Shown in pieces: positions 1 through 64,000 of a DNA stretch of 64,000 bases. The stretch is from NCBI RefSeq assembly GCF_013315695.1, contig NZ_CP054353.1; one strand, written 5' to 3'. Below the pieces are notes generated by a model. The model did not search any database, was not told the origin of the DNA, and worked only from the letters and a program-made list of their open reading frames with translations. The position numbers and the translations under genes were made by a program. Source of the stretch: Escherichia coli (GTDB lineage: Bacteria > Pseudomonadota > Gammaproteobacteria > Enterobacterales > Enterobacteriaceae). How positions within the stretch are numbered: the stretch's first letter is position 1; every line of letters starts with the position of its first letter.

Positions 1-632
1 TGGGCACCGCAGCTGGCCCACATCCTTATCCGACCATTGTCCGTGAGTTTCAGCGAATGATTGGCGAAGAAACCAAAGCACAGATTCTGGAAAGAGAAGG
101 TCGCCTGCCGGATGCGGTTATCGCCTGTGTTGGCGGCGGTTCGAATGCCATCGGCATGTTTGCAGATTTCATCAACGAAACCGACGTCGGCCTGATTGGT
201 GTGGAGCCTGGCGGCCACGGTATCGAAACTGGCGAGCACGGCGCACCGTTAAAACATGGTCGCGTGGGCATCTATTTCGGTATGAAAGCGCCGATGATGC
301 AAACCGAAGACGGGCAAATTGAAGAGTCTTACTCCATTTCTGCCGGGCTGGATTTCCCGTCCGTCGGCCCGCAACATGCGTATCTCAACAGCACTGGACG
401 CGCTGATTACGTGTCTATTACCGACGATGAAGCCCTGGAAGCCTTTAAAACGCTTTGCCTGCATGAAGGGATCATCCCGGCGCTGGAATCCTCCCACGCC
501 CTGGCCCATGCGCTGAAAATGATGCGCGAAAATCCGGAAAAAGAGCAGCTATTGGTGGTTAACCTTTCCGGTCGCGGCGATAAAGACATCTTCACCGTTC
601 ACGATATTTTGAAAGCACGAGGGGAAATCTGA
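1..632 (+). CDS. trpB: tryptophan synthase beta chain, 3' portion (5' end outside window)
   Basis: Frame open from window edge; translated C-terminus (...[13 protein letters not shown]...NLSGRGDKD...) is TrpB-like; stop overlaps next start as TGATG. Confidence 0.9.
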
Positions 633-1438
633 TGGAACGCTACGAATCTCTGTTTGCCCGTTTGAAGGAGCGCAAAGAAGGCGCATTCGTTCCTTTCGTC
701 ACCCTCGGTGATCCGGGCATTGAGCAGTCGCTGAAAATTATCGATGCGCTAATTGAAGCCGGTGCTGACGCGCTGGAGTTAGGCATCCCCTTCTCCGACC
801 CACTGGCAGATGGCCCGACGATTCAAAACGCCACACTGCGTGCCTTTGCGGCAGGTGTGACCCCGGCGCAGTGCTTTGAGATGCTGGCACTCATTCGCCA
901 GAAACACCCGACCATTCCCATTGGCCTGCTGATGTATGCCAACCTGGTGTTTAACAAAGGCATTGATGAGTTTTATGCCCAGTGCGAAAAAGTCGGCGTC
1001 GATTCGGTGCTGGTTGCCGATGTGCCCGTGGAAGAGTCCGCGCCCTTCCGCCAGGCCGCGTTGCGTCATAATGTCGCACCTATCTTTATCTGCCCGCCAA
1101 ATGCCGATGACGACCTGCTGCGCCAGATAGCCTCTTACGGTCGTGGTTACACCTATTTATTGTCGCGTGCGGGCGTGACCGGCGCAGAAAACCGCGCCGC
1201 GTTACCCCTCAATCATCTGGTCACGAAGCTGAAAGAATACAATGCTGCGCCTCCATTGCAGGGATTTGGTATTTCCGCCCCGGATCAGGTAAAAGCAGCG
1301 ATTGATGCAGGAGCTGCGGGCGCGATTTCTGGTTCGGCCATCGTTAAAATCATCGAGCAACATATTAATGAGCCAGAGAAAATGCTGGCGGCACTGAAAG
1401 CTTTTGTACAACCGATGAAAGCGGCGACGCGCAGTTAA
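632..1438 (+). CDS. trpA: tryptophan synthase alpha chain
   Basis: 268-aa [32 protein letters not shown]...; start overlaps trpB stop. Confidence 0.95.
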
Positions 1439-1445
1439 TCCCACA

Positions 1446-1472
1446 GCCGCCAGTTCCGCTGGCGGCATTTTT
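1446..1472 (+). terminator. intrinsic terminator after trpA (trp t)
   Basis: Stem GCCGCCAG/CTGGCGGC with 5-nt loop followed by a T-run, directly after the trpA stop. Confidence 0.7.
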
Positions 1473-1818
1473 ACTTTCTTTAACGAAGCCGGAAAAATCC
1501 TAAATTCATTTATTATTTATCTTTTTACCGTTTCGCTTACCCCTGTCGAACGTCAACTTACGTCTTTTTTCCGCCCAACAGTAATATAATCAAACAAATT
1601 AATCCCGCAACATAACACCAGTAAAGTCAATAATTTTCTCTAAGTCACTTATTCCTCAGGCAATTGTTAATATATCCAGAATGTTCCTCAAAATATATTT
1701 TTCCTCTTTTTTCTCGTTACGCTTAATTTGACTAATTCTCATTTGCGACTAATTTTAATGAGTGTCGACACACAACACTCATATTAATCAAACAATGCAG
1801 CGCAACGGGAGAAATAAC

Positions 1819-1998
1819 ATGGCCGAACATCGTGGTGGTTCAGGAAATTTCGCCGAAGACCGTGAGAAGGCATCCGACGCAGGCCGTAAAGGCGGTCAGC
1901 ATAGCGGCGGTAATTTTAAAAATGATCCGCAACGCGCATCTGAAGCAGGTAAAAAATGCGGTCAACAAAGCGGTGGTAATAAATCAGGAAAATCCTGA
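1819..1998 (+). CDS. yciG: small KGG-repeat stress protein
   Basis: 59-aa product MAEHRGGSGNFAEDREKASDAGRKGGQHSGGNF...; GGGAG 8 nt upstream; the ORF-track ORF starts earlier at 1762. Confidence 0.8.
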   Translation: MAEHRGGSGNFAEDREKASDAGRKGGQHSGGNFKNDPQRASEAGKKCGQQSGGNKSGKS

Positions 1999-2083
1999 TT
2001 CACCGTTCATTATTAATATCAGCTGATAAAGATAATTGCATCTGCGGGCCGTATGGCTCGCAGTGATTTCACTGGAGAAAAAT

Positions 2084-2584
2084 ATGAATATGAAGACCAT
2101 TGAAGATGTATTTATTCACCTGCTTTCAGACACCTACAGTGCAGAAAAACAATTAACACGTGCACTGGCAAAACTCGCTAGAGCAACATCAAACGAAAAA
2201 TTAAGTCAGGCTTTTCATGCGCACCTCGAGGAAACACATGGACAGATTGAACGTATTGATCAAGTTGTGGAATCAGAATCGAATCTGAAAATTAAGCGCA
2301 TGAAATGTGTGGCAATGGAAGGTCTTATTGAAGAAGCTAATGAGGTCATCGAAAGTACCGAGAAAAACGAAGTGCGTGATGCCGCACTGATTGCCGCAGC
2401 ACAGAAAGTCGAGCATTATGAGATTGCCAGTTACGGGACATTAGCGACGCTGGCTGAACAATTAGGTTACCGTAAAGCAGCTAAGCTTCTGAAAGAAACT
2501 CTTGAAGAAGAAAAGGCCACCGACATCAAACTAACTGATCTGGCCCTTAATAACGTAAATAAGAAAGCCGAAAATAAAGCCTGA
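2084..2584 (+). CDS. yciF: ferritin-like stress protein YciF
   Basis: 166-aa product from MNMKTIEDVFIHLLSDTYSAEKQ...; ORF-track ORF extends upstream to 2036. Confidence 0.85.
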   Translation: MNMKTIEDVFIHLLSDTYSAEKQLTRALAKLARATSNEKLSQAFHAHLEETHGQIERIDQVVESESNLKIKRMKCVAMEGLIEEANEVIESTEKNEVRDAALIAAAQKVEHYEIASYGTLATLAEQLGYRKAAKLLKETLEEEKATDIKLTDLALNNVNKKAENKA

Positions 2585-2629
2585 AATATGAACTTTAACT
2601 TTTAGTCATTTTATAAAGAGGACATTTTC

Positions 2630-2921
2630 ATGAATCGTATTGAACATTATCATGACTGGTTACGTGACGCCCACGCAATGGAAAAGCAAGCCGAATCTAT
2701 GCTTTAATCCATGGCCAGCCGTATAGATAATTATCCTGAACTACGCGCTCGTATTGAACAACATCTTAGTGAAACCAAAAACCGATTGTTCAACTGGAAA
2801 CTATTCTTGATCGTAATGACATTTCACGTTCAGTCATTAAAGATTCCATGAGTAAAATGGCTGCGCTTGGGCAGTCAATCGGTGGTATATTTCCTTCTGA
2901 TGAAATAGTCAAAGGCTCTAT
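2630..2921 (+). pseudogene. yciE: yciE remnant: in-frame stop, -1 frameshift and truncation by IS1
   Basis: ATG at 2630 gives MNRIEHYHDWLRDAHAMEKQAESML then TAA at 2705-2707; same frame continues SMASRIDNYPELRARIEQHLSETKN; homologous reading resumes in another frame (VQLETILDRNDISRSVIKDSMSKMAALGQSIGGIFPSDEIVKGS) and runs into the IS1 end at 2922. Confidence 0.7.
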
Positions 2922-2976
2922 GGTGATGCTGCCAACTTACTGATTTAGTGTATGATGGTGTTTTTGAGGTGCTCCA

Positions 2977-3252
2977 GTGGCTTCTGTTTCTATCAGCTGT
3001 CCCTCCTGTTCAGCTACTGACGGGGTGGTGCGTAACGGCAAAAGCACCGCCGGACATCAGCGCTATCTCTGCTCTCACTGCCGTAAAACATGGCAACTGC
3101 AGTTCACTTACACCGCTTCTCAACCCGGTACGCACCAGAAAATCATTGATATGGCCATGAATGGCGTTGGATGCCGGGCAACAGCCCGCATTATGGGCGT
3201 TGGCCTCAACACGATTTTACGTCACTTAAAAAACTCAGGCCGCAGTCGGTAA
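2977..3252 (+). CDS. insA: IS1 InsA
   Basis: 91-aa product [39 protein letters not shown]... Confidence 0.95.
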
Positions 3253-3674
3253 CCTCGCGCATACAGCCGGGCAGTGACGTCATCGTCTGCGCGGAAATGG
3301 ACGAACAGTGGGGCTATGTCGGGGCTAAATCGCGCCAGCGCTGGCTGTTTTACGCGTATGACAGGCTCCGGAAGACGGTTGTTGCGCACGTATTCGGTGA
3401 ACGCACTATGGCGACGCTGGGGCGTCTTATGAGCCTGCTGTCACCCTTTGACGTGGTGATATGGATGACGGATGGCTGGCCGCTGTATGAATCCCGCCTG
3501 AAGGGAAAGCTGCACGTAATCAGCAAGCGATATACGCAGCGAATTGAGCGGCATAACCTGAATCTGAGGCAGCACCTGGCACGGCTGGGACGGAAGTCGC
3601 TGTCGTTCTCAAAATCGGTGGAGCTGCATGACAAAGTCATCGGGCATTATCTGAACATAAAACACTATCAATAA
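3171..3674 (+). CDS. insB: IS1 InsB frame (expressed as InsAB' by -1 frameshifting)
   Basis: 167-aa frame overlapping the insA 3' end; sequence typical of IS1 transposase. Confidence 0.9.
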
Positions 3675-3888
3675 GTTGGAGTCATTACCGTGATAAACAT
3701 CCGGTTTCTTCCACCATCGCACCGGACAGGCGACTATGAGGGGACAACGCCGCGCTCCGTTAACGCGGTAAACCCCGGTGTGTATCGTTTTTGATTATCC
3801 CCGCACACTCGCGCAGAGGAGTCTCCCTGTCGGGCTGCGGTCTCTGTTAATGAGGGAATACAGCGACGATACGGCGCATCAACAAAAC

Positions 3889-4356
3889 TTATTTCAGGCA
3901 CTGAGTACGGATATATTCCTGCGCCCCTTCCAGTTGCTTCTGCATCGTCATCAGCCGCTCTCTGAGGGTGAAATAATCCCGTGTAACGGTGTCTGCCAGT
4001 TGGGGGCCGGTTGCATTATCCACGCGGGCGGTGCCGGTGGCTTCACGCACGGGACCTGGACAGGTGGCGTTGATACGCAGGCGCTTACGACCAGCGGCAA
4101 CGTCAGCGCGAAGAGTTTCATTTTCAGCTTTCGCATCAGCTAACTCCTTCGTGTATTTTGCATCGAGCGCAGCAACATCACGCTGACGCATCTGCATGTC
4201 AGTAATTGCCGCGTTCGCCAGCTTCAGTTCTCTGACATTTTTGTCGCGCTGGGCTTTGTAGGTAATGGCGTTATCACGGTAATGATTCAGCCCCAGACTA
4301 AGCGCACCACAGGCCACCAGCAGGGCAATGATGACCACGCACAGTACGCGGTTCAT
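3889..4356 (-). CDS. Rz i-spanin
   Basis: 155-aa product with N-terminal TM segment ([16 protein letters not shown]) and coiled-coil-like periplasmic part; contains an embedded Rz1 frame. Confidence 0.85.
3951..4136 (-). CDS. Rz1 o-spanin lipoprotein, embedded in Rz in another frame
   Basis: 61-aa frame with signal peptide plus lipobox-like LVVSAC and a proline-rich mature part. Confidence 0.7.
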
Positions 4357-4357
4357 T

Positions 4358-4456
4358 TCACCACCAGCGTATCTGACCGATGAAATAACCGGAGGCCATA
4401 ATCACAAACACCAGCCAGATAAGAATGAACTTCCAGGTGGATAATTTTTCAGCCAT
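4358..4456 (-). CDS. putative 32-aa single-TM peptide, translationally coupled to Rz
   Basis: ATG preceded by GGGAG at 9-nt spacing; product [32 protein letters not shown]; its TGA lies 1 nt before the Rz ATG. Confidence 0.35.
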
Positions 4457-4654
4457 CACTCGAATCTCCCGAATCAGTTTGCTAAAATCAAACACACTTT
4501 CTCCTTTGACTTTTCCGGAGTCAGGAAACACAAAACCCCGCTTGGTGCCAACAAACGGGGTTTTTACTTTTATTCACTTACGTTTCGCCAGTTCGCAGGA
4601 TTTCGTGTTATCCGCCCGCGTGGCCATGCCTTATTTTTCAGCAAAATATTCTGC

Positions 4655-5188
4655 TTATCTGTCGATTCCCCAGCACGCCAGCGCGCTCTCCTGGTCACGA
4701 CGGGATACCTGACCATAACAGTTGTTTGAGCGGATACGGCAGTCTCTGCCACCGTCCTTAATCCACCAGCGAATCGCCTCACACGCTCCCCTGCGATCAC
4801 CTGCATTAATTCGTTTATAAAACGTCGACGGGAAACACTTACCGGGACCAATGTTGTACGGACAGAATGACGCGATCCCCGCTTTCTGGGGTTCACTCAA
4901 TGGCACTCTGATGTTTTTCTCCACCCATGCCAGCGCCTCATCACGCTCAATGGCGTTAACCCGGTCGCATTTTTCCTTCGACAACTTCATGCCCGGAACG
5001 ACAGGTTTGCCATCCACCAGGATGGCACCGCGGCAGATGGTCCAGATACCCGCACCATCACGGTATGCCGTGGTGTGGTTACCTTCCTTTTCATCCAGAA
5101 ACTGGTCGAGAATGTCAGGCGCAGGCGCACCAGCGGCAATCAGCGCCAGAACGGCAGCCGACAGGCCGTATCTGATTTTTGCGTTCAT
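4655..5188 (-). CDS. SAR endolysin (phage lysozyme, T4-lysozyme family)
   Basis: 177-aa product; N-terminal weakly hydrophobic signal-anchor-release segment (YGLSAAVLALIAAGAPAP) followed by a lysozyme-like domain. Confidence 0.85.
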   Translation of the reverse strand: MNAKIRYGLSAAVLALIAAGAPAPDILDQFLDEKEGNHTTAYRDGAGIWTICRGAILVDGKPVVPGMKLSKEKCDRVNAIERDEALAWVEKNIRVPLSEPQKAGIASFCPYNIGPGKCFPSTFYKRINAGDRRGACEAIRWWIKDGGRDCRIRSNNCYGQVSRRDQESALACWGIDR

Positions 5189-5293
5189 GGATATTTATCA
5201 GGATTTATCGGTTTCTGAGCCCTGGATATGTTTATCAGTTCCAGCCTGTTGCCTCAGGCTGCTAACAGGTCAATACAATCATGAGGATTATTT

Positions 5294-5566
5294 ATGGACA
5301 ATAACACCATTTCTCTACAGGAGTTGCTCGACAGCATTTCCAGGCTTCGGGAAGACGTGAATACCCTTACCGTCGCCTTCTCATATCTGGCATTCTCAAT
5401 TCCAAGGGAACAGATGCAATCAACGCTGGCATCAATCCAGTTTGAATCATGCAATCCCAAATGGTCTCAGGAACAACAAGACTCTTTCAGGCGGCTTGCT
5501 GTATTACTGGATGAAAAATATGCTGGTAAAATTACCATTTCGGCGGACTCTTCAGAGAACCCGTAA
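5294..5566 (+). CDS. hypothetical protein (90 aa), opposite strand to the lysis genes
   Basis: ATG with GAGGA 6 nt upstream; no recognised domain; 3' end overlaps the convergent 114-aa ORF by 35 bp. Confidence 0.4.
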   Translation: MDNNTISLQELLDSISRLREDVNTLTVAFSYLAFSIPREQMQSTLASIQFESCNPKWSQEQQDSFRRLAVLLDEKYAGKITISADSSENP

Positions 5567-5876
5567 TTATTCCCGGTAGTTTTCCTCTGTAGGTTATCAA
5601 CACATCCTGCGCCTCTAAAATTACGGGGCGCTTTTCCGGCGACTGCTCATCCCCTTCACATAACCCGGCAGCAACATCCAGGAAGACCTGTCTGATGCTC
5701 CTTCTGGCTGCTGCCTCATAAAACTCCAGCGCGGCACCTTCAACACGGTCCAGCGAGATGTCCAGGTCAAAAATTTCACCGTCAAAGCGTTTTTTGTCCC
5801 GTAACGCTAAAGTTACCGTAACTTTATTCTCAAAATTGCGGATCCCTTTCACAATCAGTTCATAGTTTTGAGTCAT
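5532..5876 (-). CDS. hypothetical protein (114 aa) immediately downstream of the holin
   Basis: ATG 4 nt after the holin stop with GGGGAGAG as SD; soluble-looking product MTQNYELIVKGIRNFENKV...; no recognised domain. Confidence 0.55.
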   Translation of the reverse strand: MTQNYELIVKGIRNFENKVTVTLALRDKKRFDGEIFDLDISLDRVEGAALEFYEAAARRSIRQVFLDVAAGLCEGDEQSPEKRPVILEAQDVLITYRGKLPGIITGSLKSPPKW

Positions 5877-5880
5877 TGAA

Positions 5881-6096
5881 TTACTCTCCCCGTGCAGCCT
5901 TACGACGGTCCTCTCTGATTTTGAAATACAGGTTAGTCAGATATGTCAGCAGCCCAAACAGCAGACTCCCCAGCACGCCTATTGCCGCCCACTGAGACGG
6001 GGAAACCCTGTCCAGCAACTGCAGGAACCAGTAGCCCGTTCCCACCGCTGACGTGGTGTATGACACACCTGTTGTGATTTTTTCCATCTGGTACAT
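5881..6096 (-). CDS. class II pinholin, phage-21 S-like, dual start (71-aa and 68-aa forms)
   Basis: [13 protein letters not shown]... with two in-frame Met codons 3 codons apart (starts at 6096 and 6087); two TM segments; C-terminus ...[14 protein letters not shown]; ORF-track ORF extends to 6174. Confidence 0.8.
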
Positions 6097-6131
6097 ACCC
6101 CGTCTCCCGTTATCCGGAAGCTGACAACAAT

Positions 6132-6162
6132 AAAAAAAGCCACCAGTTAAGTACTGATGGCT
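6132..6162 (-). terminator. intrinsic terminator between esterase and holin
   Basis: On the minus strand, a 10-bp stem (one mismatch) followed by TTTTTTTATT. Confidence 0.45.
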
Positions 6163-6246
6163 CTGATAACTCATGCAGGCATCTCAGACGACCCACTGAC
6201 ACTACCGGTGAGTTTAACGATACCTTCCATTTGGCTGGCTCACTTT

Positions 6247-8100
6247 TTATGATGATGCCGGTGCATTTATCTCCAGCACCAGACTTTCTATCTCAACGCC
6301 ATACGCTGCATTTTTGGTAATATCCGTCAGCGTCAGCGCATTCAGCCCCAGTGTCAGACTGTCTTTTATGACCTGGAATGCCGGGCCAGCCACTCCATTC
6401 AGTTTCGGAGTAACCGTGGCACTGCCGGCGGTGAACACCAGCTCCAGCGTCTGCCAGTCGTTACTGTAATTCCCGAACTCGCCCAACTTTGTGTTTCCTG
6501 CTTTCTTGTGATGCATCAGATTCAGTTTGCCGTCTGTGGTCTGGGTGAAGAACGACATCAGGAACGGGTTACCAGTCCCGGTCATCGCCACGACGTCAGG
6601 TAACGCTACATCGGTATACAGATAAATTCCCAGACCGAACTGGTTGTTGGTCAGTGCGCCTGACAGTCGAAACTTACAGCTCAGTCTGCCACCCCGTGTC
6701 AGCAGGGAGACTGCGTCATCCACCGGGCGCGTCAGGGACCAGGCTTTATTGCTCTGCTTGGTGATCTTAAATACACCATCTGACAACTGAATTCCGCCAT
6801 TCTTAATGCTCCAGCCCTGCGCAGCAGCGTCTCCGGCTGTCGGCAACAGGGAGATTGTGCGTATGGATGCATCTTCAGACGGCCCCGATGGCGTGTCGCC
6901 GCCGGGCGAGGGTTTGATTTCCGGTGCCTTACCACTAATGAAGGCTAAGGTGCGACCGGCTACGTTCAGAATAGCAGTTGCCATACGATCGGGAATAATG
7001 CCACGACGCGCCCATGAGCTGAAATGCGTCGGGCGATTTGATGATACCCAGTTTTTGTTCGTTCGGGATGCCGAACCGTAATAACCAGACCCGGCAATAT
7101 CAGGATCTTCTGACGGGTTGTTTGTCGGTGTATTAACTCCGCTACCATCGGTCATAAAGGGAACAAAATAAATCTGCTGGGATTCTTTACCTTTATATGC
7201 ACCATATACCACTTCATATTGCGTACCGTGTTCTTGTTTCCACGCGTATGTCGTGTCGCCACAAATCCAGGGGACTGATGCCGGACTTCCACCGTGACAC
7301 TGCGCCGCCAGCCCGGCAAGGTCAGCACGGAACTGCTGTACCATTGCAAGAAATGCTGCTGGCTGCTGGGCGTAACTGGCATTCGTCATATCGAATTCCC
7401 CCTGCATCCAGCATATCGCCAGCAAAACGTTTTTCGGGTTTTTCTGCAATGCTGCCTTCGTGCGGAAAAGCAGATCCTGATATAACGGCTTACCCACTCC
7501 CCAGCGAGCCGAATCCTGACTGGCTCCCGTGGACTCGCTGAATGTCCCCTCCGTGCCCTGGGTGAATGCCGAACCACCACGACAGCATGGTACCAGCAGG
7601 ATCCCCGCATTATTAGGGATATACGGAAGCAGTTTTTTGGCAATATGTAAGCCCTGTCCGACACAGCCGTACTGCCCTTTGCTCAGGTCAGCCCGGGGAT
7701 GGTTAATCGTACTCATATCCTGAACATCATGCAGACAATGGTCAGCAGGAATGATGTCGTTAAATACGCATACTTCACCACCGGGAGTCACTGTGTTACG
7801 ACGGGCCAGTTGCTTAATGCGCGGATGGGGCGCATCGTATGAATCCGGAAGCGGAAGCCCTTCACCGTAAGCCATGGCATTGGATTGCCCGGCCAGTACG
7901 ATGACGTAGTACCACTCCGGCTCAGTTGCACCACTGACGACCACATCACCTTCTGCTGCAATCGCCTGCATCAGGGTATAAGGGGTTATGGCCACCGGAC
8001 TACCAAACGGCTGCCAGCCCTCCTTCAGTTTTTGTGTCAGTCGTTTCGCAAGGTCTGACGGCGATGCCGCCCTGACCACGTCATAGTGTTTAAATGCCAT
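6247..8100 (-). CDS. prophage sialate O-acetylesterase-like SGNH hydrolase (NanS-p-like)
   Basis: 617-aa product; LAGQSNAMAYGEG block typical of SASA/SGNH esterases; GGGAGGA SD 5 nt upstream; position between tRNA genes and holin as in Stx-type lambdoid phages. Confidence 0.65.
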   Translation of the reverse strand: MAFKHYDVVRAASPSDLAKRLTQKLKEGWQPFGSPVAITPYTLMQAIAAEGDVVVSGATEPEWYYVIVLAGQSNAMAYGEGLPLPDSYDAPHPRIKQLARRNTVTPGGEVCVFNDIIPADHCLHDVQDMSTINHPRADLSKGQYGCVGQGLHIAKKLLPYIPNNAGILLVPCCRGGSAFTQGTEGTFSESTGASQDSARWGVGKPLYQDLLFRTKAALQKNPKNVLLAICWMQGEFDMTNASYAQQPAAFLAMVQQFRADLAGLAAQCHGGSPASVPWICGDTTYAWKQEHGTQYEVVYGAYKGKESQQIYFVPFMTDGSGVNTPTNNPSEDPDIAGSGYYGSASRTNKNWVSSNRPTHFSSWARRGIIPDRMATAILNVAGRTLAFISGKAPEIKPSPGGDTPSGPSEDASIRTISLLPTAGDAAAQGWSIKNGGIQLSDGVFKITKQSNKAWSLTRPVDDAVSLLTRGGRLSCKFRLSGALTNNQFGLGIYLYTDVALPDVVAMTGTGNPFLMSFFTQTTDGKLNLMHHKKAGNTKLGEFGNYSNDWQTLELVFTAGSATVTPKLNGVAGPAFQVIKDSLTLGLNALTLTDITKNAAYGVEIESLVLEINAPASS

Positions 8101-8294
8101 GAATCCTCCCGGGCGGGATAATGTTGTGAGTCAGATAAGGAGCAGGCTGAAGTCCGGAAGTTACAGGACAATGGCAGAAGGGAGACTACAGCCCGCAATT
8201 CGAAAAAGACCGCGCAGTTGCGCAGAGTGATTACTATGGGGTATTATTCGCCAGCTGAAATATTACTTCACGTTTTATTGTTTATTCCTTGCCG

Positions 8295-8322
8295 CCCGCG
8301 TCTCCCAGCGCGGGCTTTTTTT
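8295..8322 (+). terminator. plus-strand intrinsic terminator
   Basis: CCCGCG-loop-CGCGGG hairpin followed by a T7 run. Confidence 0.4.
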
Positions 8323-8325
8323 GTC

Positions 8326-8562
8326 CATAAGAAAGCCCCTCCGGAGAGGGGCTAAAGCCGCGTATCTGTATCATCATGCACATGGTGCCGGGTGCCTCCC
8401 GGTGAGTTCAGCCCGGTGCCACTAAACCCGCGTCATTCTCGTTTTGATAATCAGAGATTATACCGTCACCAGTCGCCCCTCCGCTCAGGGGGATTCACCA
8501 TGCGAAATTTTTTTAACAAATGCCCAGTCTGACAGGCAACTGTCAACTTACTGAATTGTGAG
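8326..8562. repeat. direct repeat copy A (about 237 bp) in the late operon
   Basis: Shares with copy B the blocks AAAGCCCCTCCGGAGAGGGGCT, CATGGTGCCGGGTGCCTCCCGGTGA, GCCCCTCCGC-CAGGGGGATTCACCATGC, TTTTAACAAA and CTGAATTGTGAG. Confidence 0.6.
8335..8352 (-). terminator. hairpin GCCCCTC-CGGA-GAGGGGC with downstream U-rich tract on the minus strand (repeat A)
   Basis: Perfect 7-bp GC stem; in minus orientation followed by TTTCTT. Confidence 0.45.
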
Positions 8563-8812
8563 CAACATAGCATTTAACGGGGAACCTGTTTTCTGCAGTA
8601 AAAAGGCCCACCGGAGCGGATGGGCCTGGAAGGATAGCGGTCATGTGATGCCGGTTTCCCGGTAACTCAGCACCGGTATCTGAGTCAACGTTTTCTCTAC
8701 TGGGTCATTTCCGATACGCCCTGCCTGCTGACAGGCTTTCATCACATCTGAAAATATAGCACCCTGACTGATACTGTAGTACCTAAGGTTCCAGAAACTG
8801 TGATGTATCCGG

Positions 8813-9038
8813 CACAGAAAAGCCCCTCCGGAGAGGGGCTGGAGAGTGGCGCTATGTGCCATTGCATGGTGCCGGGTGCCTCCCGGTGAATTCAGTACCA
8901 GCACCTGAATCCGCGATTATCCCATATACCTACTCGCTGATTGCCCCTCCGCACAGGGGGATTCACCATGCCAGTTTCTTTTAACAAACTCCCCGCAAAC
9001 CAGACAACAGTCAACCGCCTGAATTGTGAGACATTTAA
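8813..9038. repeat. direct repeat copy B
   Basis: Imperfect copy of repeat A about 480 bp away. Confidence 0.6.
8822..8839 (-). terminator. hairpin GCCCCTC-CGGA-GAGGGGC with downstream U-rich tract on the minus strand (repeat B)
   Basis: Same hairpin as copy A; in minus orientation followed by TTTTCT. Confidence 0.45.
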
Positions 9039-9074
9039 AAAAAGCCCGCAAAAGCGAGCCAGGGAAAATAAGTG

Positions 9075-9151
9075 TGGCGCGTTGTACTGGATTCGAACCA
9101 GTGACCGATTGCTTAGAAGGCAATTGCTCTGTCCGGCTGAGCTAACAACGC
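9075..9151 (-). tRNA. tRNA-Arg (anticodon UCU)
   Basis: Manual fold of the reverse complement: acceptor GCGTTGT/ACAACGC, D-arm GCTC/GAGC, anticodon stem ATTGC/GCAAT with loop CTTCTAA, T-arm ACTGG-TTCGAAT-CCAGT, discriminator G, CCA encoded. Confidence 0.8.
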
Positions 9152-9164
9152 AGGATACAGATAA

Positions 9165-9241
9165 TGGACCGCCTTCGGGGACCCGAACTCCGCGCAACCA
9201 GCTTCGAAAGCTGGCGCTCTTTCCTGATGAGCTAATGGCGG
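9165..9241 (-). tRNA. tRNA-like gene, Arg-type (anticodon UCG by manual fold), possibly degenerate
   Basis: D-arm TAGCTCATCAGGAAAGAGC, anticodon stem CCAGC/GCTGG with loop TTTCGAA, CCA encoded; one mismatch in the acceptor stem and one in the T stem; T-loop TTCGGGT is non-consensus. Confidence 0.5.
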
Positions 9242-9248
9242 TATGTGA

Positions 9249-9324
9249 TGGTGGCCCTTGCTGGATTTGAACCAGCGACCTGGCGATTATGAGTCGCTCG
9301 CTCTCACCACTGAGCTAAAGGGCC
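9249..9324 (-). tRNA. tRNA with CAU anticodon, ileX-like (tRNA-Ile2/lysidine type; could be Met)
   Basis: Acceptor GGCCCTT/AAGGGCC perfect, anticodon loop CTCATAA, T-arm GCTGG-TTCAAAT-CCAGC, discriminator A, CCA encoded; closely resembles E. coli ileX from memory. Confidence 0.8.
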
Positions 9325-9373
9325 GGGAGCAGAATAATAATGGTGCGTAATTAATTCTGCAATCTCATCCGTT

Positions 9374-10423
9374 TCAAACGATTAAATCCTGAACTTCCCT
9401 GACTGTCTGCTCAAAACGTCCGGTCTCCAGTTCAACGCCAATCGCACGACGCCCAAGCGCCAGTGCCGCTTTTACCGTTGAACCTGAGCCCATAAAAAAA
9501 TCTGCAACCAGGTCACCCGGACGACTGCTTGCGCTGATTATCTGCTGCAGCATTTCTGCCGGTTTTTCGCACGGATGTTTCCCGGGATAGAACTGCACCG
9601 GTTTATGTGTCCACACATCCGTGTACGGCACCTGCGCCGTCACACCAAAATACCGCCGCAGATGCTTATATTCACTCTGCAGCTCCACATACTGCCGGTT
9701 CAGTGACGTATACGTATCCACCAGCTGGTGGTGGGGCTTTTCCAGTTCACCGCGCTGATGTTTCTCTTCTGCCACCCGGGCAAACAGCGACTGTAATTTC
9801 AGATAATCGCTTTCGTTCGGTAGCTGCCACTGACTGGCACTGAACCAGTGCGACACCATGTTTTTCTTTCCTGTGGCATCTGCAATCTGTTTTGCCGTTA
9901 TCCCCAGGGCAGCGCGCGCATCACGAAAGTAAGAAATCAGCGGGGCCATCACATGCTGTTTCAGTGCACTGCCCTTCGCCGCATACCCGGCATCTTTCGG
10001 ACGATACGGCCCCTGATAATGTTCCGCGAACAGAATGCGCTCTGTGGCGGGGAAATACGCCCGCAGGCTTTCCTTGTTGCATCCGTTCCAGCGTCCGGAC
10101 GGCTTCGCCCAGATAATATGGTTCAGCACACTGAAGCGTTCACGCATCATGATTTCGATATCAGATGCCAGGCGATGACCACAGAACAGGTAAAGACTTC
10201 CGACAGGTTTCAGCACCCGCCAGAACTGCGCCAGACACTGGTCCAGCCACTTCAGGTAATCATCGTCGCCCTTCCACTGGTTATCCCAGCCCTCAGGCTT
10301 CACTTTAAAGTACGGCGGGTCCGTGACTATCAGGTCAACAGAATTTTCGGGTAACGACCGGATAAATTCCAGGCAGTCGGCGTTGATTAACTCACAACTG
10401 GATATTTTTACAGTATTAAGCAT
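9374..10423 (-). CDS. orphan DNA methyltransferase (beta-class N6-adenine/N4-cytosine type)
   Basis: 349-aa product with catalytic DPPY motif near the N-terminus (LIVTDPPYF) and AdoMet motif FFMGSGST near the C-terminus; no adjacent restriction endonuclease gene. Confidence 0.8.
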   Translation of the reverse strand: MLNTVKISSCELINADCLEFIRSLPENSVDLIVTDPPYFKVKPEGWDNQWKGDDDYLKWLDQCLAQFWRVLKPVGSLYLFCGHRLASDIEIMMRERFSVLNHIIWAKPSGRWNGCNKESLRAYFPATERILFAEHYQGPYRPKDAGYAAKGSALKQHVMAPLISYFRDARAALGITAKQIADATGKKNMVSHWFSASQWQLPNESDYLKLQSLFARVAEEKHQRGELEKPHHQLVDTYTSLNRQYVELQSEYKHLRRYFGVTAQVPYTDVWTHKPVQFYPGKHPCEKPAEMLQQIISASSRPGDLVADFFMGSGSTVKAALALGRRAIGVELETGRFEQTVREVQDLIV

Positions 10424-10561
10424 GGATCATTAAGCCTGTCTCTGATAGGCTCATTCTGCTTTTGCGCAAAGCAGTGGGCCTGAGGTTTGCTTGTGAACCC
10501 AACGCATGAGCAGATGGCTGGTGGGTGCCCCTAACACCCACCAGCCGCCCATTTACCACAA

Positions 10562-10587
10562 ATAAAAAAGCCTTCAGGACTGAAGGC
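10562..10587 (-). terminator. intrinsic terminator after the 65-aa ORF
   Basis: Minus-strand hairpin GCCTTCAG-TC-CTGAAGGC followed by TTTTTTATTT; stem overlaps the last codons of the upstream ORF. Confidence 0.55.
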
Positions 10588-10771
10588 GTCTGTAACAACC
10601 GAACTGATAGTCTGCCAGACCCGCCATAACCAGCTGGGTCAGTATTAACTGGCAGCGTTCGCGTGAAAGGTAAGTATTCTGCGCTATCTCCCCGACTGTC
10701 GCCGGTTCGGTAACGCTTAATTCATTAAACACCACTCTGGCGGTTTCTGTCATATCCTGCTGTTTTAGCAT
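10574..10771 (-). CDS. small winged-helix-like protein (65 aa)
   Basis: ATG at 10771 preceded by AAGGAAAAAG; product MLKQQDMTETARVVFNELSVTEPATVGEIAQNTYLSRERCQLILTQLVMAGLADY...; ORF-track ORF extends to 10858. Confidence 0.45.
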   Translation of the reverse strand: MLKQQDMTETARVVFNELSVTEPATVGEIAQNTYLSRERCQLILTQLVMAGLADYQFGCYRRLQS

Positions 10772-10902
10772 GTCTTTTTCCTTTTTCCGGTTAACGTGAC
10801 ATACCAATAACTCTTGTCGAAAAAGCCAGCAAGCTGAAAGACCCGTATTCGCAACCACCAGCGTGTTTACTGTACTGACGCGATTTTGGGCATAAAAAAA
10901 AA

Positions 10903-10925
10903 CCGCCTGACGGCAGTTTTTTTTC
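10903..10925 (-). terminator. bidirectional intrinsic terminator just downstream of Q (tR'-like)
   Basis: Short GC hairpin CUGCC-GUCA-GGCGG flanked by A8 and T9 runs. Confidence 0.5.
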
Positions 10926-10929
10926 TTAC

Positions 10930-10985
10930 TTTGCCATCGCGTACAAAATCGGCAAAATATCAGATTTATATGAAACGTACGCTAT
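10930..10985 (-). promoter_or_regulatory. candidate late promoter PR' region
   Basis: Minus-strand TATAAA hexamer about 20 nt after the Q stop with weak TCAATT 17 nt upstream; position analogous to lambda PR'; not verified. Confidence 0.25.
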
Positions 10986-11675
10986 TTAATTGACTTTTGC
11001 AATATCTCGTCGTGAAAAAGTCGCTTTTTGTTGCGCTCTTATTTTCACGGTGCAAATCACAGATTCTCTATCGAGACTCTTAAAAATATCGCACATCTCA
11101 CGCCAGTAGTTCGCATAATTATGGCTCCAGTTATCAGGCTTAACTCCACACAGTCTGGCAAGCTCCTGTCTCTGGTAGACCTCACACCCGGTAATCCATC
11201 CTCTGACATCCTGTGCCGCCAGCCAGATCAACTTCTTCACGCGCTCCTGCGTTTTCCCTGCAATTTTTCTGGTGCCGTACCGGGTTTTAAATTCATTCCA
11301 CACCCACTGCGTTATCGCGATCTGATATTCCCAACAAATACTCCCGCTGTAACACCACAACAACCAGGCTTTATGATGTTCTTCAAGAGACAGAACAGCC
11401 CGCCGCCACGATGATGTCGAAAACTCAACCGGACTGACGAGAGGAATTGACACCCCCTTCGCCAGCGATTGCTTTCCCGGGATTGGTGGATTATCCCGCG
11501 TTATCATTTTTCCAGTCACTTCATCGCGGTACCGGATTTTTTTACGCCTGTAACGCCCTGTATCAAACATGGCATTCTCCTGCCAGGCCTCAAGCTGCCC
11601 TTTTGTTGATCCACTCAAATCGGCGGTGGCAATCATGAGTTGCTCACGAACAAACTGTAAATACTGGTTATTCAT
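10986..11675 (-). CDS. putative late-gene antiterminator Q
   Basis: 229-aa ORF in the canonical position (after rusA, before the terminator-rich late operon); Cys-rich central region; the family assignment is by position and my recall only. Confidence 0.55.
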   Translation of the reverse strand: MNNQYLQFVREQLMIATADLSGSTKGQLEAWQENAMFDTGRYRRKKIRYRDEVTGKMITRDNPPIPGKQSLAKGVSIPLVSPVEFSTSSWRRAVLSLEEHHKAWLLWCYSGSICWEYQIAITQWVWNEFKTRYGTRKIAGKTQERVKKLIWLAAQDVRGWITGCEVYQRQELARLCGVKPDNWSHNYANYWREMCDIFKSLDRESVICTVKIRAQQKATFSRRDIAKVN

Positions 11676-12037
11676 GCGTACTCCAGTTCTGTGATTTTTA
11701 TCCCCAACCGCCCACCAGGAACAAGCTGACCGCGCACAATATTAATTTCATCAAACTGCTCGTCGTCTATGAGCAGCCCCGCATGCGTCAGTACATCCAG
11801 TGGTGCCTTCAGGATATTGTCCAGGTCACGACGGCGCTTATCCGGTGGCTCTGCAATAATTTCTATTGCCGGCCTTCCGGACAGGTTTAATTTCAGTTGC
11901 TGCTGGCGAACAATAAGCGCCACATCACGGCGATAACGCTCACCGACTTTTGATACAAAATATGTGCTGCCACGACGTCGCCAGTAAGTGTTCACCGTTG
12001 GCGGGTAAGGCAAAACAAATTCTATGCGTTCAGTCAT
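11672..12037 (-). CDS. rusA: RusA-type Holliday junction resolvase
   Basis: 121-aa product MTERIEFVLPYPPTVNTYWRRRG...DKRRRDLDNILKAPLDVLTHAGLLIDDEQ... matches the RusA pattern. Confidence 0.8.
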   Translation of the reverse strand: MTERIEFVLPYPPTVNTYWRRRGSTYFVSKVGERYRRDVALIVRQQQLKLNLSGRPAIEIIAEPPDKRRRDLDNILKAPLDVLTHAGLLIDDEQFDEINIVRGQLVPGGRLGIKITELEYA

Positions 12038-13093
12038 TTATGCTTTCCACTTCAGAACACCCGAATTTCTCGCGTGCATTAAAAAACGAATCAGCAACAA
12101 CAGCTGGCTGCCGTGTTTTTCTTCAAAATCTTTTACCCCGGCGTGTAGTTCGCTATGGCATTTACGGCACAGCGGAATAACAAACAAATCATCAGCCTTT
12201 GTTCCCATCCCTCCCAGTCCATGACCAATGATGTGATGCGGATCATCTGCCTGATTGCCACACGTCATGCATTTCTGCGTTTTTACCCAACGCGTGTATA
12301 CAGGCATCTCTTCCCGTTGTGATTTCTGGCGCTGGAGATACTGAGCCGGTGACTCCGGATCAACGGCAATGCTGACCACCGTCTTTTCCTGTGGCGGGTT
12401 TTGCTGGTGGGCGTGAGGCAGCGGCGCAAGATTTTTTGTGCGCTGCTTCAGTATGCTGGTGGCGGTCTGCTCTCCCGGTACGATGTCGCTTTCACGGTAC
12501 ATTGAGCGGATTTTTTCCGCACGCAACCCCAGCGAACGACGTAATACCGCTTCCGGTAGCGCGTCCGCCACCTGATTGCGGACCGCCCACCAGGATAATT
12601 CAGCCAGCGATAATTCCCGTTCCTGCGAGCCATTCATTGCATGGCGTATGACGTCAATCATCCATGCAGACAGGTTTTGGTGAGCAAGTTGCCCGAGTGA
12701 TTCGGAGGTCTGGTCGCGCAGCTGGTTGTCGCAGTGCCAGCACAACACCATTGCGCCGGTACCATAACGGTGAATGACGGTTTCACTGTGGTGATAATCG
12801 CCGTGTGGCCACTGGCAGGATTTAACATGGCGCAGTAACCAGTCAGACAATGCGCCAGCGCCACCAGCAGCACGAATCACTCGTTCGTCGCTGAAAAATG
12901 GCAGTAATGATTTATCCTCCGCCAGCGGCTGGCGAACGGCAGGAACGACCCCGGACGGCAGATTACGCATGCTTTTCGGTTCCGGCTCCACCAGTACCCG
13001 GGTATTGTGGAATACCGGCATGGATTCACGGCCCGGCTTAACGATCACCAGCCCGAGTTCCGGTACCAGAACAGGTCGAAGTAATACCCGCAC
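12038..13093 (-). CDS. DUF968-type phage protein (YdfU-like) with C-terminal HNH/zinc-finger-like motif
   Basis: 351-aa product; C-terminal CMTCGNQADDPHHIIGHG...CRKCHSELH motif. Confidence 0.6.
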   Translation of the reverse strand: MRVLLRPVLVPELGLVIVKPGRESMPVFHNTRVLVEPEPKSMRNLPSGVVPAVRQPLAEDKSLLPFFSDERVIRAAGGAGALSDWLLRHVKSCQWPHGDYHHSETVIHRYGTGAMVLCWHCDNQLRDQTSESLGQLAHQNLSAWMIDVIRHAMNGSQERELSLAELSWWAVRNQVADALPEAVLRRSLGLRAEKIRSMYRESDIVPGEQTATSILKQRTKNLAPLPHAHQQNPPQEKTVVSIAVDPESPAQYLQRQKSQREEMPVYTRWVKTQKCMTCGNQADDPHHIIGHGLGGMGTKADDLFVIPLCRKCHSELHAGVKDFEEKHGSQLLLLIRFLMHARNSGVLKWKA

Positions 13094-13094
13094 G

Positions 13095-13367
13095 TTACCT
13101 CCAGATGCGTTGCTGGAATGTGCGGGACGGACGCGGTGGGCGTTCAGAGTAAGGAAGCCTGACGGAGATTATCCAGTGACGATAATCGAGGCTGAGGGCT
13201 TTCTTAATCTCGTATCCGCGTCTGCGGTAGTTATGAATTAGCCATTCGGCCTGTTCTTCAGTACATGGTGGGTGTTGGTACCAGTCGGTTTTAAATGCGT
13301 GTGAACGCCGCCCATGCCGGATGGCAAGGTCGGTATCAGAATTGTGAAATTTGGTTTTGTGCGCCAT
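13095..13367 (-). CDS. hypothetical phage protein (90 aa), position of Qin rem
   Basis: ORF between hok and the DUF968 gene; no recognised domain. Confidence 0.4.
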   Translation of the reverse strand: MAHKTKFHNSDTDLAIRHGRRSHAFKTDWYQHPPCTEEQAEWLIHNYRRRGYEIKKALSLDYRHWIISVRLPYSERPPRPSRTFQQRIWR

Positions 13368-13432
13368 CTGTTTTCTCTGCTGGCGCAGCAGGTGTCAGGT
13401 GTTCAGGCTGACGTGCGAATTGTAAACCAGAA

Positions 13433-13466
13433 TGCCAGAAAAAAACAAAACCCGCCGAAGCGGGTT
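13433..13466 (-). terminator. intrinsic terminator downstream of hok
   Basis: Minus-strand hairpin AACCCGC-UUCG-GCGGGUU followed by a U-rich tract. Confidence 0.6.
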
Positions 13467-13534
13467 AAGTGCGGGTGCGTTGAGGATGCCTGACACATCA
13501 GAGGTGGCGAGGGATTTCTCCCCCGCCAGGTCTC

Positions 13535-13690
13535 TTACTCCTCAGGTTCGTAAGCTGTGAAGACAGCGACCTCCGTCTGGCCGGTTCGGAGTCGTACCTC
13601 GCAGAGGTCTTTCCTCGTTACCAGTGCCGTCACTATGACGGTTAAACAGATGACGATCAGGGCGATTAACATCGCCTTTTGCTGCTTCAT
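13535..13690 (-). CDS. hok: Hok/Gef-family type I toxin (HokD-like)
   Basis: 51-aa product MKQQKAMLIALIVICLTVIVTALVTRKDLCEVRLRTGQTEVAVFTAYEPEE; the ORF-track ORF carries a 19-codon in-frame upstream extension. Confidence 0.85.
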   Translation of the reverse strand: MKQQKAMLIALIVICLTVIVTALVTRKDLCEVRLRTGQTEVAVFTAYEPEE

Positions 13691-13927
13691 AGCCTGCTTC
13701 CCCTTGCCTTTCGGCACGTAAGAGGCTAACCTACATTTGTGAGACATAGATTGGGCCTCAGATTAATGTTAAGCGTCTTGCAGGACGCGAAATGTTAACT
13801 GGGGCTTTTCTCTATCTGCCTTTCAGTGTTCATGCCTGAGACAGATAGCCTCAAGCACCCGCAGCCATTCTACTTAACTCACGTCACCTCGCCAATATGA
13901 AATCAATCAGAAAGGTGATCCATAAAA

Positions 13928-14614
13928 TCACTCCTTCTCTTCTTTTCCGTAGTGGAGTTGGCCAATTTTGATAAGAGGGCGTCCCTGAGATTTGCGGTGT
14001 AGATTGGTATCGCGCAGAGAATACACACAGCCACAATATTCCTGCTGATAGAATTTTTCGCGCTTGCTGATTTCAATCATACGGGACGAGCCGCCCTGCT
14101 TGCGCCAGTTATAATCCCAGTACACCATACCCGGATAATGCGCAACAGCTCGCCGCCCACACTCGTTAACCTGCTGCATATTTTTCCAGCGTGAAATGCC
14201 CAGTGAACTGCTGATCACACTGAAACCATTTTCAGCAGCGTACAACGCTGTCCGCTCAAAACGCATGTCAAAACACATGGTACAACGGATCCCCCTCTCA
14301 GGCTCCCATTCCATTCCTTTGGCACGTTCAAACCAGTTGTCGGTGTCGTAATCAGCATCGATAAACGGCACGCCGTGTTGTTCAGCAAAGCGAATATTTT
14401 CATCCTTACGAATTAAATACTCTTTCTGAGGATGAATGTTCGGGTTGTAGAAAAAGATGGTGTAGTCGATTCCCGAGGCCTGAAGCGCCTCCATCACTTC
14501 ACCGGAACATGGAGCACAGCAAGAGTGCAGTAGTAGTTTGTTTGCCCCGTTTGGGAGCTCCAATTTAGGCCGTTTGAAATCAGCAATAGTCATAAATATT
14601 TTTATTGGGGTCAT
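13928..14614 (-). CDS. QueH-like (DUF208) epoxyqueuosine reductase homologue
   Basis: 228-aa product with N-terminal [11 protein letters not shown] motif and further Cys motifs (CTMCF, YCGCVY) characteristic of the QueH/DUF208 family; true start may be the Met 7 codons downstream. Confidence 0.6.
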
Positions 14615-14767
14615 GAAAATAGCACAGAGTGTAGCATCAGAGCAGGTCTATCGGGAATATATGTCTAAATCTGGTAATATCTGGTTTTGACGCAAAGCGG
14701 ACAACCACGCTGGCTCTACCCTGCGCCATGAAAATGTCAATTCACATCTGAACTAATGCTCTTTAAT

Positions 14768-15208
14768 CTAGTAACGTCTAAAATACCTAACATTTCCTTG
14801 ATAAAATGCCAGTACACGCTGCATAGCTTCGCTCTTCCGGCACTCGCGACAGATTATATTCAGGCGCCTGTCGTAGCGGCGTATTTCGCCGTCTGGTAAC
14901 GACCAGATAAGGTCCGGATCAACCACTGCAGGTTTCTTCACCTTTGCCCTTGAGAGTTTTTTGCGAGCATTTTGCCAGTCCTTACGCGCCTGTTCAGACG
15001 GGAATAACCCGTAACCAGAGTTGTATACATCGCCACTGGCAACCAGCTCTCTGGCGAGAACACTCATCAGATATCTTGTCGCACCTGTCCTGGCTTCCAG
15101 TTGCCGCAACGTCTCGCGACCGCTCAGACGTACAAGTTCAACAACCTGCCCTTTAATTTTTTCCCGCTCTTCTTGTGTAAATACTTTTGCCATAAGCGCC
15201 TCCGGCAA
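14768..15208 (-). CDS. hypothetical phage protein (146 aa)
   Basis: ORF in the nin-like region; C-terminal CRECRK motif; no confident domain call. Confidence 0.5.
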   Translation of the reverse strand: MPEALMAKVFTQEEREKIKGQVVELVRLSGRETLRQLEARTGATRYLMSVLARELVASGDVYNSGYGLFPSEQARKDWQNARKKLSRAKVKKPAVVDPDLIWSLPDGEIRRYDRRLNIICRECRKSEAMQRVLAFYQGNVRYFRRY

Positions 15209-15979
15209 TCACTTTTCCGATACAACACGGCGGGAAGAATCAGTAATCTGTCGAACAATATCCCGGTGCTTGTTCAGCTCCCGCAGCGCGGCGCAGACTC
15301 GCTCCCACTTCTGAACATCACTTTTCGCCCTGCGCAGCGCCAGGTTTGCCCTGCGAAGGGACGGAAAAATCAGCTCATCTGCTTGCGTTTCGGTAAACGA
15401 TGGCAACGGCTGCACAATGTCCGCCACAGTTTCTGTTTTAATTTCTTCCTGTGTTGCGGCTTCCCGGACTGGTAACGCAGCACCTGCTGGCTGAGGAAAG
15501 GCCTTACCATCACTTTCCGTTACCAGCGCGGCTTTCGGCTCTGCTGGTAAATTATCGCCCGGCATGCAGTAACGAAATTTACCGTTCTGATTAACGCGTG
15601 CCAGCCGCCCCGTTGCGGTTACCACCGCCAGCGTGGAAGCAACCTTGCGAGTACTGACACCGAACTTACCCGCCAGTTCCTCACACGTTTTAGCCCCATC
15701 CTGACCGATAAACTCAATCATCATGTCTGCGGTAACTTTTTGTTCGACCTCCCCGGTCAGCATATCCTGTGCTTCAGATTTTACTGGCCGCTCTTCGGTT
15801 ACCCGGGATTCACCTTCGCCAGCCAGAAACCAGGTGTGACCAGTTTTATCAACGACGCCTTTTCTTTTGAGTTCCCACAGCTCGTTGACAGCCTCTTCAC
15901 GACTGATTCCAAGGCGAGCTGCCACCACATGTGAAGAGGCTTTTTTCAGTGCTTTCAGTGCGTCAGATACGGTTTCCAT
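15209..15979 (-). CDS. hypothetical phage protein (256 aa) with N-terminal winged-helix-like repeats
   Basis: ORF directly downstream of the DnaC-like gene; two similar N-terminal segments (SHVVAARLGISREEAVNELWELKRKG / KTCEELAGKFGVSTRKVASTLAVV). Confidence 0.5.
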   Translation of the reverse strand: METVSDALKALKKASSHVVAARLGISREEAVNELWELKRKGVVDKTGHTWFLAGEGESRVTEERPVKSEAQDMLTGEVEQKVTADMMIEFIGQDGAKTCEELAGKFGVSTRKVASTLAVVTATGRLARVNQNGKFRYCMPGDNLPAEPKAALVTESDGKAFPQPAGAALPVREAATQEEIKTETVADIVQPLPSFTETQADELIFPSLRRANLALRRAKSDVQKWERVCAALRELNKHRDIVRQITDSSRRVVSEK

Positions 15980-16000
15980 TAAAATTTCCTCCGGACAAAA

Positions 16001-16747
16001 TTACTTCACAACCCTCATATTGCTGACATTTGGACGCCAGCTATCCCAGTTAAACGTCACCCATCGACCACCGTTCATGGTCATGCGGTCCATAATCCTC
16101 TCACCAAGAAGCGTACTCATTGCGGCATGATTCAGGTTTGTTAACATCCCGACACTGCACAGTGATGCTGTCCGGCGATCAATTATCTGGTGCAATACCA
16201 CCTGCTCGTTTTTCGTCTCCCGCTGAACGCCTATTTCATCCAGGACCAGCAAATCAACCCCGCAAAGCTCCTGTAAAAATTTTTCCCCGGATTTGCCGTT
16301 GTCGTAGCTGTCATGCAACACGCTCATGACGTCAGACACGGTGACGATAATCACGCTGCGCCCCTTCACCATCAGCCGGTTGCCCATCGCCGCTGCAAGG
16401 TGATTTTTCCCGGTGCCGGTTTTACCGCTGAACACAAAATTCGTGCACCCGGTCATCAGTTCGTCAGCTATGGATTTGGCCTGGCTCAGCGCGTATTTTT
16501 GCCCGTCGTTCTGCACCTGATAATTTGCAAACGAGCATTTGCTGTGCAGAGGCTGGATGCCCGAACGATTCAGGATTTTTTCCACCCGCAACTGGCGATT
16601 CTGGCGGTTAATCTCCTCGCTGCGTTTTCGTCCTTCAGCAAGTTGCCATTCCCGCCACTCCTCCACCGTCCGGTACGGTGGAACCGACCCCTGTGGTGCA
16701 AGTCTGCGAATACGTTCAAGACCCCCAACTGCCGCAATGTTTTTCAT
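16001..16747 (-). CDS. phage replication protein, DnaC-like helicase loader (YdaV-like)
   Basis: 248-aa product with Walker A GKTGTGKNHLAAAMG and Walker B LLVLDEIG. Confidence 0.85.
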   Translation of the reverse strand: MKNIAAVGGLERIRRLAPQGSVPPYRTVEEWREWQLAEGRKRSEEINRQNRQLRVEKILNRSGIQPLHSKCSFANYQVQNDGQKYALSQAKSIADELMTGCTNFVFSGKTGTGKNHLAAAMGNRLMVKGRSVIIVTVSDVMSVLHDSYDNGKSGEKFLQELCGVDLLVLDEIGVQRETKNEQVVLHQIIDRRTASLCSVGMLTNLNHAAMSTLLGERIMDRMTMNGGRWVTFNWDSWRPNVSNMRVVK

Positions 16748-16753
16748 GACACG

Positions 16754-17731
16754 TCACCCCCTGAATCCCGGCGGTATTTCAGTGTCCGGTTCAGAAATGT
16801 GATTCACGCAACGCTGCGCAGGCGAACGCCCCAGGCGGATAACCAGTTCATCCCATTTTTCCCGGAGTTTTGCCGGACTCATGATGTTTTTTACCCAGAA
16901 CGAATCCCGCTGGAGACGCCCAAACATTTCACAAATTTGTCTGTGAGTTCTGCCATCCAGCATCCGCATTGTGCGAACGTCATTGGCCCATGCTGTCCAG
17001 TTGGGTTCTTTCGGTCTAGTGATCTCGCCATCATAGCTGGCCGCCTGCTCGTAAAGACTCACGATTCGTCCCCAGATCCACTGTGCGCACACCAAATCTT
17101 CCTGACTTCCCCACTGGCGTTTTTTCGCACTGAACACAACCGCGTCAGGGTGTCGGGTTAAAAAATCCTGTTCAGCCGTCTGCGGGTCCGGTTGCGAAGC
17201 GTCCGGACAAGAAGATCTTTTATCTGACGGATCAGGTTTTAATACTGACGGATCGGGGTCAATCATCGCCCCCCTAATCGGCAGTTTTTTATCAACAGTT
17301 GATCCATCAAAATTTGACGGGTCAACCGTTGAGGGGTCAATATTTGACGGGTCAACTGTTAACGGGTCATTTTTTGCCGGGCTAATTTTTCTTTTCGGTT
17401 TATATGACTCACGCGCCGCCGCCGCAGCTGCTTCGAGTTTTTCCACATTAAGCCGATAGATATTGCTTACATTACGCCCACCGACCTTACGCTCTTCCTT
17501 CGTCAGCCAGCCCTCTTTCGCCAGTTCTGCAATAGCCGATTTCACTGTGGATTCACTTCTTGCACCGATCTGACGCCGGATAGTTTCAATGGCAGGCCAT
17601 GACACGCCCTCGTCATTGCTGTAGTCTGCAAGACGGGCCATAACCGCCACCCTGGATAAGATCATGCCGGTGAAGGCGCACCCTTCCCAGACAAGACCAT
17701 GAAGCTTGCTGCTCATAAAACCCCCGAACAC
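16754..17731 (-). CDS. phage replication initiator, O-like (YdaU-like)
   Basis: 325-aa product with N-terminal HTH-like region; central repeated peptide DPSNIDPSTVDPSNFDGSTVD encoded by DNA iterons; immediately upstream of the DnaC-like gene. Confidence 0.6.
   Translation of the reverse strand: MFGGFMSSKLHGLVWEGCAFTGMILSRVAVMARLADYSNDEGVSWPAIETIRRQIGARSESTVKSAIAELAKEGWLTKEERKVGGRNVSNIYRLNVEKLEAAAAAARESYKPKRKISPAKNDPLTVDPSNIDPSTVDPSNFDGSTVDKKLPIRGAMIDPDPSVLKPDPSDKRSSCPDASQPDPQTAEQDFLTRHPDAVVFSAKKRQWGSQEDLVCAQWIWGRIVSLYEQAASYDGEITRPKEPNWTAWANDVRTMRMLDGRTHRQICEMFGRLQRDSFWVKNIMSPAKLREKWDELVIRLGRSPAQRCVNHISEPDTEIPPGFRG
17220..17400. repeat. replication-origin-like iteron array inside the O-like gene
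   Basis: Repeated TGACGGGTCAA-type units (TTGACGGGTCAACCG, TTGACGGGTCAACTG, CTGACGGATCGGGGTCAAT, GTTGAGGGGTCAAT, GTTAACGGGTCA) followed by an AT-rich tract. Confidence 0.6.
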
Positions 17732-17738
17732 CGTGCTT

Positions 17739-18164
17739 TTAGTGCATCACCACAGCATTCCCTGCCGGGCCGCCGCGATTCATCTGGTCATACAAAACAA
17801 CCGCTGACGCAACAAAATCATCGACATCCTTCACCAGCCGATCCCTCCGTTCGACGATCTCACGGTAATATTCAGAACTGTGGCTGCGCATACGGGCCAC
17901 CAGCAAAGGCGGCATCGCCTTTTCGATCGCCGGTAACAGAGCCTGCATTTTTTCAACAGCATCAGGGGGGGCTTTCTCTACCCAGCGGAAAATTTTCTGG
18001 GTATTGCGAGCCAGGGCTTCCGGATGGCTGTCGTCATACAGTTCCGGGAACGTCATACCCAACTCAAAATAAGCCTGGGTTATTCCAGCTGCTGGAACTT
18101 TTTCGCCATCAGGACGCGCCCAGGCATTCATCGCCATGCGGATGTGTTCATGCTTGATTTTCAT
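17739..18164 (-). CDS. YdaT-like CII-type regulator
   Basis: 141-aa product MKIKHEHIRMAMNAWARPDGEKVPAAG...; position after the cro-like gene; assignment from my recall of Rac YdaT. Confidence 0.6.
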   Translation of the reverse strand: MKIKHEHIRMAMNAWARPDGEKVPAAGITQAYFELGMTFPELYDDSHPEALARNTQKIFRWVEKAPPDAVEKMQALLPAIEKAMPPLLVARMRSHSSEYYREIVERRDRLVKDVDDFVASAVVLYDQMNRGGPAGNAVVMH

Positions 18165-18429
18165 GAATCAAGCTCCTAGAAAGTGGTTGTGTTAACGTTT
18201 TGGTATCTTCCAGCTCGGGCCAAATATTCATCCAATCAAAAGGCCTTAGTTGCTGACGTGTAACTTCACCATTACTGGCTCGCTCAATAAGGACACATAA
18301 CGATGCCCCTAACACTTGACCTTTACTCAATGCCTTTCTTAGATAACCGATGCTGGTACCACACTCGCATGCAAACATACGCTGTTCATCTGACGAAAGA
18401 GAATTGAGAAATATTCTTAATTCTTCCAT
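18148..18429 (-). CDS. Cro-like HTH regulator (YdaS-like)
   Basis: 93-aa ORF divergent from the repressor gene; first gene of the minus-strand early operon. Confidence 0.55.
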   Translation of the reverse strand: MEELRIFLNSLSSDEQRMFACECGTSIGYLRKALSKGQVLGASLCVLIERASNGEVTRQQLRPFDWMNIWPELEDTKTLTQPLSRSLIHENQA

Positions 18430-18458
18430 AGCTACTCCTTAGTAAACACAGCAAAGAA

Positions 18459-18536
18459 TACCCACAGGTAAACAAAAGCCAATACCCACAGGTTGTTTAC
18501 CTTGCGGTAATCGCATCTATTATTTACCTATGGACA
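18459..18536. promoter_or_regulatory. OR-like operator cluster between cro-like and repressor genes
   Basis: Three TACC-N4-GGTA-type sites: TACCCACAGGTA (18459-18470), TACCCACAGGTT (18483-18494), TACCTATGGACA (18525-18536, overlapping the repressor ATG). Confidence 0.55.
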
Positions 18537-18949
18537 AATATGAATTTAGACGACAGCAACTCATCAAAATTCGTGATGAGAAATGCGATGGTAAAGCGGT
18601 TAACGTGGCCAGAAAGATCGGGCGCGAGCCTTCTTATGTATCAAGAATGTTGTACCCAGAGGGGAAAAAGGGAAAAAAACGGATCGCTGATGATATGGTG
18701 GAGATTATCGAAGAGTCCTTTGGGTTACCCCGGGGATGGATGGATGGTATCGTTTCATCATCAACGAACACAGCCTCCAGTTATGAAACAAGGGTTCTAA
18801 CGCCACGACAACGTATTTTTTTAGATCTCTTAGACGAACTGCCAGAAAGTGAAGCGGATAAATTATTAAAAACTCTTGAAGAGAAAAAACAGTATTACAA
18901 TATGATCTACGAAGAAATCCGTAAAAAGAAAGCACAAAACGCATCATAG
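18530..18949 (+). CDS. prophage repressor (CI-like, HTH)
   Basis: 139-aa ORF divergent from the cro-like gene; N-terminal HTH-like segment AVNVARKIGREPSYVSRMLY. Confidence 0.55.
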   Translation: MDKYEFRRQQLIKIRDEKCDGKAVNVARKIGREPSYVSRMLYPEGKKGKKRIADDMVEIIEESFGLPRGWMDGIVSSSTNTASSYETRVLTPRQRIFLDLLDELPESEADKLLKTLEEKKQYYNMIYEEIRKKKAQNAS

Positions 18950-18990
18950 CTCACCAAACAACTAGTCACCAGTTAAGACACCGCAAAATT

Positions 18991-19027
18991 TACCCATGGG
19001 TATTTACTTTTTAAATACCTATGGGTA
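18991..19027. promoter_or_regulatory. OL-like operator pair downstream of the repressor gene
   Basis: Perfect palindrome TACCCATGGGTA (18991-19002) and TACCTATGGGTA (19016-19027), same TACC-N4-GGTA architecture as the OR sites. Confidence 0.55.
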
Positions 19028-19213
19028 TCCTTCTTTTCATACCAACCCACCCCGCCCCACAGAATGCAGGGCAATACTTCGAGTTACCAGGCAGTGGTCA
19101 GGGGTTAAGTAGCCAGCCCGAGGCGTAAGAACATGACGGCAGGGTTCAACTTTAATAACTATGCAGCAGGTTTTTGTTCCGCTACCCCGGCGTTAAGGGG
19201 AAATGAGGTCAGC

Positions 19214-19366
19214 ATGGATACTATCGATCTTGGCAACAGCGAATCTCTGGTATGTGGCGTGTTCCCCAACCAGGACGGTACGTTCACCGCGATGACGTAT
19301 ACCAGAAGCAAAACGTTTAAAACTGAAGCTGGCGCGCGTCGCTGGTTAACCAGAAACACTGACTGA
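19214..19366 (+). CDS. small early-left protein (50 aa)
   Basis: ATG with GAGG 5 nt upstream; C-terminal Arg-rich stretch; ORF-track ORF starts earlier at 19133. Confidence 0.4.
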   Translation: MDTIDLGNSESLVCGVFPNQDGTFTAMTYTRSKTFKTEAGARRWLTRNTD

Positions 19367-19377
19367 TGAGGTTGACG

Positions 19378-19779
19378 ATGGAATTTAAAGATTTACCAGT
19401 ACCATTCCAGGAAATGGCATCGAATGTGGTTCGCTCTCAACTGGCGACTCTTGACCTGAGTACCGTAGAAAAGGAAACCATCGATACTATATCCGGTAAC
19501 GTGCGTCGTGCCTTTATAGGTCTGTATGAAGAGAAGCGCCTATTCGGCGGACAGAATTCGCCTGAAAACAAGAATCAAGCAAATGATGAGAAGCTGAAAC
19601 ACATTATCGCCTTACTTTTGGAAGACGCAAAACGTCTACAGCAACTGGAACCAAATGCAGGCACAGAGGCCCGCATTTGGATTGCCATGAAATCACTCAA
19701 ATGTGAAAGCAGTGATTATTTCAAAACAACAATTAAAACTACTCAACTTTCGGGAGAGCTACTGAAGAAATTGCCATAA
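19378..19779 (+). CDS. hypothetical early-left protein (133 aa)
   Basis: ATG with GAGG upstream, 12 nt after the previous stop; no recognised domain. Confidence 0.45.
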   Translation: MEFKDLPVPFQEMASNVVRSQLATLDLSTVEKETIDTISGNVRRAFIGLYEEKRLFGGQNSPENKNQANDEKLKHIIALLLEDAKRLQQLEPNAGTEARIWIAMKSLKCESSDYFKTTIKTTQLSGELLKKLP

Positions 19780-20017
19780 GAGCATGGTCTTTCTCTTGTT
19801 CTGCAAGATGAGCATTAATACCTGGTATGGTTTTTTCAAATTTATCTATCTGTTGAATAACAACTTCGCGGTATACGTTTGTTTTTGTACCACCAAGCGC
19901 AGCCGTTAATGCAGAAAGCATATTTAGTATCATATCAGTGCGATATGAAAGAATCCTGATAGCTTCATCTTGTTCTTCAATAATAGATTGCAGGGCCTCA
20001 ATTTGCTTTTTATCCAT
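19739..20017 (-). CDS. hypothetical coiled-coil-like protein (92 aa), antisense to the early-left operon
   Basis: ATG preceded by perfect AGGAGG at 5-nt spacing; overlaps the 3' end of the convergent 133-aa gene by 41 bp; ORF-track ORF extends to 20056. Confidence 0.5.
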   Translation of the reverse strand: MDKKQIEALQSIIEEQDEAIRILSYRTDMILNMLSALTAALGGTKTNVYREVVIQQIDKFEKTIPGINAHLAEQEKDHALMAISSVALPKVE

Positions 20018-20588
20018 TTCACCCTCCTGAGGGTTGGTAATTAAGGAGTTCTCCACGGGTCAGGTGGAGTGCGTGCGCCGGACACGGGTGAGCATCCGGC
20101 ACTGACAGCTTACTGAAAGGATATGTCCCTGAAAAGTCAGGGCATAACGCGAAAGCGCACGGCGAAATTGGTCTCTCTGTACGGTGTCGTTAAATTTAGT
20201 TCGACCGTGCGCTTCCGGTTGTGGCACTCCGCGAAATGGCGCGGCGGTAAGTATGGCTGGGGTTTCCTCCATTGCTCCAGAAAATGCACCGGGTTGTCAG
20301 GTTGACCATACGCTTAAGTGACAACCCCGCTACAACGCCCTCTGTTATCAATTTTCTGGTGACATTTGGCGGTATCAGTTTTACTCCGTGACTGCTCTGC
20401 CGCCCTTTTTAAAGTGAATTTTGTGATGCGGTGAATGCGGCTATGCGCACGCGGAACAGTTAAAGCAGTAAGGCGGTATTTTACGGGCGTAACGAGCATC
20501 AACTAACCCGGCGTTAATTGTTAACTGGTTAACGTCACCTGGAGGCACCAGGCACTGCATCACAAAATTCATTGTTGAGGACGCGATA

Positions 20589-20777
20589 ATGGAAACGTTA
20601 TTACCAAACGTTAATACGTCTGAAGGTTGTTTTGATATTGGTGTTCTGCTCAGTAACCGGGAGTTTACTGAAGATGCCATTAATATGAGGAAATATGAGC
20701 CTTATCTGCTCAATGATAATTCCATACTTTCCCGAATTGCTCTTCTTGAACTTGGTATTTTCGGAGAACGTCAATGA
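20589..20777 (+). CDS. hypothetical small protein (62 aa)
   Basis: AT-rich ORF with GAGGA upstream; stop overlaps next start (ATGA). Confidence 0.4.
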   Translation: METLLPNVNTSEGCFDIGVLLSNREFTEDAINMRKYEPYLLNDNSILSRIALLELGIFGERQ

Positions 20778-20962
20778 CTTCAGCATTTGCACTGATGATG
20801 ACGGTTTTTCTTATAACGGGTGAATCACAGAATGTGATTACCGGAATTTATGCAAGTAAAGAATCCTGCCTCCAGGCAAGAGACGAGCAAAAAATTTCTG
20901 GTGAATGCCTCCCGCTAAAAAAAGTATCGCTGTACCTGAATAACGAAACACCGGCTGGATAA
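20774..20962 (+). CDS. hypothetical small protein (62 aa) with N-terminal hydrophobic segment
   Basis: Translationally coupled to the preceding ORF; N-terminus MTSAFALMMTVFLITG is signal/TM-like. Confidence 0.4.
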   Translation: MTSAFALMMTVFLITGESQNVITGIYASKESCLQARDEQKISGECLPLKKVSLYLNNETPAG

Positions 20963-21057
20963 CCCTCCAGCCATATTAACACCATACCAACGGATTAAAA
21001 ATGCCAGCAATGGCAGGGATTCGTTCACCCTGAAATCTGTAATGAGGTTAAAACAAA

Positions 21058-23529
21058 ATGAGTAAGGTCTTTATTTGCGCTGCTATTCCTGATGAACAGG
21101 CCATAAAAGAAGATAGCGCTGTTGCGGTGGCCACTGCCATTGAAGCTGGTGATGAGCGTCGCGCACGCGCAAAATTTCATTGGCAATTTCTGGAGCAATT
21201 CCCTGCAGCTCAGGACTGCGCTTATAAATTTATTGTCTGTGAGGATAAACCCGGCATACCCCGCCCTGCCCTCGATTCCTGGGATGCTGAATATATGCAG
21301 GAAAACCGCTGGGATGAGGAGTCTGCTTCCTTTGTCCCGGTTGAGACTGAATCCGATCCGATGAACGTCACTTTTGACAAGCTGGCCCCTGAAGTACAGA
21401 ACGCTGTCATGGTTAAGTTCGACACATGTGAAAACATCACCGTTGATATGGTTATTAGCGCACAGGAATTGTTGCAGGAAGACATGGCAACATTCGACGG
21501 ACATATCGTTGAAGCGTTGATGAAAATGCCAGAAGTTAACGCCATGTATCCGGAGCTTAAGCTGCATGCCATCGGGTGGGTTAAGCATAAATGTAAGCCT
21601 GGTGCCAAATGGCCCGAAATTCAGGCAGAGATGCGCATCTGGAAAAAACGTCGCGAAGGTGAACGTAAGGAAACCGGAAAATACACGTCTGTTATTGATC
21701 TCGCCCGCGCCAGAACCAATCAACAGCACAGTGAAAATTCAACAGGAAAAATCAGCCCGGTCATTGCTGCCATTCATCGCGAATACAAGCAGACATGGAA
21801 AACACTGGATGACGAACTGGCCTACGCTCTCTGGCCTGGTGATGTGGATGCCGGAAACATTGACGGCAGCATCCATCGCTGGGCAAAAAATGAAGTTATC
21901 GACAACGACCGCGAAGACTGGAAGCGTATCTCGGCATCAATGCGCAAACAGCCTGATGCCCTTCGCTACGACCGCCAAACTATTTTTGGCCTTGTCCGTG
22001 AGCGTCCGATCGACATTCACAAAGATCCCGTAGCACTGAACAAATATATCTGCGAATACCTGACGACAAAGGGCGTGTTTGAGAATGAAGAAACAGACCT
22101 GGGCACTGTTGATGTTCTCCAGTCATCAGAAACACAAACTGATGCAGTGGAAACTGAGGTATCTGATATCCCAAAAAATGAAACCGCGCCGGAAGCTGAA
22201 CCATCTGTAGAGCGTGAGGGGCCGTTCTATTTCCTCTTCGCAGATAAGGACGGAGAAAAATGCGGTCGCGCAAACAAACTTTCTGGTCTGGATAAGGCAC
22301 TGGCTGCTGGCGCCACTGAAATCACAAAAGAAGAATATTTTGCCCGAAAAAATGGCACATACACGGGCTTACCGCAAAATGTAGATACCGCTGAAGATTC
22401 AGAACAACCAGAGCCGATAAAAGTTACCGCTGACGAAGTAAACAAAATTATGCAGGCAGCCAATATCAGCCAGCCTGACGCCGATAAGTTGCTTGCTGCA
22501 TCACGTGGTGAATTTGTTGAAGGGATTAGTGACCCGAATGATCCGAAATGGGTTAAGGGGATCCAGACCCGCGATTCTGTGAACCAGAACCAGCATGAAT
22601 CGGAACGGAACTACCAAAAAGCGGAACAAAACAGCCCAAATGCGTTACAAAACGAGCCAGAAACGAAACAGCCTGAACCAGTGGCGCAACAGGAAGTGGA
22701 AAAAGTCTGCACCGCCTGCGGTCAGACCGGCGGCGGCAACTGCCCTGATTGTGGCGCGGTGATGGGCGACGCAACATACCAGGAAACATTCGATGAAGAG
22801 TATCAGGTTGAAGTTCAGGAAGATGATCCGGAGGAAATGGAAGGCGCTGAACATCCACACAAGGAGAACACTGGCGGCAATCAGCATCACGATAGCGATA
22901 ATGAAACTGGCGAGACGGCAGATCGCTCAATTAAGGTGAACGGTCATCACGAAATCACATCCACCAGCAGGACGTGTGACCATCTAATGATCGACCTTGA
23001 AACCATGGGAAAAAATCCTGATGCCCCGATCATCTCAATAGGTGCAATATTTTTCGATCCGCAAACCGGAGATATGGGACCGGAATTTAGTAAGACTATC
23101 GATCTGGAAACTGCTGGCGGAGTCATTGATCGGGACACCATTAAATGGTGGCTTAAGCAATCACGCGAAGCGCAATCTGCCATTATGACCGATGAAATCC
23201 CGTTAGATGATGCACTGTTACAATTGCGGGAATTTATCGACGAAAACTCCGGTGAATTTTTTGTTCAGGTTTGGGGAAATGGAGCCAACTTCGACAACAC
23301 GATTTTGCGCCGTTCATACGAACGGCAGGGGATCCCCTGCCCGTGGCGTTACTACAACGATCGCGATGTACGCACAATCGTTGAGCTGGGGAAAGCCATA
23401 GACTTCGATGCCAGAACGGCTATTCCATTCGAAGGTGAGCGCCATAATGCACTTGATGACGCCCGTTACCAGGCAAAATACGTTTCAGTTATCTGGCAAA
23501 AACTGATCCCGAGTCAGGCTGATTTTTAA
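21058..23529 (+). CDS. prophage exonuclease (823 aa) with C-terminal DnaQ-like DEDDh 3'-5' exonuclease domain
   Basis: C-terminal motifs MIDLETMG (Exo I), GNGANFDNTIL (Exo II), HNALDDARY (Exo III); central zinc-ribbon-like CTACGQTGGGNCPDCG; long acidic region; early-left operon position of recE. Confidence 0.6.
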   Translation: MSKVFICAAIPDEQAIKEDSAVAVATAIEAGDERRARAKFHWQFLEQFPAAQDCAYKFIVCEDKPGIPRPALDSWDAEYMQENRWDEESASFVPVETESDPMNVTFDKLAPEVQNAVMVKFDTCENITVDMVISAQELLQEDMATFDGHIVEALMKMPEVNAMYPELKLHAIGWVKHKCKPGAKWPEIQAEMRIWKKRREGERKETGKYTSVIDLARARTNQQHSENSTGKISPVIAAIHREYKQTWKTLDDELAYALWPGDVDAGNIDGSIHRWAKNEVIDNDREDWKRISASMRKQPDALRYDRQTIFGLVRERPIDIHKDPVALNKYICEYLTTKGVFENEETDLGTVDVLQSSETQTDAVETEVSDIPKNETAPEAEPSVEREGPFYFLFADKDGEKCGRANKLSGLDKALAAGATEITKEEYFARKNGTYTGLPQNVDTAEDSEQPEPIKVTADEVNKIMQAANISQPDADKLLAASRGEFVEGISDPNDPKWVKGIQTRDSVNQNQHESERNYQKAEQNSPNALQNEPETKQPEPVAQQEVEKVCTACGQTGGGNCPDCGAVMGDATYQETFDEEYQVEVQEDDPEEMEGAEHPHKENTGGNQHHDSDNETGETADRSIKVNGHHEITSTSRTCDHLMIDLETMGKNPDAPIISIGAIFFDPQTGDMGPEFSKTIDLETAGGVIDRDTIKWWLKQSREAQSAIMTDEIPLDDALLQLREFIDENSGEFFVQVWGNGANFDNTILRRSYERQGIPCPWRYYNDRDVRTIVELGKAIDFDARTAIPFEGERHNALDDARYQAKYVSVIWQKLIPSQADF

Positions 23530-23593
23530 TGTTCAACCCCGGTCGTTGCCCACCAGCTATAGTGGCGGCGACCATGATTAGCGAACGACGCCC

Positions 23594-23842
23594 ATGGCAA
23601 GACTTATTCTGCTCACTGAGTGGGCAAAAGAGGAATTCAGTGAACCGGTCCCTACTCCGAGTACGTTAAGTAAATACGCTAAAGCCGGAATGATATTTCC
23701 TCTCCCCAAAAAAGTTGGAAGACGCTGGCGAGTGGATCCGCAAGCTCGCTTTGTCGGAATGGTAAACAAGCCGGAGGTGATCGCCACAGATCACCCTGCT
23801 TTGAAGAGGATACTGGAAGATGGCGCGCCCGCGAAAATATAA
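23594..23842 (+). CDS. xis: excisionase (Xis-like)
   Basis: 82-aa ORF immediately upstream of and overlapping the integrase gene; contains ...GMIFPLPKKVGRRWRVDP... Confidence 0.6.
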   Translation: MARLILLTEWAKEEFSEPVPTPSTLSKYAKAGMIFPLPKKVGRRWRVDPQARFVGMVNKPEVIATDHPALKRILEDGAPAKI

Positions 23843-24950
23843 AACCGATGTTCCGGGATTATCTCCGTATTTTGACAAAAGAAATAACAAAGTTTACTGG
23901 CGTTACAGGCATCCCATAACAGGCAAAAATCACGGTCTCGGCAGTATTGACCAGAAACTGGCAGAAACTATTGCAGCAGAAGCGAACAGCCGTCTTGCCC
24001 GGCAGCAAATGGAACAAATGCTCAGTCTGCAGGAGAAAATTATTAGTGATACCGGCGGTTCATCAACCGTTACCATTTTTCTGAATAATTACAGAAAAAT
24101 TCAACAGGAAAGATATGAAAACGGCGAGATCAAACTCAACACGCTGAAACAGAAAGCAGCTCCTCTCAGGGTATTTGATGAACGTTTTGGCACCAGACCG
24201 TTAGATGCCATAACCGTAAAAGATGTGGTATCAGTACTGGAAGAGTACAAGGCCAGAGGACATAACAGAATGGGACAAATTTTCAGGAAAGTACTGATCG
24301 ATGTTTTCCGGGAAGCTCAGCAAACGGGCGATGTCCCGCCAGGCTTTAACCCTGCAGAATCGGCAAAAAAACCGCAGGTGCGGATATCAAGACAGCGACT
24401 GACTTTTGATGAGTGGATGATGATTTATAACGCAGCGGAAAAGGATGGTTACTTTTTACAGCGCGGTATGCTGCTGGCACTGATGACAGGCCAGCGCCTT
24501 TCAGATATTTGCAAAATGCAATTTTCGGATATCCGGGATGGTTATCTTCATGTCGAACAGCAAAAAACAGGAACCCGGATTGCCATCCCTCTGGCTCTGC
24601 GTTGCGATAAATTAAATCTCACCCTGGATGATGTGGTGTCATCCTGCCGCGATTGCGTTCTTAGTCCGTGGCTATTGCACCACCATCACGCGAAAGGGAC
24701 AGCTAAGCGCGGCGGGATGGTTAAGCCAGCAACATTAACCGTTGCATTTAAAAAAGCCCGGGATTCTGTGGATTACAACTGGCGTGCTAATGGCACCCCT
24801 CCCTCTTTCCATGAGCAGAGATCTTTATCAGAGCGATTGTTCAGAGAGCAGGGGGTTGATACCAAAATTTTGCTAGGCCATTCGAATCAAAAAATGACCG
24901 ATATTTACAACGACGCACGCGGTAAGGAATGGAAAAAACTGGTCATTTGA
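23820..24950 (+). CDS. int: tyrosine site-specific integrase (lambda Int family)
   Basis: 376-aa product; C-terminal catalytic-domain pattern (...RLSDICKMQFSDI...HEQRSLSERLF...LLGHSNQKMTDIY...) consistent with a tyrosine recombinase. Confidence 0.9.
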   Translation: MARPRKYKTDVPGLSPYFDKRNNKVYWRYRHPITGKNHGLGSIDQKLAETIAAEANSRLARQQMEQMLSLQEKIISDTGGSSTVTIFLNNYRKIQQERYENGEIKLNTLKQKAAPLRVFDERFGTRPLDAITVKDVVSVLEEYKARGHNRMGQIFRKVLIDVFREAQQTGDVPPGFNPAESAKKPQVRISRQRLTFDEWMMIYNAAEKDGYFLQRGMLLALMTGQRLSDICKMQFSDIRDGYLHVEQQKTGTRIAIPLALRCDKLNLTLDDVVSSCRDCVLSPWLLHHHHAKGTAKRGGMVKPATLTVAFKKARDSVDYNWRANGTPPSFHEQRSLSERLFREQGVDTKILLGHSNQKMTDIYNDARGKEWKKLVI

Positions 24951-24984
24951 TGACCAGTTTTGCAGAGGGGTTTTGCAGAGAAAA
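24951..24984. other. prophage-host junction (att region) between int stop and ompW stop
   Basis: 34-bp spacer containing the direct repeat TTTTGCAGAG x2; preceded by palindrome GGTCATTTGATGACC spanning the int stop. Confidence 0.4.
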
Positions 24985-25623
24985 TTAAAAACGATATCCT
25001 GCGGAGAACATAAACACCCACGGATCCAGTCGTACCGAGTCTTTTACGGTAGTAACACCAGATTTGTACTTAGCCGTGGTATCGATATCCATGTACCACA
25101 CTGACATGTTAACCAACCAGTCACGGTTAATCAGATAATCAACCCCCACCTGCCCGGCAGCTCCCCAGGAATCTTTCAGACTGAGATCGGAAAGCCCCGC
25201 CTCTTTGCCATGATCGTTAAATCCATTATCAAAGAAGGTGGTGTAGTTAATACCTGCCCCAACGTAAGGACGGAATTTGCTGCTGGCATCACCAAAATAC
25301 CACTGCGCCATCAGTGTTGGCGGCAGATGATGAACGGTTGCAATATCGCCGGTCGCCCGGGTGCCGATTTTATGGCGGAACGGCGTCGCAGCCAGTAATT
25401 CCACACCAATGTTGTCGGTCGCCATATAAGTAAACGTCAGGCCCAGTTGCGTGTTATTGGTCACGCTGAATCCACCCAGACTTCCTAACGTACCACCAGC
25501 ACCTTCTGTTGGACGTACGGTTGCAGACCCTGCACGCATAAAAAATTCGCCTGCTTCATGCGCATAGGCACTGCCAGAGAGAAGAGTTGTTACTGCCAAA
25601 GCCGCCACTGTTAACTTTTTCAT
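24985..25623 (-). CDS. ompW: outer membrane protein W
   Basis: 212-aa product MKKLTVAALAVTTLLSGSAYA... ending ...FSAGYRF; ORF-track ORF extends upstream to 25701. Confidence 0.95.
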   Translation of the reverse strand: MKKLTVAALAVTTLLSGSAYAHEAGEFFMRAGSATVRPTEGAGGTLGSLGGFSVTNNTQLGLTFTYMATDNIGVELLAATPFRHKIGTRATGDIATVHHLPPTLMAQWYFGDASSKFRPYVGAGINYTTFFDNGFNDHGKEAGLSDLSLKDSWGAAGQVGVDYLINRDWLVNMSVWYMDIDTTAKYKSGVTTVKDSVRLDPWVFMFSAGYRF

Positions 25624-25977
25624 ATCCGCTCCGTCGTTATGGTTATAAAAACGTGACGAATATACCCACATTGGAGTAACAAATGATCCTACACAGATCA
25701 CATTATATATGATAATTCACCCTTTATTGATCTGGATTAATTTAGAAGTTGCACTGTGAATCCTGGTTAATGTGATTTAAATCAATTCCTATATATTTCA
25801 CTACGCAAACATTAACTCGCTCGCCACTTGCTGCGGTTTGCCCATAGCTTAGACCCGCAATTACCTCCGCTTTACAAAGATATGCTTTTCCATACAAGAC
25901 CTGATGCTGCCACCCGAGGCTTAACCAGGGTACAATTGCCCGCTAATTAACACCTGCATAAAACTCAAGGAGAGTGC

Positions 25978-26721
25978 ATGTCTATCACGGCGCAGTCCGT
26001 ATACCGTGACACCGGAAATTTCTTCCGTAATCAATTTATGACCATTCTGTTGGTATCGTTGCTATGTGCGTTTATCACAGTGGTGTTAGGGCATGTTTTC
26101 TCACCCAGTGATGCACAGCTTGCTCAGCTCAATGACGGCGTGCCCGTTAGCGGCAGTAGTGGGTTGTTCGACCTGGTTCAGAATATGTCACCTGAACAGC
26201 AACAAATTTTGCTGCAGGCTTCAGCGGCGTCCACTTTTTCAGGATTAATCGGTAACGCCATTCTCGCCGGAGGCGTAATATTAATTATCCAGCTGGTGTC
26301 TGCGGGTCAGAGAGTCAGTGCGCTTCGAGCTATTGGTGCCAGTGCGCCGATATTGCCAAAGTTATTTATTCTGATTTTTCTGACTACCCTTTTAGTACAG
26401 ATTGGCATCATGCTGGTGGTCGTTCCGGGAATTATCATGGCCATTTTACTGGCTCTGGCACCGGTGATGTTGGTACAGGACAAAATGGGCATTTTTGCCT
26501 CGATGCGTAGCAGTATGCGGCTGACATGGGCGAATATGCGTCTGGTGGCACCCGCAGTACTGAGCTGGTTGCTGGCAAAAACACTGTTGCTGCTTTTTGC
26601 CTCTTCTTTTGCCGCATTAACCCCGGAAATTGGTGCCGTACTGGCGAACACCTTGAGCAACCTGATTTCAGCCGTATTGCTCATCTATCTGTTCCGCCTG
26701 TATATGTTGATTCGCCAATAA
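25978..26721 (+). CDS. yciC: inner membrane protein YciC (UPF0259)
   Basis: 247-aa multi-TM ORF. Confidence 0.9.
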
Positions 26722-26750
26722 CCTTAAGCATTTGATTACGGAATCGTAAA

Positions 26751-27290
26751 ATGAAGCAGTTTCTTGATTTTTTACCGCTGGTTGTCTTTTTCGCGTTCTA
26801 CAAGATTTATGACATCTATGCGGCTACTGCGGCGCTCATCGTCGCCACGGCGATTGTGCTTATCTATAGCTGGGTTCGCTTTCGTAAGGTTGAGAAGATG
26901 GCCCTGATCACTTTTGTTCTGGTGGTCGTCTTCGGTGGCTTAACGCTGTTCTTCCACAATGATGAGTTTATTAAATGGAAGGTTACTGTCATTTATGCCC
27001 TGTTTGCGGGTGCCCTGTTAGTCAGTCAATGGGTGATGAAAAAGCCGCTAATTCAGCGGATGCTGGGTAAAGAACTCACCCTGCCGCAATCGGTATGGTC
27101 GAAGCTGAATCTGGCCTGGGCTGTTTTCTTTATCCTTTGCGGCCTGGCAAACATCTACATCGCATTCTGGCTGCCGCAAAATATTTGGGTCAACTTTAAA
27201 GTCTTTGGCCTGACCGCCCTTACCTTAATCTTCACATTGTTAAGCGGTATCTATATCTACCGCCACATGCCGCAGGAAGATAAATCCTAA
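26751..27290 (+). CDS. yciB: inner membrane protein YciB (intracellular septation protein family)
   Basis: 179-aa multi-TM ORF. Confidence 0.9.
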
Positions 27291-27394
27291 CCAGACTGCC
27301 AGTCCTTCGGGGCTGGCGCTGTATCTCCTCTGTTCTCCTCAGGAAAATCATAGTAGCATCGCGCCTGTGATTTTCCTTTTAAGTCGGTTTTACC

Positions 27395-27793
27395 ATGTCT
27401 ACAACACATAACGTCCCTCAGGGCGATCTTGTTTTACGTACTTTAGCCATGCCCGCCGATACCAATGCCAATGGTGACATCTTTGGTGGTTGGTTAATGT
27501 CACAAATGGATATTGGCGGCGCTATTCTGGCGAAAGAAATTGCCCACGGTCGTGTAGTGACCGTGCGGGTTGAAGGAATGACTTTCTTACGACCGGTTGC
27601 GGTCGGCGATGTGGTGTGCTGCTATGCACGCTGTGTCCAGAAAGGGACGACATCGGTCAGCATTAATATTGAAGTGTGGGTGAAAAAAGTCGCGTCTGAA
27701 CCCATCGGGCAACGCTATAAAGCGACAGAAGCATTATTTAAGTATGTCGCGGTTGATCCTGAAGGAAAACCTCGCGCCTTACCTGTTGAGTAA
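27395..27793 (+). CDS. yciA: acyl-CoA thioesterase YciA
   Basis: 132-aa hotdog-fold-like ORF. Confidence 0.9.
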   Translation: MSTTHNVPQGDLVLRTLAMPADTNANGDIFGGWLMSQMDIGGAILAKEIAHGRVVTVRVEGMTFLRPVAVGDVVCCYARCVQKGTTSVSINIEVWVKKVASEPIGQRYKATEALFKYVAVDPEGKPRALPVE

Positions 27794-27796
27794 TAG

Positions 27797-27824
27797 TCAA
27801 AAGCCTCCGGTCGGAGGCTTTTGA
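27797..27824. terminator. bidirectional terminator between yciA and tonB
   Basis: Perfect 14-bp palindrome GTCAAAAGCCTCCG/CGGAGGCTTTTGAC between convergent genes. Confidence 0.8.
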
Positions 27825-27832
27825 CTTTATGC

Positions 27833-28549
27833 TTACTGAATTTCGGTAGTGCCGTTAATTTTAAACAGGATATTCACCACAATCCCACTGCCTGGCTTAC
27901 CCGGCTCATAACGCCATCTGCGCATCGCATTTTTCACTTCACGCTCAAACATGTTCGCAGGCTTGGCTGAGAGGATTTGTACGTTATCCACGCGACCATC
28001 TGGCGTGACATCAAATTTAACTTTAACCTGCCCTTCAATGCGCAATGCCTGTGCTCGTGCCGGATACTGCGGCTGATTACGGCTTAATGCGCGTGGTCCT
28101 GAAGCCACACTGGTAACCGGCTTGCTGGTTGCAGCCGTTGCCGTACTTGATGTCGGGCGCGCGGGTGCCGTATTTTCAAACGGTGATGCCGGACGCGACT
28201 CTACGGGTTTGACATCGCGTTTTGGCTGCTCCACCTTTTTCACCGGCTTCGGTTTTGGCTTAGGTTTCGGCTTCGGCTTTTCAATGACCACCGGAGCTTC
28301 TTTTGGCGGTTCAGGGATCGGCTCAGGTTCCGGTTCTGGCTCTACCACCGGCTCCGGTGGTGGTTGAACGGCTTGTGGCGGTTCGAGATCCGCTGGCGCA
28401 ACCATCGTGACAGAAATCGGCTGCGCGGGCGCAGGTAGTTCAATAACCTGATGTACCGAGGTATAGAGCAAACCCGCCACAACAGCACCATGAATGCAGA
28501 CCGAAAGTAACGTCGGCCAGGGGAAGCGGCGAGGTAAATCAAGGGTCAT
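27833..28549 (-). CDS. tonB: TonB energy transducer
   Basis: Product [28 protein letters not shown]... with (EP)n and (KP)n repeat tract; ORF-track ORF extends to 28600. Confidence 0.95.
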
Positions 28550-28772
28550 TGAAGTCATAATCATTTCAGTAGAAAAACCAGGCCCCGATTTTAAATGCAA
28601 ATAGCAATCATATTCAATAAGGCAAGACGATCAGGATCAGTGAAAATGTCATTTTTGGCGTAATTGACCTTACTTTATGCATGGTCTTAACAAAGACATC
28701 ATCTTTCCGTTGCAGATCTTCGCCCTTTCAAATAACGTACTTTACAACTTTCCCGAACAAGGAGTTGTGCCT

Positions 28773-29069
28773 GTGTTGTATGTTATTTACGCTCAAGACA
28801 AAGCTGATAGCCTCGAAAAACGCCTTTCCGTTCGTCCGGCACATTTAGCACGTTTACAGTTACTGCATGATGAAGGTCGTTTGTTGACCGCCGGTCCAAT
28901 GCCAGCAGTAGACAGTAACGATCCAGGGGCTGCGGGATTTACTGGCTCAACCGTTATTGCTGAATTTGAGTCGCTGGAAGCAGCTCAGGCCTGGGCCGAT
29001 GCTGACCCGTACGTAGCGGCAGGAGTCTATGAACACGTTTCAGTGAAACCATTTAAGAAAGTGTTTTGA
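28773..29069 (+). CDS. yciI: YciI-like protein
   Basis: GTG start 5 nt after AAGGAG; product [38 protein letters not shown]... Confidence 0.85.
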
Positions 29070-29221
29070 ATAAATTAAATATTATTTAAATTCAAAGCAA
29101 TAACGAAAGACAGTCAACATAATCAATAATAAAGGGCGCATTTAAGTACACATTAATCTAAGCGCCCCTTTTTTTTCGCTACGACTTATACTTTCAGTCT
29201 GACATCTGGCTGGAGGTTTCT

Positions 29222-29479
29222 ATGTGCGGACGCTTTTCACAGTCAATGACGCGTGAAGACTATCTCGCCCTTCTCGCAGATGAAGTCGAGCAAGACATTC
29301 CATATGACCCTGAACCGATCGGACGTTTCAACGTTGCGCCAGGCACCAAAGTTCTGCTTCTGAGCGAACGTGACGAGAAACTCCATCTTGATCCAGTTTT
29401 CTGGGGATACGCCCCGGATGGTGGGATAAACCTGGATTTTTACACATACCAAAGACAGATTAGATACTCTACTAATTAG
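29222..29479 (+). pseudogene. 5' fragment of an SRAP/YedK-family gene (about 70 codons), truncated
   Basis: MCGRFSQSMTREDYLALLADEVEQDIPYDPEPIGRFNVAPGTKVLLLSERDEKLHLDPVFWGYAP then unrelated AT-rich sequence and a stop; full-length family members are about 220 aa. Confidence 0.6.
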
Positions 29480-29587
29480 ATTTTAAACTCATGATTAGTA
29501 AGAGAGACTACCATGATTTATTTAACCAAAATGTCATTTTGTGATATTCTGCATAAAAGTTCATTATTCTAGAGATAGAGCATTAAT

Positions 29588-31381
29588 ATGAGTATCGGTT
29601 TGAGCAAAGTCGTTACAAGATATAAAAACTTAAAGTTGAAATCATATGTTTTCGACATTGTCAACGTTATGTTTTTATTGTACTTATTTTGTTTTCTAAA
29701 TCAGTCAATAGTTATCATAGGAAATATTGAACCGCCTAAAGAGTTAATTGGTGCAATATTGAATTTCATCTGGCGTTCATCCCCCATTTTGTTTATTTAT
29801 TTGTTATTTAGAATAATAAACATTCCAATTTTTCTATGTTCTTATTTATCAGGCATCGCAATTATAACATTGATGTTTGTGAACAGTACTAAAATGGCGT
29901 TAACCGGTGAGCCTTTATCATTTAATGACATTGTTTCTGGATTCAATTTGAGTGTCGCAGGAAAATACCTCAACTTATCATCCATTACTTACTCTGTCGC
30001 TATTCTAATTGGCGCAATAATCTCAATCCTACTTAGCAAAAAAACGGTCACAACAAGAAAAAATTATATATCGTTATTTCTTTTAATTATCATTACGATC
30101 CCCTTTTCATTCTACCCCTATATTGGAACCATTTTTAGCCCTAACAATAGGATTTCTGAAATCATAAACTCCAGCGCGAACAACTTAAATATAAAATATA
30201 TTTACTGGAATTGGTCTCAAAATATTGGCGTTAATGGCTTGCCAATGCATATAATACAAACAAGTGTCAGAAAATCTGTACCACATGCAACTGATGCAGA
30301 ACAATTAAGATATTTAGATGAAAAAAGATCTTTAGTATCCACTCATATAAAAAATAAAACCATTATTTATGTTTTATGTGAATCATGTTGGTATGATAAA
30401 AAAAACTTCCGAGAAAATTTCAAACCTGTTATTGATGAAGGTTACAGTGAATTACGGGCCATCTCACCAGTTTACGGTGGAGGTACCGCAAATGCCGAAT
30501 TTGAAATGCTGACAGGACTACCAAGTAATTCAGATAAAATATCAGGAATCATCTATCAAGAATATTCAGATGCATTCAAACCAAAAGTTGACGCATTACC
30601 TAATGCCCTGAAAAACAAAGGCTATATTACTTTCGCAGCACATAATTACCAAGCAGACTTTTGGTATAGGAATAAAATTTACCCTAAATTTGGATTTGAT
30701 AGATTTGATAGCATTATTAATATGGGAGATTTACCACCAGAGTATAGCAGTATTAAAAAACCATGGCAGTGGCAACCTGATGACTACCTGCTTTACAATG
30801 CAGCATTAAAAGCCATCCAAAATGCAGGAAACAAAGATATTTTTGTACATTTGATCACTATGTCAACTCATGGTCCTTATCAACACATTAATGATTATGG
30901 TGAAGGTGTTTATACCTATGAGATTAATGAGGCAGTCAAAAGATTCGTTCAATTTTCACAGCAAGTAGAAAAAATAGATCCAAATGCTGTAATCGTCTTT
31001 TACGGTGACCATAAACCACCACTAAATAAATATTTCGTCGAAAATGGGGTGCTACCAAGTAATATTTTCAACAAAATCGGAGAAGAAAAAGATGAAGATT
31101 TCGTCTTTAAAATGAGCACAACCCCACTCGATTTTGGTGATGTTCCTGTGCTTATTAAATCAAATGATAAAGACGCCATTAAAAAATTCATAACCGACGC
31201 CAATGGAAAACCTTTTTTCTGTGTATCTTCATTAGTTGATAAACATTTCATTCAATCTGGATTGGTATCATTTAATCACAACGCAAAGCATGTCTGTGAA
31301 AACAGTGATAACTTTAATTATGATAAGTTAATTAACATGACCCCGTCGTGGATTTATTCAATGTCATTATTTCACGATTAG
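29588..31381 (+). CDS. sulfatase-superfamily membrane protein (LTA-synthase / phosphoethanolamine-transferase-like), AT-rich
   Basis: 597-aa product; N-terminal multi-TM region, C-terminal domain with YVLCESCW and STHGPYQH motifs; codon usage strongly AT-biased. Confidence 0.6.
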   Translation: MSIGLSKVVTRYKNLKLKSYVFDIVNVMFLLYLFCFLNQSIVIIGNIEPPKELIGAILNFIWRSSPILFIYLLFRIINIPIFLCSYLSGIAIITLMFVNSTKMALTGEPLSFNDIVSGFNLSVAGKYLNLSSITYSVAILIGAIISILLSKKTVTTRKNYISLFLLIIITIPFSFYPYIGTIFSPNNRISEIINSSANNLNIKYIYWNWSQNIGVNGLPMHIIQTSVRKSVPHATDAEQLRYLDEKRSLVSTHIKNKTIIYVLCESCWYDKKNFRENFKPVIDEGYSELRAISPVYGGGTANAEFEMLTGLPSNSDKISGIIYQEYSDAFKPKVDALPNALKNKGYITFAAHNYQADFWYRNKIYPKFGFDRFDSIINMGDLPPEYSSIKKPWQWQPDDYLLYNAALKAIQNAGNKDIFVHLITMSTHGPYQHINDYGEGVYTYEINEAVKRFVQFSQQVEKIDPNAVIVFYGDHKPPLNKYFVENGVLPSNIFNKIGEEKDEDFVFKMSTTPLDFGDVPVLIKSNDKDAIKKFITDANGKPFFCVSSLVDKHFIQSGLVSFNHNAKHVCENSDNFNYDKLINMTPSWIYSMSLFHD

Positions 31382-31731
31382 TATCTAGAAAATAATTGTA
31401 ATAAATCATCATTAATTATGTAGACGCCTAAAATTAGGCATCTACATTTTATTAGAAAAGAGGTTGTCCTGACTAGGTTGTGGAAATGTGCATCGCATAA
31501 ATCAAGGCTATAGAGCATGAAAGTGCGTTCTTCCCCCTCTACCATTGATAAATATTTAAAAGTGCTCACGCTGGATTCGATCCAGGCATTAGCATCTTTG
31601 AGTGAGAATTCCCAGTTAACTTTGCTCAACCCCTGAACAAATCGCTGTGTAGTGACGGTCTTCCGGCCATTCGGCTCTTGCTGTATCGAAGAATACCAGG
31701 CTATTTCAATATCGCTGCGTCGTGGCATCAT
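31378..31731 (-). CDS. hypothetical protein (117 aa), possibly a gene fragment
   Basis: ATG pair with GAGGG upstream; divergent from the dinI-like gene; ORF-track ORF extends to 31977. Confidence 0.35.
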   Translation of the reverse strand: MMPRRSDIEIAWYSSIQQEPNGRKTVTTQRFVQGLSKVNWEFSLKDANAWIESSVSTFKYLSMVEGEERTFMLYSLDLCDAHFHNLVRTTSFLIKCRCLILGVYIINDDLLQLFSRY

Positions 31732-31771
31732 TACGCCCTCTCTTGAATACCGGATAAAAACACAGTATAAA

Positions 31772-31791
31772 TACTGTATATACACCCAGTA
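31772..31791. promoter_or_regulatory. LexA (SOS) box upstream of the dinI-like gene
   Basis: TACTGTATATACACCCAGTA: CTGT-N8-CCAG, one mismatch from the CTGT-N8-ACAG core; overlapping palindrome ACAGTATAAATACTGT just upstream. Confidence 0.6.
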
Positions 31792-31806
31792 AAGAGGCAA
31801 TGAGCA

Positions 31807-32034
31807 ATGTTCGTGGAACTCGTTTATGGCAAAAGGAATTTTGATGGACTGCCCGGTGCAAAAGATATCATTCTGGGCGAGTTGACCAAGAGGGTTCACC
31901 GGATTTTCCCCGGCGCTGATGTCCGGGTTAAACCGATGATGACATTGCCGGCGATCAACACTGACGCCAACAAGCATGAGAATGAACAGATAAGCCGTAC
32001 TGTTCAGGAAATGTTTGAAGAGACTGATATGTAG
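31807..32034 (+). CDS. DinI-like protein
   Basis: 75-aa product MFVELVYGKRNFDGLPGAKDIILGELTKRVHRIFPGADVRVKPMMTLPAINTDANKHENEQISRTVQEMFEETDM; AGAGG RBS; LexA box upstream. Confidence 0.7.
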   Translation: MFVELVYGKRNFDGLPGAKDIILGELTKRVHRIFPGADVRVKPMMTLPAINTDANKHENEQISRTVQEMFEETDM

Positions 32035-32122
32035 CTGTTTTCAGATTAAACGCCTTGAACCGTCACACTGATTAAGTACAATCCGGCGTGGTTGCGGCTT
32101 CCAGATTATAAGAATGATTCCC

Positions 32123-32550
32123 TTACTCACTTTTCAGCGCATTCACTTCTTCTCGTAATTCACTGAGTTCGTTCATTAGTACCAGAATCGCTTCATGATG
32201 CAACGCTGCCGCAACGCCGTAAGTATCTGGAGAGAGTACTCCTTCCACCATAGTTCCATCAGGAAGTTGACGATCACCTCCCTCAGTTACTGCCTGGGGG
32301 AAGATTTTCTTAACATCCTGCGCGATAAACCCAATCCCCCATTGTCCGGTATCTTTTCGCGTCCAGGAACAACCTTTTAGCATTTCCATCTTACTGAGCG
32401 GGTCTCCAATTCTGGACACTCCATCTTTCAGGCGGCCATCTGAATTCGGAACCCATGCTCCAGGCGCTACAGCGTTACCAGTTGATTTCATAAAGCTCCA
32501 TGTGGTTCCTGAGCTTGCGTTTGCTACCTGAATATTCCCTGATAAAGAAC
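32123..32550 (-). pseudogene. C-terminal fragment of a phage tail-fibre protein (intramolecular chaperone-type domain), 5' end removed by IS insertion
   Basis: ...GQWGIGFIAQDVKKIFPQAVTEGGDRQLPDGTMVEGVLSPDTYGVAAALHHEAILVLMNELSELREEVNALKSE; the frame runs upstream into the IS inverted repeat. Confidence 0.6.
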
Positions 32551-33473
<923 letters not shown>

Positions 33474-33602
33474 GTATCGGTAGAAAAAAGAAACTTTACC
33501 AGCCTGACTGATCCTTGCGTTCAGCCCATGAGAATCTGAAATGGTTTCGATATCATCTCGTTTCTTGCCCAGGGACTTCCTGAGCTTTGTGTCGGTAATC
33601 AT
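33474..33602 (-). pseudogene. N-terminal fragment (43 codons) of a P4-type integrase, cut by the IS element
   Basis: [43 protein letters not shown] resembles the DUF4102-type N-terminus of P4-family integrases; frame runs into the IS right end. Confidence 0.5.
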
Positions 33603-34105
33603 TGAATGTGTACACATCTGGCTTGCGAGTACGCAAAAGTGTACACAAAACTCGTTGCTCAAAGATACCCGCAATGTAACACTTGTACTCGAAGTGTGAT
33701 GGCTTAGGGGCTGAAAGGCAGATGGCGTAAGGGTTCAACGTAACAGAACGTTTTTATGCGAAATTCTTCGAAATGGTCTGAATGACATTTTAAGAAAGTG
33801 TTCTGAATAGAAATTCAATATTTAAGGGCACGGTTTTTGCAACCGTGTTCTTGTTTGGCCTTTCCTTATAGGTCGGTCAGTGCATTCACCACCACAAGCA
33901 GATAATAACTTTATCTGTATTTCTTTATATGATGTGAACATATTCAGGAAAATGCCCTTTCCTGACGCAGAGTTGCTCACTCAAAACCTTTGATTACTGC
34001 GGATAAAGTCATCTACTATTGTTTAACACATTCACGCGCTGCATGTATGTTCAGAAAATGTGCACGTTGAGATAATTAAACAAAATTGTGGTTACAGAGG
34101 TATCA

Positions 34106-35359
34106 GTGAGTCACTGGACTACATTCAAACAAACAGCAACAAAGTTATGGGTGACCCTACGGCACGACATTCTCGCGCTGGCCGTCTTTTTAAATGGATT
34201 GCTTATTTTTAAAACAATCTATGGTATGTCGGTCAATTTGCTTGATATTTTCCATATCAAAGCATTTTCAGAGCTGGATCTCTCCTTGCTGGCAAACGCC
34301 CCACTATTTATGCTCGGCGTATTTCTTGTCCTGAACTCCATTGGCTTACTGTTCCGGGCAAAGCTCGCATGGGCAATCAGTATCATTTTGTTGTTGATAG
34401 CGCTAATTTACACTCTGCATTTTTATCCCTGGCTGAAATTTAGTATTGGATTTTGCATTTTTACGCTGGTGTTTTTGCTGATACTGCGCAAAGACTTCTC
34501 CCACAGTAGCGCAGCAGCCGGGACAATTTTCGCATTTATTAGTTTCACGACGTTACTGTTTTACTCCACTTACGGTGCGCTTTATTTAAGCGAAGGTTTT
34601 AATCCGCGAATAGAAAGTTTGATGACCGCGTTCTATTTTTCGATAGAAACCATGTCAACCGTCGGCTATGGCGATATTGTCCCTGTTTCTGAATCAGCAC
34701 GATTGTTCACTATTTCGGTCATTATTTCCGGCATTACCGTTTTTGCCACCTCTATGACCTCAATTTTTGGTCCGCTTATCCGCGGGGGATTCAACAAACT
34801 TGTAAAAGGAAACAATCATACAATGCATCGTAAAGATCATTTTATTGTTTGCGGACATTCGACTCTCGCCATCAATACGATCCTGCAACTGAATCAACGC
34901 GGACAAAACGTTACGGTTATCAGCAACTTGCCTGAAGATGATATCAAGCAACTTGAGCAACGCTTAGGCGATAACGCCGATGTTATCCCCGGTGACAGTA
35001 ATGACAGTTCAGTGTTAAAGAAAGCGGGAATCGATCGTTGCCGGGCCATTCTGGCGCTGAGTGATAACGATGCAGATAACGCGTTTGTTGTACTCTCGGC
35101 AAAAGATATGAGCAGTGATGTCAAAACAGTTCTCGCCGTCAGTGATAGCAAAAACCTGAATAAGATTAAGATGGTACATCCGGATATCATTCTCTCACCA
35201 CAACTGTTTGGCAGCGAAATTCTGGCGCGAGTTTTAAATGGTGAAGAGATTAATAATGATATGCTCGTTTCAATGTTGTTGAACTCCGGTCATGGCATTT
35301 TCAGCGATAACGATGAACAAGAAACGAAAGCTGAAAGTAAAGAATCGGCGCAAAAATAG
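34106..35359 (+). CDS. kch: voltage-gated potassium channel Kch
   Basis: GTG start; product VSHWTTFKQTATKLWV... with selectivity filter TVGYGD and C-terminal RCK-like domain. Confidence 0.9.
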   Translation: MSHWTTFKQTATKLWVTLRHDILALAVFLNGLLIFKTIYGMSVNLLDIFHIKAFSELDLSLLANAPLFMLGVFLVLNSIGLLFRAKLAWAISIILLLIALIYTLHFYPWLKFSIGFCIFTLVFLLILRKDFSHSSAAAGTIFAFISFTTLLFYSTYGALYLSEGFNPRIESLMTAFYFSIETMSTVGYGDIVPVSESARLFTISVIISGITVFATSMTSIFGPLIRGGFNKLVKGNNHTMHRKDHFIVCGHSTLAINTILQLNQRGQNVTVISNLPEDDIKQLEQRLGDNADVIPGDSNDSSVLKKAGIDRCRAILALSDNDADNAFVVLSAKDMSSDVKTVLAVSDSKNLNKIKMVHPDIILSPQLFGSEILARVLNGEEINNDMLVSMLLNSGHGIFSDNDEQETKAESKESAQK

Positions 35360-35413
35360 AGTTTAAAGACGGAAAAGTAAACTTATTGGGCACCGAAATG
35401 GTGCCCAGAACAT

Positions 35414-35587
35414 TTAGATATTGTAGATCGCAAACAATAACGAGTTACGCTGTTTGTTTAGAATGCACTTCCTGATGCTGTGGATACGCATATTTCGGCG
35501 CGACTGCCCCTCAAGCCAACGCGATTTACGTCGGCTAGCCTGACGCTGCATGCGCCAGCGCCCCACTTCCGTTCTACTCCGCTTCAT
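35414..35587 (-). CDS. yciY: small protein YciY (57 aa)
   Basis: MKRSRTEVGRWRMQRQASRRKSRWLEGQSRRNMRIHSIRKCILNKQRNSLLFAIYNI; ORF-track ORF extends to 35698. Confidence 0.6.
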   Translation of the reverse strand: MKRSRTEVGRWRMQRQASRRKSRWLEGQSRRNMRIHSIRKCILNKQRNSLLFAIYNI

Positions 35588-35729
35588 GTTAACTACTCTA
35601 TGCAATAACAGAATGGTCATTATACCCCCGCCCCCGACGCTGACCAGTGCTTTTCCCGCGTTTTTATTTGCCAGATGAATCCATATGCGTAAACTCATAA
35701 CAATGCGCTTTCAAAAGGATTTCTAATCT

Positions 35730-37554
<1,825 letters not shown>

Positions 37555-37576
37555 ATAATCGCTTTTGGAGTGAAAA

Positions 37577-37598
37577 AGGGCTGACAACTGTCAGCCCT
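37577..37598. terminator. bidirectional terminator between yciU and oppF
   Basis: Palindrome AGGGCTGACA-AC-TGTCAGCCCT between convergent genes. Confidence 0.7.
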
Positions 37599-37606
37599 TA
37601 TTGTGT

Positions 37607-38611
37607 TTAAAGCGGATCGACTTTCAGGCAAGAAACGGCGTGTCTGAAACTCCCCTCCAGCACAGGACGTGTTTTGGCACACTCCGGACCGGCAATCGGA
37701 CAACGGGTACGGAAAACACAACCGGAAGGCGGGTTGATCGGCGACGGTAATTCCCCTTCCAGTAACTGGATGGTTTTGTTCTTCTCCAGATCCGGATCAG
37801 GTATGGGGACTGCCGACATCAATGCCCTGGTGTAAGGATGTAGTGGATTGTGGTAGACCTCATCATAGGTCCCCAGTTCTACCGCATGGCCGAGATACAT
37901 CACTAACACACGATCGGAAATGTGTTTTACCACGGCCAGGTCGTGAGCGATAAAAATTAATGACAATCCCATCTCACGTTGTAACTGCTGGAGCAGGTTG
38001 ACCACCTGCGCCTGAATTGACACATCCAGCGCCGACACCGGCTCATCACAGATAATCAGCTTCGGTTCAAGAATAAGTGCACGTGCAATCCCGATACGCT
38101 GGCACTGCCCACCAGAGAACTCATGCGGATAGCGGTTAATCAGGTTAGGCAATAACCCGACTTTCAGCATCATCGCCTTCACGCGCTCGCGAACTTCCTG
38201 GCGTGACATTTTCGGATGATAAGTACGCAGTGGTTCAGCGATGATCTCGCCGATGGTCATACGCGGGTTCAGCGATGCCAACGGATCCTGGAAAATCATC
38301 TGAATATCACTGCGAACGGCACGCCATTCATCGGGCTTCATGCCCAGCAACTCTTTACCTAACCAGGCAACATGACCGTCGGTCGCCTTGACCAAACCGA
38401 TGATGGCGCGAGCAAAGGTGGACTTACCGCATCCCGATTCCCCTACCACACCTAATGTTTCCCCTTCATACAGGCGAAGAGTTACACCATCGACGGCTTT
38501 GAGCGTTTTCGGCGGTTGCCAGAACCACTGTTTGCCATCTTTGATTTCAAAGTGCACTTTCAGATCGGCGATTTCGAGGAGGACTTTTCTTCCTTCGGTT
38601 ACAGCATTCAT
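37607..38611 (-). CDS. oppF: oligopeptide ABC transporter ATP-binding protein OppF
   Basis: 334-aa ABC ATPase (Walker A GESGCGKST). Confidence 0.95.
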   Translation of the reverse strand: MNAVTEGRKVLLEIADLKVHFEIKDGKQWFWQPPKTLKAVDGVTLRLYEGETLGVVGESGCGKSTFARAIIGLVKATDGHVAWLGKELLGMKPDEWRAVRSDIQMIFQDPLASLNPRMTIGEIIAEPLRTYHPKMSRQEVRERVKAMMLKVGLLPNLINRYPHEFSGGQCQRIGIARALILEPKLIICDEPVSALDVSIQAQVVNLLQQLQREMGLSLIFIAHDLAVVKHISDRVLVMYLGHAVELGTYDEVYHNPLHPYTRALMSAVPIPDPDLEKNKTIQLLEGELPSPINPPSGCVFRTRCPIAGPECAKTRPVLEGSFRHAVSCLKVDPL

Positions 38612-39621
38612 AACAGTTCCTCCACCGGTTTAAAGCAAGCACGCAGACGGCCAGGCGTAAACTCTTCCAGCGGCGGTGCGCTACTACAAATTTCCATCGC
38701 ATGCGGACAACGTGGCTGGAACGGGCAACCTTTCGGTAATCGCAGCAGGTTTGGCGGATTACCCGGAATAGTCAACATTGTTTCACCTTCCGCATCGAGA
38801 CGCGGCACCGCGTTGAGCAAACCGATAGAATAAGGATGAACGGGTTGATAAAAGACATCGCGCGCGTTGCCATATTCCATCGTGCGCCCGGCGTACATTA
38901 CCAGCACTTTGTCGCAGATCCCCGCCACCACGCCAAGATCGTGGGTGATCATAATGATGGCGGTATTAAATTCCCGCTTCAGTTCATTCAATAGCGTCAT
39001 GATCTGCGCCTGTACGGTGACGTCCAGCGCAGTAGTGGGTTCATCCGCAATCAGCAGCTTAGGTCGACATAGCAACGCCATCGCAATCATGACTCGCTGA
39101 CGCATGCCGCCAGAAAATTCGTGCGGGTACATTTTCATGCGTTTACGCGCTTCCGGCATTTTTACCGCATCGAGCATCCGCACCGACTCTTCAAACGCCT
39201 CAGCTTTGCTCATGTTCTTATGCAGCATCAGCACTTCCATCAACTGCTCACCGACGCGCATATAGGGATTCAACGAAGTCATTGGGTCCTGAAAAATCAT
39301 TGAGATTTGTTCAGCTCGCAGTTTATTGAGTTCACGCTCTGGCAAATTGAGGATTTCACGCCCATTGAAGGTTGCCGATCCGCCAATACGTCCGTTGGCA
39401 GCCAACAGGCCCATCAACGCAAATGCGGTTTGCGATTTGCCCGAACCAGACTCACCTACGATGCCCAGCGTTTCTCCGGCACGTAGGGAAAAATTCAGAT
39501 CATTGACCGCCGTGACGTCGCCGTCCGGGGTATTAAAGGTGACACGCAAATCTTTCACGTTCAGCAGTGCGTCAGCCTGTTGTTGTGCGAGCGGCACAGT
39601 TGCAGTTTCAATTACGCTCAT
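38608..39621 (-). CDS. oppD: oligopeptide ABC transporter ATP-binding protein OppD
   Basis: 337-aa ABC ATPase (GESGSGKSQ). Confidence 0.95.
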   Translation of the reverse strand: MSVIETATVPLAQQQADALLNVKDLRVTFNTPDGDVTAVNDLNFSLRAGETLGIVGESGSGKSQTAFALMGLLAANGRIGGSATFNGREILNLPERELNKLRAEQISMIFQDPMTSLNPYMRVGEQLMEVLMLHKNMSKAEAFEESVRMLDAVKMPEARKRMKMYPHEFSGGMRQRVMIAMALLCRPKLLIADEPTTALDVTVQAQIMTLLNELKREFNTAIIMITHDLGVVAGICDKVLVMYAGRTMEYGNARDVFYQPVHPYSIGLLNAVPRLDAEGETMLTIPGNPPNLLRLPKGCPFQPRCPHAMEICSSAPPLEEFTPGRLRACFKPVEELL

Positions 39622-39632
39622 GGCTGCACTCC

Positions 39633-40541
39633 TTAACGATCTTTCGGGTCGAGGGCATCACGCAAGCCATCGCCGATAAAGTTGAAACAAAATAGCGTCA
39701 CCACGAGGAATCCCGCTGGGAACAACAGTAACCATGGAGAGACTTCCATCGAGTTCGCGCCATCACTCAGCAATGCGCCCCAGCTGCTTAACGGCTCTTG
39801 CGTCCCCAACCCCAGGAAGCTAAGGAAAGATTCAAAGAGGATCATGCTGGGCACCAATAGCGATGCGTAGACCACCACCACACCGAGTACGTTCGGCACA
39901 ATGTGGCGAATAACAATGCCCGGCGTCGATACACCGCCAACTTGTGCCGCCTCAATAAACTCTTTGCGCTTCAGACTCAGGGTTTGCCCACGCACAATAC
40001 GAGCCATATCCAGCCAGGAAACCATGCCAATCGCCACGAAAATCAGCAGGATGTTTTGACCGAAAAAGGTCACCAGCAAAATGACGAAGAACATGAATGG
40101 GAAGGAGTTGAGGATTTCCAGCAGACGCATCATTACCGAATCCACTTTACCGCCCAGATAACCGGAAAGCGAACCATAAAGTGTCCCCACGACCACTGCC
40201 ACCAGTGCCGCAGCAACACCGACCATGAGTGAGATACGCCCGCCAATCGCAACGCGCACAAGCAGGTCGCGACCAGATGAGTCAGTACCAAAGTAGTGAC
40301 CGGACTCCATATCCGGGGCGCTGGACATCATCGCCCAGTCAGTATCGTCATAGGCAAACTGCGAAAGCATCGGTGCCAGGATGACAAATAACGCGATCAG
40401 CACCAGCACTATCAGACTGGCAACCGCCGCACGGTTATGCATAAAACGTCGACGTGCGTCCTGCCACAAGCTGCGCCCTTCGACCTCCAGCTTTTCACTG
40501 AAATTTTCCAGCGTCTCGCTGTTTTTCTTACTTAACATCAT
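39633..40541 (-). CDS. oppC: oligopeptide ABC transporter permease OppC
   Basis: 302-aa multi-TM permease. Confidence 0.95.
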   Translation of the reverse strand: MMLSKKNSETLENFSEKLEVEGRSLWQDARRRFMHNRAAVASLIVLVLIALFVILAPMLSQFAYDDTDWAMMSSAPDMESGHYFGTDSSGRDLLVRVAIGGRISLMVGVAAALVAVVVGTLYGSLSGYLGGKVDSVMMRLLEILNSFPFMFFVILLVTFFGQNILLIFVAIGMVSWLDMARIVRGQTLSLKRKEFIEAAQVGGVSTPGIVIRHIVPNVLGVVVVYASLLVPSMILFESFLSFLGLGTQEPLSSWGALLSDGANSMEVSPWLLLFPAGFLVVTLFCFNFIGDGLRDALDPKDR

Positions 40542-40555
40542 CGCGAGCTCCAGTA

Positions 40556-41476
40556 TCAGTAACGGATTTTCGGGTCGATAACCGCATATAGCACATCGAC
40601 AATGGCATTAAACAAAATGGTTAAAGCACCAACCAGGATGGTCAGGCTTAACACTAAGGAATAGTCACGGTTCAATGCACCATTAACGAACAATTGCCCA
40701 ATCCCCGGCAAACCATAAATGGTTTCGATGACCATAGAACCGGTAATAATGCCGACAAATGCAGGGCCCATATAGGAGAGCACGGGTAACAGAGCAGGTT
40801 TTAATGCGTGGCGTAAAATGATCCGCCGCATAGGTAACCCTTTCGCCCGGGCAGTACGAATAAAGTTGGAGTGTAATACTTCAATCATAGAGCCACGGGT
40901 AATACGCGCAATACTGGCGATATAGGCGAGTGACAACGCCACCATTGGCAGTATCATGAATTTAAGCGCACCACCATTCCAGCCACCGCCCGGCAGCCAA
41001 TGCAAAATGATCGCAAATATCATGACTAATAATGGCGCAACCACAAAACTGGGGATAACAACCCCGGTCATTGCCAGCCCCATCACGGTATAGTCCCATT
41101 TGGTGTTTTGTTTTAATGCGGCAATAACGCCAGCACTAACACCCAGTATTACCGCAAGGAAAAATGCTGCGGCTCCCAGTTTGGCAGAAACGGGAAAACT
41201 GGATGCAACCAGGTCATTGACCGAATAATCTTTATATTTAAACGATGGACCGAAATCGCCATGCGCCAGTTGTTTCAGGTAGCTGAAATACTGTGTCATG
41301 ATCGGATCATTAAGATGATATTTCGCTTCGATATTGGCCATCACTTCCGGTGGTAAAGTACGTTCGCCGGTAAAAGGACTGCCCGGCGCGAGGCGCATCA
41401 TAAAGAACGAAATAGTAATAAGAATAAATAGCGTCGGAATCGCTTCCAGACAGCGACGTAGAATAAATTTTAACAT
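40556..41476 (-). CDS. oppB: oligopeptide ABC transporter permease OppB
   Basis: 306-aa multi-TM permease. Confidence 0.95.
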   Translation of the reverse strand: MLKFILRRCLEAIPTLFILITISFFMMRLAPGSPFTGERTLPPEVMANIEAKYHLNDPIMTQYFSYLKQLAHGDFGPSFKYKDYSVNDLVASSFPVSAKLGAAAFFLAVILGVSAGVIAALKQNTKWDYTVMGLAMTGVVIPSFVVAPLLVMIFAIILHWLPGGGWNGGALKFMILPMVALSLAYIASIARITRGSMIEVLHSNFIRTARAKGLPMRRIILRHALKPALLPVLSYMGPAFVGIITGSMVIETIYGLPGIGQLFVNGALNRDYSLVLSLTILVGALTILFNAIVDVLYAVIDPKIRY

Positions 41477-41561
41477 TGCCCTACCTTCTGGCCTGTGCCT
41501 TCTGTAATGCGATAAAAATCAGACACCGTGGAGCAGGACACTCCTGCCCCACGTATTGCCA

Positions 41562-43193
41562 TTAGTGCTTCACAATGTACATATTCCGGGTGTAGGTATT
41601 ATCCAGCGGATCTTTGCCGGTATAGCCACCAACCCACGGTTTCACCAGACGCGCATTCACGTAGTAATAAACAGGAACAATGGCCGAATCCTTATCCAGC
41701 TGTTGTTCTGCTTTAGTGTACAGAGCTGTGCGCTGCGCCTCGTCAGTCGCTTTCAGCGTTTCCGCCATAATGCTGTCAAAGGCCGGGCTCTTATAATGCG
41801 CGGTATTCATCGAGCTGTTCGACAGCATGGTGTTCAGGAAGGAAGTTGGTTCGTTGTAGTCTGCACACCAGCCTGCACGGGCCACATCAAAAGTGCCCTG
41901 GTGACGGGTGTCGAGGAACGTTTTCCACTCCTGGTTAACCAGTTTGACGTTTACACCAATGTTTTTCTTCCACAATGAAGAGGCAGCAATCGCCAGCTTT
42001 TTATGCAGATCGGAGGTGTTATACAACAGGTTGATGGTTAACGGTTTGTCTGCGGTATAACCCGCTTCAGCCAGCAGTTTTTTCGCTTCTTCGTTACGTT
42101 TTTCCTGGCTCCAGCCAAACCATTCCGGCTGAGTCAATTTTGCGCCATCAGTATATGGTGGAGTGTAACCATAGGCGGGCATGTCGCCCTGCGCTTTCAC
42201 TTTATTAACAATGATATCGCGGTCCATACCCAATTTCAGTGCGGTACGCACACGCACGTCATTAAATGGCGGTTTCTGGTTGTTAATTTCGTAATAGTAA
42301 GTGCACAGGTATGGATCAACGTGAACTTCGTCCGGGATCTCTTTTTTCAGCTTCTGGAACAATTCGATCGGCATGTTGTTATAAGTCATGTCGATTTCAC
42401 CACTACGGTAGCGGTTGACATCGGTAACTTCAGAAGCAATAGGCAAATAGGTTACCTGGTTAATAACGGTTTTCGCGTTGTTCCAGTAGGTCGGGCTGCG
42501 TTCAAGAACGATTCGTTCGTTTACGACCCAATCTTTTAAGGTATAGGCACCGTTGGTGACGATATTACCAGGCTGGGTCCATTTTTCGCCGAATTTCTCG
42601 ATAGCGGCTTTTGGCACCGGTGAAGTTGATGGGTGAACAAGTAATTTATAGAAGTACGGAACAGGTTCACTTAAGGTGACTTCTAATGTGTGATCATCAA
42701 TAGCTTTCACGCCGAGATCGGTAATCGGTTTTTTCCCTTCAAGAATTTCATCAATACCGGCGATATGCCCATATTGCAGATAACTGGCATACGGAGAAGC
42801 AGTGTTTGGATCAACAGAACGTTGCCAGCTATACACAAAGTCTTGTGCTGTGACTGGCGTGCCATCAGACCATTTCGCATCTTTACGCAAATGGAAGGTC
42901 CAGACTTTCGCGTCTTTATTATCCCAGGATTCAGCGACGCCAGGTGCCGGATGGCCGTCAAGATCGCTAACCAGTAAGCCTTCAAACAGGTCTCGGCTGA
43001 TATTAGACTCCGGAACACCTTCAATTTTGTGCGGATCTAATGACTGAACTTCTGAACCATTGTTACGTACCAGCGTTTGTTTTTCCGCCAGTGTGACACC
43101 TGCGGGTACATCAGCTGCCAGCGCGACATTCCCTGCCATAAGCGCAGCCAAAACGCCAGCTGCTACTAAACTTCTCTTGGTGATGTTGGTCAT
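41562..43193 (-). CDS. oppA: periplasmic oligopeptide-binding protein OppA
   Basis: 543-aa product from MTNITKRSLVAAGVLAALMAGNVALA (signal peptide); ORF-track ORF extends to 43265. Confidence 0.95.
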   Translation of the reverse strand: MTNITKRSLVAAGVLAALMAGNVALAADVPAGVTLAEKQTLVRNNGSEVQSLDPHKIEGVPESNISRDLFEGLLVSDLDGHPAPGVAESWDNKDAKVWTFHLRKDAKWSDGTPVTAQDFVYSWQRSVDPNTASPYASYLQYGHIAGIDEILEGKKPITDLGVKAIDDHTLEVTLSEPVPYFYKLLVHPSTSPVPKAAIEKFGEKWTQPGNIVTNGAYTLKDWVVNERIVLERSPTYWNNAKTVINQVTYLPIASEVTDVNRYRSGEIDMTYNNMPIELFQKLKKEIPDEVHVDPYLCTYYYEINNQKPPFNDVRVRTALKLGMDRDIIVNKVKAQGDMPAYGYTPPYTDGAKLTQPEWFGWSQEKRNEEAKKLLAEAGYTADKPLTINLLYNTSDLHKKLAIAASSLWKKNIGVNVKLVNQEWKTFLDTRHQGTFDVARAGWCADYNEPTSFLNTMLSNSSMNTAHYKSPAFDSIMAETLKATDEAQRTALYTKAEQQLDKDSAIVPVYYYVNARLVKPWVGGYTGKDPLDNTYTRNMYIVKH

Positions 43194-43930
43194 TGTTTTT
43201 TGGACTCCCTCATTATAATTACTGGTATTAACCAGCATGTGTAATCCCGGATTGGGACCCTGCACAGGCTCGGAGACTTTCTGCTGTCAGGTTACTTTAT
43301 CGTTACGTATTACTATCACCGACTTTATTAATTCTGGTGATTCAGACGATCACCTTATGTCGATTCGTACTGTGTCTCCCCTGTCGAGACACATTATTCT
43401 TTCGCGACGATCTTTAATTGTTAATTATTCTCATTACCAATAAAGAATCGCCTTGCGGTTGCCCGGAAAGTACCAAATGCGGTTCTTACTCGCCAATACA
43501 TTTTGCAAAATTGTTAAGCAATTCTCTTTTATTGACCGTATCAGAATCTATAGCTTGCATCCATGCCTTAACAAACATCTTTCAATTCAATCAAATAGAG
43601 GTTGGTTAAGCATGTCTCTCTTTTCTGATTACAGTTCCAGTAGTGAAATGCACAATAATTTAACAATTGATTATTATTTAGCACTTTCCTCTGCCAAAGG
43701 CAGTGGAATTACTAATATCATTTCAATTATTCTTCAGCAAGCCCAGGATTATGATGTGGCGAAAATAACATGATGGTGAGGAGAAGCAGTTGAGGAAATC
43801 CTTATAACTAACTGTAATTTGAGAAGAATATTTTTACCTACTCCTTTTGCTTTTGATAACTGCGCAGGAACAAAGTAAAAATAATGACGAAGTAAACGGA
43901 GCATGGCAGCTCCGTTTCAATTGAAAGGAA

Positions 43931-44578
43931 TTAATTAAGCAGGCCGGGGAAAATCCCCTTAATACCAGTAACGATAAATTCAATCCCCAATGCCATCAGC
44001 AATAGCCCCATAATACGCGTAATCACGTTGATGCCGGTCTGGCGTAAAACCCGTACCAGCCACGGTGCCATGCGAAACAATCCCCAGCAACATAAAGCGA
44101 ACAATGCAATAGCCACAAAGAAACCAAACAGATAGCTAATGCTGTGATAACGCGTACCCCAGACGATGGTAGAACTGATCGCCCCTGGCCCCGCCATCAA
44201 CGGCAACGCCAATGGCACCACACCAATGCTTTCACGTACCGCGGTTTCTGATTTTTCTTGCTTGTTCTGTTTATCCTCACCAAGCTTGCCGCTGATCATC
44301 GACATCGCTATTGTCACCACCAGGATGCCCCCGGCGATACGGAATGAATCAATTGATATACCAAAAAGTTGTAGAATCGTGTCGCCGAGAAAAAGCGAGA
44401 TCCACAAGATAATGGCCACAGACAGGTTGGCTGTAAGGTTCGTTTTGTTTCGCGCTGCCGCTGTCTGATAACTGGTCATGCTGATAAAGACGGGAATAAT
44501 CCCTACCGGGTTGACCAGCGCAAATAACCCGATGAAAAATTTGAAGTAAACGGGAAAATCAAAAAGGGTCTGAATCAC
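43931..44578 (-). CDS. ychE: MarC-family inner membrane protein YchE
   Basis: 215-aa multi-TM ORF. Confidence 0.9.
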   Translation of the reverse strand: MIQTLFDFPVYFKFFIGLFALVNPVGIIPVFISMTSYQTAAARNKTNLTANLSVAIILWISLFLGDTILQLFGISIDSFRIAGGILVVTIAMSMISGKLGEDKQNKQEKSETAVRESIGVVPLALPLMAGPGAISSTIVWGTRYHSISYLFGFFVAIALFALCCWGLFRMAPWLVRVLRQTGINVITRIMGLLLMALGIEFIVTGIKGIFPGLLN

Positions 44579-45054
44579 GGTTAGCTCCGAAGCAAAAGCC
44601 GGATAATGTTAGCCATAAATAAGGTTGAAAAGACGCGCTGACAATACGCCTTTTGACAGCATTTTTCACCTCCTAACTACTTAAAATTGCTATCATTCGT
44701 TATTGTTATCTAGTTGTGCAAAACATGCTAATGTAGCCAACAAATCATACTACAATTTATTAACTGTTAGCTATAATGGCGAAAAGCCATGCTGAAAGGT
44801 GTCAGCTTTGCAAAATTTTGATTTGGATCACGTAATCAGTACCCAGAAGTGAGTAATCTTGCTTACGCCACCTGGAAGTGACGCATTAGAGATAATAACT
44901 CTAATGTTTAAACTCTTTTAGTAAATCACAGTGAGTGTGAGCGCGAGTAAGCTTTTGATTTCCATCGGTTAAGCAAATCATCACCGCACTGACTATACTC
45001 TCGTATTCGAGCAGATGATTTACTAAAAAAGTTTAACATTATCAGGAGAGCATT

Positions 45055-47730
45055 ATGGCTGTTACTAATGTCGCTGAACTTAACGCACTCGTAGAGCGTG
45101 TAAAAAAAGCCCAGCGTGAATATGCCAGTTTCACTCAAGAGCAAGTAGACAAAATCTTCCGCGCCGCCGCTCTGGCTGCTGCAGATGCTCGAATCCCACT
45201 CGCGAAAATGGCCGTTGCCGAATCCGGCATGGGTATCGTCGAAGATAAAGTGATCAAAAACCACTTTGCTTCTGAATATATCTACAACGCTTATAAAGAT
45301 GAAAAAACCTGTGGTGTTCTGTCTGAAGACGACACTTTTGGTACCATCACTATCGCTGAACCCATCGGTATTATTTGCGGTATCGTTCCGACCACTAACC
45401 CGACTTCAACTGCTATCTTCAAATCGCTGATCAGCCTGAAGACCCGTAACGCCATTATCTTCTCCCCGCACCCGCGTGCAAAAGATGCAACCAACAAAGC
45501 GGCTGATATCGTTCTGCAGGCTGCTATCGCTGCCGGTGCTCCGAAAGATCTGATCGGCTGGATCGATCAACCTTCGGTTGAACTGTCTAACGCACTGATG
45601 CACCACCCAGACATCAACCTGATCCTCGCGACTGGTGGTCCGGGCATGGTTAAAGCCGCATACAGCTCCGGTAAACCAGCTATCGGCGTAGGCGCGGGCA
45701 ACACTCCGGTTGTTATCGATGAAACTGCTGATATCAAACGTGCAGTTGCATCTGTACTGATGTCCAAAACCTTCGACAACGGCGTAATCTGTGCTTCTGA
45801 ACAGTCTGTTGTTGTTGTTGACTCTGTTTATGACGCAGTACGTGAACGTTTCGCAACCCACGGCGGCTATCTGTTGCAGGGTAAAGAGCTGAAAGCTGTT
45901 CAGGACGTTATCCTGAAAAACGGTGCGCTGAACGCAGCTATCGTTGGTCAGCCAGCCTATAAAATTGCTGAACTGGCAGGCTTCTCTGTACCAGAAAACA
46001 CCAAGATTCTGATCGGTGAAGTGACCGTTGTTGATGAAAGCGAACCGTTCGCACATGAAAAACTGTCCCCAACTCTGGCAATGTACCGCGCTAAAGATTT
46101 CGAAGACGCGGTAGAAAAAGCAGAGAAACTGGTTGCTATGGGCGGTATCGGTCATACCTCTTGCCTGTACACTGACCAGGATAACCAACCGGCTCGCGTT
46201 TCTTACTTCGGTCAGAAAATGAAAACGGCTCGTATCCTGATTAACACCCCGGCTTCTCAGGGTGGTATCGGTGACCTGTATAACTTCAAACTCGCACCTT
46301 CCCTGACTCTGGGTTGTGGTTCCTGGGGTGGTAACTCCATCTCTGAAAACGTTGGTCCGAAACACCTGATCAACAAGAAAACCGTTGCTAAGCGAGCTGA
46401 AAACATGTTGTGGCACAAACTTCCGAAATCTATCTACTTCCGCCGTGGCTCCCTGCCAATCGCGCTGGATGAAGTGATTACTGATGGCCACAAACGTGCG
46501 CTCATCGTGACTGACCGCTTCCTGTTTAACAATGGTTATGCTGATCAGATCACTTCCGTACTGAAAGCAGCAGGCGTTGAAACTGAAGTCTTCTTCGAAG
46601 TAGAAGCTGACCCGACCCTGAGCATCGTTCGTAAAGGTGCAGAACTGGCAAACTCCTTCAAACCAGACGTGATTATCGCGCTGGGTGGTGGTTCCCCGAT
46701 GGACGCCGCGAAGATCATGTGGGTTATGTACGAACATCCGGAAACTCACTTCGAAGAGCTGGCGCTGCGCTTTATGGATATCCGTAAACGTATCTACAAG
46801 TTCCCGAAAATGGGCGTGAAAGCGAAAATGATCGCTGTCACCACCACTTCTGGTACAGGTTCTGAAGTCACTCCGTTTGCGGTTGTAACTGACGACGCTA
46901 CTGGTCAGAAATATCCGCTGGCAGACTATGCGCTGACCCCGGATATGGCGATTGTCGATGCCAATCTGGTTATGGACATGCCGAAGTCCCTGTGTGCTTT
47001 CGGTGGTCTGGACGCAGTAACTCACGCCATGGAAGCTTATGTTTCTGTACTGGCATCTGAGTTCTCTGATGGTCAGGCTCTGCAGGCGCTGAAACTGCTG
47101 AAAGAATATCTGCCAGCGTCCTACCACGAAGGATCTAAAAATCCGGTAGCGCGTGAACGTGTTCACAGTGCAGCAACTATCGCGGGTATCGCGTTTGCGA
47201 ACGCCTTCCTGGGTGTATGTCACTCAATGGCGCACAAACTGGGTTCCCAGTTCCATATTCCGCACGGTCTGGCAAACGCCCTGCTGATTTGTAACGTTAT
47301 TCGCTACAACGCGAACGACAACCCGACCAAGCAGACTGCATTCAGCCAGTATGACCGTCCGCAGGCTCGCCGTCGTTATGCTGAAATTGCTGACCACCTG
47401 GGTCTGAGCGCACCGGGCGACCGTACTGCTGCTAAGATCGAGAAACTGCTGGCATGGCTGGAAACGCTGAAAGCTGAACTGGGTATTCCGAAATCTATCC
47501 GTGAAGCTGGCGTTCAGGAAGCAGACTTCCTGGCGAATGTGGATAAACTGTCTGAAGATGCATTCGATGACCAGTGCACCGGCGCTAACCCGCGTTACCC
47601 ACTGATCTCCGAGCTGAAACAGATTCTGCTGGATACCTACTACGGTCGTGATTATGTAGAAGGTGAAACTGCAGCGAAAAAAGAAGCCGCTCCGGCTAAA
47701 GCTGAGAAAAAAGCGAAGAAATCCGCTTAA
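45055..47730 (+). CDS. adhE: bifunctional aldehyde/alcohol dehydrogenase
   Basis: 891-aa product [35 protein letters not shown]...; aldehyde dehydrogenase N-domain plus iron-type alcohol dehydrogenase C-domain. Confidence 0.97.
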
Positions 47731-47771
47731 TCAGTAGCGCTGTCTGGCAACATAAACGGTCCCTTCTGGGG

Positions 47772-49197
47772 TAATGCCAGTCAGTTAAGCAACTGACTGG
47801 CTCTTTTTCGGGGCTGTGGGGTATTTCCAGGGCCTCTCCTTTACCACTCTCGGGAAGGCCCTTTCCCTTCTTGTCGGTAATTTCACAAGTTGTCCCATAC
47901 TTGCAAGATCGCGCATCAGCTCCGGTATACGTCCCGGTGAAGCGCCCTGCAATGTCATCAGCATTCTCATCACCATTCCGCATGATTCTGAGAAACTCAG
48001 TTGATTCGGCCAGTAACCTTTCAGATGTTCCGCCATTTTAATCATCTGATATCTCACCAGATTATAAGCCAGTAAGACACCCCACAGCTCTTGCTCCACA
48101 AGCTCCGGTTTTTTACTTCTCAGCGTCAGCCTGCTCAGTTGCATCGTCTGTTTTATCTCCCTGTATCCCAGTTCGATTTCCCAGCGATGACTGTACAGAT
48201 CCGCCATTTCTCCTCCGGGGAAGCGCATGGCGTCCGTCATCGACGTCAGCAGATGGCAGACTTTTCCTTTGCGCGTCACGGTCAGCAGGCGGGCTGTCAC
48301 TTCATTTCCCAGTCCCGGCCACTTTTTTCGTGCCTGCGGGCTGGTTTTCAGCTTCACCAGATGATCGCCTTTACCCAGTTTTCTGATCTCTTCATATTGC
48401 GCTCCCTTTCTGAGAGGTATCATCCAGTGGCGGTGTTCTCCCGCCAGGCTCCAGGCATTTAACAGTCCCAGTGAGTAATAACCTTTATCCATTAACGTCA
48501 GAGTGTTATCGCCGGTTTGTTCTATAAGTTGCTCAGCAAGCTCATTTTCGCTGTTCTTCATCGTGCCGAAGGCTGCAGCCGTCAGCAGATGGCTGGTCAG
48601 TTCCATCTGGCAGACCATTTTGACCTGCGGGTAGAGCGCCGGGTTCCCGGCATGTGTCTGGCGGGGGAAGGCTGCATCGTTCTCTGGTGTATCCGGTGTG
48701 CGCCAGAACACACCATCGATGGCCAGCAGGGTCAGGCCGCACCAGTGCGGATGCGGCGTGGCGTTATGCCAGAGCTGCGCTGTTTTCGTGAACACGCGGC
48801 GGACAGCCTCACTTCCCAGGCGCTGGCGGGCCTGAATAACGGCACTGGGGGCAACGAAGGGGCGATTGCCCGGCAGCATGATGTCCAGGCGATTCACAAT
48901 CTGGTGAAGAGGTTCTTTACGCTCAAGCGCCATGCCAACAATACACCAGACCATCATTTCGAGGGGAAGACGGCGCTTGCGTAGCGTTACAGTACCTGAT
49001 TCGGCAAGGCAACGAGAGATGAGTTCGGGGTCGAGGTAATCCCCCAGAGAAGTCAGTGGGTTACGCAGAGAATCGTAACGGGATACCAGATCAAGAGCCT
49101 GTCCAATGTGCATAAAAAAATCCGGAAACAAGTGAGCGTTTCCGGATTCTTACACAGCCACTGGATCGGTCAACTGATCCTTAACTGATCGGCATTA
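47772..49197 (-). mobile_element. IS4 insertion sequence (1426 bp) with 12-bp target-site duplication
   Basis: Terminal inverted repeats TAATGCCAGTCAGTTAAG... (47772-) and ...CTTAACTGATCGGCATTA (-49197); TCCCTTCTGGGG present on both flanks (47760-47771 and 49198-49209). Confidence 0.9.
47785..49113 (-). CDS. insG: IS4 transposase
   Basis: 442-aa product [40 protein letters not shown]...; ORF-track ORF adds 6 upstream codons. Confidence 0.9.
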
Positions 49198-49470
49198 TCC
49201 CTTCTGGGGCCGTTTTTTTGTTTTACCCAAAGCAACTTTCCCATAAACCGACAGCATTTGCCTTCATCATATTTACGGCGATGTATAACGCCTACACACA
49301 GCGATATTGTACTTTACAGGTTACAAGTCAACGTCACTGTAAAAGCGCTCTGTGAGGGGTATAGTGGCGTTAAAGAACTGTCGAGAAGGGTATATACACC
49401 GGATGAAGTGAGTAAAACGAACTGACAGGATAAAAGCGCCCTGCTCACCCTGTCAGTAAAGAAATTCTTA

Positions 49471-50088
49471 TTAATCGTGGCGATGCCTTTCCTGAATAGC
49501 CGTTAATGAGCCGACTTCTAACGCTTCTTTATAGTGTTTACGGCATACAGAAACGTAGCGTTCATTACCACCAATAACCACCTGCTCACCTTCGTTATAA
49601 GGTCTGCCTGCTTGATCAAGACGCAGCACCATGCTTGCTTTGCGGCCACAAAAACAGATGGTTTTTAATTCAACCAGTTTGTCGGACCATGCCAGTAAGT
49701 ATTGGCTGCCAATAAATAACTCACCTCGAAAATCGGTACGTAAACCATAACAAAGTACGGGTATATCGAGTTGATCGACAACCTCCGATAATTCATATAC
49801 TTGTTGTCTGGTTAAAAACTGGCATTCATCAACCAGTACGCAATGAATTGCCTGCTGTTCATGTTCCGCACGAATCTCATCAAATAATGATGAATTTTGG
49901 TTAAATAATTTTGCAGGCGATGACAAACCTATACGCGAGCTGACTTTCCCGGCACCAAAGCGATCATCAATTTCTGCCGTATATACGACAGTGCGCATGC
50001 CGCGTTCCTGGTAATTGTATGAAGATTGCAACAATGCTGTAGACTTACCCGCATTCATTGCGGAATAGTAGAAATATAGCTGTGCCAT
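49471..50088 (-). CDS. tdk: thymidine kinase
   Basis: 205-aa product [30 protein letters not shown]... Confidence 0.95.
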
Positions 50089-50691
50089 CAGCCACAGGCC
50101 CTCAATGATATGAATTAAAGTTGGCTGGAGTTTATCATAATTCGTCAGTTTTACAGCTCAACAGTATGCACAGAAGTGGTATATGCGTTCTCCCTTACGA
50201 AGCCTTGCATAATCCTTCTGAGCTATCATTACAACTGCCTCGCTTGTTATAAGCGGGTAAATGACTGCTGGTAACTATTCACAATCTTTAACCTGTTGCG
50301 CAAGTAATAGCCCTCTGTTGACCTCCTGGAGATAGTGCAATACTAAGTCCCTGCTCTTATTGCGACTGTTCTACTTTTCATCATTCGCTTAATAGGGAAT
50401 TCTCGTAAACACGACTAATACAGAAGACTGAAAGGTCGTCAGCCTACGATAATCTCCCCATAAAATGTGACATGAATCAGGAAGTTTTAACCTCACGTGC
50501 TGCGAAATCATCGGTGCAAATAGGGCTATATGCCGCGTCTTTTCTGGCTAATTTTATGAAAAGATATTTATTGGCGGCACAAAATAAAGAACAATTTTGA
50601 ATTCCTTACATTCCTGGCTATTGCACAACTGAATTTAAGGCTCTATTATTACCTCAACAAACCACCCCAATATAAGTTTGAGATTACTACA

Positions 50692-51105
50692 ATGAGCGAA
50701 GCACTTAAAATTCTGAACAACATCCGTACTCTTCGTGCGCAGGCAAGAGAATGTACACTTGAAACGCTGGAAGAAATGCTGGAAAAATTAGAAGTTGTTG
50801 TTAACGAACGTCGCGAAGAAGAAAGCGCGGCTGCTGCTGAAGTTGAAGAGCGCACTCGTAAACTGCAGCAATATCGCGAAATGCTGATCGCTGACGGTAT
50901 TGACCCGAACGAACTGCTGAATAGCCTTGCTGCCGTTAAATCTGGCACCAAAGCTAAACGTGCTCAGCGTCCGGCAAAATATAGCTACGTTGACGAAAAC
51001 GGCGAAACTAAAACCTGGACTGGCCAGGGCCGTACTCCAGCTGTAATCAAAAAAGCAATGGATGAGCAAGGTAAATCCCTCGACGATTTCCTGATCAAGC
51101 AATAA
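50692..51105 (+). CDS. hns: nucleoid-associated protein H-NS
   Basis: 137-aa product [41 protein letters not shown]...TWTGQGRTP... Confidence 0.97.
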
Positions 51106-51130
51106 TCTTTTGTAGATTGCACTTGCTTAA

Positions 51131-51158
51131 AAATCCCGCCATCGGCGGGATTTTTTAT
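51131..51158 (+). terminator. hns intrinsic terminator
   Basis: AATCCCGCC-ATCG-GCGGGATT hairpin followed by a T-run. Confidence 0.8.
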
Positions 51159-51195
51159 TGTCCGGTTTAAGACAATTTAATAAGAATAAGCTATA

Positions 51196-51228
51196 AAAAA
51201 ACGGCGTCGATTGCTCAACGCCGTTTCG
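51196..51228 (-). terminator. galU intrinsic terminator
   Basis: Minus-strand hairpin AACGGCGT...ACGCCGTT followed by a T-run. Confidence 0.7.
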
Positions 51229-51249
51229 TGGATAACACCGATACGGATG

Positions 51250-52158
51250 TTACTTCTTAATGCCCATCTCTTCTTCAAGCCAGGCTTTAAATTCCGAGCC
51301 AAGGGTGTTATGACGAATACCGTATTCAACGAAGGCCTGCATGTAACCTAATTTATTACCGCAGTCATGGCTCTTCCCTTTCATATGATAGGCTTCCACC
51401 GTTTCTTTTTCGATCAGCATATCAATTGCGTCGGTGAGCTGAATTTCATCACCAGCACCCGGAGGGGTTTTTGCCAGCAACGGCCAAATATCCGCGCTAA
51501 GAACGTAACGACCCACAATAGCGAGATTAGACGGCGCAACATCCGCTTTTGGTTTTTCAACCACGCCAACCATCGGTACGCTTTCACCCGGCGCTAATTC
51601 AACGCCTTTGCAATCCACAACGCCATATGCGGTCACATCAGCAACCGGTTCAACCATGATCTGGCTATGACCCGTTTCATCAAAGCGGCGGATCATCTCT
51701 GCCAGGTTATCCTGTGACAAATCGGATTCATATTCATCCAGAATAACGTCAGGCAAAATAACAGCCACAGGTTCATCACCCACTACCGGGTGAGCACACA
51801 ATACCGCGTGTCCCAGGCCTTTCGCCAGCCCCTGACGAACTTGCATAATAGTCACGTGCGGCGGACAAATAGACTGCACTTCATCAAGCAGTTGACGTTT
51901 TACACGTTTTTCCAGCATTGCTTCCAGTTCAAAACTGGTATCAAAGTGGTTTTCAATAGAGTTTTTAGATGAGTGAGTAACCAGCACAATTTCAGTAATG
52001 CCAGCCGCAATACATTCATTCACGACGTATTGAATTAATGGCTTATCGACAAGTGGCAGCATCTCTTTCGGGATGGCTTTCGTCGCCGGCAACATCCTGG
52101 TTCCTAATCCCGCAACGGGGATAACGGCTTTTTTGACTTTCGTATTAATGGCAGCCAT
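51250..52158 (-). CDS. galU: UTP--glucose-1-phosphate uridylyltransferase
   Basis: 302-aa product [35 protein letters not shown]... Confidence 0.95.
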
Positions 52159-52359
52159 TTAAATTCTCCTGGACTGTTCGTGTTTTGAACGTGTTCATAT
52201 TTCTGTATCGCATCCCAGTATATCAGTACCCCGAAGGGGCTAAGTTCTGAAAAGGAGGCGAGTTAGCATAATTAAGACAATTACTTATACGAATGGCGAC
52301 GATAGTACCACCAGCCGACATTAGCAGGTAATGCAAATTTAGCCCGCGTTATCGTTTGC

Positions 52360-53373
52360 TCATTCTGCAGACAACATCAAGCGCAGCCGACCACCGGTTC
52401 CCCATATTTGGCATTGCCAGGCATCGCATCGCTGGCTCAATTGATTCAAATAAGCGTTACCTAAAGTGCCTAACGGAACACCATTACTGATTTGTACCTG
52501 GTGTTCGCCGGTATTTAACGTCGCATTCAGACCCGCAGAAACCAGAATGAGATTTTTCAGTTCGCGATGATAATAGCCAACTAATAGCGGAAACTGCCCC
52601 GGCAGATTGGCCTGACGGAGTAAATGGTTTACCTGCTTCAATAACGCGCCCAACTCTGGCAACCGTTGATTTTGGTGTGCAAGCTGTTCCTGTAATAATC
52701 CGTTAAACAATGCGCGTAATAACAAGGCAGCAAGTACGCCATTATGTCCAGCTCGGGTGACATCAAGGCAATAAAATGCCAGATCGTTTTCCGAAAGTGC
52801 GGCAATATCAAGCACCAGGCCGGGTTTGTCCGCGGCAACCAATTGACGATAATTAACCCGGCAATGGGAAATCACCTGCTGAACCGGCGGTTGCAATTCC
52901 TGTAATAATTTCGCCGCTGCGGCAGGGTTATCAACCATTGCATCCCAGTCGCGAAAAAGCCTTTCCTCTTCCTCAACGCGGGAATTAAACATGCTGGGAT
53001 AGAGACAGGCAAAAACCATCTCGCGCAAGCGATTCAGATCTTTAACTGGTTTCAGCAAAACATCTTCAACGCCCAGACGTAACGCTTTGGCAATATCTGC
53101 CATATTTTCAGTGGCAGATATCACCAGAACCGGTGTCTGGTCACCTCTGTTGCGCATATGTTCCAGCAGTTTAAGCCCGTTCATTCTGGGCATCGCGATA
53201 TCACATATCATCAGGTCTGGAGTGAAACCTCCCAGCAACTCAAGGGCATCCACCCCATCAGCCGCCAGTACCGTTGTCGCTCCCAATGAGGAAAACCACG
53301 AATCCAGAAGCGAGCGAAATACCTGCTCATCTTCAACAATGAGAATCTGTTTTCCGACCAATGGCTGCGTCAT
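52360..53373 (-). CDS. rssB: RpoS-proteolysis adaptor response regulator RssB
   Basis: 337-aa product with N-terminal receiver domain (ILIVEDE...DLMICDIAMPRMNG). Confidence 0.95.
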   Translation of the reverse strand: MTQPLVGKQILIVEDEQVFRSLLDSWFSSLGATTVLAADGVDALELLGGFTPDLMICDIAMPRMNGLKLLEHMRNRGDQTPVLVISATENMADIAKALRLGVEDVLLKPVKDLNRLREMVFACLYPSMFNSRVEEEERLFRDWDAMVDNPAAAAKLLQELQPPVQQVISHCRVNYRQLVAADKPGLVLDIAALSENDLAFYCLDVTRAGHNGVLAALLLRALFNGLLQEQLAHQNQRLPELGALLKQVNHLLRQANLPGQFPLLVGYYHRELKNLILVSAGLNATLNTGEHQVQISNGVPLGTLGNAYLNQLSQRCDAWQCQIWGTGGRLRLMLSAE

Positions 53374-53464
53374 GTTCTCTCCCCTGACTGGCTTTACTCA
53401 ATAGTGGCATGCTATTGCCACCTGCGCCTGTCAGAATTAACTTAAGTGTAGATAAAAATTCTGG

Positions 53465-54370
53465 TCAAATGTTGGTGCGTACCAACGGCAAAAGTTCGTC
53501 CATTTTCTTTTCCACTGCCAGCTGCCCAGCCGCAATGGCAGCGTGCGCGCGATGGAAATCAAGCGTAGATATTTGCGGGCAAACAGGTTGAATCAGAATA
53601 TCGGGCGGATCACCTGCCATGCGGTTCCTTTTAAGGCGGTTCTCCAGCACCTGGATAGAAGTGGTCATAATCTCTGTTGCCGTTGGCGCTGTCACCGCCC
53701 GACGTGTCGTTATGCTGCCCAACCTTTCTTTCAGACGCGCATGCCACGGCAGAGAATCACCATTCTCGCTATTTTCTTCACTGACATTAAAGGAGAGCAG
53801 ATCTTGTTGCATCAAATGAGCATCGTGCTGCAGGTCGACCGCTATCACAATATCAGCACCCAATGCACGCGTGAGCGAAATAGGAATTGGGTTAACTACA
53901 GCGCCATCAACCAGCCAGTAGCCGTTATGCGCAACGGGTGCCATTAGTCCTGGAATACTGCATGATGCACGAATAGCAAGATGGAGATCGCCTTCAGTAA
54001 ACCATAATTCGCGCCCAGTACTTAAATTGGTGGCAACAGCCGCGAAGCGACGGGAACAATTTTCGATCTCTGTTTCCGGCATTATTTCGCGATATTGATT
54101 GAAGACACGCTCGCCGCGCAGTAACCCACCGCGCTGCCAGGAGAGATCCATCAGGCGTAAAACATCCCAATAACTGAAAGAGGTTACCCAATCTTCCAGC
54201 GCAGATAATCGATCGCATGCATAGGCCGCGCCCACCAGCGAACCAATTGAGCATCCTGCAACGATATCAATTTCAATACCCACTTTTTTTAGCGCATTAA
54301 TAACGCCAATATGCGACCAACCTCTCGCCGCGCCAGATCCCAGCGCCAGCCCTATTTTTATCTTTCTCAT
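53465..54370 (-). CDS. rssA: patatin-like phospholipase RssA
   Basis: 301-aa product MRKIKIGLALGSGAARGWSHIG...GCSIGSLVGA; ORF-track ORF extends to 54409. Confidence 0.9.
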   Translation of the reverse strand: MRKIKIGLALGSGAARGWSHIGVINALKKVGIEIDIVAGCSIGSLVGAAYACDRLSALEDWVTSFSYWDVLRLMDLSWQRGGLLRGERVFNQYREIMPETEIENCSRRFAAVATNLSTGRELWFTEGDLHLAIRASCSIPGLMAPVAHNGYWLVDGAVVNPIPISLTRALGADIVIAVDLQHDAHLMQQDLLSFNVSEENSENGDSLPWHARLKERLGSITTRRAVTAPTATEIMTTSIQVLENRLKRNRMAGDPPDILIQPVCPQISTLDFHRAHAAIAAGQLAVEKKMDELLPLVRTNI

Positions 54371-54482
54371 TATTCCCGCAAGATTCCCCTGGAATGCAAT
54401 CGTAGCCACATCGCTACTGCTCGGTTAACATAGTGCTACTCAGGCGGTTAATACGCCGTTATTGTTTCCAGGGAGATTATTT

Positions 54483-54941
54483 GTGTCTCAGCTTTGTCCC
54501 TGTGGTAGTGCTGTCGAGTATAGCCTATGTTGCCACCCTTATGTGTCTGGTGAAAAGGTTGCACCTGATCCAGAACATCTCATGCGTTCGCGTTACTGCG
54601 CTTTTGTGATGCAAGACGCAGATTATTTAATAAAGACCTGGCATCCATCTTGTGGAGCAGCGGCGTTACGTGCCGAATTGATGGCCGGATTTGCGCATAC
54701 TGAATGGTTGGGATTGACCGTATTTGAACATTGTTGGCAGGACGCCGACAATATCGGATTTGTCAGTTTTGTTGCTCGATTTACCGAAGGTGGCAAAACA
54801 GGTGCAATCATTGAACGTTCGCGATTTTTGAAAGAAAACGGTCAATGGTACTATATTGACGGTACACGTCCGCAGTTTGGCCGCAACGATCCCTGCCCTT
54901 GTGGTTCAGGTAAAAAATTTAAAAAGTGCTGCGGCCAATAA
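54483..54941 (+). CDS. ychJ: UPF0225 SEC-C-motif protein YchJ
   Basis: GTG start; product [20 protein letters not shown]... with C-terminal [14 protein letters not shown]. Confidence 0.85.
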
Positions 54942-54990
54942 TGGTTGACGGTACGGTTTAGCAAACACTCTCAACAAGGTTTTTCCAGCA

Positions 54991-55833
54991 ATGCATTCAC
55001 TCCAACGTAAAGTTCTGCGTACTATTTGTCCGGACCAAAAAGGTCTGATCGCACGTATCACCAATATTTGCTACAAGCACGAGTTAAATATCGTACAGAA
55101 CAATGAATTTGTTGATCACCGTACCGGGCGCTTTTTTATGCGCACGGAACTGGAAGGGATTTTTAATGATTCCACCCTGCTGGCGGATCTCGATAGCGCA
55201 TTGCCAGAAGGCTCCGTACGTGAGCTGAATCCTGCCGGTCGTCGCCGGATAGTGATTCTGGTCACTAAAGAGGCGCATTGCCTTGGCGATTTGTTGATGA
55301 AAGCCAATTACGGCGGCCTGGATGTCGAAATCGCGGCAGTTATTGGTAACCACGATACTTTACGTTCTCTGGTTGAGCGTTTTGATATTCCGTTTGAGCT
55401 GGTAAGCCATGAAGGGTTAAGCCGCAACGAGCACGATCAAAAGATGGCGGATGCCATTGATGCTTATCAGCCTGACTACGTGGTGCTGGCGAAGTATATG
55501 CGGGTATTAACGCCAGAATTTGTGGCACGCTTCCCGAATAAGATCATCAATATTCACCATTCATTCCTGCCAGCGTTTATCGGCGCACGTCCTTATCACC
55601 AGGCCTATGAACGTGGCGTGAAGATTATTGGCGCAACCGCTCACTATGTGAATGACAATCTGGACGAAGGTCCAATCATCATGCAGGACGTTATTCATGT
55701 CGATCATACCTACACAGCTGAAGATATGATGCGCGCAGGTCGTGACGTCGAGAAAAACGTCTTAAGTCGCGCACTCTACAAAGTACTGGCGCAGCGCGTC
55801 TTTGTTTACGGTAATCGGACGATTATTCTTTAA
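54991..55833 (+). CDS. purU: formyltetrahydrofolate deformylase
   Basis: 280-aa product with N-terminal ACT-like region and formyltransferase domain. Confidence 0.95.
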   Translation: MHSLQRKVLRTICPDQKGLIARITNICYKHELNIVQNNEFVDHRTGRFFMRTELEGIFNDSTLLADLDSALPEGSVRELNPAGRRRIVILVTKEAHCLGDLLMKANYGGLDVEIAAVIGNHDTLRSLVERFDIPFELVSHEGLSRNEHDQKMADAIDAYQPDYVVLAKYMRVLTPEFVARFPNKIINIHHSFLPAFIGARPYHQAYERGVKIIGATAHYVNDNLDEGPIIMQDVIHVDHTYTAEDMMRAGRDVEKNVLSRALYKVLAQRVFVYGNRTIIL

Positions 55834-55992
55834 TCGCCAGCAAAAATAACTGGTTACCTTTAATCCGTTACGGATGAAAATTACGCAACCAGTTCATTTT
55901 TCTCAACGTAACACTTTACAGCGGCGCGTCATTTGATATGATGCGCCCCGCTTCCCGATAAGGGAGCAGGCCAGTAAAAAGCATTACCCCGT

Positions 55993-56076
<84 letters not shown>

Positions 56077-56110
56077 TCTCAAGCATTACCTCAAAATTTG
56101 AATTACCCTT

Positions 56111-56195
<85 letters not shown>

Positions 56196-56333
56196 TTACT
56201 TCCTGAAATACTCAAAACCTGTTACTCCGAGCTAATTCTGCCCGATGGCACCGCGTTTACCGGACCTAAAATATCCTCCCCTGAAGTTCGGATAAGCGAA
56301 GCGCATCCGACAACTCACCCCGCACCGTGCCCA

Positions 56334-56357
56334 TAAAAAAACCCCGCCGAAGCAGGG
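56334..56357 (-). terminator. intrinsic terminator after narI
   Basis: Minus-strand hairpin CCCTGC-UUCG-GCGGGG followed by a U7 run. Confidence 0.7.
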
Positions 56358-56378
56358 TCTGTGTGAACTAAAATTCGC

Positions 56379-57056
56379 TTAGTGACGAGCGCGCACCAGC
56401 TGGTACTTACGTGTCAGATACTCCACCGGGACGCTCCAGATGTGTACCAGACGTGAGAACGGGAACAGCAGGAATAACGTCATCCCCAACACCAGGTGCA
56501 GACGGAAGATAAATGCCACACCATCAAGATGTTGAGAAGCACCACCGTGGAAGGTCACTACCGACTGCGCCCAGCCAACCAGTTTCATCATCTCGCTACC
56601 GTCCATATGCTGGGCTGAGAACGGAATGGTCAGCAAGCCCAGCGCGCACTGGATAACGAGCAGCGACAGGATCAGGATATCCGCTCCGGTAGTGGTTGCA
56701 CGCACGCGTGGGCTGAACAGACGACGCTTCAGCAACAGCACGCCGCCAATCAGACACAGCACACCGCTGGCACCACCAGCAAACATCGCCATTTTCTGTT
56801 TCACTTCAATCGGCAGCCAGGCTTCATACATCCAGTGCGGCGTCAGCATACCGAAGAAGTGACCGACAAAAATCCCCAGAATACCGATATGGAACAGGTT
56901 CGACGCCAGGTTCATCCCTTTGCGATCCAGCATCTGGCTGGACGCCGCGCGCCAGGTGTACTGCCCGTAGTCATAACGCAGCCAGCTACCAATCAGGAAG
57001 ACCGCCCCGGCTATGTACGGGTAGATATCAAAGAAGAACATATTCAGGAATTGCAT
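56379..57056 (-). CDS. narI: respiratory nitrate reductase 1 gamma subunit
   Basis: 225-aa multi-TM product [35 protein letters not shown]... Confidence 0.95.
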
Positions 57057-57766
57057 TAGTGCTGTCCTCCGGTGGTGATATTCAGATATTGCGGCGCGAC
57101 GGCACCGGCAAAGCGACGCTGATGAGCAGTGATTGCTGAATCACCGCAGCCTTTGTCAGCAAAGAATTTAACCTGCTCTTCTTCCCAGACGGCATCCAGC
57201 GCCTGCGGCGTATCGTCGCGCGCTTCGTCGGCAATTTTTTCCGCCACTTTGTCGCTGTCGATAGCGGTATTCGCCAGTTTCAGCAGCAGATCAAACAGCA
57301 CGGCATAACGGCTTTCACGCTGTTGCAGACGCGCACTCAGCAATGCCAGAATCGGCGCAATATCTTTCAAACCCTCCACGGCTTCGCTTTGCGGCAGCTG
57401 CGCCAGGTACTCCAGATACAGCGGCAGATGGTCGGGCAATTCGCGGCTGTTTAACTGCAAACCGTGCTGCTCATACTGCGCCAGCAGGTCTACCATCGCC
57501 TGACCGCGGTCGCGGGATTCACCGTGCACATGTTCAAACAGCAACAGTGACGTGGCACGGCCACGGTCGAACAGTTCGCTGTACTGGGCCTGAGCATCGA
57601 GCGGATCCATCGCCGTTAAATCGCGCAGGAAAATGCCCAGCGCATGGGCATCTTCTTTCGACAGATTTTTCGACGCGGCAATCGCCTCAAACATCTCTTG
57701 TTGATGCTGCCATAAGGCAGCATCCGGATATTCAAGGAGACGCGATACAATCACGAGTTCGATCAT
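57056..57766 (-). CDS. narJ: nitrate reductase molybdenum cofactor assembly chaperone
   Basis: 236-aa ORF between narH and narI; start overlaps narI stop. Confidence 0.95.
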
Positions 57767-59301
57767 GGGTGCGGCTCCGTTTTGCTGGTTACGTCGATGG
57801 CATCGATACGGCGGCTGTTGAACAGATTGAATTTGGTATCTGAACCGTGGCAGCCATCACCAAAGGTAAAGCCGCAGCCATTTTTCTCCGGGAAGGCTTC
57901 CCGCGCCAGTTCACGATGACTACTCGGCACCACAAAGCGATCTTCGTAGTTAGCAATCGCCAGATAACGGTACATCTCCTGTGCCTGGGCTTCGGTCAGA
58001 CCGACCTCTTCCAGCGCACGGGTATCCACTTTCCCGTCAACGGTTTCAGCACGTTTATAATGACGCATCGCCAGCATACGTTTCAGCGCGCGCAGTACCG
58101 GTTTGGTATCACCGGCGGTCAGCAGATTCGCCAGATACTGTACCGGAATACGCAGGCTTTCGACGTCTGGCAGAATGCCGTTGCTGCCCAGCTCACCCGC
58201 ATCTGCTGCAGACTGAATCGGAGACAGAGGCGGCACGTACCAGACCATCGGCAGTGTGCGATATTCCGGATGCAGCGGCAGCGCCAGTTTCCATTCCATC
58301 GCCATTTTATAAACCGGCGACTGCTGTGCGGCTTCAATAACGCTCAGCGGAATACCGTCTTTAATCGCCTGCTCGATGACTTTCGGATCGTTCGGATCGA
58401 GGAACACGTCCAGCTGACGCTGGTAAAGATCTTTCTCGTTCTCAGTGCTGGCTGCACGTTCAATAGCGTCGGCATCGTACAACAGCACGCCGAGATAACG
58501 GATACGACCGACACAGGTTTCTGAGCACACGGTCGGCTGACCCGCTTCAATACGCGGATAGCAGAAGATGCACTTCTCAGACTTACCGCTCTTCCAGTTG
58601 AAATAGATTTTTTTGTACGGGCATCCGGTGATGCACATACGCCAGCCACGGCATTTATCCTGGTCGATCAGAACGATGCCATCTTCTTCACGCTTGTAAA
58701 TCGCACCGCTCGGGCAGGTCGCCACACATGCCGGGTTCAGGCAGTGTTCGCACAGGCGCGGCAAATACATCATGAAGGTGTTTTCGAACTGGCTATACAT
58801 CGCCTTCTGGATGTTGTCGAAGTTCTTGTCTTTCGCCAGCTTGTCGAACTCACCGCCCAGGTCATCTTCCCAGTTCGGCCCTTTTTCGATTTTCGCCATC
58901 CGTTCGCCGGTAATCAGCGAACGCGGACGGGCAATCGGCTGCGACTTGCTGCCTTCCGGCGCGGTATGCAGGTTCTGATAGTCAAAATCGAACGGCTCGT
59001 AATAATCGTCGATCCCCGGCAGATGCGGGTTAGCGAAGATTTTACCCAGCAGCATGGCGCGGTTACCCATGCGCGGCTGCAGTTTGCCGTTGATTTTACG
59101 GATCCAGCCGCCTTTGTATTTTTCCTGGTTTTCCCAGTCAGTCGGGAAGCCCTGGCCCGGCTTGGTTTCCACGTTGTTGAACCACGCGTATTCCACGCCT
59201 TCGCGGCTGGTCCAGACGTTTTTACAGGTAACTGAACAGGTGTGGCAGCCGATGCACTTATCGAGATTCAGCACCATGCCGACTTGTGAACGAATTTTCA
59301 T
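57763..59301 (-). CDS. narH: respiratory nitrate reductase 1 beta subunit
   Basis: 512-aa Cys-rich iron-sulfur protein (CIGCHTCSVTC..., CEHCLNPACVATCP...). Confidence 0.95.
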   Translation of the reverse strand: MKIRSQVGMVLNLDKCIGCHTCSVTCKNVWTSREGVEYAWFNNVETKPGQGFPTDWENQEKYKGGWIRKINGKLQPRMGNRAMLLGKIFANPHLPGIDDYYEPFDFDYQNLHTAPEGSKSQPIARPRSLITGERMAKIEKGPNWEDDLGGEFDKLAKDKNFDNIQKAMYSQFENTFMMYLPRLCEHCLNPACVATCPSGAIYKREEDGIVLIDQDKCRGWRMCITGCPYKKIYFNWKSGKSEKCIFCYPRIEAGQPTVCSETCVGRIRYLGVLLYDADAIERAASTENEKDLYQRQLDVFLDPNDPKVIEQAIKDGIPLSVIEAAQQSPVYKMAMEWKLALPLHPEYRTLPMVWYVPPLSPIQSAADAGELGSNGILPDVESLRIPVQYLANLLTAGDTKPVLRALKRMLAMRHYKRAETVDGKVDTRALEEVGLTEAQAQEMYRYLAIANYEDRFVVPSSHRELAREAFPEKNGCGFTFGDGCHGSDTKFNLFNSRRIDAIDVTSKTEPHP

Positions 59302-62300
59302 TTTACGCTCTCCTGTACCTGGTCATTGCCTTCGCCATCTAACCAGTCAATGTTCTTCATCTTACGCACTACAACAAACTCATCGCGGTTAGAACCTACG
59401 GTGCCGTAGTAGTTAAAGCCGTATGCCAGATGGGCATAGCCGCCGATCATATGCGTCGGTTTCGGCGTGATACGGGTGACCGAGTTATGGATACCACCAC
59501 GCTGTTGGGTAATTTCCGAACCAGGCAGGTTAACGATACGTTCCTGCGCGTGGTACATCATGGTCATCCCTGCCGGAACACGCTGGCTGACAACCGCACG
59601 GGCAGTCAGAGCACCGTTGCTGTTGAAGACTTCAATCCAGTCGTTATCGGCAATGCCCAGATCTTTGGCATCGGCTTCACTCAGCCAGACCACCGGACCA
59701 CCGCGACCTAAAGTCAGCATCAGCAGGTTGTCGCTGTAGGTGGAGTGGATACCCCACTTCTGGTGCGGCGTCAGGAAGTTGAGCGCTTTTTCCGGGTTGC
59801 CGTTGGATTTCTGCCCCATCACTTCTTTCACCGAACGGGTGTCGATCGGCGGACGATAAACCAGCAGGCTTTCACCGAAATCACGCATCCACTGGTGATC
59901 CTGATACAGTTGCTGACGACCAGAGAGCGTACGCCATGGGATCAGCTCGTGAACGTTGGTGTAACCGGCGTTGTAAGAAACGTGTTCATCTTCCAGACCA
60001 GACCAGGTCGGGCTGGAGATAATTTTGCGCGGCTGTGCCTGAATATCGCGGAAGCGGATCTTCTCGTCTTCTTTATTCAGCGCCAGATGCGTATGGTCAC
60101 GACCGGTAAATTCGCTCAGGGCAGCCCAGGCTTTTACAGCTACCTGACCATTGGTTTCCGGTGCCAGCGTCAGGATCATCTCTGCTGCATCAATTGCGGT
60201 ATTGAGCATCGGCTGACCTTTTGCCGGACCTTCCGCTTTGGTGTAGTTGAGCTTACGCAGCAGATCCATCTCGCTCTGGGTGTTCCAGGCAATCCCTTTA
60301 CCGCCATTACCGATTTTCTCCATCAGCGGGCCGATAGAGGTAAAGCGTTCGTAAGTCGCCGGATAATCGCGCTCTACGACCATAATGTGCGGTGCAGTTT
60401 TACCTGGGATCAGGTCGCATTCGCCTTTTTTCCAGTCTTTCACATCCAGCGGCTGTGCCAGTTCAGCGGCAGAGTCGTGCTGGATAGGCAGCGTGACGAT
60501 GTCGGTTTCTTTACCCAGATGACCAACGCACACTTCGGAGAATTTCCTGGCGATGGCTTTGTAGATTTCCCAGTCGCTTTTCGCTTCCCAGGCCGGATCG
60601 ACCGCCGCAGACAGCGGGTGAATAAACGGATGCATATCCGAAGTATTCATGTCGTCTTTTTCGTACCAGGTCGCCGTCGGCAAAATGATGTCGGAATAGA
60701 GACAGGTGCTCGACAGACGGAAGTCCAGCGTCACCACCAGATCCAGCTTGCCTTCCAGACCATTGTCCTGCCAGTCCACTTCTTCCGGCTTCACGCCGCC
60801 CTGCTGCCCCAGATCTTTACCCTGGATACCGTGCTCCGTCCCCAGCAGGTACTTGAGCATAAACTCATGACCTTTACCGGAAGAACCGAGCAGGTTAGAA
60901 CGCCAGATGAACAGGTTACGCGGGTGGTTTTTACCGTTTTCCGGCTGTTCCGCAGCGAAACGGATAGAACCCTCTTTCAGGGATTTCACCGTATAGTCCA
61001 CCGGATTCATCCCGGCTTTTTCTGCTTCGCGAGCGATAGTCAGCGGGTTAGTGCCTAACTGCGGTGCAGACGGCAGCCAGCCCATGCGTTCCGCACGGAC
61101 GTTAAAGTCGATCAGGTGTCCGGTATAACGGGATTTATCCGCCATCGGTGACAGCAACTCTTCCGCCGTGACGGTTTCATAACGCCACTGGCTGGAGTGG
61201 TTATAGAAATAAGAAGTGCTGTTCATGTGACGCGCCGGACGCTGCCAGTCAAGGGCAAACGCCAGCGGCTGCCAGCCGGTTTGCGGACGCAGTTTTTCCT
61301 GACCTACATAGTGCGCCCAGCCACCCCCGCTCTGACCGACACAGCCGCAGAAAATCAGCATGTTGATCAGACCACGATAGTTCATGTCCAGGTGATACCA
61401 GTGGTTCAGTCCCGCACCGACGATAATCATCGAACGACCGTGCGTTTTATCAGCGTTATCGGCAAATTCACGGGCGATGCGAATAATCTGGCTGCGAGAA
61501 ACGCCAGTGATTTGCTCGGCCCACGCCGGAGTGTAAGCTTTCACATCGTCATAGCTGGCTGCACAGTTAACGTCGTTCAGGCCACGTTCCAGACCATAGT
61601 TTGCCAGCGTCAGATCATAAACGGTGGTCACCAGGGCGGTGCTGCCATCAGCCAGTTGCAAGCGTTTCACCGGCAGCTTGTGCAGCAGCACGTTTTCCAG
61701 TTCCACTTTGTTGAAGTGTTCCGTGCCGTCGCCACCAAAGTACGGGAAGCCCACCTCAGCGATCTCATCCTGGCTACCCAGCAGGCTCAGTTGCAGCTCG
61801 GTTTCTTCGCCAGTTTTGCCGTCGCGCTGCTCAAGATTCCATTTGCCCTTCTCGCCCCAGCGGAAGCCAATAGAACCGTTCGGCGCAACCATTTCGCCAT
61901 TGGTATTAAAGGCGACAGTTTTCCATTCCGGATTGTTTTCCTGGCCCAGCGCATCCACCAGATCGGCAGCGCGCAGCATACGACCTGCGGCGTAGTAACC
62001 GTCGCGTTCTTCCAGCATCACCAGCATCGGCATGTCGGTGTAGCGACGCACATAGTCGGTGAAATACTGGCTTGGGTTGTCGAGGTGGAATTCACGCAGC
62101 ATTACGTGACCCATTGCCAGCGCCATTGCCGCATCGGTGCCCTGTTTCGGTGCCAGCCACAGATCGCACAGTTTGGCGATTTCAGCGTAGTCTGGTGTGA
62201 CGGCAACAGTTTTGGTGCCTTTGTAACGCACTTCAGTAAAGAAGTGAGCATCCGGGGTACGCGTCTGCGGCACGTTTGAACCCCAAGCGATGATGTAGCT

Positions 62301-63041
62301 GGAGTTGTACCAGTCAGCAGATTCCGGTACGTCAGTTTGCTCGCCCCAGGTTTGCGGAGACGCAGGAGGCAGGTCGCAGTACCAGTCGTAGAAGCTTAAG
62401 CAAGTACCGCCAATCAGCGAAAGATAGCGTGCACCCGATGCGTAAGAAACCATCGACATTGCCGGAATTGGCGAGAAGCCAGCGACGCGGTCCGGGCCGT
62501 AGTTTTTGATGGTGTAAACGTTAGAGGCGGCGATCAGTTCATTCACTTCCTGCCAGGAAGAACGAACAAAACCACCGCGTCCACGCGCCTGCTTAAAGCT
62601 TTTCGCTTTATCGGCGTCTTCAATGATAGAAGCCCATGCCTCAACCGGATCGCTATGCAGCGCCTTCGCTTCACGCCACATTTTCATCAGGCGTTTGCGC
62701 ATCATTGGGTATTTCAGGCGGTTGGCGCTGTAAAGATACCAGGAGTAGCTGGCACCGCGCGGGCAGCCGCGAGGTTCATGGTTTGGCAGGTCCGGGCGAG
62801 TACGCGGATAGTCAGTCTGCTGGGTTTCCCAGGTCACCAGACCGTTTTTGACGTAGATTTTCCAGCTGCAGGAGCCGGTGCAGTTTACCCCGTGGGTAGA
62901 GCGGACGATTTTGTCATGCTGCCAACGCTGGCGATATCCATCCTCCCAGTCACGGTTGGTATTGAGAAGCTGGCCATGCCCATCGGCAAAGGTTTCACCC
63001 TTCTGTTTGAAGTAGCGAAACCGGTCCAGGAATTTACTCAT
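59298..63041 (-). CDS. narG: respiratory nitrate reductase 1 alpha subunit
   Basis: 1247-aa molybdopterin oxidoreductase MSKFLDRFRYFKQKGETFADGHGQ... Confidence 0.97.
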   Translation of the reverse strand: MSKFLDRFRYFKQKGETFADGHGQLLNTNRDWEDGYRQRWQHDKIVRSTHGVNCTGSCSWKIYVKNGLVTWETQQTDYPRTRPDLPNHEPRGCPRGASYSWYLYSANRLKYPMMRKRLMKMWREAKALHSDPVEAWASIIEDADKAKSFKQARGRGGFVRSSWQEVNELIAASNVYTIKNYGPDRVAGFSPIPAMSMVSYASGARYLSLIGGTCLSFYDWYCDLPPASPQTWGEQTDVPESADWYNSSYIIAWGSNVPQTRTPDAHFFTEVRYKGTKTVAVTPDYAEIAKLCDLWLAPKQGTDAAMALAMGHVMLREFHLDNPSQYFTDYVRRYTDMPMLVMLEERDGYYAAGRMLRAADLVDALGQENNPEWKTVAFNTNGEMVAPNGSIGFRWGEKGKWNLEQRDGKTGEETELQLSLLGSQDEIAEVGFPYFGGDGTEHFNKVELENVLLHKLPVKRLQLADGSTALVTTVYDLTLANYGLERGLNDVNCAASYDDVKAYTPAWAEQITGVSRSQIIRIAREFADNADKTHGRSMIIVGAGLNHWYHLDMNYRGLINMLIFCGCVGQSGGGWAHYVGQEKLRPQTGWQPLAFALDWQRPARHMNSTSYFYNHSSQWRYETVTAEELLSPMADKSRYTGHLIDFNVRAERMGWLPSAPQLGTNPLTIAREAEKAGMNPVDYTVKSLKEGSIRFAAEQPENGKNHPRNLFIWRSNLLGSSGKGHEFMLKYLLGTEHGIQGKDLGQQGGVKPEEVDWQDNGLEGKLDLVVTLDFRLSSTCLYSDIILPTATWYEKDDMNTSDMHPFIHPLSAAVDPAWEAKSDWEIYKAIARKFSEVCVGHLGKETDIVTLPIQHDSAAELAQPLDVKDWKKGECDLIPGKTAPHIMVVERDYPATYERFTSIGPLMEKIGNGGKGIAWNTQSEMDLLRKLNYTKAEGPAKGQPMLNTAIDAAEMILTLAPETNGQVAVKAWAALSEFTGRDHTHLALNKEDEKIRFRDIQAQPRKIISSPTWSGLEDEHVSYNAGYTNVHELIPWRTLSGRQQLYQDHQWMRDFGESLLVYRPPIDTRSVKEVMGQKSNGNPEKALNFLTPHQKWGIHSTYSDNLLMLTLGRGGPVVWLSEADAKDLGIADNDWIEVFNSNGALTARAVVSQRVPAGMTMMYHAQERIVNLPGSEITQQRGGIHNSVTRITPKPTHMIGGYAHLAYGFNYYGTVGSNRDEFVVVRKMKNIDWLDGEGNDQVQESVK

Positions 63042-63132
63042 CGGTTTTCTCCTGTGGGAGCCTGTCGGCCCTCTGATAAATCGACATTGCTAATGTTTAA
63101 GGGCAAAGTAACGCTCTGAAACAGCGTGAGAA

Positions 63133-63146
63133 TTGATAACGATCAA
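63133..63146. promoter_or_regulatory. FNR box in the narG promoter
   Basis: Perfect TTGAT-AACG-ATCAA about 92 bp upstream of the narG start codon; NarL-heptamer-like TACCCCT further upstream (about 63184-63190). Confidence 0.7.
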
Positions 63147-63434
63147 GAGTGATGGGGATGAAAAATAAAGTAAATTCCTAAGATACCCCTTTAGGATAAT
63201 TAGCAGTTACAGCATAACACGCTGTAAATTAAGACGTTTTATACCTGTAGTTATTTAAACTATTAAGATTTTTATGCAGATGGGTATTAAGGAGTATTCC
63301 CCATGGGTAACATATTAATGGCTCTTAATGAAATCCGGCGAAATAAGCCAATATAATATGAGTATGTTGTAACTAAATGACGCATAAAAAAAGCGCGACA
63401 TCATGCCGCGCAAAGGATAATCAAATATTAAGAT

Positions 63435-64000
63435 TTATTTTTTAGAATGCCGACCATATACCGCCCAGGTAATCACCACGCAGGCGATATAGAAAATCAA
63501 AAATACTTTCATTGCGCCGACTGGCGAACCCGTTAATGCCAGCGAGCTACCAAACGCTTTCGGGATAAAGAAGCCACCAATCGCGCCAATCGCAGAGATG
63601 AAACCCAGCGCCGCCGCCGTGTCGGTTGCCGCTTCACGCATCGCACGTTCGTCAGAACCCCCTTCTGCTTTCACGCGATCCATTGTCAGTTTACGGAAGA
63701 TCACGGAAATCATCTGGAAAGTGGAACCACTACCCAGCCCAGCTGTCAGGAACAGCGCCAGGAAGACTGCGAAGAACGCCATGAAGCTTCCGCCCTGTCC
63801 GTCAGTCGGTAAGGTCAGGAACAGCAGGCCGCTGAAAATCGCCATCAGGATAAAGTTCACCAGCGTGACACGAGTTCCGCCCAGACGGTCAGATAATGCA
63901 CCACCTGCAGAACGCGCCAGCGCACCAATAAACGGCCCGAAGAAAGCGTATTGCAGAATCTGAACATCCGGGAACTGCGTTTTTGACAGCATCGCAAAGC
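63435..64000 (-). CDS. narK: nitrate/nitrite antiporter NarK, 3' portion (5' end outside window)
   Basis: MFS-type membrane ORF running off the window end, upstream of narG on the same strand. Confidence 0.85.
   Translation of the reverse strand, partial: FAMLSKTQFPDVQILQYAFFGPFIGALARSAGGALSDRLGGTRVTLVNFILMAIFSGLLFLTLPTDGQGGSFMAFFAVFLALFLTAGLGSGSTFQMISVIFRKLTMDRVKAEGGSDERAMREAATDTAAALGFISAIGAIGGFFIPKAFGSSLALTGSPVGAMKVFLIFYIACVVITWAVYGRHSKK

Follow-up and report, generated by a model that had tools for sequence, protein, structure and literature searches.

Pairs of small RNAs at the moron site of lambdoid prophages (AsxR/EcOnc27 and AgvB/EcOnc06) were described in 2014 (Tree et al., PMC4104026; reviewed in PMC7873438). 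Each of these dyads combines an STnc100-type RNA on the sense strand with an Hfq-binding anti-sRNA of 51–60 nt on the opposite strand, with abutting terminators, located between pR' and the lysis genes, the antisense partner being convergent to the STnc100-type RNA and upstream of the esterase gene (cf. L004 3128/3130). The STnc100 group includes EcOnc05, EcOnc06, EcOnc13 and EcOnc27 of EHEC Sakai and sRNA103 of EDL933, which share a core structure and a position between Q and the tRNAs on one side and the esterase and lysis genes on the other. EcOnc05, EcOnc27 and sRNA103 have been detected by northern blot and Hfq-CRAC (PMC4104026, PMC7873438), STnc100-type homologues are bound by Hfq (PMC4104026, PMC7873438, PMC12711010), and fimZ, espA and stxB have been linked to such RNAs only by overexpression or in silico (PMC7873438, PMC12370729). 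For the PasD RNAs of EPEC (Pearl Mizrahi 2021), a common origin with STnc100 was concluded in a 2026 preprint (Zhu, Shabalina and Storz); PasD relatives form many RIL-seq chimeras (PMC8550237). In Stx-converting phages, stxA and stxB lie between argO and a segment containing STnc100 and the esterase gene, Stx2 phages carrying stx2AB together with one STnc100 copy. The locus analyzed here is the interval (the slot) between the tRNA genes and the esterase gene of a lambdoid prophage in a 64,000-nt stretch of Escherichia coli DNA (the window). The small-RNA cluster in this slot is of an already known kind, to which the tandem layout of three units (A-B-C) and the middle unit itself (unit B) are minor additions.

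Gene order around the slot

The late phage genes of the window are on the minus strand, and their order was confirmed as Q, DNA methyltransferase, tRNA-Ile2(CAT), tRNA-Arg, tRNA-Arg, slot, esterase with DUF1737 and SASA domains, holin and endolysin. ARAGORN and Rfam tRNA matches placed tRNA-Ile2 (anticodon CAT) at 9324-9249, tRNA-Arg (TCG) at 9241-9165 and tRNA-Arg (TCT) at 9151-9075, all on the minus strand; these three genes (9075..9324) are the ileZ-argN-argO set of lambdoid and Stx phages, and the RefSeq annotation of a 99.9%-identical prophage in strain CE10 likewise reads tRNA-Ile, Arg, Arg. Beyond the slot, on the same strand, follow a gene for a NanS-p-type esterase of 617 aa (6247..8100; Pfam DUF1737, SASA and DUF6645), a holin gene (6096-5881) and an endolysin gene (5188-4655), the latter two, like Q, identified with PHROGs and in agreement with the CE10 RefSeq annotation. 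The backbone of Stx-converting phages (Q, ileZ-argN-argO, NanS-p esterase, holin, endolysin) is thus present in the order of the Stx2a phage Stx2_95 and of Sakai Sp5, where stx2AB is flanked by this tRNA trio and this esterase, as a preliminary description of the Q-tRNA-cargo-esterase-lysis architecture had recognized. The toxin locus has no counterpart here: neither stxA nor stxB was found among the ORFs here, and the stx2 segment of Stx2_95 (L001 2170-3504) had no counterpart. The view that the slot holds no credible ORF was confirmed, all ORFs of at least 60 aa that touch the slot having GTG or TTG starts and overlapping tRNA or sRNA genes. The slot had been called empty apart from two repeats, which it is not: three or four small-RNA genes appear to be the cargo themselves.

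STnc100-family units on the minus strand

Two imperfect direct repeats had been noted at 8326-8562 and 8813-9038. They are real, their limits lying within a few bases of the units defined by conservation (8325-8562 and 8812-9030), and they share collinear blocks of 88 nt with 80% identity (8475-8562/8943-9030), 31 nt with 97% identity (8381-8411/8865-8895) and 22 nt with 100% identity (8332-8353/8819-8840). The elements reported within them are likewise present in the sequence, namely the GCCCCTC/GAGGGGC hairpins (8335-8352, 8822-8839), the CCGGG-TGCCT-CCCGG hairpins (8389-8403, 8873-8887) and the conserved GGGGGATTCACCATG blocks (8488-8502, 8956-8970). In a search of 7 kb, both repeats matched the STnc100 model of Rfam (RF02076) over its full length (positions 1-206), copy A (9030-8812) with 136.3 bits (E = 7.8e-31) and copy C (8562-8325) with 165.4 bits (E = 2.7e-38). 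With scores above the curated gathering score (GA) of 47 bits, copies A and C are assigned to the STnc100 family.

Copy A (8812..9030, minus strand, ~219 nt) is of the EcOnc05 type and extends from the invariant 5' sequence CUCACAAUUCAG to a terminator (T1). The northern probe for EcOnc05 matched it at 8908-8942 without mismatches and the EcOnc06 probe with one mismatch. Its length of 219 nt compares with 217 nt in Sakai Sp4 and with a northern size of ~222 nt for EcOnc05, and unit lengths of 217–241 nt agree with northern sizes of ~222 nt and ~235/247 nt (PMC4104026 Table S2). The pseudo-CDS that PGAP places opposite copy A in CE10 was judged to be an artefact. Copy C (8325..8562, minus strand, ~238 nt) is of the EcOnc27/sRNA103 type. 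The window at 8561-8081 is 91% identical to the segment after stx2B in Stx2_95 (L001 3505-3989), which likewise contains an Rfam STnc100 match (160 bits); there, the repeat begins a few tens of bases past stx2B. In Sakai Sp5, the STnc100 match encloses the EcOnc27 probe. By this homology, copy C is identified as the RNA located just downstream of stx2B in Stx2a phage, known as EcOnc27 or sRNA103. The earlier reading that the repeats fill the place of stx holds only in part: copy A plus unit B (9032-8562) take the place of the stx2 promoter and stx2AB (L001 2170-3504 in Stx2_95), but copy C is shared with Stx2 phages, where it lies just after stx2B. With an identity of only 64% to each other, copies A and C represent two alleles and not a fresh duplication.

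Both copies end at the GCCCCUCUCCGGAGGGGC hairpin. A consensus scan found no minus-strand sigma-70-like promoter in 7900-9500, so the 5' ends of copies A and C were placed by conservation and by the northern sizes of homologues. Weak -10-like hexamers were visible by eye 6–7 nt upstream of CACAAUUC. Expression of the window copies, their 5' ends and their targets are putative and assigned by analogy with the homologues.

Forty distinct units, drawn from the window as well as from E. coli genomes, phage records and IMG/VR contigs, were aligned with MAFFT and gave an RNAalifold consensus of 36 pairs with 99.7% of cells paired. The STnc100 consensus structure (closing helix, three internal hairpins and terminator) was recovered, the conserved core consisting of a closing helix GCAUGGUG/CACCAUGC that encloses the three hairpins. 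Compensatory changes supported 6 pairs, compared with 1.3 ± 1.0 in shuffled alignments (none of 500 reached 6), and slid controls gave no more than 3. One covarying pair, G-C in 20 sequences and A-U in 19, separates copy C from copy A within the window. Minimum free energy (MFE) folds of copies A and C both recovered the consensus helices, and folding z-scores were modest (-1.5 to -1.9) and not decisive alone. Across the 40 units, 5', central and 3' modules were variously combined, a mosaicism that fits recombination at the conserved blocks.

PasD1 and PasD2 of EPEC have the 5' core GCAUGGUGAAUCCCCC ... CACCGGGAGGCACCCGGCACCAUG in common with the window copies, as well as a position upstream of the esterase or holin gene. 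In PasD, this STnc100-like core is continuous with a different 3' domain, in which the seed UGUGAG directly precedes a CUGCGCAUGGCGCGG terminator, whereas the GCCCCUC terminator closes copies A and C, which lack a UGUGAG seed, and the terminator homologous to that of PasD (T4, see below) stands separately. On the minus strand, UGUGAG was not found before T4. EPEC prophage PP2, which carries PasD2, aligned only over 8989-8932 of the window (76%). As to a relation with IpeX/DLP12, the Q-nmpC-lysis region of K-12 had no STnc100 match at gathering level.

The interval between copies A and C contains unit B (8598..8771, minus strand), which resembles STnc100 but is very divergent and has a terminator of its own (T2). 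It scored 30.1 bits with RF02076 (E = 3.9e-05 in a 231-nt search), below the GA of 47, and was not counted as a member. Its covariance-model alignment spans model positions 1-206 with the closing helix, P3, P4 and the terminator kept; the family structure was not recovered in its MFE fold. Unit B was 86% identical in only 5 phage records, and in IMG/VR loci it was always located ~305 nt past an A-type copy. Whether it is expressed as an RNA is uncertain, and any activity would be conjectural. This divergent third unit (8771-8598) had not been part of the preliminary description, nor had a plus-strand terminator (8294-8322) and two minus-strand terminators (9060-9043 and 8225-8210).

Terminators and a putative convergent antisense RNA

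A terminator scan detected 10 terminator-like sites in 7900-9500, compared with 1.8 ± 1.4 in shuffled sequences; this excess and the STnc100 E-values place the repeats and terminators far beyond chance. Five minus-strand terminators (T0–T4) lie between the tRNAs and the esterase gene. T0 (9036..9060, hairpin 9060-9043; GGCTCGC-TTTT-GCGGGCT then T7) directly follows the last tRNA, its segment being 85% identical to the post-argO segment of Stx2_95 and Sakai Sp5, and copy A begins 6 nt past its T-run. T1 (8840-8821 and a U-tail) ends copy A, the strong T2 (8627-8604 and T5) ends unit B, and T3 (8353-8334) ends copy C. T4 (8203..8225, hairpin 8225-8210; CTGCGCAACTGCGCGG followed by TCTTTTT) is the last terminator before the esterase leader and was kept in alignments with Sakai Sp5, Stx2_95 and EPEC PP6. 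On the basis of a similar hairpin (GGCTGCGCATGGCGCGGC then T8) that closes the Sp11 unit and PasD, T4 is considered homologous to the terminator closing PasD/EcOnc04-type RNAs. The plus-strand terminator (8294-8322, hairpin 8294-8315 and U7) belongs to a convergent antisense sRNA.

This plus-strand RNA (~8130..8322, with a predicted 5' end) is assigned, by alignment, as a homologue of an Hfq-associated sRNA, EcOnc08/21/42 of EHEC (Sakai Sp4) and E2348C_1409.E2348C_1408.IGR of EPEC. It aligned closely over its full length with the EPEC PP6 locus (89.8% identity by blastn for the wider segment 8411-8081), and the 35-nt EcOnc08/21/42 probe had 5 mismatches at its position in the window, 8214-8248. 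Immediately 5' of the terminator hairpin, GCCCGCG..CGCGGGC with a U-tail, is the seed CCUUGCC (8286-8292), which is complementary to GGCAAGG, the target motif of the EPEC RNA, which has an estimated length of 182 nt by RNA-seq and whose top RIL-seq partners are the 5'UTRs of cfa and dppA (PMC8550237 supplement). Seed, terminator and location opposite the esterase leader are shared with the EPEC and EHEC homologues, from which the predicted window RNA differs by a few substitutions. Its 3' end abuts that of copy C, the plus-strand terminator occupying 8294-8322 and copy C ending at 8323, so that the two form a dyad of the kind described at the lambdoid moron site, arranged as in L004 3128/3130.

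A promoter scan identified a candidate sigma-70 promoter (8094..8122, plus strand; ATGCCA, 17-nt spacer, GATAAT), which we infer to be that of the antisense sRNA. Its predicted start (~8129-8131) is ~10 nt from the equivalent of the EPEC start determined by RNA-seq, its -35 hexamer overlaps the start codon of the esterase gene on the opposite strand, and both hexamers are kept in EPEC PP6 and Sakai Sp5. From its position the plus-strand element was expected to be AsxR or AgvB, which was rejected: RF02702 and RF02703 gave no match in 8101-8340 at E ≤ 10, nor in 5500-12500 at E ≤ 1, AsxR of Sakai Sp5 scored 88 bits as a positive control, and the sequence is unlike published AsxR/AgvB. The latter have a 42-nt conserved 3' region (..GUAUCUCAUGC.AUUGCCCGAACCCA.UCGGGC UUUU) that the family models do not detect here, the partner in this slot being of the longer EcOnc08/21/42 type. 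A match to OmrA-B at 8234-8322 (25 bits, GA 40) was driven by the terminator and does not make this RNA a member.

Distribution and interpretation of the cluster

Sequences with 100% identity to the slot occur in CE10, in APEC O18 and in many further non-STEC E. coli. Among 5426 complete E. coli genomes, 2869 contained some part of it and 352 at least 80%, and the A-B-C tandem form was present in ~6% of complete genomes; the same A-B-C spacing was found in 9 of 120 IMG/VR loci. One STnc100 copy is present in Sakai Sp4 and EPEC PP6, compared with two intact copies and one divergent unit in tandem, without protein cargo, in the window. One-copy (Sakai Sp4, EPEC PP6), stx-bearing and three-unit versions have identical flanks. 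IS elements occurred in or beside units. Wider spacing in L041 and L042 had raised the suspicion that cargo inserts between unit B and copy C, which was discarded, the insert in L042 being an IS3-family element and not a moron. The preliminary description had considered that the repeats might be an ordinary conserved feature with no transcript, or part of a conserved coding frame. They are indeed an ordinary conserved feature, in toxigenic and non-toxigenic relatives alike, but their homologues are transcribed, as revealed by northern blots, Hfq-CRAC and RIL-seq (PMC4104026, PMC8550237), and no conserved coding frame spans the region.

Given the family membership, the structure backed by covariation, the homology to detected RNAs and the genomic distribution, we estimate a probability of roughly 85% that the slot is a cluster of prophage sRNA genes, with three STnc100-family units head to tail and a convergent EcOnc08/21/42-type sRNA, the most likely function being Hfq-dependent action in trans. 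In the lysogen, the RNAs would be made from their own weak promoters and stop at their own terminators, the hairpin and U-tail of which would form the Hfq-binding module, and they may pair in trans with mRNAs or sRNAs of the host and of prophages. The conserved core would act as a scaffold, and the variable parts (5' module, central module and 3' linker) would confer differing specificities. The five minus-strand terminators would in addition act as insulators, preventing expression of the esterase and lysis genes until antitermination, when RNA polymerase that started at pR' and was modified by Q transcribes past them.

The RNAs could also be largely by-products of terminators and recombination scaffolds. 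If the slot were nothing but a cis-acting stack of terminators that blocks read-through from tRNA and moron promoters into the esterase and lysis genes, there would be no trans product. The five minus-strand terminators are far above chance, Q-dependent read-through is the established logic of lambdoid late operons, and we know of no validated direct target of an STnc100-type RNA. Yet ~150 nt upstream of each terminator are conserved as a multi-helix core with compensatory changes, which termination alone would not require, homologues are found as discrete RNAs bound to Hfq (PMC4104026), and many RIL-seq chimeras contain PasD relatives (PMC8550237). Termination as the sole role is improbable; such a role is compatible with the sRNA explanation and does not replace it. 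Somewhat less improbable, though still unlikely, is that the conserved blocks serve as crossover points for the exchange of morons such as stx, the A-B-C array being a neutral by-product of unequal exchange. The different module combinations across the 40 units, the identical flanks of one-copy, stx-containing and three-unit versions and the IS elements argue for such exchange; the compensatory changes and the Hfq binding of homologues are left unexplained by it, and it accounts for the origin of the array and not for the role of the RNAs, being compatible with the sRNA explanation as well.

A small protein encoded through unit B, by an 87-aa GTG ORF (8641-8904, minus strand) corresponding to a 55-aa CDS of PhiR5_2 (phrog_23557), is very improbable, and this frame was rejected as a credible gene here. 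Phrog_23557 matched at 4e-30, and over the last 40 residues the window and PhiR5_2 frames resemble each other, some of their codon differences being synonymous. However, the ATG of PhiR5_2 is ATA in the window, an internal ATG is without a Shine-Dalgarno sequence, the N-terminal half is not conserved, and a manual count over the conserved part gave ~4 synonymous versus 5 non-synonymous codon differences. Only 4 matching protein clusters were found among 5.8 billion, all short, from one narrow lineage and without a Pfam domain; the same stretch aligns across the whole STnc100 model, and in the CE10 prophage, which is 99.9% identical, a gene of this kind is absent from the RefSeq annotation.

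Within the sRNA explanation, it is a tentative and rather doubtful proposal that unit B is a functional, highly diverged third STnc100 paralogue and that A-B-C is a selected "sRNA cassette array", with one scaffold and three specificity modules in the place of the toxin. If it were true, the array and the convergent antisense RNA would constitute a moron made of RNA alone, through which the regulation of the host is rewired in non-toxigenic (e.g. ExPEC) lysogens. The toxin position of a common non-Stx lambdoid prophage is most likely occupied by regulatory RNA cargo of a curated Rfam family with Hfq-binding homologues in EHEC and EPEC, and is neither empty nor the site of an unknown structured element. 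Standard annotation pipelines leave such genes unmarked or overlay them with spurious pseudo-ORFs, the CE10 RefSeq record lacking any RNA feature from the end of the tRNAs to the esterase gene. The biological addition is small, and the mosaic of scaffold blocks and swappable modules may aid in finding the targets of EcOnc27/sRNA103 beside stx2.

Prophage architecture around the slot

The phage late genes occupy the minus strand of the window, where the Q antiterminator (11675-10986; phrog_304, E 7e-104) is followed by a DNA methyltransferase (10423-9374), three tRNA genes (tRNA-Ile2 (CAT), tRNA-Arg (TCG) and tRNA-Arg (TCT), 9324-9075), an interval referred to here as the slot (9074-8101), a 617-aa esterase with DUF1737, SASA and DUF6645 domains (8100-6247), and a holin and endolysin. 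This order matches the Stx-phage-like backbone proposed in the preliminary description, as stx2AB is flanked by the same tRNAs and esterase in the Stx2a phage Stx2_95 and in prophage Sp5 of strain Sakai. The absence of a toxin and of a credible ORF was likewise confirmed: the ORFs of at least 60 aa touching the slot have GTG or TTG start codons and share sequence with tRNA or RNA genes. Both repeats, their two hairpins and the GGGGGATTCACCATG block were found where they had been placed. What did not stand was the view that the slot is empty, as it contains two full-model matches to RF02076 (STnc100), a further, divergent unit and a plus-strand RNA candidate.

Over 15076-3690 the window shares 99.9% identity with a prophage of E. 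coli O7:K1 CE10, for which RefSeq gives the same annotation. In the CE10 copy an Rz-like lysis gene (L005 10719-11185, approximately window 4356-3890) is flagged as frameshifted, so the prophage may be defective. Other curated ncRNAs in the window are isrC (32619-32741, plus strand, 145 bits), a sok antitoxin adjoining hokD (13685-13860, minus strand, 120 bits) and DicF (20354-20405, plus strand, 77 bits); the prophage thus has several more regulatory RNAs. Immediately past the Q stop codon, 10853-10979 showed sub-threshold matches to STnc370 (plus strand) and to isrK-like and Phe-leader-like models (minus strand), as well as a GC hairpin with A and T runs on its flanks; the stretch probably represents the pR'-tR' region of short transcripts, which we take to be the position of StxS or lambda 6S RNA. 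Far from the late region, two tandem tRNA-Tyr(GTA) genes (55993-56195, plus strand) presumably represent the chromosomal tyrT-tyrV locus.

STnc100-type units and their structure

In the Rfam scan, the two RF02076 matches lie on the minus strand at 9000-8810 (136 bits) and 8532-8323 (165 bits; gathering score 47). Because conservation reaches about 30 nt further 5' than these matches, up to an invariant CUCACAAUUCAG, the units were delimited as copy A (9030-8812, 219 nt) and copy C (8562-8325, 238 nt). The copies are 64% identical overall, with 92-100% identity in the scaffold blocks vs 58%, 18% and 35% in the variable 5' module, central module and 3' linker, respectively. Antisense to copy A, the RefSeq record of CE10 has a partial pseudo 'hypothetical protein' (window 8856-8984, plus strand; L005 6094-6219), probably an annotation artefact; none of the sRNAs is annotated in that record.

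For the family structure, 120 IMG/VR loci were gathered by presence of the conserved block TGGTGAATCCCCCT, and 40 distinct full-length units (217-241 nt) from these, other fetched loci and the window were aligned. RNAalifold, run on the plain MAFFT alignment, recovered the Rfam architecture: an 8-bp closing helix (GCAUGGUG/CACCAUGC), a CCCCC/GGGGG hairpin, an 8-bp hairpin P3, a CCGGG-AGGCA-CCCGG hairpin and a terminator, with 99.7% of cells paired. Six pairs showed compensatory change, compared with 1.3 +/- 1.0 in column shuffles (0 of 500 reached six) and at most three in slid controls. In P3, one pair occurs as G-C in 20 sequences and as A-U in 19; exactly this compensated exchange separates copy C from copy A in the window. 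The 5', central and 3' modules combine differently from unit to unit, making the family a recombining mosaic.

Between the copies lies unit B (8771-8598, minus strand), overlooked in the preliminary description. It scores 30 bits against STnc100, below the threshold of 47 (E 3.9e-05 in a local search), and its model alignment covers all 206 positions, in which the closing helix persists in recoded form (AUGUGAUG/CAUCACAU), together with P3, a CCGG-GAAA-CCGG hairpin and a strong terminator; the family structure was not seen in its MFE fold. Unit B was found in only five phage records, and in the IMG/VR loci always some 305 nt behind a copy of the A type. Phage PhiR5_2 has a 55-aa CDS (phrog_23557) annotated across this unit, but it was rejected as a gene, because the window has ATA for ATG and there are only four narrow protein clusters.

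Experimentally detected relatives and the putative antisense RNA

Hfq-bound RNAs of EHEC Sakai were mapped by Tree et al. 2014 (PMC4104026). The northern probes for EcOnc05 (Sp4, ~222 nt) and EcOnc06 match copy A with zero and one mismatch, respectively, and that for the Hfq-dependent EcOnc27 (~235/247 nt), which is sRNA103 of EDL933 (PMC7873438, PMC12711010), lies within the STnc100 match just downstream of stx2B in Sp5. Judging from probe positions, EcOnc13 and EcOnc04 correspond to other family variants: the EcOnc13 probe is, as we read the alignment, the reverse complement of the 5' module of L121/L101-type units, and the EcOnc04 probe (~222 nt) falls immediately beyond the 3' side of the STnc100 core of Sakai Sp11 (L002 2160-2382). 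In this Sp11 unit the core is joined to a different 3' domain ending in GGCTGCGCATGGCGCGGC then T8, a PasD-like architecture that illustrates the relation between the PasD and STnc100 types. A 2026 preprint concluded that the EPEC sRNA PasD and STnc100 have a common origin, with STnc100 matches frequently flanking Pas sRNA genes in prophage and bacteriophage sequences alike (10.64898/2026.05.13.724894). The northern sizes are consistent with the unit lengths derived from conservation, and the copies in the window are presumably expressed, with 5' ends predicted from conservation and these sizes.

The plus-strand RNA candidate had likewise been overlooked. A strong plus-strand terminator (8294-8315 plus T7) directly adjoins copy C at its 3' end. 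A start near 8130 is predicted by a promoter-like site at 8094-8122 (ATGCCA, 17-nt spacer, GATAAT), and 8130-8322 aligns closely to the EPEC PP6 locus of an sRNA defined by RIL-seq, E2348C_1409.E2348C_1408.IGR (estimated 182 nt; target motif GGCAAGG; top partners the cfa and dppA 5'UTRs), noted at source as an EcOnc08/21/42 homologue. Its seed CCUUGCC, complementary to GGCAAGG, is kept in the window just ahead of the terminator. AsxR/AgvB was rejected as the plus-strand partner, its models having no match here vs 88 bits in Sp5. On the minus strand, copies A and C have CUCACAA at their 5' ends (9030-9024 and 8562-8556), and the esterase leader has it too (8130-8124); the related PasD (seed UGUGAG) has CUCACA as its RIL-seq target motif, and sRNA-sRNA or sRNA-leader pairing is conceivable.

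Distribution and proposed function

In Stx2_95 the segment after stx2B is 91% identical to window 8561-8081 (copy C, antisense RNA and leader), whereas L001 2170-3504, which carries the stx2 genes and their promoter, lies where the window has copy A and unit B (9032-8562); only these two replace stx2, and the claim that both repeats occupy the toxin position was not borne out. Sakai Sp4 and EPEC PP6 have a one-copy version (A-type copy, antisense RNA, esterase), the PP6 copy being split by ISEc13 (L006 about 1601-3150), with 8 bp apparently duplicated, as window 8956-8949 is present on either side. In one IMG/VR contig unit B is likewise followed by an IS3-family element (L042 3130-4286), so that IS elements occur inside or adjoining sRNA units. 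Among 5426 complete E. coli genomes, 352 carry 80% or more of the slot, many of them with 100% identity and CE10 and APEC O18 among them, and 2869 carry some part of it; the same 467-490 nt spacing was found in 9 of the 120 IMG/VR loci. The three-unit form is not rare.

The feature is already known, since the family is curated and its context has been described since 2014; to this, the A-B-C tandem arrangement and the divergent unit B add only a little. To our knowledge, no STnc100-type RNA has a validated direct target. Links to fimZ, espA and stxB come only from overexpression or in silico work (PMC7873438, PMC12370729).

The best-supported reading makes the slot a set of trans-acting, Hfq-dependent sRNA genes, possibly with an active unit B among them. 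Each ends in a hairpin and U-tail module and is built on the conserved scaffold, in which the specificity modules, directed at putative targets, can be swapped. With T0 after the tRNAs (9060-9043) and T4 ahead of the esterase leader (8225-8210), both overlooked previously, five minus-strand terminators stand in a row, and the stack may in addition keep the esterase and lysis genes insulated until it is read through by Q-modified polymerase.

Follow-up and report, generated by a model that had tools for sequence, protein, structure and literature searches.

The window, a 64,000-nucleotide stretch of Escherichia coli DNA, carries three tRNA genes on its minus strand, within a prophage. The elements of the tRNA cluster, from upstream to downstream, were as follows.

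9334-9362, minus strand: promoter-like element, TTGCAG (9362-9357), a 17-nt spacer, and TATTAT (9339-9334), read from the sequence
9249-9324, minus strand: ileZ, tRNA with anticodon CAU (ARAGORN; Rfam RF00005, 72.5 bits, E=2.5e-15)
9242-9248, minus strand: ileZ-argN spacer, 7 nt, UCACAUA
9165-9241, minus strand: argN, tRNA-Arg(UCG), degenerate allele (ARAGORN; Rfam RF00005, 42.9 bits, E=3.6e-07)
9152-9164, minus strand: argN-argO spacer, 13 nt, UUAUCUGUAUCCU
9075-9151, minus strand: argO, tRNA-Arg(UCU), AGA/AGG decoder (ARAGORN; Rfam RF00005, 70.1 bits, E=1.2e-14)
9035-9060, minus strand: intrinsic-terminator-like hairpin, GGCTCGCTTTTGCGGGCT followed by TTTTTTT (terminator scan)

An earlier note, made from the sequence by hand, had placed three minus-strand tRNAs here, and its coordinates and anticodons (CAU, UCG, and UCU) agree exactly with those of ARAGORN. 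Its manual fold of the middle gene held as well, in that no tool gave another anticodon and every tool found a cloverleaf. With an RF00005 gathering score of 29 bits, the middle gene (42.9 bits) belongs to the family, and the E-values indicate that none of the three is a chance match; the genes on either side (CAU and UCU) are clean, as had been claimed, at 72.5 and 70.1 bits. Strain AR_0013 has an identical copy of the cluster, with argN at 3650372-3650448 of NZ_CP032204.1, in which PGAP annotates tRNA-Ile, tRNA-Arg, and tRNA-Arg, so that ileZ is a tRNA-Ile (lysidine type, AUA decoder) and an allele identical to the window argN is called tRNA-Arg. Rfam "Plastid-ycf2" matches opposite ileZ fell below the family threshold and were discarded as antisense-of-tRNA artifacts, and two open reading frames (ORFs) over the cluster (8892-9197 and 8941-9270) were rejected as spurious.

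The promoter-like element ends 9 nt upstream of the mature ileZ 5' end, and across 104 loci each of its hexamers shows ≥90% conservation, which extends to loci with unrelated upstream DNA. A consensus scanner did not report it, the −35 hexamer matching at only 3 of 6 positions; from its sequence and place, TTGCAG-17 nt-TATTAT is a putative sigma-70-like promoter that would serve the tRNA operon. The ileZ-argN spacer is polymorphic in length across loci (1, 7, or 9 nt), and the first five bases of the argN-argO spacer, UUAUC, are invariant. The terminator-like hairpin is GC-rich, starts 15 nt past argO, and is found again in other loci, where both strands of its stem have changed. A CCA is encoded in each of the three genes and is intact in the window argN. 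The cluster thus has the appearance of an independent tRNA operon within the late region, and such a compact unit (promoter, short spacers, encoded CCAs, and terminator) implies that the three tRNAs are probably cotranscribed in the lysogen. Q-antiterminated late transcription would add to this, and host tRNA-processing enzymes would excise the tRNAs from the precursor.

The surrounding minus-strand genes and RNA elements, again from upstream to downstream, were as follows.

10986-11675, minus strand: Q antiterminator, preceded by RusA and followed by a small ORF, all upstream of the methylase
9374-10423, minus strand: N6_N4 DNA methylase, directly before the tRNAs
8323-8532, 8598-8771, and 8810-9000, minus strand: three tandem STnc100-like RNA elements (Rfam)
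6247-8100, minus strand: SASA esterase
3889-4356, minus strand: Rz, with holin and lysozyme, at the distal end of this order

The methyltransferase that the earlier note saw adjoining the tRNAs is the upstream N6_N4 methylase ORF. Downstream of the tRNAs, no protein cargo precedes the SASA esterase gene; in Stx2 phages, stx2AB lies between argO and the STnc100 element, and the same slot is present here without a protein gene. The STnc100-like elements, which take up the space from the tRNA terminator to the esterase gene, score 165, 30, and 136 bits against a gathering score of 47, the middle copy being degenerate. Each of them ends in a GC hairpin and a T run. Stx2a_1447 has a single STnc100 copy, just downstream of stx2B.

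The prophage adjoins ompW, and from int to Rz, it is 99.6% identical to the AR_0013 prophage. It ends after Rz at IS1 (3171-3674), followed by a DUF892 gene (2084-2584) and trpA (632-1438), and it is without morphogenesis genes, with no terminase, head, or tail genes past Rz. The prophage is an IS1-truncated remnant of ~21 kb. In AR_0013, the prophage continues past the lysis region with IS3 and IS629 fragments, a group II intron, and then terminase and portal genes. The window prophage also encodes QueH (epoxyqueuosine reductase, a tRNA modification enzyme; 13928-14614, minus strand; annotation from the identical AR_0013 copy) and so carries both tRNA genes and a tRNA-modifying gene.

Elsewhere in the window, a low-GC segment (~29083-33789; ~4.7 kb; GC content, 36 to 47%) between yciI and kch is absent from AR_0013. 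It contains a 597-amino-acid sulfatase-family protein, a 199-amino-acid ORF without a Pfam match, a Peptidase_S74 (endosialidase chaperone) domain fragment, and an IS3-family transposase. The host tyrT-tyrV pair, tandem tRNA-Tyr(GTA) genes on the plus strand (55993-56075 and 56111-56195), lies between the narG operon side and the hns/adhE/opp region; these are ordinary chromosomal tRNAs.

Comparison with the ileZ-argN-argO cluster of Stx phages, as the earlier note had proposed, showed the two clusters to be homologous, with the same order and anticodons. The 301-nt cluster was matched at 90 to 95% identity by 289 phage records, mostly Stx2-converting phages, whose features, where named, are ileZ, argN, and argO. 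On the strength of its position between ileZ and argO, its place downstream of Q, its anticodon UCG, and this homology, the middle gene is identified as argN, the tRNA-Arg(UCG) of the lambdoid/Stx-phage ileZ-argN-argO operon. Both the cluster and the names of its genes have long been known, and the feature in the window is an allele of a known gene. The three genes were reportedly first described by Plunkett et al. in 1999 (J Bacteriol). In 933W (GenBank accession number AF125520), argN is annotated at ~21198-21291; 933W, VT2-Sakai, and related phages carry three tRNA genes, and phiP27 carries two (PMC4631060). Papers on Stx2 phages routinely list two tRNA-Arg genes and a CAU tRNA labeled Met (PMC7946995).

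The closest known systems, in phages 933W and VT2-Sakai, share with the window the gene order, the orientation, the place downstream of Q and the DNA methylase, and the three anticodons, and their clusters are 93 to 95% identical to it overall, with ileZ and argO essentially identical. The window differs in lacking stx genes, in having a terminator followed by three STnc100-like elements, and in lying in a truncated remnant. Among complete E. coli genomes, 3,060 of 5,426 contain the cluster, with up to 13 copies per genome; RefSeq E. coli has roughly 7,600 copies, and 267 RefSeq E. coli genomes carry the whole cluster at ≥99% identity. The window-type argN allele was found in none of 50,697 phage genome records (best match, 91.8% over 97 nt). 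A scan of 100,044 species genomes with the ileZ 3' end returned only three loci (E. albertii, an Escherichia sp., and one metagenome-assembled genome); at that stringency, the cluster appears confined to Escherichia, and the scan therefore offered no distant argN for covariation analysis.

The earlier note had described the middle gene as sound in its D and anticodon arms, with one mismatch in the acceptor stem, one in the T stem, and a nonconsensus T loop. ARAGORN and the Rfam alignment concur on both sound arms and the anticodon, and the cmscan alignment marks all three irregularities. The acceptor stem forms 6 of its 7 pairs (mismatch A6·A67), and the T stem forms 4 of 5 (A52·C62, adjoining G53-C61). 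The T loop, UUCGGGU, departs from T54-Psi55-C56-R57-A58 in having G58 for the near-universal A58; intact argN alleles have UUCGAGU or UUCAAGU. The D stem is fully paired (4/4), and the D arm (loop AUCAGGAAA) has U8, A14, G18-G19, and A21. The anticodon loop, UUUCGAA, is 7 nt long and has U33, preceded by U32.

Arginine identity for E. coli arginyl-tRNA synthetase (ArgRS) is dominated by A20, C35, and G36 or U36, with A73 or G73 as a minor element. The window argN has A20 (D loop AUCAGG-A-AA) and the anticodon U34-C35-G36; position 73 is U, as in every argN allele, including the intact ones. These features could be read as those of an atypical functional tRNA-Arg(UCG), which is processed, charged by ArgRS, and reads CGA and CGG, its changes being tolerated or mildly deleterious. 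Consistent with that reading, ARAGORN, Rfam (above the gathering score), and PGAP/tRNAscan-SE all call the window allele, and A20, C35, G36, U33, G18-G19, G53-C61, and the CCA are all retained. The argN of reference Stx phages itself scores only 55.9 bits and has the unusual U73, so the family is already noncanonical. Some natural tRNAs tolerate single stem mismatches, and phage tRNAs are often noncanonical. Against it, all three changes fall at positions of importance to the L shape or to an intact helix.

Calculated as a cloverleaf, the window argN has an energy of −20.0 kcal/mol, versus −28.3 to −30.7 kcal/mol for intact alleles (8 to 11 kcal/mol weaker), and lies 9 kcal/mol above its own minimum free energy; minimum-free-energy folding mispredicts ileZ and argO too, which makes this a weak argument about argN. 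The minimum-free-energy structure of the window argN is an alternative hairpin (U54-A67 through G58-C63) that the derived G58 and A67 strengthen. Selection for this fold was considered and rejected, the hairpin energy lying at the 50th percentile of random triple mutants (acceptor stem, T stem, and T loop).

To place the window allele among its relatives, 120 IMG/VR loci were gathered with exact anchors (the ileZ 3' end and the argO 5' end), and their middle segments comprised 57 distinct forms. The intact alleles, including those in VT2-Sakai (L005) and Stx2a_1447 (L125), have stems of 7/7, 4/4, 5/5, and 5/5 pairs. A second scan recovered 93 IMG/VR loci (≥99% identity; 89 alignable) of the clade to which the window belongs, defined by A52, G58, and A67. 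Its main haplotypes carry C32 (41 loci) or U32 (36 loci, window included) and occur in very different flanking backgrounds. Only positions 52, 58, and 67 separate the C32 haplotype from the nearest intact sequence, as inferred here; the window allele departs from that sequence by G52A, A58G, U67A, and C32U. The same four changes mark the window against the 933W argN, with 90.4% identity over the 97-nt middle segment. Intermediate alleles carry only A67 (L138 and L149) or only G58 (L032, L011, L036, and L068). By this comparison, the defects of the window argN are derived relative to intact alleles.

Rfam scores fall in step: the Stx2 phage argN has 55.9 bits, the window allele has 42.9, and a sister allele that has two additional changes and is left unannotated by PGAP has 30.6; rearranged forms of the middle gene have no Rfam match. 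The window allele is common and has changed little in prophages of diverse backgrounds (the 93 IMG/VR loci and the 267 RefSeq genomes), as a functional tRNA might be. Against function, the acceptor and T-arm changes are compensated in 0 of the 89 alignable clade members, sister alleles are still gaining pair-breaking changes, and no sequenced phage has the window allele.

Per-site diversity was computed on 111 aligned loci, with ileZ and argO taken outside the search anchors. It was 0.008 in ileZ, 0.192 in argN, 0.19 in the two spacers, and 0.078 in argO, the last inflated by nine loci with a replaced 3' half. Of 200 loci, 179 had an identical ileZ over the 51 nt outside the anchor, and 131 had an identical argO; in 11 loci, a T-stem pair of argO had undergone a compensatory swap from C-G to G-C. 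Judged from these patterns, ileZ and argO are under strong purifying selection. In the nine loci with a replaced half (L053, L092, and seven others), argO homology stops at the 3' strand of the anticodon stem, with unrelated sequence after it, which may mark a recombination or integration breakpoint inside a tRNA gene. Position 37 of argO is G instead of A in nine other loci, including VT2-Sakai (L005 type).

The middle gene behaves like the spacers. Its state in 119 loci was intact in 48 (40%), G58 only in 5, window clade in 15, and otherwise defective or rearranged in 51, and ARAGORN missed argN in about one-third of loci. The spacer-like rate of evolution and the defects in 60% of copies argue against an atypical functional tRNA, a reading that we consider possible if rather unlikely. 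Intact argN was not cleanly associated with stx (15 stx-linked loci: 9 intact, 1 G58 only, and 5 defective). Among 42 distinct argN alleles, pairing and covariation were not above shuffled controls (94.4% versus 94.3% of cells paired), in a test to which the shallow divergence among alleles gives little power; all double changes belonged to one Lys-type allele. In the 89 loci of the window clade, segregating sites made up 11 of the 62 free sites in argN, versus 9 of 128 in ileZ and argO (Fisher P=0.04, marginal), and the new variants include the pair-breaking G10T, T7C, and G50A. The pseudogene pattern of neutral-like substitution without compensation thus holds for the argN gene family and, for the window clade alone, is marginal.

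Diversity within argN is uneven, at 0.034 in the acceptor 5' strand, 0.000 at nt 8-9, and 0.022 over position 73 and the CCA; the anticodon arm reaches 0.25 to 0.37, versus 0.19 in the spacers. This gradient would fit a middle gene kept as a processing spacer, in which the acceptor/T minihelix and CCA guide RNase P and 3' processing of the tricistronic precursor. So would the L004 type, one of the forms among the 32 of 119 loci with indels or rearrangements, which keeps a 7/7 acceptor stem, a 5/5 T-like stem, and the CCA. However, the interior diversity may reflect a few multicolumn replacement events, and the window allele and the L039 type have acceptor mismatches; the neighbors are kept even where the ileZ-argN spacer is as short as 1 nt or the middle gene as short as 66 nt. 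We regard a processing spacer as improbable.

No other single form of the middle gene is as common as the L004 type (L004 1610-1689 and ~25 further IMG/VR loci, including L008, L010, L019, and L050). In this type, ~28 nt of unrelated sequence take the place of the anticodon arm and variable region, the T loop is GCGGGU, and no tRNA detector calls the gene; it can be folded into a fully paired acceptor stem (7/7), a D-like arm, a hairpin of 7 bp, a 5-bp T-like stem, and CCA. ARAGORN calls a tRNA-Lys(UUU) in the argN slot of L003 (1594-1670; E. coli RM14723) and of L082, and PGAP agrees for L003. The anticodon stem of this Lys-type gene is rebuilt by compensatory changes on both strands, and acceptor pair 7:66 has covaried from U-A to C-G in L082 and its deletion derivative L007. 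Its anticodon loop, CCUUUAA, has C at the normally invariant U33, the T stem has a mismatch, and the gene scores 37 Rfam bits. The Lys-type form is a possible case of anticodon remodeling in a phage tRNA.

Phage tRNAs are able to rescue infection from tRNA cleavage, as with the T5 tRNA-Lys against PARIS (PMC11464382) and with retron effectors (PMC11555353), and tRNA-Arg is among the several tRNAs cleaved by P2 OLD, which acts against lambdoid phages (PMC12445682). The high polymorphism of the argN slot, together with the UUU-anticodon form and its compensatory anticodon-stem changes in some prophages, could then reflect diversification under tRNA-cleaving defenses or colicins, with the window allele as a nuclease-resistant gene or a decoy. 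To this counterdefense reading we give next to no weight, because argN is just as diverse as the spacers and no more so, changes that preserve structure are not in excess, and many alleles have no anticodon arm at all. Of the window changes, C32U alone falls in the anticodon loop and the others affect the T arm and acceptor stem, and the alternative hairpin that the changes create is, as noted above, no more stable than in random triple mutants. A broader version casts the middle slot as a fast-turnover tRNA cassette driven by the same defenses or colicins, in which the anticodon arm would be swapped repeatedly (mostly UCG, with the UUU Lys type and replaced hairpins) and the window allele would be a nuclease-insensitive or decoy tRNA-Arg; we hold it to be very improbable. 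The published counterdefense tRNAs (PMC11464382 and PMC11555353) are likewise phage borne and differ from host isoacceptors; their structure is sound and most of their differences lie in the anticodon stem-loop, whereas damage to the window allele affects its T arm and acceptor stem. No link of the window allele to any defense system was found.

Other known systems come nearer. The window argN resembles tRNA pseudogenes in its uncompensated mismatches, its loss of A58, its lower covariance-model score, and the spacer-rate evolution of its family. Unlike them, it sits in an apparently active operon between conserved tRNAs and is probably transcribed, with a probable loss of function. The tRNA-Asn and tRNA-Thr genes of the lambdoid phages SfI, Sf6, ST64T, and P21 (PMC3636060) also lie in the slot downstream of Q, and it has been proposed that they supplement host tRNAs for codons overused in phage genes. 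They differ in tRNA identity; one of them has no codon-usage rationale, as in the window (PMC3636060).

Whether the middle gene is a pseudo-tRNA or an atypical functional tRNA had been left open in the earlier note. The comparative evidence leans toward a degenerate, decaying allele, since the defects are derived, argN evolves like a spacer without detectable covariation, the allele is absent from sequenced phages, and the prophage is truncated. We conclude that the window argN is probably a cotranscribed but decaying tRNA gene, hypomorphic or dead, between selected neighbors; weak residual function is possible.

On this account, argN would have been a working tRNA-Arg(UCG) in the ancestral operon, dispensable enough to decay independently in several prophage lineages, of which the window copy would be one. 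G52A would break a T-stem pair, A58G would remove the conserved tertiary partner in T54-A58, and U67A would break an acceptor pair. The window argN would still be made within the precursor, most likely to mature, be charged, or bind EF-Tu poorly, and it would hitchhike between its two selected neighbors in the IS1-truncated remnant.

The host reads CGA and CGG with its own tRNA-Arg(ICG) and tRNA-Arg(CCG), and the decoders of AUA and AGA/AGG are the scarcest tRNAs in E. coli. With this host tRNA set, argN, a decoder of CGA/CGG, is likely dispensable because the host has adequate CGN decoders. Low codon demand was rejected as the reason: CGG is ~3-fold commoner in prophage-side than in host-side genes, which would itself speak for a functional tRNA. 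Per 1,000 codons, CGA and CGG together amount to 16.5 in prophage-side ORFs versus 6.9 in host-side ORFs, and AGA and AGG together amount to 13.8; as CGA plus CGG is no lower in the prophage than AGA plus AGG, codon demand does not explain the dispensability of argN.

A literature search returned no prior report of argN drifting at the spacer rate with ileZ and argO frozen, and this pattern is an incremental addition to known biology; the decay of argN opens no new mechanism. For annotation, the window copy is best treated as a probable tRNA pseudogene or hypomorph and not as an extra CGA/CGG decoder. The wider pattern also cautions that not every phage-borne tRNA need serve codon supplementation. 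That ileZ and argO stay near invariant even in dead prophages while argN drifts suggests selection for the AUA and AGA/AGG decoders only, possibly acting at the level of the host.

Follow-up and report, generated by a model that had tools for sequence, protein, structure and literature searches.

The window, a 64,000-nucleotide stretch of Escherichia coli DNA (contig NZ_CP054353.1), carries a methyltransferase gene whose product is, very probably, the sequence-non-specific N6-adenine methyltransferase M.EcoGI, encoded by a lambdoid prophage at ompW as one of its late genes, expressed by Q-mediated read-through and serving in anti-restriction. The methyltransferase is already known, and its family has been characterised and is sold commercially. 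Below we describe the protein, its identity with the published enzyme and the late region in which its gene lies, before weighing other explanations for its presence.

The open reading frame (9374..10423, minus strand) begins with an ATG start codon and encodes a protein of 349 aa (WP_000935536.1). Residues 29–340 match the Pfam family PF01555 (N6_N4_Mtase) with E=2.7e-44 and 152.2 bits against a Pfam cut-off of 26.7, which is well past chance level. From the sequence and alignments, the catalytic motif IV DPPY occupies residues 35–38 (10310..10321, minus strand) and is identical in M.EcoGII and M.EcoMV, while the S-adenosylmethionine-binding motif I, FMGSG (FxGxG), occupies residues 310–314 (9482..9496, minus strand). 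Because DPPY is N-terminal of FxGxG and the recognition domain is central, the methyltransferase has the beta-class order. This motif order, together with the Pfam match, confirms by sequence the assignment to the beta-class DNA methyltransferases that had been made in an earlier note on this DNA. The best sequence matches with a solved structure are all DNA methyltransferases, namely M.RsrI, CcrM, M.MboIIA, DpnA and N4-cytosine enzymes. Scores against the NCBIfam equivalogs for YhdJ and CcrM (NF008572 and NF050803) stayed below their cut-offs (111.9 versus 292 and 71 versus 830), and as far as sequence goes the window methyltransferase and YhdJ/CcrM are separate families with related folds.

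The recognition domain (9713..9946, minus strand) was delimited from an AlphaFold model of M.EcoGII, which shows it as a four-helix bundle containing a helix-turn-helix (PMC11551740). Just three of its residues differ from M.EcoGII in the alignment (S164A, S191P and D236S). M.EcoGII elutes as a dimer, and residues 97–110 and 116–140, which form its reported dimer interface (PMC11551740), are identical in the window protein, which is probably a homodimer as well. The methyltransferase family is under purifying selection, with a dN/dS of 0.10–0.15.

The identification with M.EcoGI rests on comparisons with three published relatives. The window protein and the methyltransferase encoded in the ompW prophage of the outbreak strain E. 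coli O104:H4 2011C-3493 (locus L013, 25892-26941) are identical at 349/349 residues. The accession WP_000935536.1 is the RefSeq accession in this prophage as well as in strains CE10 and MSB1_4I, whose methyltransferase genes are 100% identical to the window gene. By triangulation, we infer that this O104:H4 copy corresponds to M.EcoGI in REBASE. M.EcoGII aligns with the window protein without gaps and with 333/349 identical residues, which is also the published distance between M.EcoGI and M.EcoGII and so supports equating the window protein with M.EcoGI. M.EcoMV of strain EC958 shares 346/349 residues with the window protein and 332/349 with M.EcoGII, and M.EcoMV, encoded on the EC958 prophage Phi4, has been described as 99% identical to M.EcoGI (Forde et al., PMC4659465). 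These three agreeing identity measurements indicate that the window protein is M.EcoGI in sequence.

The M.EcoGII reference was taken from Table S1 of PMC11551740, whose noisy machine-read text gave 330/350 against the window protein when left uncorrected. Three corrections were applied and 8 candidate sequences built, one of which exactly matched a protein among those of O104:H4 (P0016 in our set). The accessions and UniRef name of this protein lead to O104:H4 2011C-3493 and C227-11, and it is encoded in the O104:H4 genome HF572917.2. A full-text literature search with three peptides of the methyltransferase matched no paper.

M.EcoGII, a beta-class enzyme of 349 aa that methylates adenine in any context, comes from a prophage of strain C227-11 of E. 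coli O104:H4 (Murray et al., PMC5778455). Both M.EcoGI and M.EcoGII are reported to act without sequence specificity, methylating any adenine (PMC5778455, PMC4659465). The recognition of M.EcoGI has been published as nonspecific, REBASE-based tables likewise give M.EcoGI and M.EcoGII as nonspecific, and M.EcoGI is the less thoroughly characterised of the two. In vivo, M.EcoGII methylates more than 85% of A, and in vitro roughly 99%; the resulting methylation blocks 12 six-cutter and 6 four-cutter restriction enzymes. Its substrates also include single-stranded DNA and, in vitro, RNA and RNA:DNA hybrids, with RNA methylated more weakly: the initial rate is 0.12 on RNA versus 11.12 on DNA, or about 100-fold lower (Table S3, PMC11551740). 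Carried over from these identical and near-identical proteins, the reported any-context adenine methylation would be the activity of the window enzyme too. The earlier note had called the recognition site unknown, a statement that no longer holds given that the protein is identical to the O104:H4 enzyme and that the family is reported to be non-specific (PMC5778455, PMC4659465). Databases name the protein 'site-specific DNA-methyltransferase', an annotation that is corrected here, as the identical protein has been reported to be non-specific.

The gene is widespread. About one third of complete E. coli genomes possess it (1965/5426, at 2789 places and with up to 6 copies per genome), and the exact protein is found on at least 1000 contigs. 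It is also present in 38 phage records, nearly all of them Stx2-converting phages, along with phiP27 and 1720a-02.

The first 25 kb of the window are 99.9% identical to E. coli MSB1_4I, and the annotation described here was transferred from the MSB1_4I locus (L003), a window position being the locus position minus 12000. The stretch opens with the chromosomal genes trpB and trpA (to 1438) and yciG and yciF (1819-2584), followed by a yciE pseudogene (2630-2922) and an IS1A element (2977..3674, plus strand). Pfam matches and the transferred annotation then give a run of minus-strand genes encoding an Rz-type lysis protein (3889-4356), a lysozyme (4655-5188), YdfR (5532-5876), a holin (5881-6096) and a SASA/NanS-p-type esterase (6247-8100). 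On the other side of the methyltransferase and Q lie RusA, DUF968/HNH, a 90-aa hypothetical ORF, hokD and QueH (11672-14593), replication and immunity genes (14768 onward), xis (23594-23842) and int (23820-24950), with ompW beginning at 24996. The hokD toxin gene (13535-13690, minus strand) sits in the early region of the prophage, as does the gene for the homologue of QueH, an epoxyqueuosine reductase (13928-14593, minus strand), a curious presence in a tRNA-carrying phage.

The element (1-24980) is a lambdoid prophage at ompW that survives as an IS1-truncated remnant. Terminase, head and tail genes are all absent, and IS1A, at the truncation point, joins the yciE pseudogene to the Rz gene; in CE10 and O104:H4, whose related prophages are intact, the position of this break is occupied by terminase, head and tail genes. 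The IS1A junction was found in only one complete genome of the collection (MSB1_4I), and 23 others match only from 3690 or 3702 onward (82–85% of the query). The virion genes were lost through an IS1-associated deletion, which makes the methyltransferase an intact but stranded copy.

The methyltransferase gene belongs to a cassette in which all elements lie on one strand, in the order Q, a terminator (T1), a 65-aa ORF, a second terminator (T2), a leader, the methyltransferase, three tRNAs, an empty stx slot, the esterase and the lysis genes. A position in the late region between Q and the lysis genes is common to the window, CE10, MSB1_4I, EC958, O104:H4 and Stx phages. phiP27, 1720a-02 and the Stx2a phages carry this cassette in the interval from Q to stx, and it is present in the M.EcoGII locus too; in the Stx phages the tRNAs and stx follow it immediately. 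The stx genes are transcribed from pR' under Q control. The antiterminator Q itself is full length in the window (229 aa; 10986..11675, minus strand), matching PF06323 over profile positions 1–217/220 with E=1.4e-83 and phrog_304. This intact Q, followed on the same strand by the tRNAs, the esterase and the lysis genes, bears out the earlier placement of the gene in a prophage-borne late transcription unit downstream of Q.

Scanning for intrinsic terminators located T1 (10893..10929, minus strand), a tR'-like element about 70 nt 3' of the Q stop codon whose fold has a free energy of −19.3 kcal/mol (z=−5.9), and T2 (10560..10587, minus strand) at the end of the 65-aa ORF. T2 consists of a 7-bp GC-rich stem, GCCTTCAG/CTGAAGGC, followed by the T run TTTTTTATTT, and its stem is maintained in the M.EcoGII locus by two both-sided changes. 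We aligned the late leader from 7 loci with differing Q types, namely the window, EC958, 1720a-02, phiP27, two Stx2a phages and the M.EcoGII locus. The sequence 5' of T1 varies with Q type across these loci, and the T1 hairpin is kept from differing stem sequences. Rfam matches at T1 to isrK and Phe_leader were far under threshold. With only about 70 nt between the Q stop codon and T1, any transcript from pR' that stopped at T1 would be very short, comparable to the 6S RNA of lambda or the StxS sRNA of Stx phages. A consensus promoter scan did not pinpoint the late promoter pR' and returned no promoter-like sequence on the coding strand from Q to the methyltransferase.

Between T2 and the methyltransferase start codon, folding and alignment define a structured leader of 137 nt (10424..10560, minus strand) with a minimum free energy of −58.3 kcal/mol (z=−3.46). 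The leader is conserved across the 7 loci, and its 14-bp hairpin varies solely via G.U wobble pairs, a pattern that points to selection on the sense-strand RNA. In the consensus fold, the start-codon region is paired with an upstream segment, and the leader may act as a translational lock on a toxic enzyme. An Rfam scan of the leader gave no match above threshold.

The 65-aa ORF (10574..10771, minus strand) matches phrog_331 with E=1e-37. Its top Pfam match is TrmB (E=0.0024, under the cut-off), all of its winged-helix matches fall below their cut-offs, and its counterpart in phiP27 is annotated as a TrmB-family regulator in RefSeq. In E. coli, the ORF was counted at 4247 places in 2269 genomes, compared with 2789 places in 1965 genomes for the methyltransferase. 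It was considered as a C-protein-like controller and rejected, as about one third of its copies lack the methyltransferase and its helix-turn-helix scores are below cut-off. Rather than being tied to the methyltransferase as its partner, the 65-aa ORF is a gene of late leaders in general.

Directly 3' of the methyltransferase are three tRNA genes (9075..9324, minus strand), identified by ARAGORN, Rfam and the RefSeq annotation of the identical locus. The CAU-anticodon tRNA comes first (9249-9324, minus strand), followed by tRNA-Arg(UCG) and tRNA-Arg(UCU). ARAGORN calls the first of these Met(CAT), whereas RefSeq labels the identical gene tRNA-Ile; under the RefSeq label it would be of the ileZ type, in which lysidine modification makes the CAU anticodon decode Ile. 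Between the tRNAs and the esterase, in the exact stxAB slot of Stx phages, are two full-length copies of the STnc100 sRNA (RF02076; 8323-8532 and 8810-9000, minus strand), scoring 165 and 136 bits where the gathering score is 47. A weak third copy lies at 8598-8771 (minus strand), and an 88-nt direct repeat (8475-8562 / 8943-9030) reflects the STnc100 duplication.

We propose that, in the lysogen, transcripts arriving from the Q side would stop at T1 and T2, and the enzyme would not be made. Such silence would avoid a genome-wide methylation that slows growth. The two terminators of the window and the null result of the promoter scan are consistent with silence in the lysogen. In published work, constitutive expression of the enzyme slowed growth, the methylation signature of M.EcoGI or M.EcoGII was absent from native C227-11, and RT-PCR for the M.EcoMV transcript in EC958 was negative (PMC4659465). 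Upon induction, Q would render RNA polymerase resistant to terminators, allowing read-through from the 65-aa ORF and the methyltransferase to the tRNAs, the esterase and the lysis genes. The methyltransferase, which is probably a homodimer, would then methylate adenines in any context on replicating phage DNA, and in the next host the progeny DNA would withstand the numerous restriction enzymes, of Types I, II and III, that m6A blocks.

We infer both the Q dependence and the anti-restriction role in nature, and the latter is an assumption of the published authors as well. For the family as a whole, the literature searched contained no paper demonstrating expression from the Q-dependent late transcript or a native role on induction, and no report of hypermethylated virion DNA that evades restriction or of a plating defect of a methyltransferase mutant. 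Since the remnant is unable to package DNA, the proposed benefit cannot operate in the window prophage itself. The protection of phage DNA suggested in the earlier note stands as a role assumed in the literature and fails for this IS1-truncated copy, which has no packaged phage DNA to protect. Overall, what that note had observed is confirmed, and its interpretation is partly supported.

Several other explanations are compatible with some of these data. The database name and a target-recognition region of normal size would fit a sequence-specific orphan methyltransferase with its own recognition site, but we consider this very improbable: the O104:H4 enzyme, to which the protein is identical, and M.EcoGII, with which it shares 95% identity, have both been reported to be non-specific, and the protein's recognition domain departs from that of M.EcoGII at only 3 residues. 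It is extremely unlikely that the methyltransferase is the modification half of a restriction-modification or defence system partnered by RusA or the DUF968/HNH protein (12038-13093). The DUF968 protein does have an HNH-like motif (PF16784, E=3.9e-07; PHROG 96 'HNH endonuclease') and is encoded about 1.6 kb upstream of the methyltransferase. However, neither it nor RusA matches a PADLOC restriction or defence model, phiP27 has the methyltransferase without DUF968, and the host would be exposed to an active partner nuclease as long as the methyltransferase is silent in the lysogen. Both RusA and DUF968 belong to the usual nin-region repertoire of lambdoid phages. The adjacent endonuclease of a Type II restriction-modification system was not found among the neighbours, which are the 65-aa ORF, Q, RusA, DUF968, the tRNAs and the esterase, and 0/9 neighbouring proteins match a restriction or defence model in PADLOC, in agreement with the earlier description of the gene as an orphan.

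RNA, in the form of the co-transcribed tRNAs or late mRNAs, could also be the main natural substrate, given that single-stranded RNA and RNA:DNA hybrids are substrates of M.EcoGII in vitro and that three tRNA genes follow immediately 3' in the same transcript. The roughly 100-fold lower in vitro rate on RNA than on DNA (PMC11551740) and the nearest solved structures, all of DNA methyltransferases, make this very unlikely. Finally, the gene could be kept in remnants for a benefit to the host if, after DNA damage, Q-driven genome-wide m6A aided RecA-mediated repair or hindered superinfecting phages by marking or disabling their DNA or RNA. The conserved structured leader and double terminator would then be a safety lock on a toxic enzyme. 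In keeping with such a benefit, this copy has stayed intact within a prophage that IS1 has truncated, purifying selection acts on the family, and plasmid-borne EcoGII raised homologous recombination and improved survival of genotoxic agents about 100-fold (PMC12403123). Yet the holin, lysozyme and Rz genes lie on the same transcript, so that a fully induced cell should die; the truncation is found in only one matching genome and may simply be recent; and the purifying selection is explained by the many intact carrier phages. We regard a host benefit as very unlikely, and a non-specific methyltransferase that is made late from the Q-dependent transcript and protects phage DNA from restriction is the explanation we prefer.

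Comparison with known systems places the window copy close to its O104:H4 and ST131 relatives. The M.EcoGI prophage of O104:H4 C227-11 / 2011C-3493 shares the ompW attachment site and the same kinds and order of genes from Q to lysozyme. Unlike the window element, which is cut by IS1 after Rz, it has kept its terminase, head and tail genes and is complete, and it encodes a different antiterminator protein. M.EcoMV (EC958_1545, ST131 prophage Phi4) likewise lies at the ompW/trp site, with the 65-aa ORF upstream and tRNAs downstream, but differs by 3 substitutions, by two tRNAs where the window has three, by a different antiterminator gene and by its complete prophage. M.EcoGII (GenBank EGT69837.1) has identical DPPY and FMGSG motifs and likewise sits between Q and the esterase and lysis genes. 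However, it carries 16 substitutions relative to the window protein, mostly in linker helices (residues 236–254), and belongs to a different prophage with a Q of type PF06530 and two reverse ORFs inserted after Q.

More distant parallels are found among other orphan enzymes of mobile elements. The Dam-like phage orphans, such as the PF05869 genes that these same phages carry, are also phage-borne N6-adenine methyltransferases that are assumed to act in anti-restriction; in contrast to the window enzyme, they are of the alpha class, with the opposite motif order, are specific for GATC and lie in the early nin region. No Dam-like PF05869 gene was found in the window prophage remnant. M.EcoGIX and M.BceJIII are orphan low-specificity methyltransferases as well, but they are larger, are encoded in the leading region of plasmids and act on single-stranded DNA (SAY) in conjugation (PMC7736820), an unrelated context.

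The segment from Q to the late leader is a variable insertion site among the loci compared. In phiP27 it holds a GIY-YIG nuclease gene (L006, 5605-6834), and in the Stx2a_1447 and M.EcoGII prophages it holds two reverse-oriented ORFs (L008, 5634-7197, and L009, 3920-5381).

Follow-up and report, generated by a model that had tools for sequence, protein, structure and literature searches.

Gene content and prophage setting

The gene at 13535-13690 on the minus strand of the window (the whole 64-kb stretch of E. coli DNA that was analyzed) encodes a 51-residue peptide followed by a stop codon (MKQQKAMLIALIVICLTVIVTALVTRKDLCEVRLRTGQTEVAVFTAYEPEE). The peptide matched the HOK_GEF profile (Pfam PF01848) at 79.3 bits (E=1.6e-22, cut-off 22), covering profile positions 1-42 of 42, and is 98% identical to K-12 HokD (50/51 residues), 90% to HokW and 43% to R1 Hok. 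Its ATG, at 13690, is nested within a 70-residue ORF on the same strand (13535-13747). Together with a 120.5-bit Rfam match to the leader (described below), this confirms the hok-type toxin locus that a preliminary description had proposed from the sequence alone. The locus is of a known, experimentally studied kind, and identical DNA is already annotated as hokD. At least 24 complete E. coli genomes in RefSeq carry the 531 bp from 13400 to 13930 with 100% identity; of 5426 complete E. coli genomes, 3795 have a place where at least 80% of this query is covered. The annotation at the match is 'type I toxin-antitoxin system toxin HokD'; the RefSeq record examined carries the hokD CDS only, with no mok, sok or any RNA feature.

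Upstream of hok lies a QueH gene (13928-14614, minus strand; PF02677, E=1e-65), in agreement with the QueH-like neighbor that had been described. Downstream is a 90-residue ORF (13095-13367, minus strand), earlier called a rem-position ORF. The position is indeed that of rem in K-12 Qin, but BLASTP found no similarity of the product to Rem, which rules it out as a Rem homolog. This ORF is followed on the same strand by genes for a DUF968/HNH protein and RusA, and the RefSeq record examined shows a lambdoid neighborhood of Q, RusA, DUF968, hokD, QueH, DUF977, replication genes and YdaT. The cassette is on the strand of the early-right operon, and no terminator-like site was found between QueH and the hok promoter. 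Short inverted repeats (GTTAAGT/ACTTAAC) are present at the cassette borders, with an exact match of only 7 nt. Taken as a whole, positions 13439-13895 very probably form a type I toxin-antitoxin cassette (hok/mok/sok, hokD/hokW subgroup) that is complete and self-contained, and we are equally confident that the cassette belongs to a lambdoid E. coli prophage, where it sits in the early-right (nin-like) region.

The hok coding sequence varies little. Its diversity (pi) is 0.009 among 60 distinct cassettes drawn from IMG/VR, 933W and a Rac-like phage; one and the same protein is encoded by 52 of the 60, and the others differ from it at 1-4 residues, a pattern that points to strong constraint on the CDS. 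The hok Shine-Dalgarno region (13700-13703, minus strand) reads GGGG here and GGAG in 55/60 relatives. Near the 3' end of the gene is a predicted site for A-to-I editing by TadA, a UACG motif at 13549-13552 (minus strand) within a sequence that reads GCTTACGAA. The Tyr47 codon, UAC, occupies 13552-13550 in GCUUACGAA, the UACGAA core is invariant in the 60 cassettes, and Tyr47 is at the position aligned with the second cysteine, as in TadA-edited hok mRNAs. TadA-dependent Tyr-to-Cys recoding at this position has been reported for hokC, hokD and hokE of K-12, in each case within a TACG motif (Bar-Yaacov et al., PMC5630033). Because K-12 hokD is edited at the same Tyr in TACG, the A at 13551 is predicted to be edited as well, changing Tyr to Cys.

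The hok/mok mRNA and its predicted refolding

A scan of the whole stretch at Rfam gathering thresholds matched family RF01794, named 'sok', to the minus strand at 13685-13860, far above chance (120.5 bits, gathering score 59, E=6.6e-27, model positions 1-157 of 157). Despite its name, this family models the sense leader, from +1 to the hok AUG, because the match is on the hok strand and the consensus starts with the 5' end of the hok mRNA. Specifically, the consensus begins GGGUGCUUGAG and ends at the hok AUG, and the hok transcript region of the R1-type plasmid locus is headed by the same 5' sequence, GGCGCUUGAGG. The antisense reading of the match was therefore ruled out, and in annotation Rfam 'sok' matches are best read as the sense hok leader.

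The hok/mok promoter was placed at 13867-13895 (minus strand), with a -35 of TTGGCG, a 17-nt spacer and a -10 of TAGAAT (9/12 in a consensus scan). The -10 is kept in nearly all of the 60 distinct cassettes and aligns with TATGAT of the R1-type hok locus, at an equal distance from the mRNA 5' end. We set the 5' end 7 nt past the -10, at G13860, coinciding with position 1 of the Rfam model (transcription start site within about 3 nt), and the 3' end at the terminator U-run, giving a predicted full-length hok/mok mRNA of about 420 nt (13441-13860, minus strand). The intrinsic terminator that had been described downstream of hok is there: it spans 13439-13466 (minus strand) and consists of a stem (13466-13449) of AACCCGC/GCGGGTT with a TTCG loop, followed by TTTTGTTTTTTT. 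As for the leader, sok and mok had been expected somewhere within 13691-13927. Both do lie upstream of hok, as detailed below, but the transcribed leader covers only 13691-13860 (170 nt); between it and 13927 are a further 67 bp, made up of the hok promoter (13895-13867) and spacer. A second Rfam candidate, isrK (RF01394) in the hok 3' UTR, was rejected at 27 bits against a gathering score of 50, and this resemblance looks like generic hairpin-plus-terminator similarity.

The 420-nt RNA (13860-13441) has a predicted minimum free energy (MFE) of -173.7 kcal/mol (z = -7.05 versus shuffles). Across the 60 cassettes, 95.1% of cells in the whole MFE structure were paired, compared with 33-42% in slid controls, and six pairs showed changes on both sides where 2.4 were expected. 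Using the definitions of tac, ucb, dcb and fbi from PMC9841398, every fold-back element could be located. The tac element (GGGUGCUUGAGG, 13849-13860, minus strand; mRNA nt 1-12) is invariant in the 60 cassettes (pi = 0) and pairs with fbi (CCUCAACGCACCC, 13473-13485, minus strand; nt 376-388) through 12 pairs in the MFE structure, with a mean pair probability of 0.99. These pairs were formed in 100% of cells in 60/60 distinct sequences, the only changes being G-C to G-U. Covariation support for tac/fbi is weak because the two elements barely vary in this close family: no compensatory changes were seen within it, and different letters appear only in comparison with the R1-type locus, where an equivalent 5'-3' pairing is formed. 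The pairing is also found in 933W.

Adjoining tac is a 5' stem-loop of 13 pairs (13812-13848, minus strand) that is part of both the closed and the metastable 5' structures; at two of these pairs both sides have changed (A-U to G-C; 5 sequences). In a nascent transcript of 40 nt, tac is predicted to fold onto the adjoining sequence as a metastable 5' hairpin. The anti-Shine-Dalgarno element ucb (AAGCCCC, 13801-13807, minus strand) takes over as the partner of tac when the RNA is shortened in silico from its 3' end: on truncation to 13490 or 13500, the tac/ucb probability was 0.84-0.90, versus 0.00 for the full-length RNA. The switch from fbi to ucb was seen in the MFE structure at 3/4 truncation end points, and the fourth gave a different MFE structure. 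The dcb element (GCCUC, 13722-13726, minus strand), which lies under the spacer of the sok promoter, as described for R1 (PMC9841398), pairs with GAGGC at the mok Shine-Dalgarno through five pairs, all invariant in the 60 sequences (probability 0.63-0.73, and 0.68-0.73 in the truncated RNAs). As in R1 (PMC9841398), ucb can also pair with the mok Shine-Dalgarno, with one C.A mismatch. In the full-length RNA of this allele, ucb was paired with the hok Shine-Dalgarno region at a probability of 0.62, versus 0.35 with that of mok. Finally, the 3' UTR contains a stem-loop of 10 pairs (13505-13528, minus strand) in which one pair has G.U, A-U and G-C alternatives and one pair is changed on both sides; by analogy with R1 (PMC9841398), it may protect the 3' end of the processed mRNA. 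In these predictions, the elements and the in silico switch are those described for R1 (PMC9841398). The presence, position and conservation of the elements are results at the level of sequence, and the structural switch is a prediction.

The predicted Sok antisense RNA and the mok frame

In the phage collection, the best characterized relative of the cassette is that of 933W (92.3% nucleotide identity over 418 bp), whose record (AF125520) annotates mokW, hokW and a 71-nt sokW misc_RNA. Projecting sokW onto the window gave a predicted 71-nt Sok antisense RNA at 13739-13809 on the plus strand (GUGAGACAUAGAUUGGGCCUCAGAUUAAUGUUAAGCGUCUUGCAGGACGCGAAAUGUUAACUGGGGCUUUU), composed of a single-stranded 14-nt 5' tail (13739-13752), a hairpin (13753-13807) and then UUUU. 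The fold has an MFE of -28.1 kcal/mol (z = -4.88), and none of 200 shuffles was as stable. The hairpin comprises 23 pairs, and 96.5% of cells were paired across 32 distinct sequences (slid controls 32-49%), with changes on both sides at 3 pairs.

When the antisense strand was aligned with those of 933W, the R1-type locus and 29 further cassettes, the sok promoter could be placed at 13704-13732 (plus strand), with a -35 of TTGCCT (13704-13709), a 17-nt spacer and a -10 of TAACCT (13727-13732). The hexamers and their spacing are identical to those of sokW in 933W/Sp5, and they align with TTGCGC/TATCCT of the R1-type locus. A generic sigma-70 consensus scan flagged only the hok promoter and missed this one because its -10 matches the consensus at only 3/6 positions. 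The same hexamers are functional in sokW: mutation of the sokW -10 abolishes antitoxin activity, and sokW supplied in trans restores protection (PMC8621323). The primers for the 'promoter-less' sokW (YO-421/422), by our reading of Table 2 of that study, replace exactly TAACCTA, and it is this substitution that abolished the activity.

The mok reading frame (13535-13747, minus strand) has 70 codons, taken from the ORF list, and the homologous position in 933W is annotated mokW. Its Shine-Dalgarno, GAGG (13756-13759, minus strand), is 8 nt upstream of the mok AUG (13747-13745) and within an invariant GAGGC block shared with R1. Sok is complementary to both the Shine-Dalgarno (13759-13756) and the AUG. 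Judged from its sequence, then, the cassette appears to encode a Sok in cis, with its own promoter, that covers the mok initiation region. An overlapping mok frame in the leader had been anticipated; mok does start in the leader, but rather than being confined there it is an in-frame N-terminal extension that spans all of hok. The frame is open in 59/60 cassettes (the exception has AUA for the mok AUG), and it occurs in three registers. Most alleles, this one included, are in frame with 70 codons, some have a 19-codon ORF with an AUGA overlap with the hok start, and others are in the +1 frame with 68 codons. As the register varies among alleles, these data fit a requirement for mok translation and not for its product.

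The preliminary description had named, as the alternative, an inactivated relic that lacks an antisense promoter or a Sok-like hairpin. This reading is disfavored because both were found in the leader. With all known regulatory parts present, the cassette looks intact.

A hypervariable block in a modular cassette

Sequence diversity in the cassette is concentrated in a block of about 20 nt at 13733-13754 that comprises mok codons 2-5, the Sok 5' tail and the sok discriminator. Mean diversity is 0.316 in the block and 0.059 overall; the hok CDS has 0.009 and tac 0.000. We counted 25 alleles of the block in 184 contexts, with the rest of the cassette about 95% conserved, and a single flanking context holds up to six alleles. 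The block takes in the first ~16 nt of Sok, except for a constant CAU opposite the mok AUG. In the literature searched, we found no description of a hypervariable Sok-tail block, and it may be the only feature of this locus that is new; it adds something new only if it is shown to set specificity.

Two separate and tentative ideas, which we consider improbable, are that the block acts as a specificity determinant through private pairs of Sok tail and target, and that read-through transcription silences the convergent sok promoter. Private allele pairs would let the hok cassettes of co-resident prophages be controlled independently, without cross-protection. Genomes do hold several matching places (median 2, up to 9). 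In genomes with at least two cassettes, the alleles differed in 13/16, and random draws would differ in about 88% of cases anyway. Two of the three same-allele genomes in this comparison look like duplicated contigs. As for read-through, the cassette is in sense orientation in an antiterminated early operon, and transcription through it on induction would oppose, and could silence, the convergent sok promoter; if true, it would account for the RecA-dependent loss of sokW, which has had no explanation.

The cassette is found in many settings, with at least 20 upstream and at least 17 downstream flank types. Near 13872-13883 and 13439-13447, homology among loci is repeatedly broken off, and because these breaks recur at its borders, the transcription unit of about 435 bp behaves as a module. 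There was a trend for hok to be co-oriented with the longest flanking ORF (14/20 upstream and 14/17 downstream flank clusters), in a census that is crude, as it relied on the longest ORF and mis-assigned the upstream gene of 933W.

Proposed mechanism and role

The arrangement suggests the following course of events. The constitutive promoter would produce a stable mRNA of about 420 nt in which the 5' tac is clamped to the 3' fbi, and in this form the mRNA would escape both ribosomes and Sok. Slow trimming from the 3' end would then remove fbi, allowing tac to flip onto ucb, and the hairpin of the mok Shine-Dalgarno with dcb would present the mok ribosome-binding region and the Sok target. The short-lived, 71-nt Sok would use its 5' tail to pair with the site where mok translation starts, blocking translation of mok and hence of the coupled hok, and leading to cleavage of the duplex. 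If Sok synthesis stopped, Hok would be made, enter the inner membrane and kill or lyse the cell; a Tyr47-to-Cys change made by TadA would probably raise its activity. HokD, HokC and others are toxic when overexpressed (bioRxiv 10.1101/2025.08.07.668861). For this cassette, we infer the RNA half-lives, the processing, the cleavage by RNase III, the editing, the toxicity and the role by analogy with R1 and hokW-sokW. The features of mRNA stability, processing and killing have been partly shown for hokW-sokW, which is 92% identical (PMC8621323).

The likeliest trigger, on the same analogy, is prophage induction, with Hok helping lysis and phage release. We favor this role, which was measured for hokW-sokW (PMC8621323), albeit in another phage and at another location in its genome. 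In Sp5, hokW-sokW is a working type I toxin-antitoxin system: HokW is toxic, and a 71-nt sokW RNA is seen on Northern blots (Takada et al., PMC8621323). After mitomycin C, sokW disappears and HokW builds up in the inner membrane, and phage release falls by half when hokW-sokW is missing (PMC8621323). By this account, the cassette adds one regulated membrane toxin to the prophage and probably influences the timing of lysis on induction, as hokW-sokW does.

The same mechanism could instead serve prophage addiction, in which loss or excision of the prophage would deplete Sok first and Hok made from the stable mRNA would kill the cell. We think this role rather unlikely. A stable mRNA with clamped ends and a small antisense RNA whose terminator is weak would fit it, but prophage loss is rare compared with plasmid loss. 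It is the classical role of R1, and hokW is annotated 'prophage maintenance' (AF125520); against this, deleting hokW-sokW from Sp5 had no effect on growth and gave a phenotype on induction and release (PMC8621323), and the chromosomal hok loci tested by Pedersen and Gerdes showed no post-segregational killing (as cited in bioRxiv 10.1101/2025.08.07.668861).

Abortive infection is a further role that the mechanism could support, since an infecting lytic phage that shuts off host transcription would stop Sok synthesis and release Hok. R1 hok/sok reduces the plating of T4, by the account that later papers give of Pecota and Wood (1996), but by that same account the effect needed a high-copy plasmid. 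The hok genes are about four-fold enriched in prophages but are not enriched next to defense systems (bioRxiv 10.1101/2025.08.07.668861), and nothing within the 64-kb window ties this cassette to a defense island. On balance, we regard this role as distinctly unlikely.

It is very doubtful that the cassette, though structurally intact, is physiologically silent and carried along by phage recombination with Hok never reaching a meaningful level: the hok Shine-Dalgarno is GGGG instead of the commoner GGAG and can pair with ucb, the encoded residue 47 is Tyr and not Cys, and chromosomal hokA, hokB and hokC gave no post-segregational killing or activation by rifampicin (as cited in bioRxiv 10.1101/2025.08.07.668861), but every regulatory element is conserved, the hok CDS is strongly constrained, hokW-sokW, at 92% identity, shows activity in the prophage to which it belongs (PMC8621323), and decayed copies look different, K-12 hokD being without the whole leader.

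Comparison with known systems

The closest studied system, hokW-mokW-sokW of 933W/Sp5, shares with this cassette the 70-codon in-frame mok, the 71-nt Sok architecture and the tac and fbi sequences. The two differ in the hypervariable block, with Sok beginning GUGAGACAUAGAUUGG here and GUUCAGCAUGGAUUGA in sokW, which carries another allele. They also differ at the C-terminus of the toxin (TAYEPEE in this Hok, VDYESEK in HokW) and beyond fbi, where this cassette has a canonical terminator and the 933W sequence diverges. In addition, the 933W cassette is at the far right end of the genome, whereas this one is in a nin-like position between QueH and the DUF968 gene.

R1 hok/sok (parB) has the same order of elements: promoter, tac, ucb and the Sok target with the mok Shine-Dalgarno and AUG, followed by dcb, hok, the 3' hairpin, fbi and the terminator. 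Common blocks (GAGGC, UAGCCUCUUAC and CAAGGAGAAG) are recognizable, the sok promoter is at the homologous position, and a 5'-3' clamp is predicted in both loci. However, the R1-type sequence has mok and hok in different frames, which here are the same, the Sok hairpin is longer here owing to a GC-rich insertion of 16 nt relative to the Rfam consensus, and the pairing of ucb with the hok Shine-Dalgarno in this allele is a slight departure from the R1 scheme. The R1 locus is on a plasmid and this cassette on a prophage. Current understanding of hok/sok is unchanged by this locus.

The locus bears the name of hokD (relF), which lies in the cryptic prophage Qin of K-12. The two share the coding region, the 3' UTR, fbi, the terminator and the UACG editing motif, as well as their downstream neighbors (a small ORF, the DUF968 gene and Q). 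In K-12, however, homology reaches no farther than about 20 nt upstream of the hok AUG; beyond it, relBE stands in place of the hok promoter, tac, ucb, the mok start and the whole Sok RNA region. The leaderless K-12 gene is thus directly downstream of relE, whereas this cassette has the full 170-nt leader with QueH upstream. By this alignment, the present cassette is the intact ancestral-type locus and K-12 hokD a leaderless remnant. Under the name hokD it is not apparent that the locus is intact here and truncated in K-12, and the locus merits mok and sok annotation features.

Modular structure and allelic variation of the hok cassette

Homology break points recur at 13439-13447 and 13872-13883, and because of this recurrence the sequence comparisons show the hok transcription unit (~435 bp) to be a module. 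Among phage contigs, the unit occurs in at least 20 upstream and at least 17 downstream flank types, mostly in the same orientation as its neighbours. The cassette is ~95% conserved outside a hypervariable block at 13733-13754, which has 25 alleles among 184 contexts and a diversity ~35-fold that of the hok CDS (13535-13690, (-)). Both the 5' tail of the predicted antisense RNA Sok (13739-13809, (+)) and mok codons 2-5 fall within this block, whose alleles are shuffled relative to the flanking context. The register of the mok frame also varies between alleles, as seen in the relatives L075, L027, L047, L045, L003 and L080 (columns 123-190 of A2, an alignment of cassettes). Some alleles carry a 19-codon mok, the end of which overlaps the hok start codon as AUGA; others have a mok of 68 codons in the +1 frame. 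The window's own mok (13747-13535, (-)) is in the same frame as hok.

Annotation and mRNA ends

The match to the Rfam family RF01794 ("sok antitoxin") at 13685-13860 (-) lies on the hok-coding strand and covers the mRNA leader, so that automatic annotation of sok from this family would yield a feature that is on the wrong strand and too long. RefSeq also places a 59-aa hypothetical protein (WP_001112736.1) at 13314-13493 (+), on the other strand from hok, crossing the hok terminator and 3' UTR; this is probably a spurious call. At the mRNA ends, 13470-13478 and 13855-13863 show perfect 9-nt complementarity, which continues the helix between tac (13849-13860) and fbi (13473-13485) past the predicted +1, adding 3 nt on its upstream side. 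The true start of the hok transcript may be at any position from 13860 to 13863.

Other RNA genes and comparison with known systems

Two copies of the STnc100 sRNA family (8323-8532 and 8810-9000, both (-); 165 and 136 bits) lie directly downstream of the prophage tRNA cluster (9075-9324, (-)), which comprises Arg-UCU, Arg-UCG and a CAU-anticodon tRNA that is called Met by ARAGORN but Ile by RefSeq. An isrC-family sRNA was found at 32619-32741 (+) (145 bits), and the antisense sRNA DicF at 20354-20405 (+) (77 bits) identifies this as a Qin/Rac-like prophage. A tandem pair of tRNA-Tyr (GUA) genes at 55993-56195 (+) probably lies beyond the prophage, in the chromosome of the host.

A weak resemblance to isrK (RF01394), a Salmonella prophage sRNA family, was seen in the 3' UTR of hok (hairpin, fbi and terminator; 13445-13526, (-)); its 27 bits fall below the gathering score of 50. 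For the downstream 90-aa ORF (13095-13367, (-)), similarity to K-12 Rem was not detectable and no Pfam family was found; its position is the one held by rem in Qin. The tRNA cluster at 9075-9324 is located past both Q and a DNA-methyltransferase gene, an arrangement shared with Stx-type phages.

Follow-up and report, generated by a model that had tools for sequence, protein, structure and literature searches.

An intact queH gene on lambdoid prophages of Escherichia coli: a probable cobalamin-independent back-up of QueG

Escherichia coli does not synthesise cobalamin de novo and relies on BtuB-mediated uptake. The final step of its queuosine (Q) synthesis, carried out by QueG (YjeS), depends on cobalamin according to a passage of PMC4646009 that cites Frey 1988. 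Members of the QueH family are described as performing the same reduction by iron-sulfur chemistry (PMC5372724; PDB titles). The predicted reaction and substrate of QueG and QueH are the same (oQ34-tRNA to Q34-tRNA), whereas their folds and cofactors are unrelated, QueG being a core enzyme that uses cobalamin together with a [4Fe-4S] cluster and QueH an accessory one. It is common for one genome to encode paired cobamide-dependent and cobamide-independent enzymes (PMC6461909). MetH and MetE likewise serve the same step within a genome, MetE without the cobamide requirement. The QueH family and its reaction are already known, and RefSeq names the gene described here; it is the prophage setting that has been under-noticed. 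Full-text literature searches returned no discussion of QueH on E. coli prophages (the 'QueH' matched in a BL21 paper is part of an author's name, Quehenberger), and a 2019 study surveying viruses for 7-deazaguanine genes reported no homologues of QueA, QueG or QueH (PMC6884629).

The window, by which we mean the whole 64,000-nt stretch of DNA that was analysed, covers the E. coli chromosome from trpB/trpA to narK, and its first 25 kb are 99.9% identical to strain MSB1_4I. A first-pass annotation of the window had assigned one of its genes to the QueH (DUF208) family on account of an N-terminal HxCCAPCS motif and further Cys clusters. The motif (as HSCCAPCS) and the Cys pairs are present in the ORF, and Pfam-A returned a single full-length QueH domain (PF02677, formerly DUF208; E=1.2e-65, model positions 1-174 of 175, residues 27-201 of the 228-aa ORF) and not a different Fe-S family. 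A phmmer search against PDB sequences matched the Thermotoga maritima enzyme (T. maritima QueH, 7lc5, E=7.8e-22). Identical DNA is named 'epoxyqueuosine reductase QueH' by RefSeq (WP_000150294.1), with the CDS at the same coordinates in the 99.9% identical genome NZ_LR898874.1. Since no NCBIfam model matches the protein, the RefSeq name must stem from another rule. In PHROGs v4 the protein matches phrog_3217 (E=1.9e-138), a family labelled 'unknown function'. The GC and GC3 content of the gene is not anomalous.

The extent of the gene needed a small correction. The ORF from 14614 to 13928 on the minus strand is real and encodes 228 aa, including the motif and Cys pairs mentioned above, but the gene itself likely begins at the ATG at 14593, giving 221 aa. 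This start is preferred because the orthologues are 217-222 aa long, because RefSeq uses the same start, and because the ATG at 14614 is replaced by ATT in L012, the E. coli copy that diverges most.

In order to compare the protein with its family at the residue level, we aligned it with 48 members down to 35% identity. In this 49-sequence alignment all 16 invariant and all 14 near-invariant family columns are kept in the prophage protein, the invariant residues being C25, C26, C29, N52, Y59, R62, E99, R103, C104, C107, R111, K137, Q184, C187, G188 and C189; conservation was also checked in a broader set of 81 sequences. The Cys pattern of the family's metal site (CCxPC, CxxC and CGC) is complete. 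The position of T. maritima Asp13, a residue mutated by the depositors in PDB entry 9DCO, is occupied by Cys in the prophage protein and in 67 of 72 family representatives, which makes the crystallised T. maritima enzyme the exception.

The AlphaFold2 model of the protein (pLDDT 95.4, pTM 0.91) overlaps closely with the T. maritima structures. Foldseek aligned this predicted model to 7lc5 over 180 columns with E=7e-15, a target-normalised TM score of 0.93 and an rmsd of 1.2 A, and to the queuosine complex 9deu with a TM score of 0.92; taken together, the two structures gave TM scores of 0.92-0.93 and rmsd values of 1.2-1.9 A. The best structural match outside QueH had E=8.5e-05, and the next ones, at about 1e-4, were enzymes of the PP-loop ATPase fold such as TtuA and LarE. 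Domain, predicted fold, conserved Cys set, invariant residues and length class are thus shared with T. maritima QueH (7LC5, 7LC7, 9DEU). The prophage protein is, however, only 30% identical to it, rides on a prophage and coexists with QueG. These results confirm that the prophage gene is a canonical, intact queH.

The proposed prophage location also held: annotation of the corresponding stretch of NZ_LR898874.1 and PHROG matches place queH within a lambdoid gene set that runs from int to the lysis genes (Table 1). The order of genes is int, xis, exo, dicB/DicF, repressor/cro, O-like and DnaC-like replication genes, DUF1627, the Ren-like DUF977 gene, queH and hokD, followed by HNH/DUF968, rusA, Q, a DNA methyltransferase gene, three tRNAs, an esterase gene, the lysis genes and then IS1. 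The DUF977 gene, which is the upstream neighbour of queH, is the last gene of the replication module. The hok gene named as the other neighbour proved real, with its sok RNA. Neither annotation nor PHROG detected any remaining head or tail genes; being cut by IS1 and without these genes, the prophage is defective. None of the three prophage tRNAs is a queuosine substrate, and the tRNA-Tyr gene pair at 55993-56195 belongs to the chromosome (tyrTV).

Table 1. Coordinates of queH and of the features around it in the window
Feature	Position	Strand	Basis or remarks
Defective lambdoid prophage	3675..24980 (about)		Integrated beside ompW; annotation of the NZ_LR898874.1 stretch, PHROG, tRNAs, DicF
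Prophage tRNA cluster	9075-9324	-	Arg(UCU), Arg(UCG) and a CAU-anticodon tRNA (Met by ARAGORN, Ile by RefSeq)
Terminator-like hairpin, hok/sok locus	13466-13449	-	Generic scan
hok/sok type I toxin-antitoxin locus	13535..13860	-	Directly downstream of queH
hokD CDS	13535-13690	-	RefSeq; a mok-like ORF reaches 13747
sok RNA	13685-13860	-	Rfam RF01794, 120.5 bits
Promoter-like site, hok/sok locus	13895-13867	-	Generic scan
queH cassette	13926..14685		Present/absent unit between the DUF977 region and hok/sok
queH CDS	13928..14593	-	221 aa + stop; ORF list, Pfam, RefSeq
Candidate extended -10 element TGcTACACT (TGCTACACT)	14628..14636	-	34 nt upstream of the ATG at 14593; putative function
DUF977 / Ren-like exclusion protein	14768..15208	-	PHROG 142 (Ren-like), E=5e-46; DUF977 in RefSeq

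The limits of the inserted segment were determined with junction probes. In genomes without queH, homology on the hok side stops at 13925 and homology on the DUF977 side resumes at about 14685-14688, which leaves a cassette of about 760 bp made up of the ORF and about 92 bp upstream of it. The junction between queH and hok is present in 942 of the 994 E. coli genomes that carry queH and that between DUF977 and queH in 882 of them. Related prophages have other cargo or nothing at this site, indicating a discrete insert between conserved phage modules. The first-pass annotation had pointed out that relBE takes the equivalent position in Qin, and the order in K-12 is indeed relB-relE-hokD. The relBE-hokD arrangement shares with the queH cassette its position, its present-or-absent behaviour and its hok neighbour, but here the cargo is a tRNA-modification enzyme and not a toxin-antitoxin or defence gene. 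In strain E32 a HEPN-domain gene fills the slot. A KwaB-like Kiwa pair comes after queH in strain E597, and strain GF47 has a DUF1971 gene downstream. Between the Ren-like DUF977 gene and hok/sok, E. coli lambdoid prophages have a general site for variable cargo.

Among 5426 complete E. coli genomes, 994 (18%) carry queH, and at least 80% of the gene is kept in 984 of these. The carriers have it on Rac-like, Qin-like and other lambdoid prophages and include strains B REL606, ATCC 11303, C and ATCC 8739. The gene is thus not rare, and its earlier description as an unexpected cargo was overstated, the more so as RefSeq already calls it QueH. That E. coli normally uses QueG was borne out, since queG was found as a core gene in 5425 of the 5426 genomes. 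Essentially every carrier of queH thus also has queG, and the typical pattern, in which QueH replaces QueG in genomes that lack it, is not the case in E. coli; this pattern does not define the family, and its absence concerns the role of the gene and not its assignment to QueH. An isolated 45-kb phage, HannyBb, has a 95% identical queH at the same position (L007, 6001-6687), annotated as hypothetical, and its homology to the window forms one block from 13922 to 14709. Both phrog_3217 and the hypothetical protein of HannyBb can be re-annotated as QueH. In IMG/VR at least 185 viral contigs encode relatives, the best 80 of the 185 all being identical to this E. coli variant, so that they inform on the variant itself and not on unrelated phages. 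A further apparent phage QueH, in 'Acinetobacter phage MD-2021a' (CAKLQH020000001.1, 328 kb), was rejected: the record is really an Acinetobacter chromosomal contig with soxR, tadA, cynX and other such genes, and matches to it should not count as viral.

Outside E. coli, queH genes of Erwinia, Providencia, Proteus, Photorhabdus, Gibbsiella, Rahnella and Acinetobacter encode proteins with 78-86% amino acid identity to the prophage protein (84-86% for Providencia and Erwinia, 77.7% for Acinetobacter baumannii). These chromosomal genes have the same length as the prophage copy. The Erwinia and Providencia genes occupy stable non-phage neighbourhoods, as opposed to the prophage cassette seen here: in Erwinia queH lies between purL and glrK (L005/L006, 5345-6700), and in Providencia it lies beside tmcA. 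We compared the window with the Erwinia and Providencia loci using blastn, which identified no donor between them. DNA similarity is about 76% and confined to the ORF, and the capture is therefore not recent. In E. coli K-12 there is presumably no gene between purL and glrK. It would fit these observations if an ancestral chromosomal queH had been lost in the Escherichia lineage and then regained on mobile elements.

Closer relatives are found in other settings within Enterobacteriaceae. A queH about 90% identical to the prophage gene is present on a 257-kb Klebsiella plasmid (CP052534.1 and relatives, L018-L020), among transposases, a NACHT gene and an HD-domain gene (PF01966, PF13286). A chromosomal copy, also about 90% identical and named for Citrobacter koseri and other Enterobacteriaceae, adjoins genes resembling a yersiniabactin-type siderophore cluster. 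Because the 90-nt upstream regions of the plasmid copy and of the Enterobacteriaceae chromosomal copy (L021) are identical, these two suggest another mobile queH cassette. In Klebsiella aerogenes the chromosomal queH (L024/L025, 4387-6657), likewise about 90% identical, directly follows a gene of a metal-sensing repressor family (PF02583) and a nickel/cobalt efflux gene of the NicO family; Q-deficient E. coli are reported to show altered nickel and cobalt resistance (PMC9508795). Judged by this distribution, queH behaves as roaming accessory cargo in QueG-bearing Enterobacteriaceae.

The selection acting on queH was estimated from six E. coli prophage and phage copies by Nei-Gojobori counting with our own script. 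All six copies are intact. In 14 of the 15 pairs dN/dS lies between 0.02 and 0.09, with dS reaching 0.46; the outlier value of 0.26 is based on four differences. An intact queH persists even in defective prophages, namely that of the window and the Qin-like remnant of E. coli B. The pattern indicates that queH has been kept as a working protein through a long residence in phages, including prophages unable to grow lytically.

We then looked at the signals from which queH might be expressed. Alignment of the upstream regions revealed a candidate extended -10 element, whose exact sequence TGCTACACT has its single match in the window there. All six E. coli prophage and phage copies retain the core CTCTGATGC(T/C)ACAC, five of them reading TGCTACACT; in the sixth, L012, the core is retained although the sequence further upstream is unrelated, and the last T of the -10 is A. 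Elements of the TG-n-TAnAnT type occur 33-38 nt before the queH ATG in several other Enterobacterales contexts. At the equivalent distance the Erwinia chromosome reads TGCTACACT, the K. aerogenes chromosome TGCTACAGT, and both the Klebsiella plasmid and the Enterobacteriaceae chromosomal copy TGCTAAAAT, while Providencia has TATACT without the TG. Because the motif is conserved about 35 nt upstream of the gene across unrelated genomic contexts, we read TGcTAnAnT as suggesting an extended -10 promoter that travels with queH. The evidence for this candidate is the comparative alignment; its -35 is weak, and a generic sigma-70 scan returned no promoter upstream of queH on the coding strand. The generic scan also placed no terminator after queH or between it and the upstream replication genes, so that queH may simply belong to the phage early-right transcript. 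The ATG at 14593 lacks a recognisable Shine-Dalgarno sequence. An Rfam search of 13300-15000 at permissive thresholds found sok alone; neither a riboswitch for cobalamin or preQ1 nor any other credible RNA was seen upstream of queH.

Based on these findings, we propose, with a probability of roughly 0.7, that the gene encodes an active cobalamin-independent epoxyqueuosine reductase carried as a moron by lambdoid prophages, which would free Q synthesis in the lysogen from B12 and would probably be expressed from its own promoter. Such a moron would be a small, self-contained accessory gene carried between the replication and nin regions. The enzyme, with a [4Fe-4S] cluster and an adjacent iron, would reduce oQ to Q at position 34 of tRNA-Asp, tRNA-Asn, tRNA-His and tRNA-Tyr. 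Since QueG needs cobalamin and E. coli cannot make it de novo, prophage queH would let lysogens finish Q where B12 is scarce or its uptake is lost, much as MetE backs up MetH. The likeness to that pair has its limits, as MetE is chromosomal and B12-regulated, whereas prophage queH is mobile cargo without a detectable riboswitch. An extended -10 promoter of its own would let queH function when the prophage is repressed or defective. Enzyme activity in E. coli, activity of the promoter and B12 independence as the selective benefit are the predicted parts of this proposal. A fitness effect of Q versus oQ in E. coli is not established in the literature examined.

It could be argued that queH serves the lytic cycle instead, being expressed from the early-right operon after induction only and tuning the Q content of host tRNAs for late-gene translation, with no benefit to the lysogen. 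Its orientation is that of the replication genes and Q, between which it lies, nothing terminator-like stands between it and the DUF977 gene, and the isolated phage HannyBb carries it in the same position. Such a role is at odds with the intact, purifying-selected copies that persist in prophages past lytic growth and with the promoter-like element conserved alongside queH in non-phage contexts; moreover, the tRNAs that the prophage brings with it (Ile/Met-CAU, Arg and Arg) are not substrates for Q. We consider a purely lytic role unlikely. The same persistence bears on the suggestion that queH is a decaying passenger without current function. In favour of this, the prophage is defective and the gene duplicates a core host function, but the low dN/dS in nearly all pairs at considerable dS, the six intact copies and the 984 genomes that keep most of the gene make decay highly improbable. 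Phages also modify their DNA with 7-deazaguanines from the same pathway (PMC6884629), and an action of QueH on such a base in phage DNA, and not on tRNA, might be envisaged; the first-pass annotation had raised the possibility of a modified nucleobase in another context. Phage 7-deazaguanine clusters, with DpdA and preQ0 genes, do belong to the same metabolic pathway family as queH, but annotation and PHROG scans of the neighbouring proteins revealed no TGT/DpdA-family or preQ0 synthesis gene in the prophage, in agreement with the absence of a tgt/dpdA-like partner noted earlier. The 7-deazaguanine phages analysed in PMC6884629 are reported to have no QueA, QueG or QueH, and oQ in DNA is not described there. 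The prophage protein is a close orthologue of the ordinary chromosomal tRNA enzymes of Acinetobacter, Providencia and Erwinia, retains their conserved residues and is under purifying selection, so that a role on another nucleobase is unsupported and one in phage DNA barely credible.

A benefit in defence or counter-defence would leave the enzyme with its usual activity, the conversion of oQ to Q altering the sensitivity of tRNAs to anticodon nucleases or toxins. The company that queH keeps is suggestive of this: its slot is shared with relBE, a HEPN-domain protein, KwaB-like Kiwa genes and hok/sok, and on the Klebsiella plasmid its neighbours are NACHT and HD-domain genes and transposases. No PADLOC defence family matches the protein at E<=0.01, however, and a dN/dS of about 0.05 together with about 80% identity to chromosomal orthologues of Enterobacterales is unlike an arms-race gene. 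We found no reports of a difference in nuclease sensitivity between oQ and Q, and regard this role as improbable. Overall, action on phage DNA and decay are effectively excluded, while the lytic and defence roles are possible with low to moderate plausibility. Our preferred reading, the B12-independent back-up of QueG, could also be extended. As a form of lysogenic conversion that shifts host tRNA modification from oQ to Q at position 34 of four tRNAs in B12-poor conditions, which E. coli frequently encounters, queH might pay off beyond metabolic back-up through altered decoding of NAU/NAC codons or altered sensitivity to anticodon nucleases. This would explain why its slot is shared with toxin-antitoxin and defence cargo, and it would make QueH an enzyme that phages carry to modify host tRNAs in the service of conflict or virulence. 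The extension is speculative and, on balance, quite unlikely; to our knowledge, oQ and Q have no documented difference in decoding.

Nearly one fifth of complete E. coli genomes, including those of the laboratory strains B REL606, C and ATCC 8739, carry on a prophage a second predicted enzyme for the final queuosine step, one that does not need B12. If the enzyme is active as proposed, carrier strains would differ from K-12 in the modification of four tRNAs when cobalamin is absent, as in minimal media, and comparisons of Q-linked phenotypes in translation, stress and metal response could be confounded as a result. The gene would also be a clear example of host tRNA modification being spread by a temperate phage.

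A few other features of the region deserve mention. The interval from the prophage tRNA cluster to the esterase gene holds two tandem copies of the STnc100 sRNA family (8323-8532 and 8810-9000, minus strand; 165 and 136 bits), and the DicF antisense RNA is encoded at 20354-20405 on the plus strand, just upstream of dicB, as in Qin. The IS1 element (about 2977-3674) truncates the prophage and the adjoining DUF892 family gene at the yciE position, and all structural genes have been removed. A second, small phage remnant is located at about 29200-33600, between yciI and kch, and contains an SOS-peptidase pseudogene, an LTA-synthase family gene, a dinI-like gene, a tail-fibre fragment, IS3 and the isrC sRNA (32619-32741).
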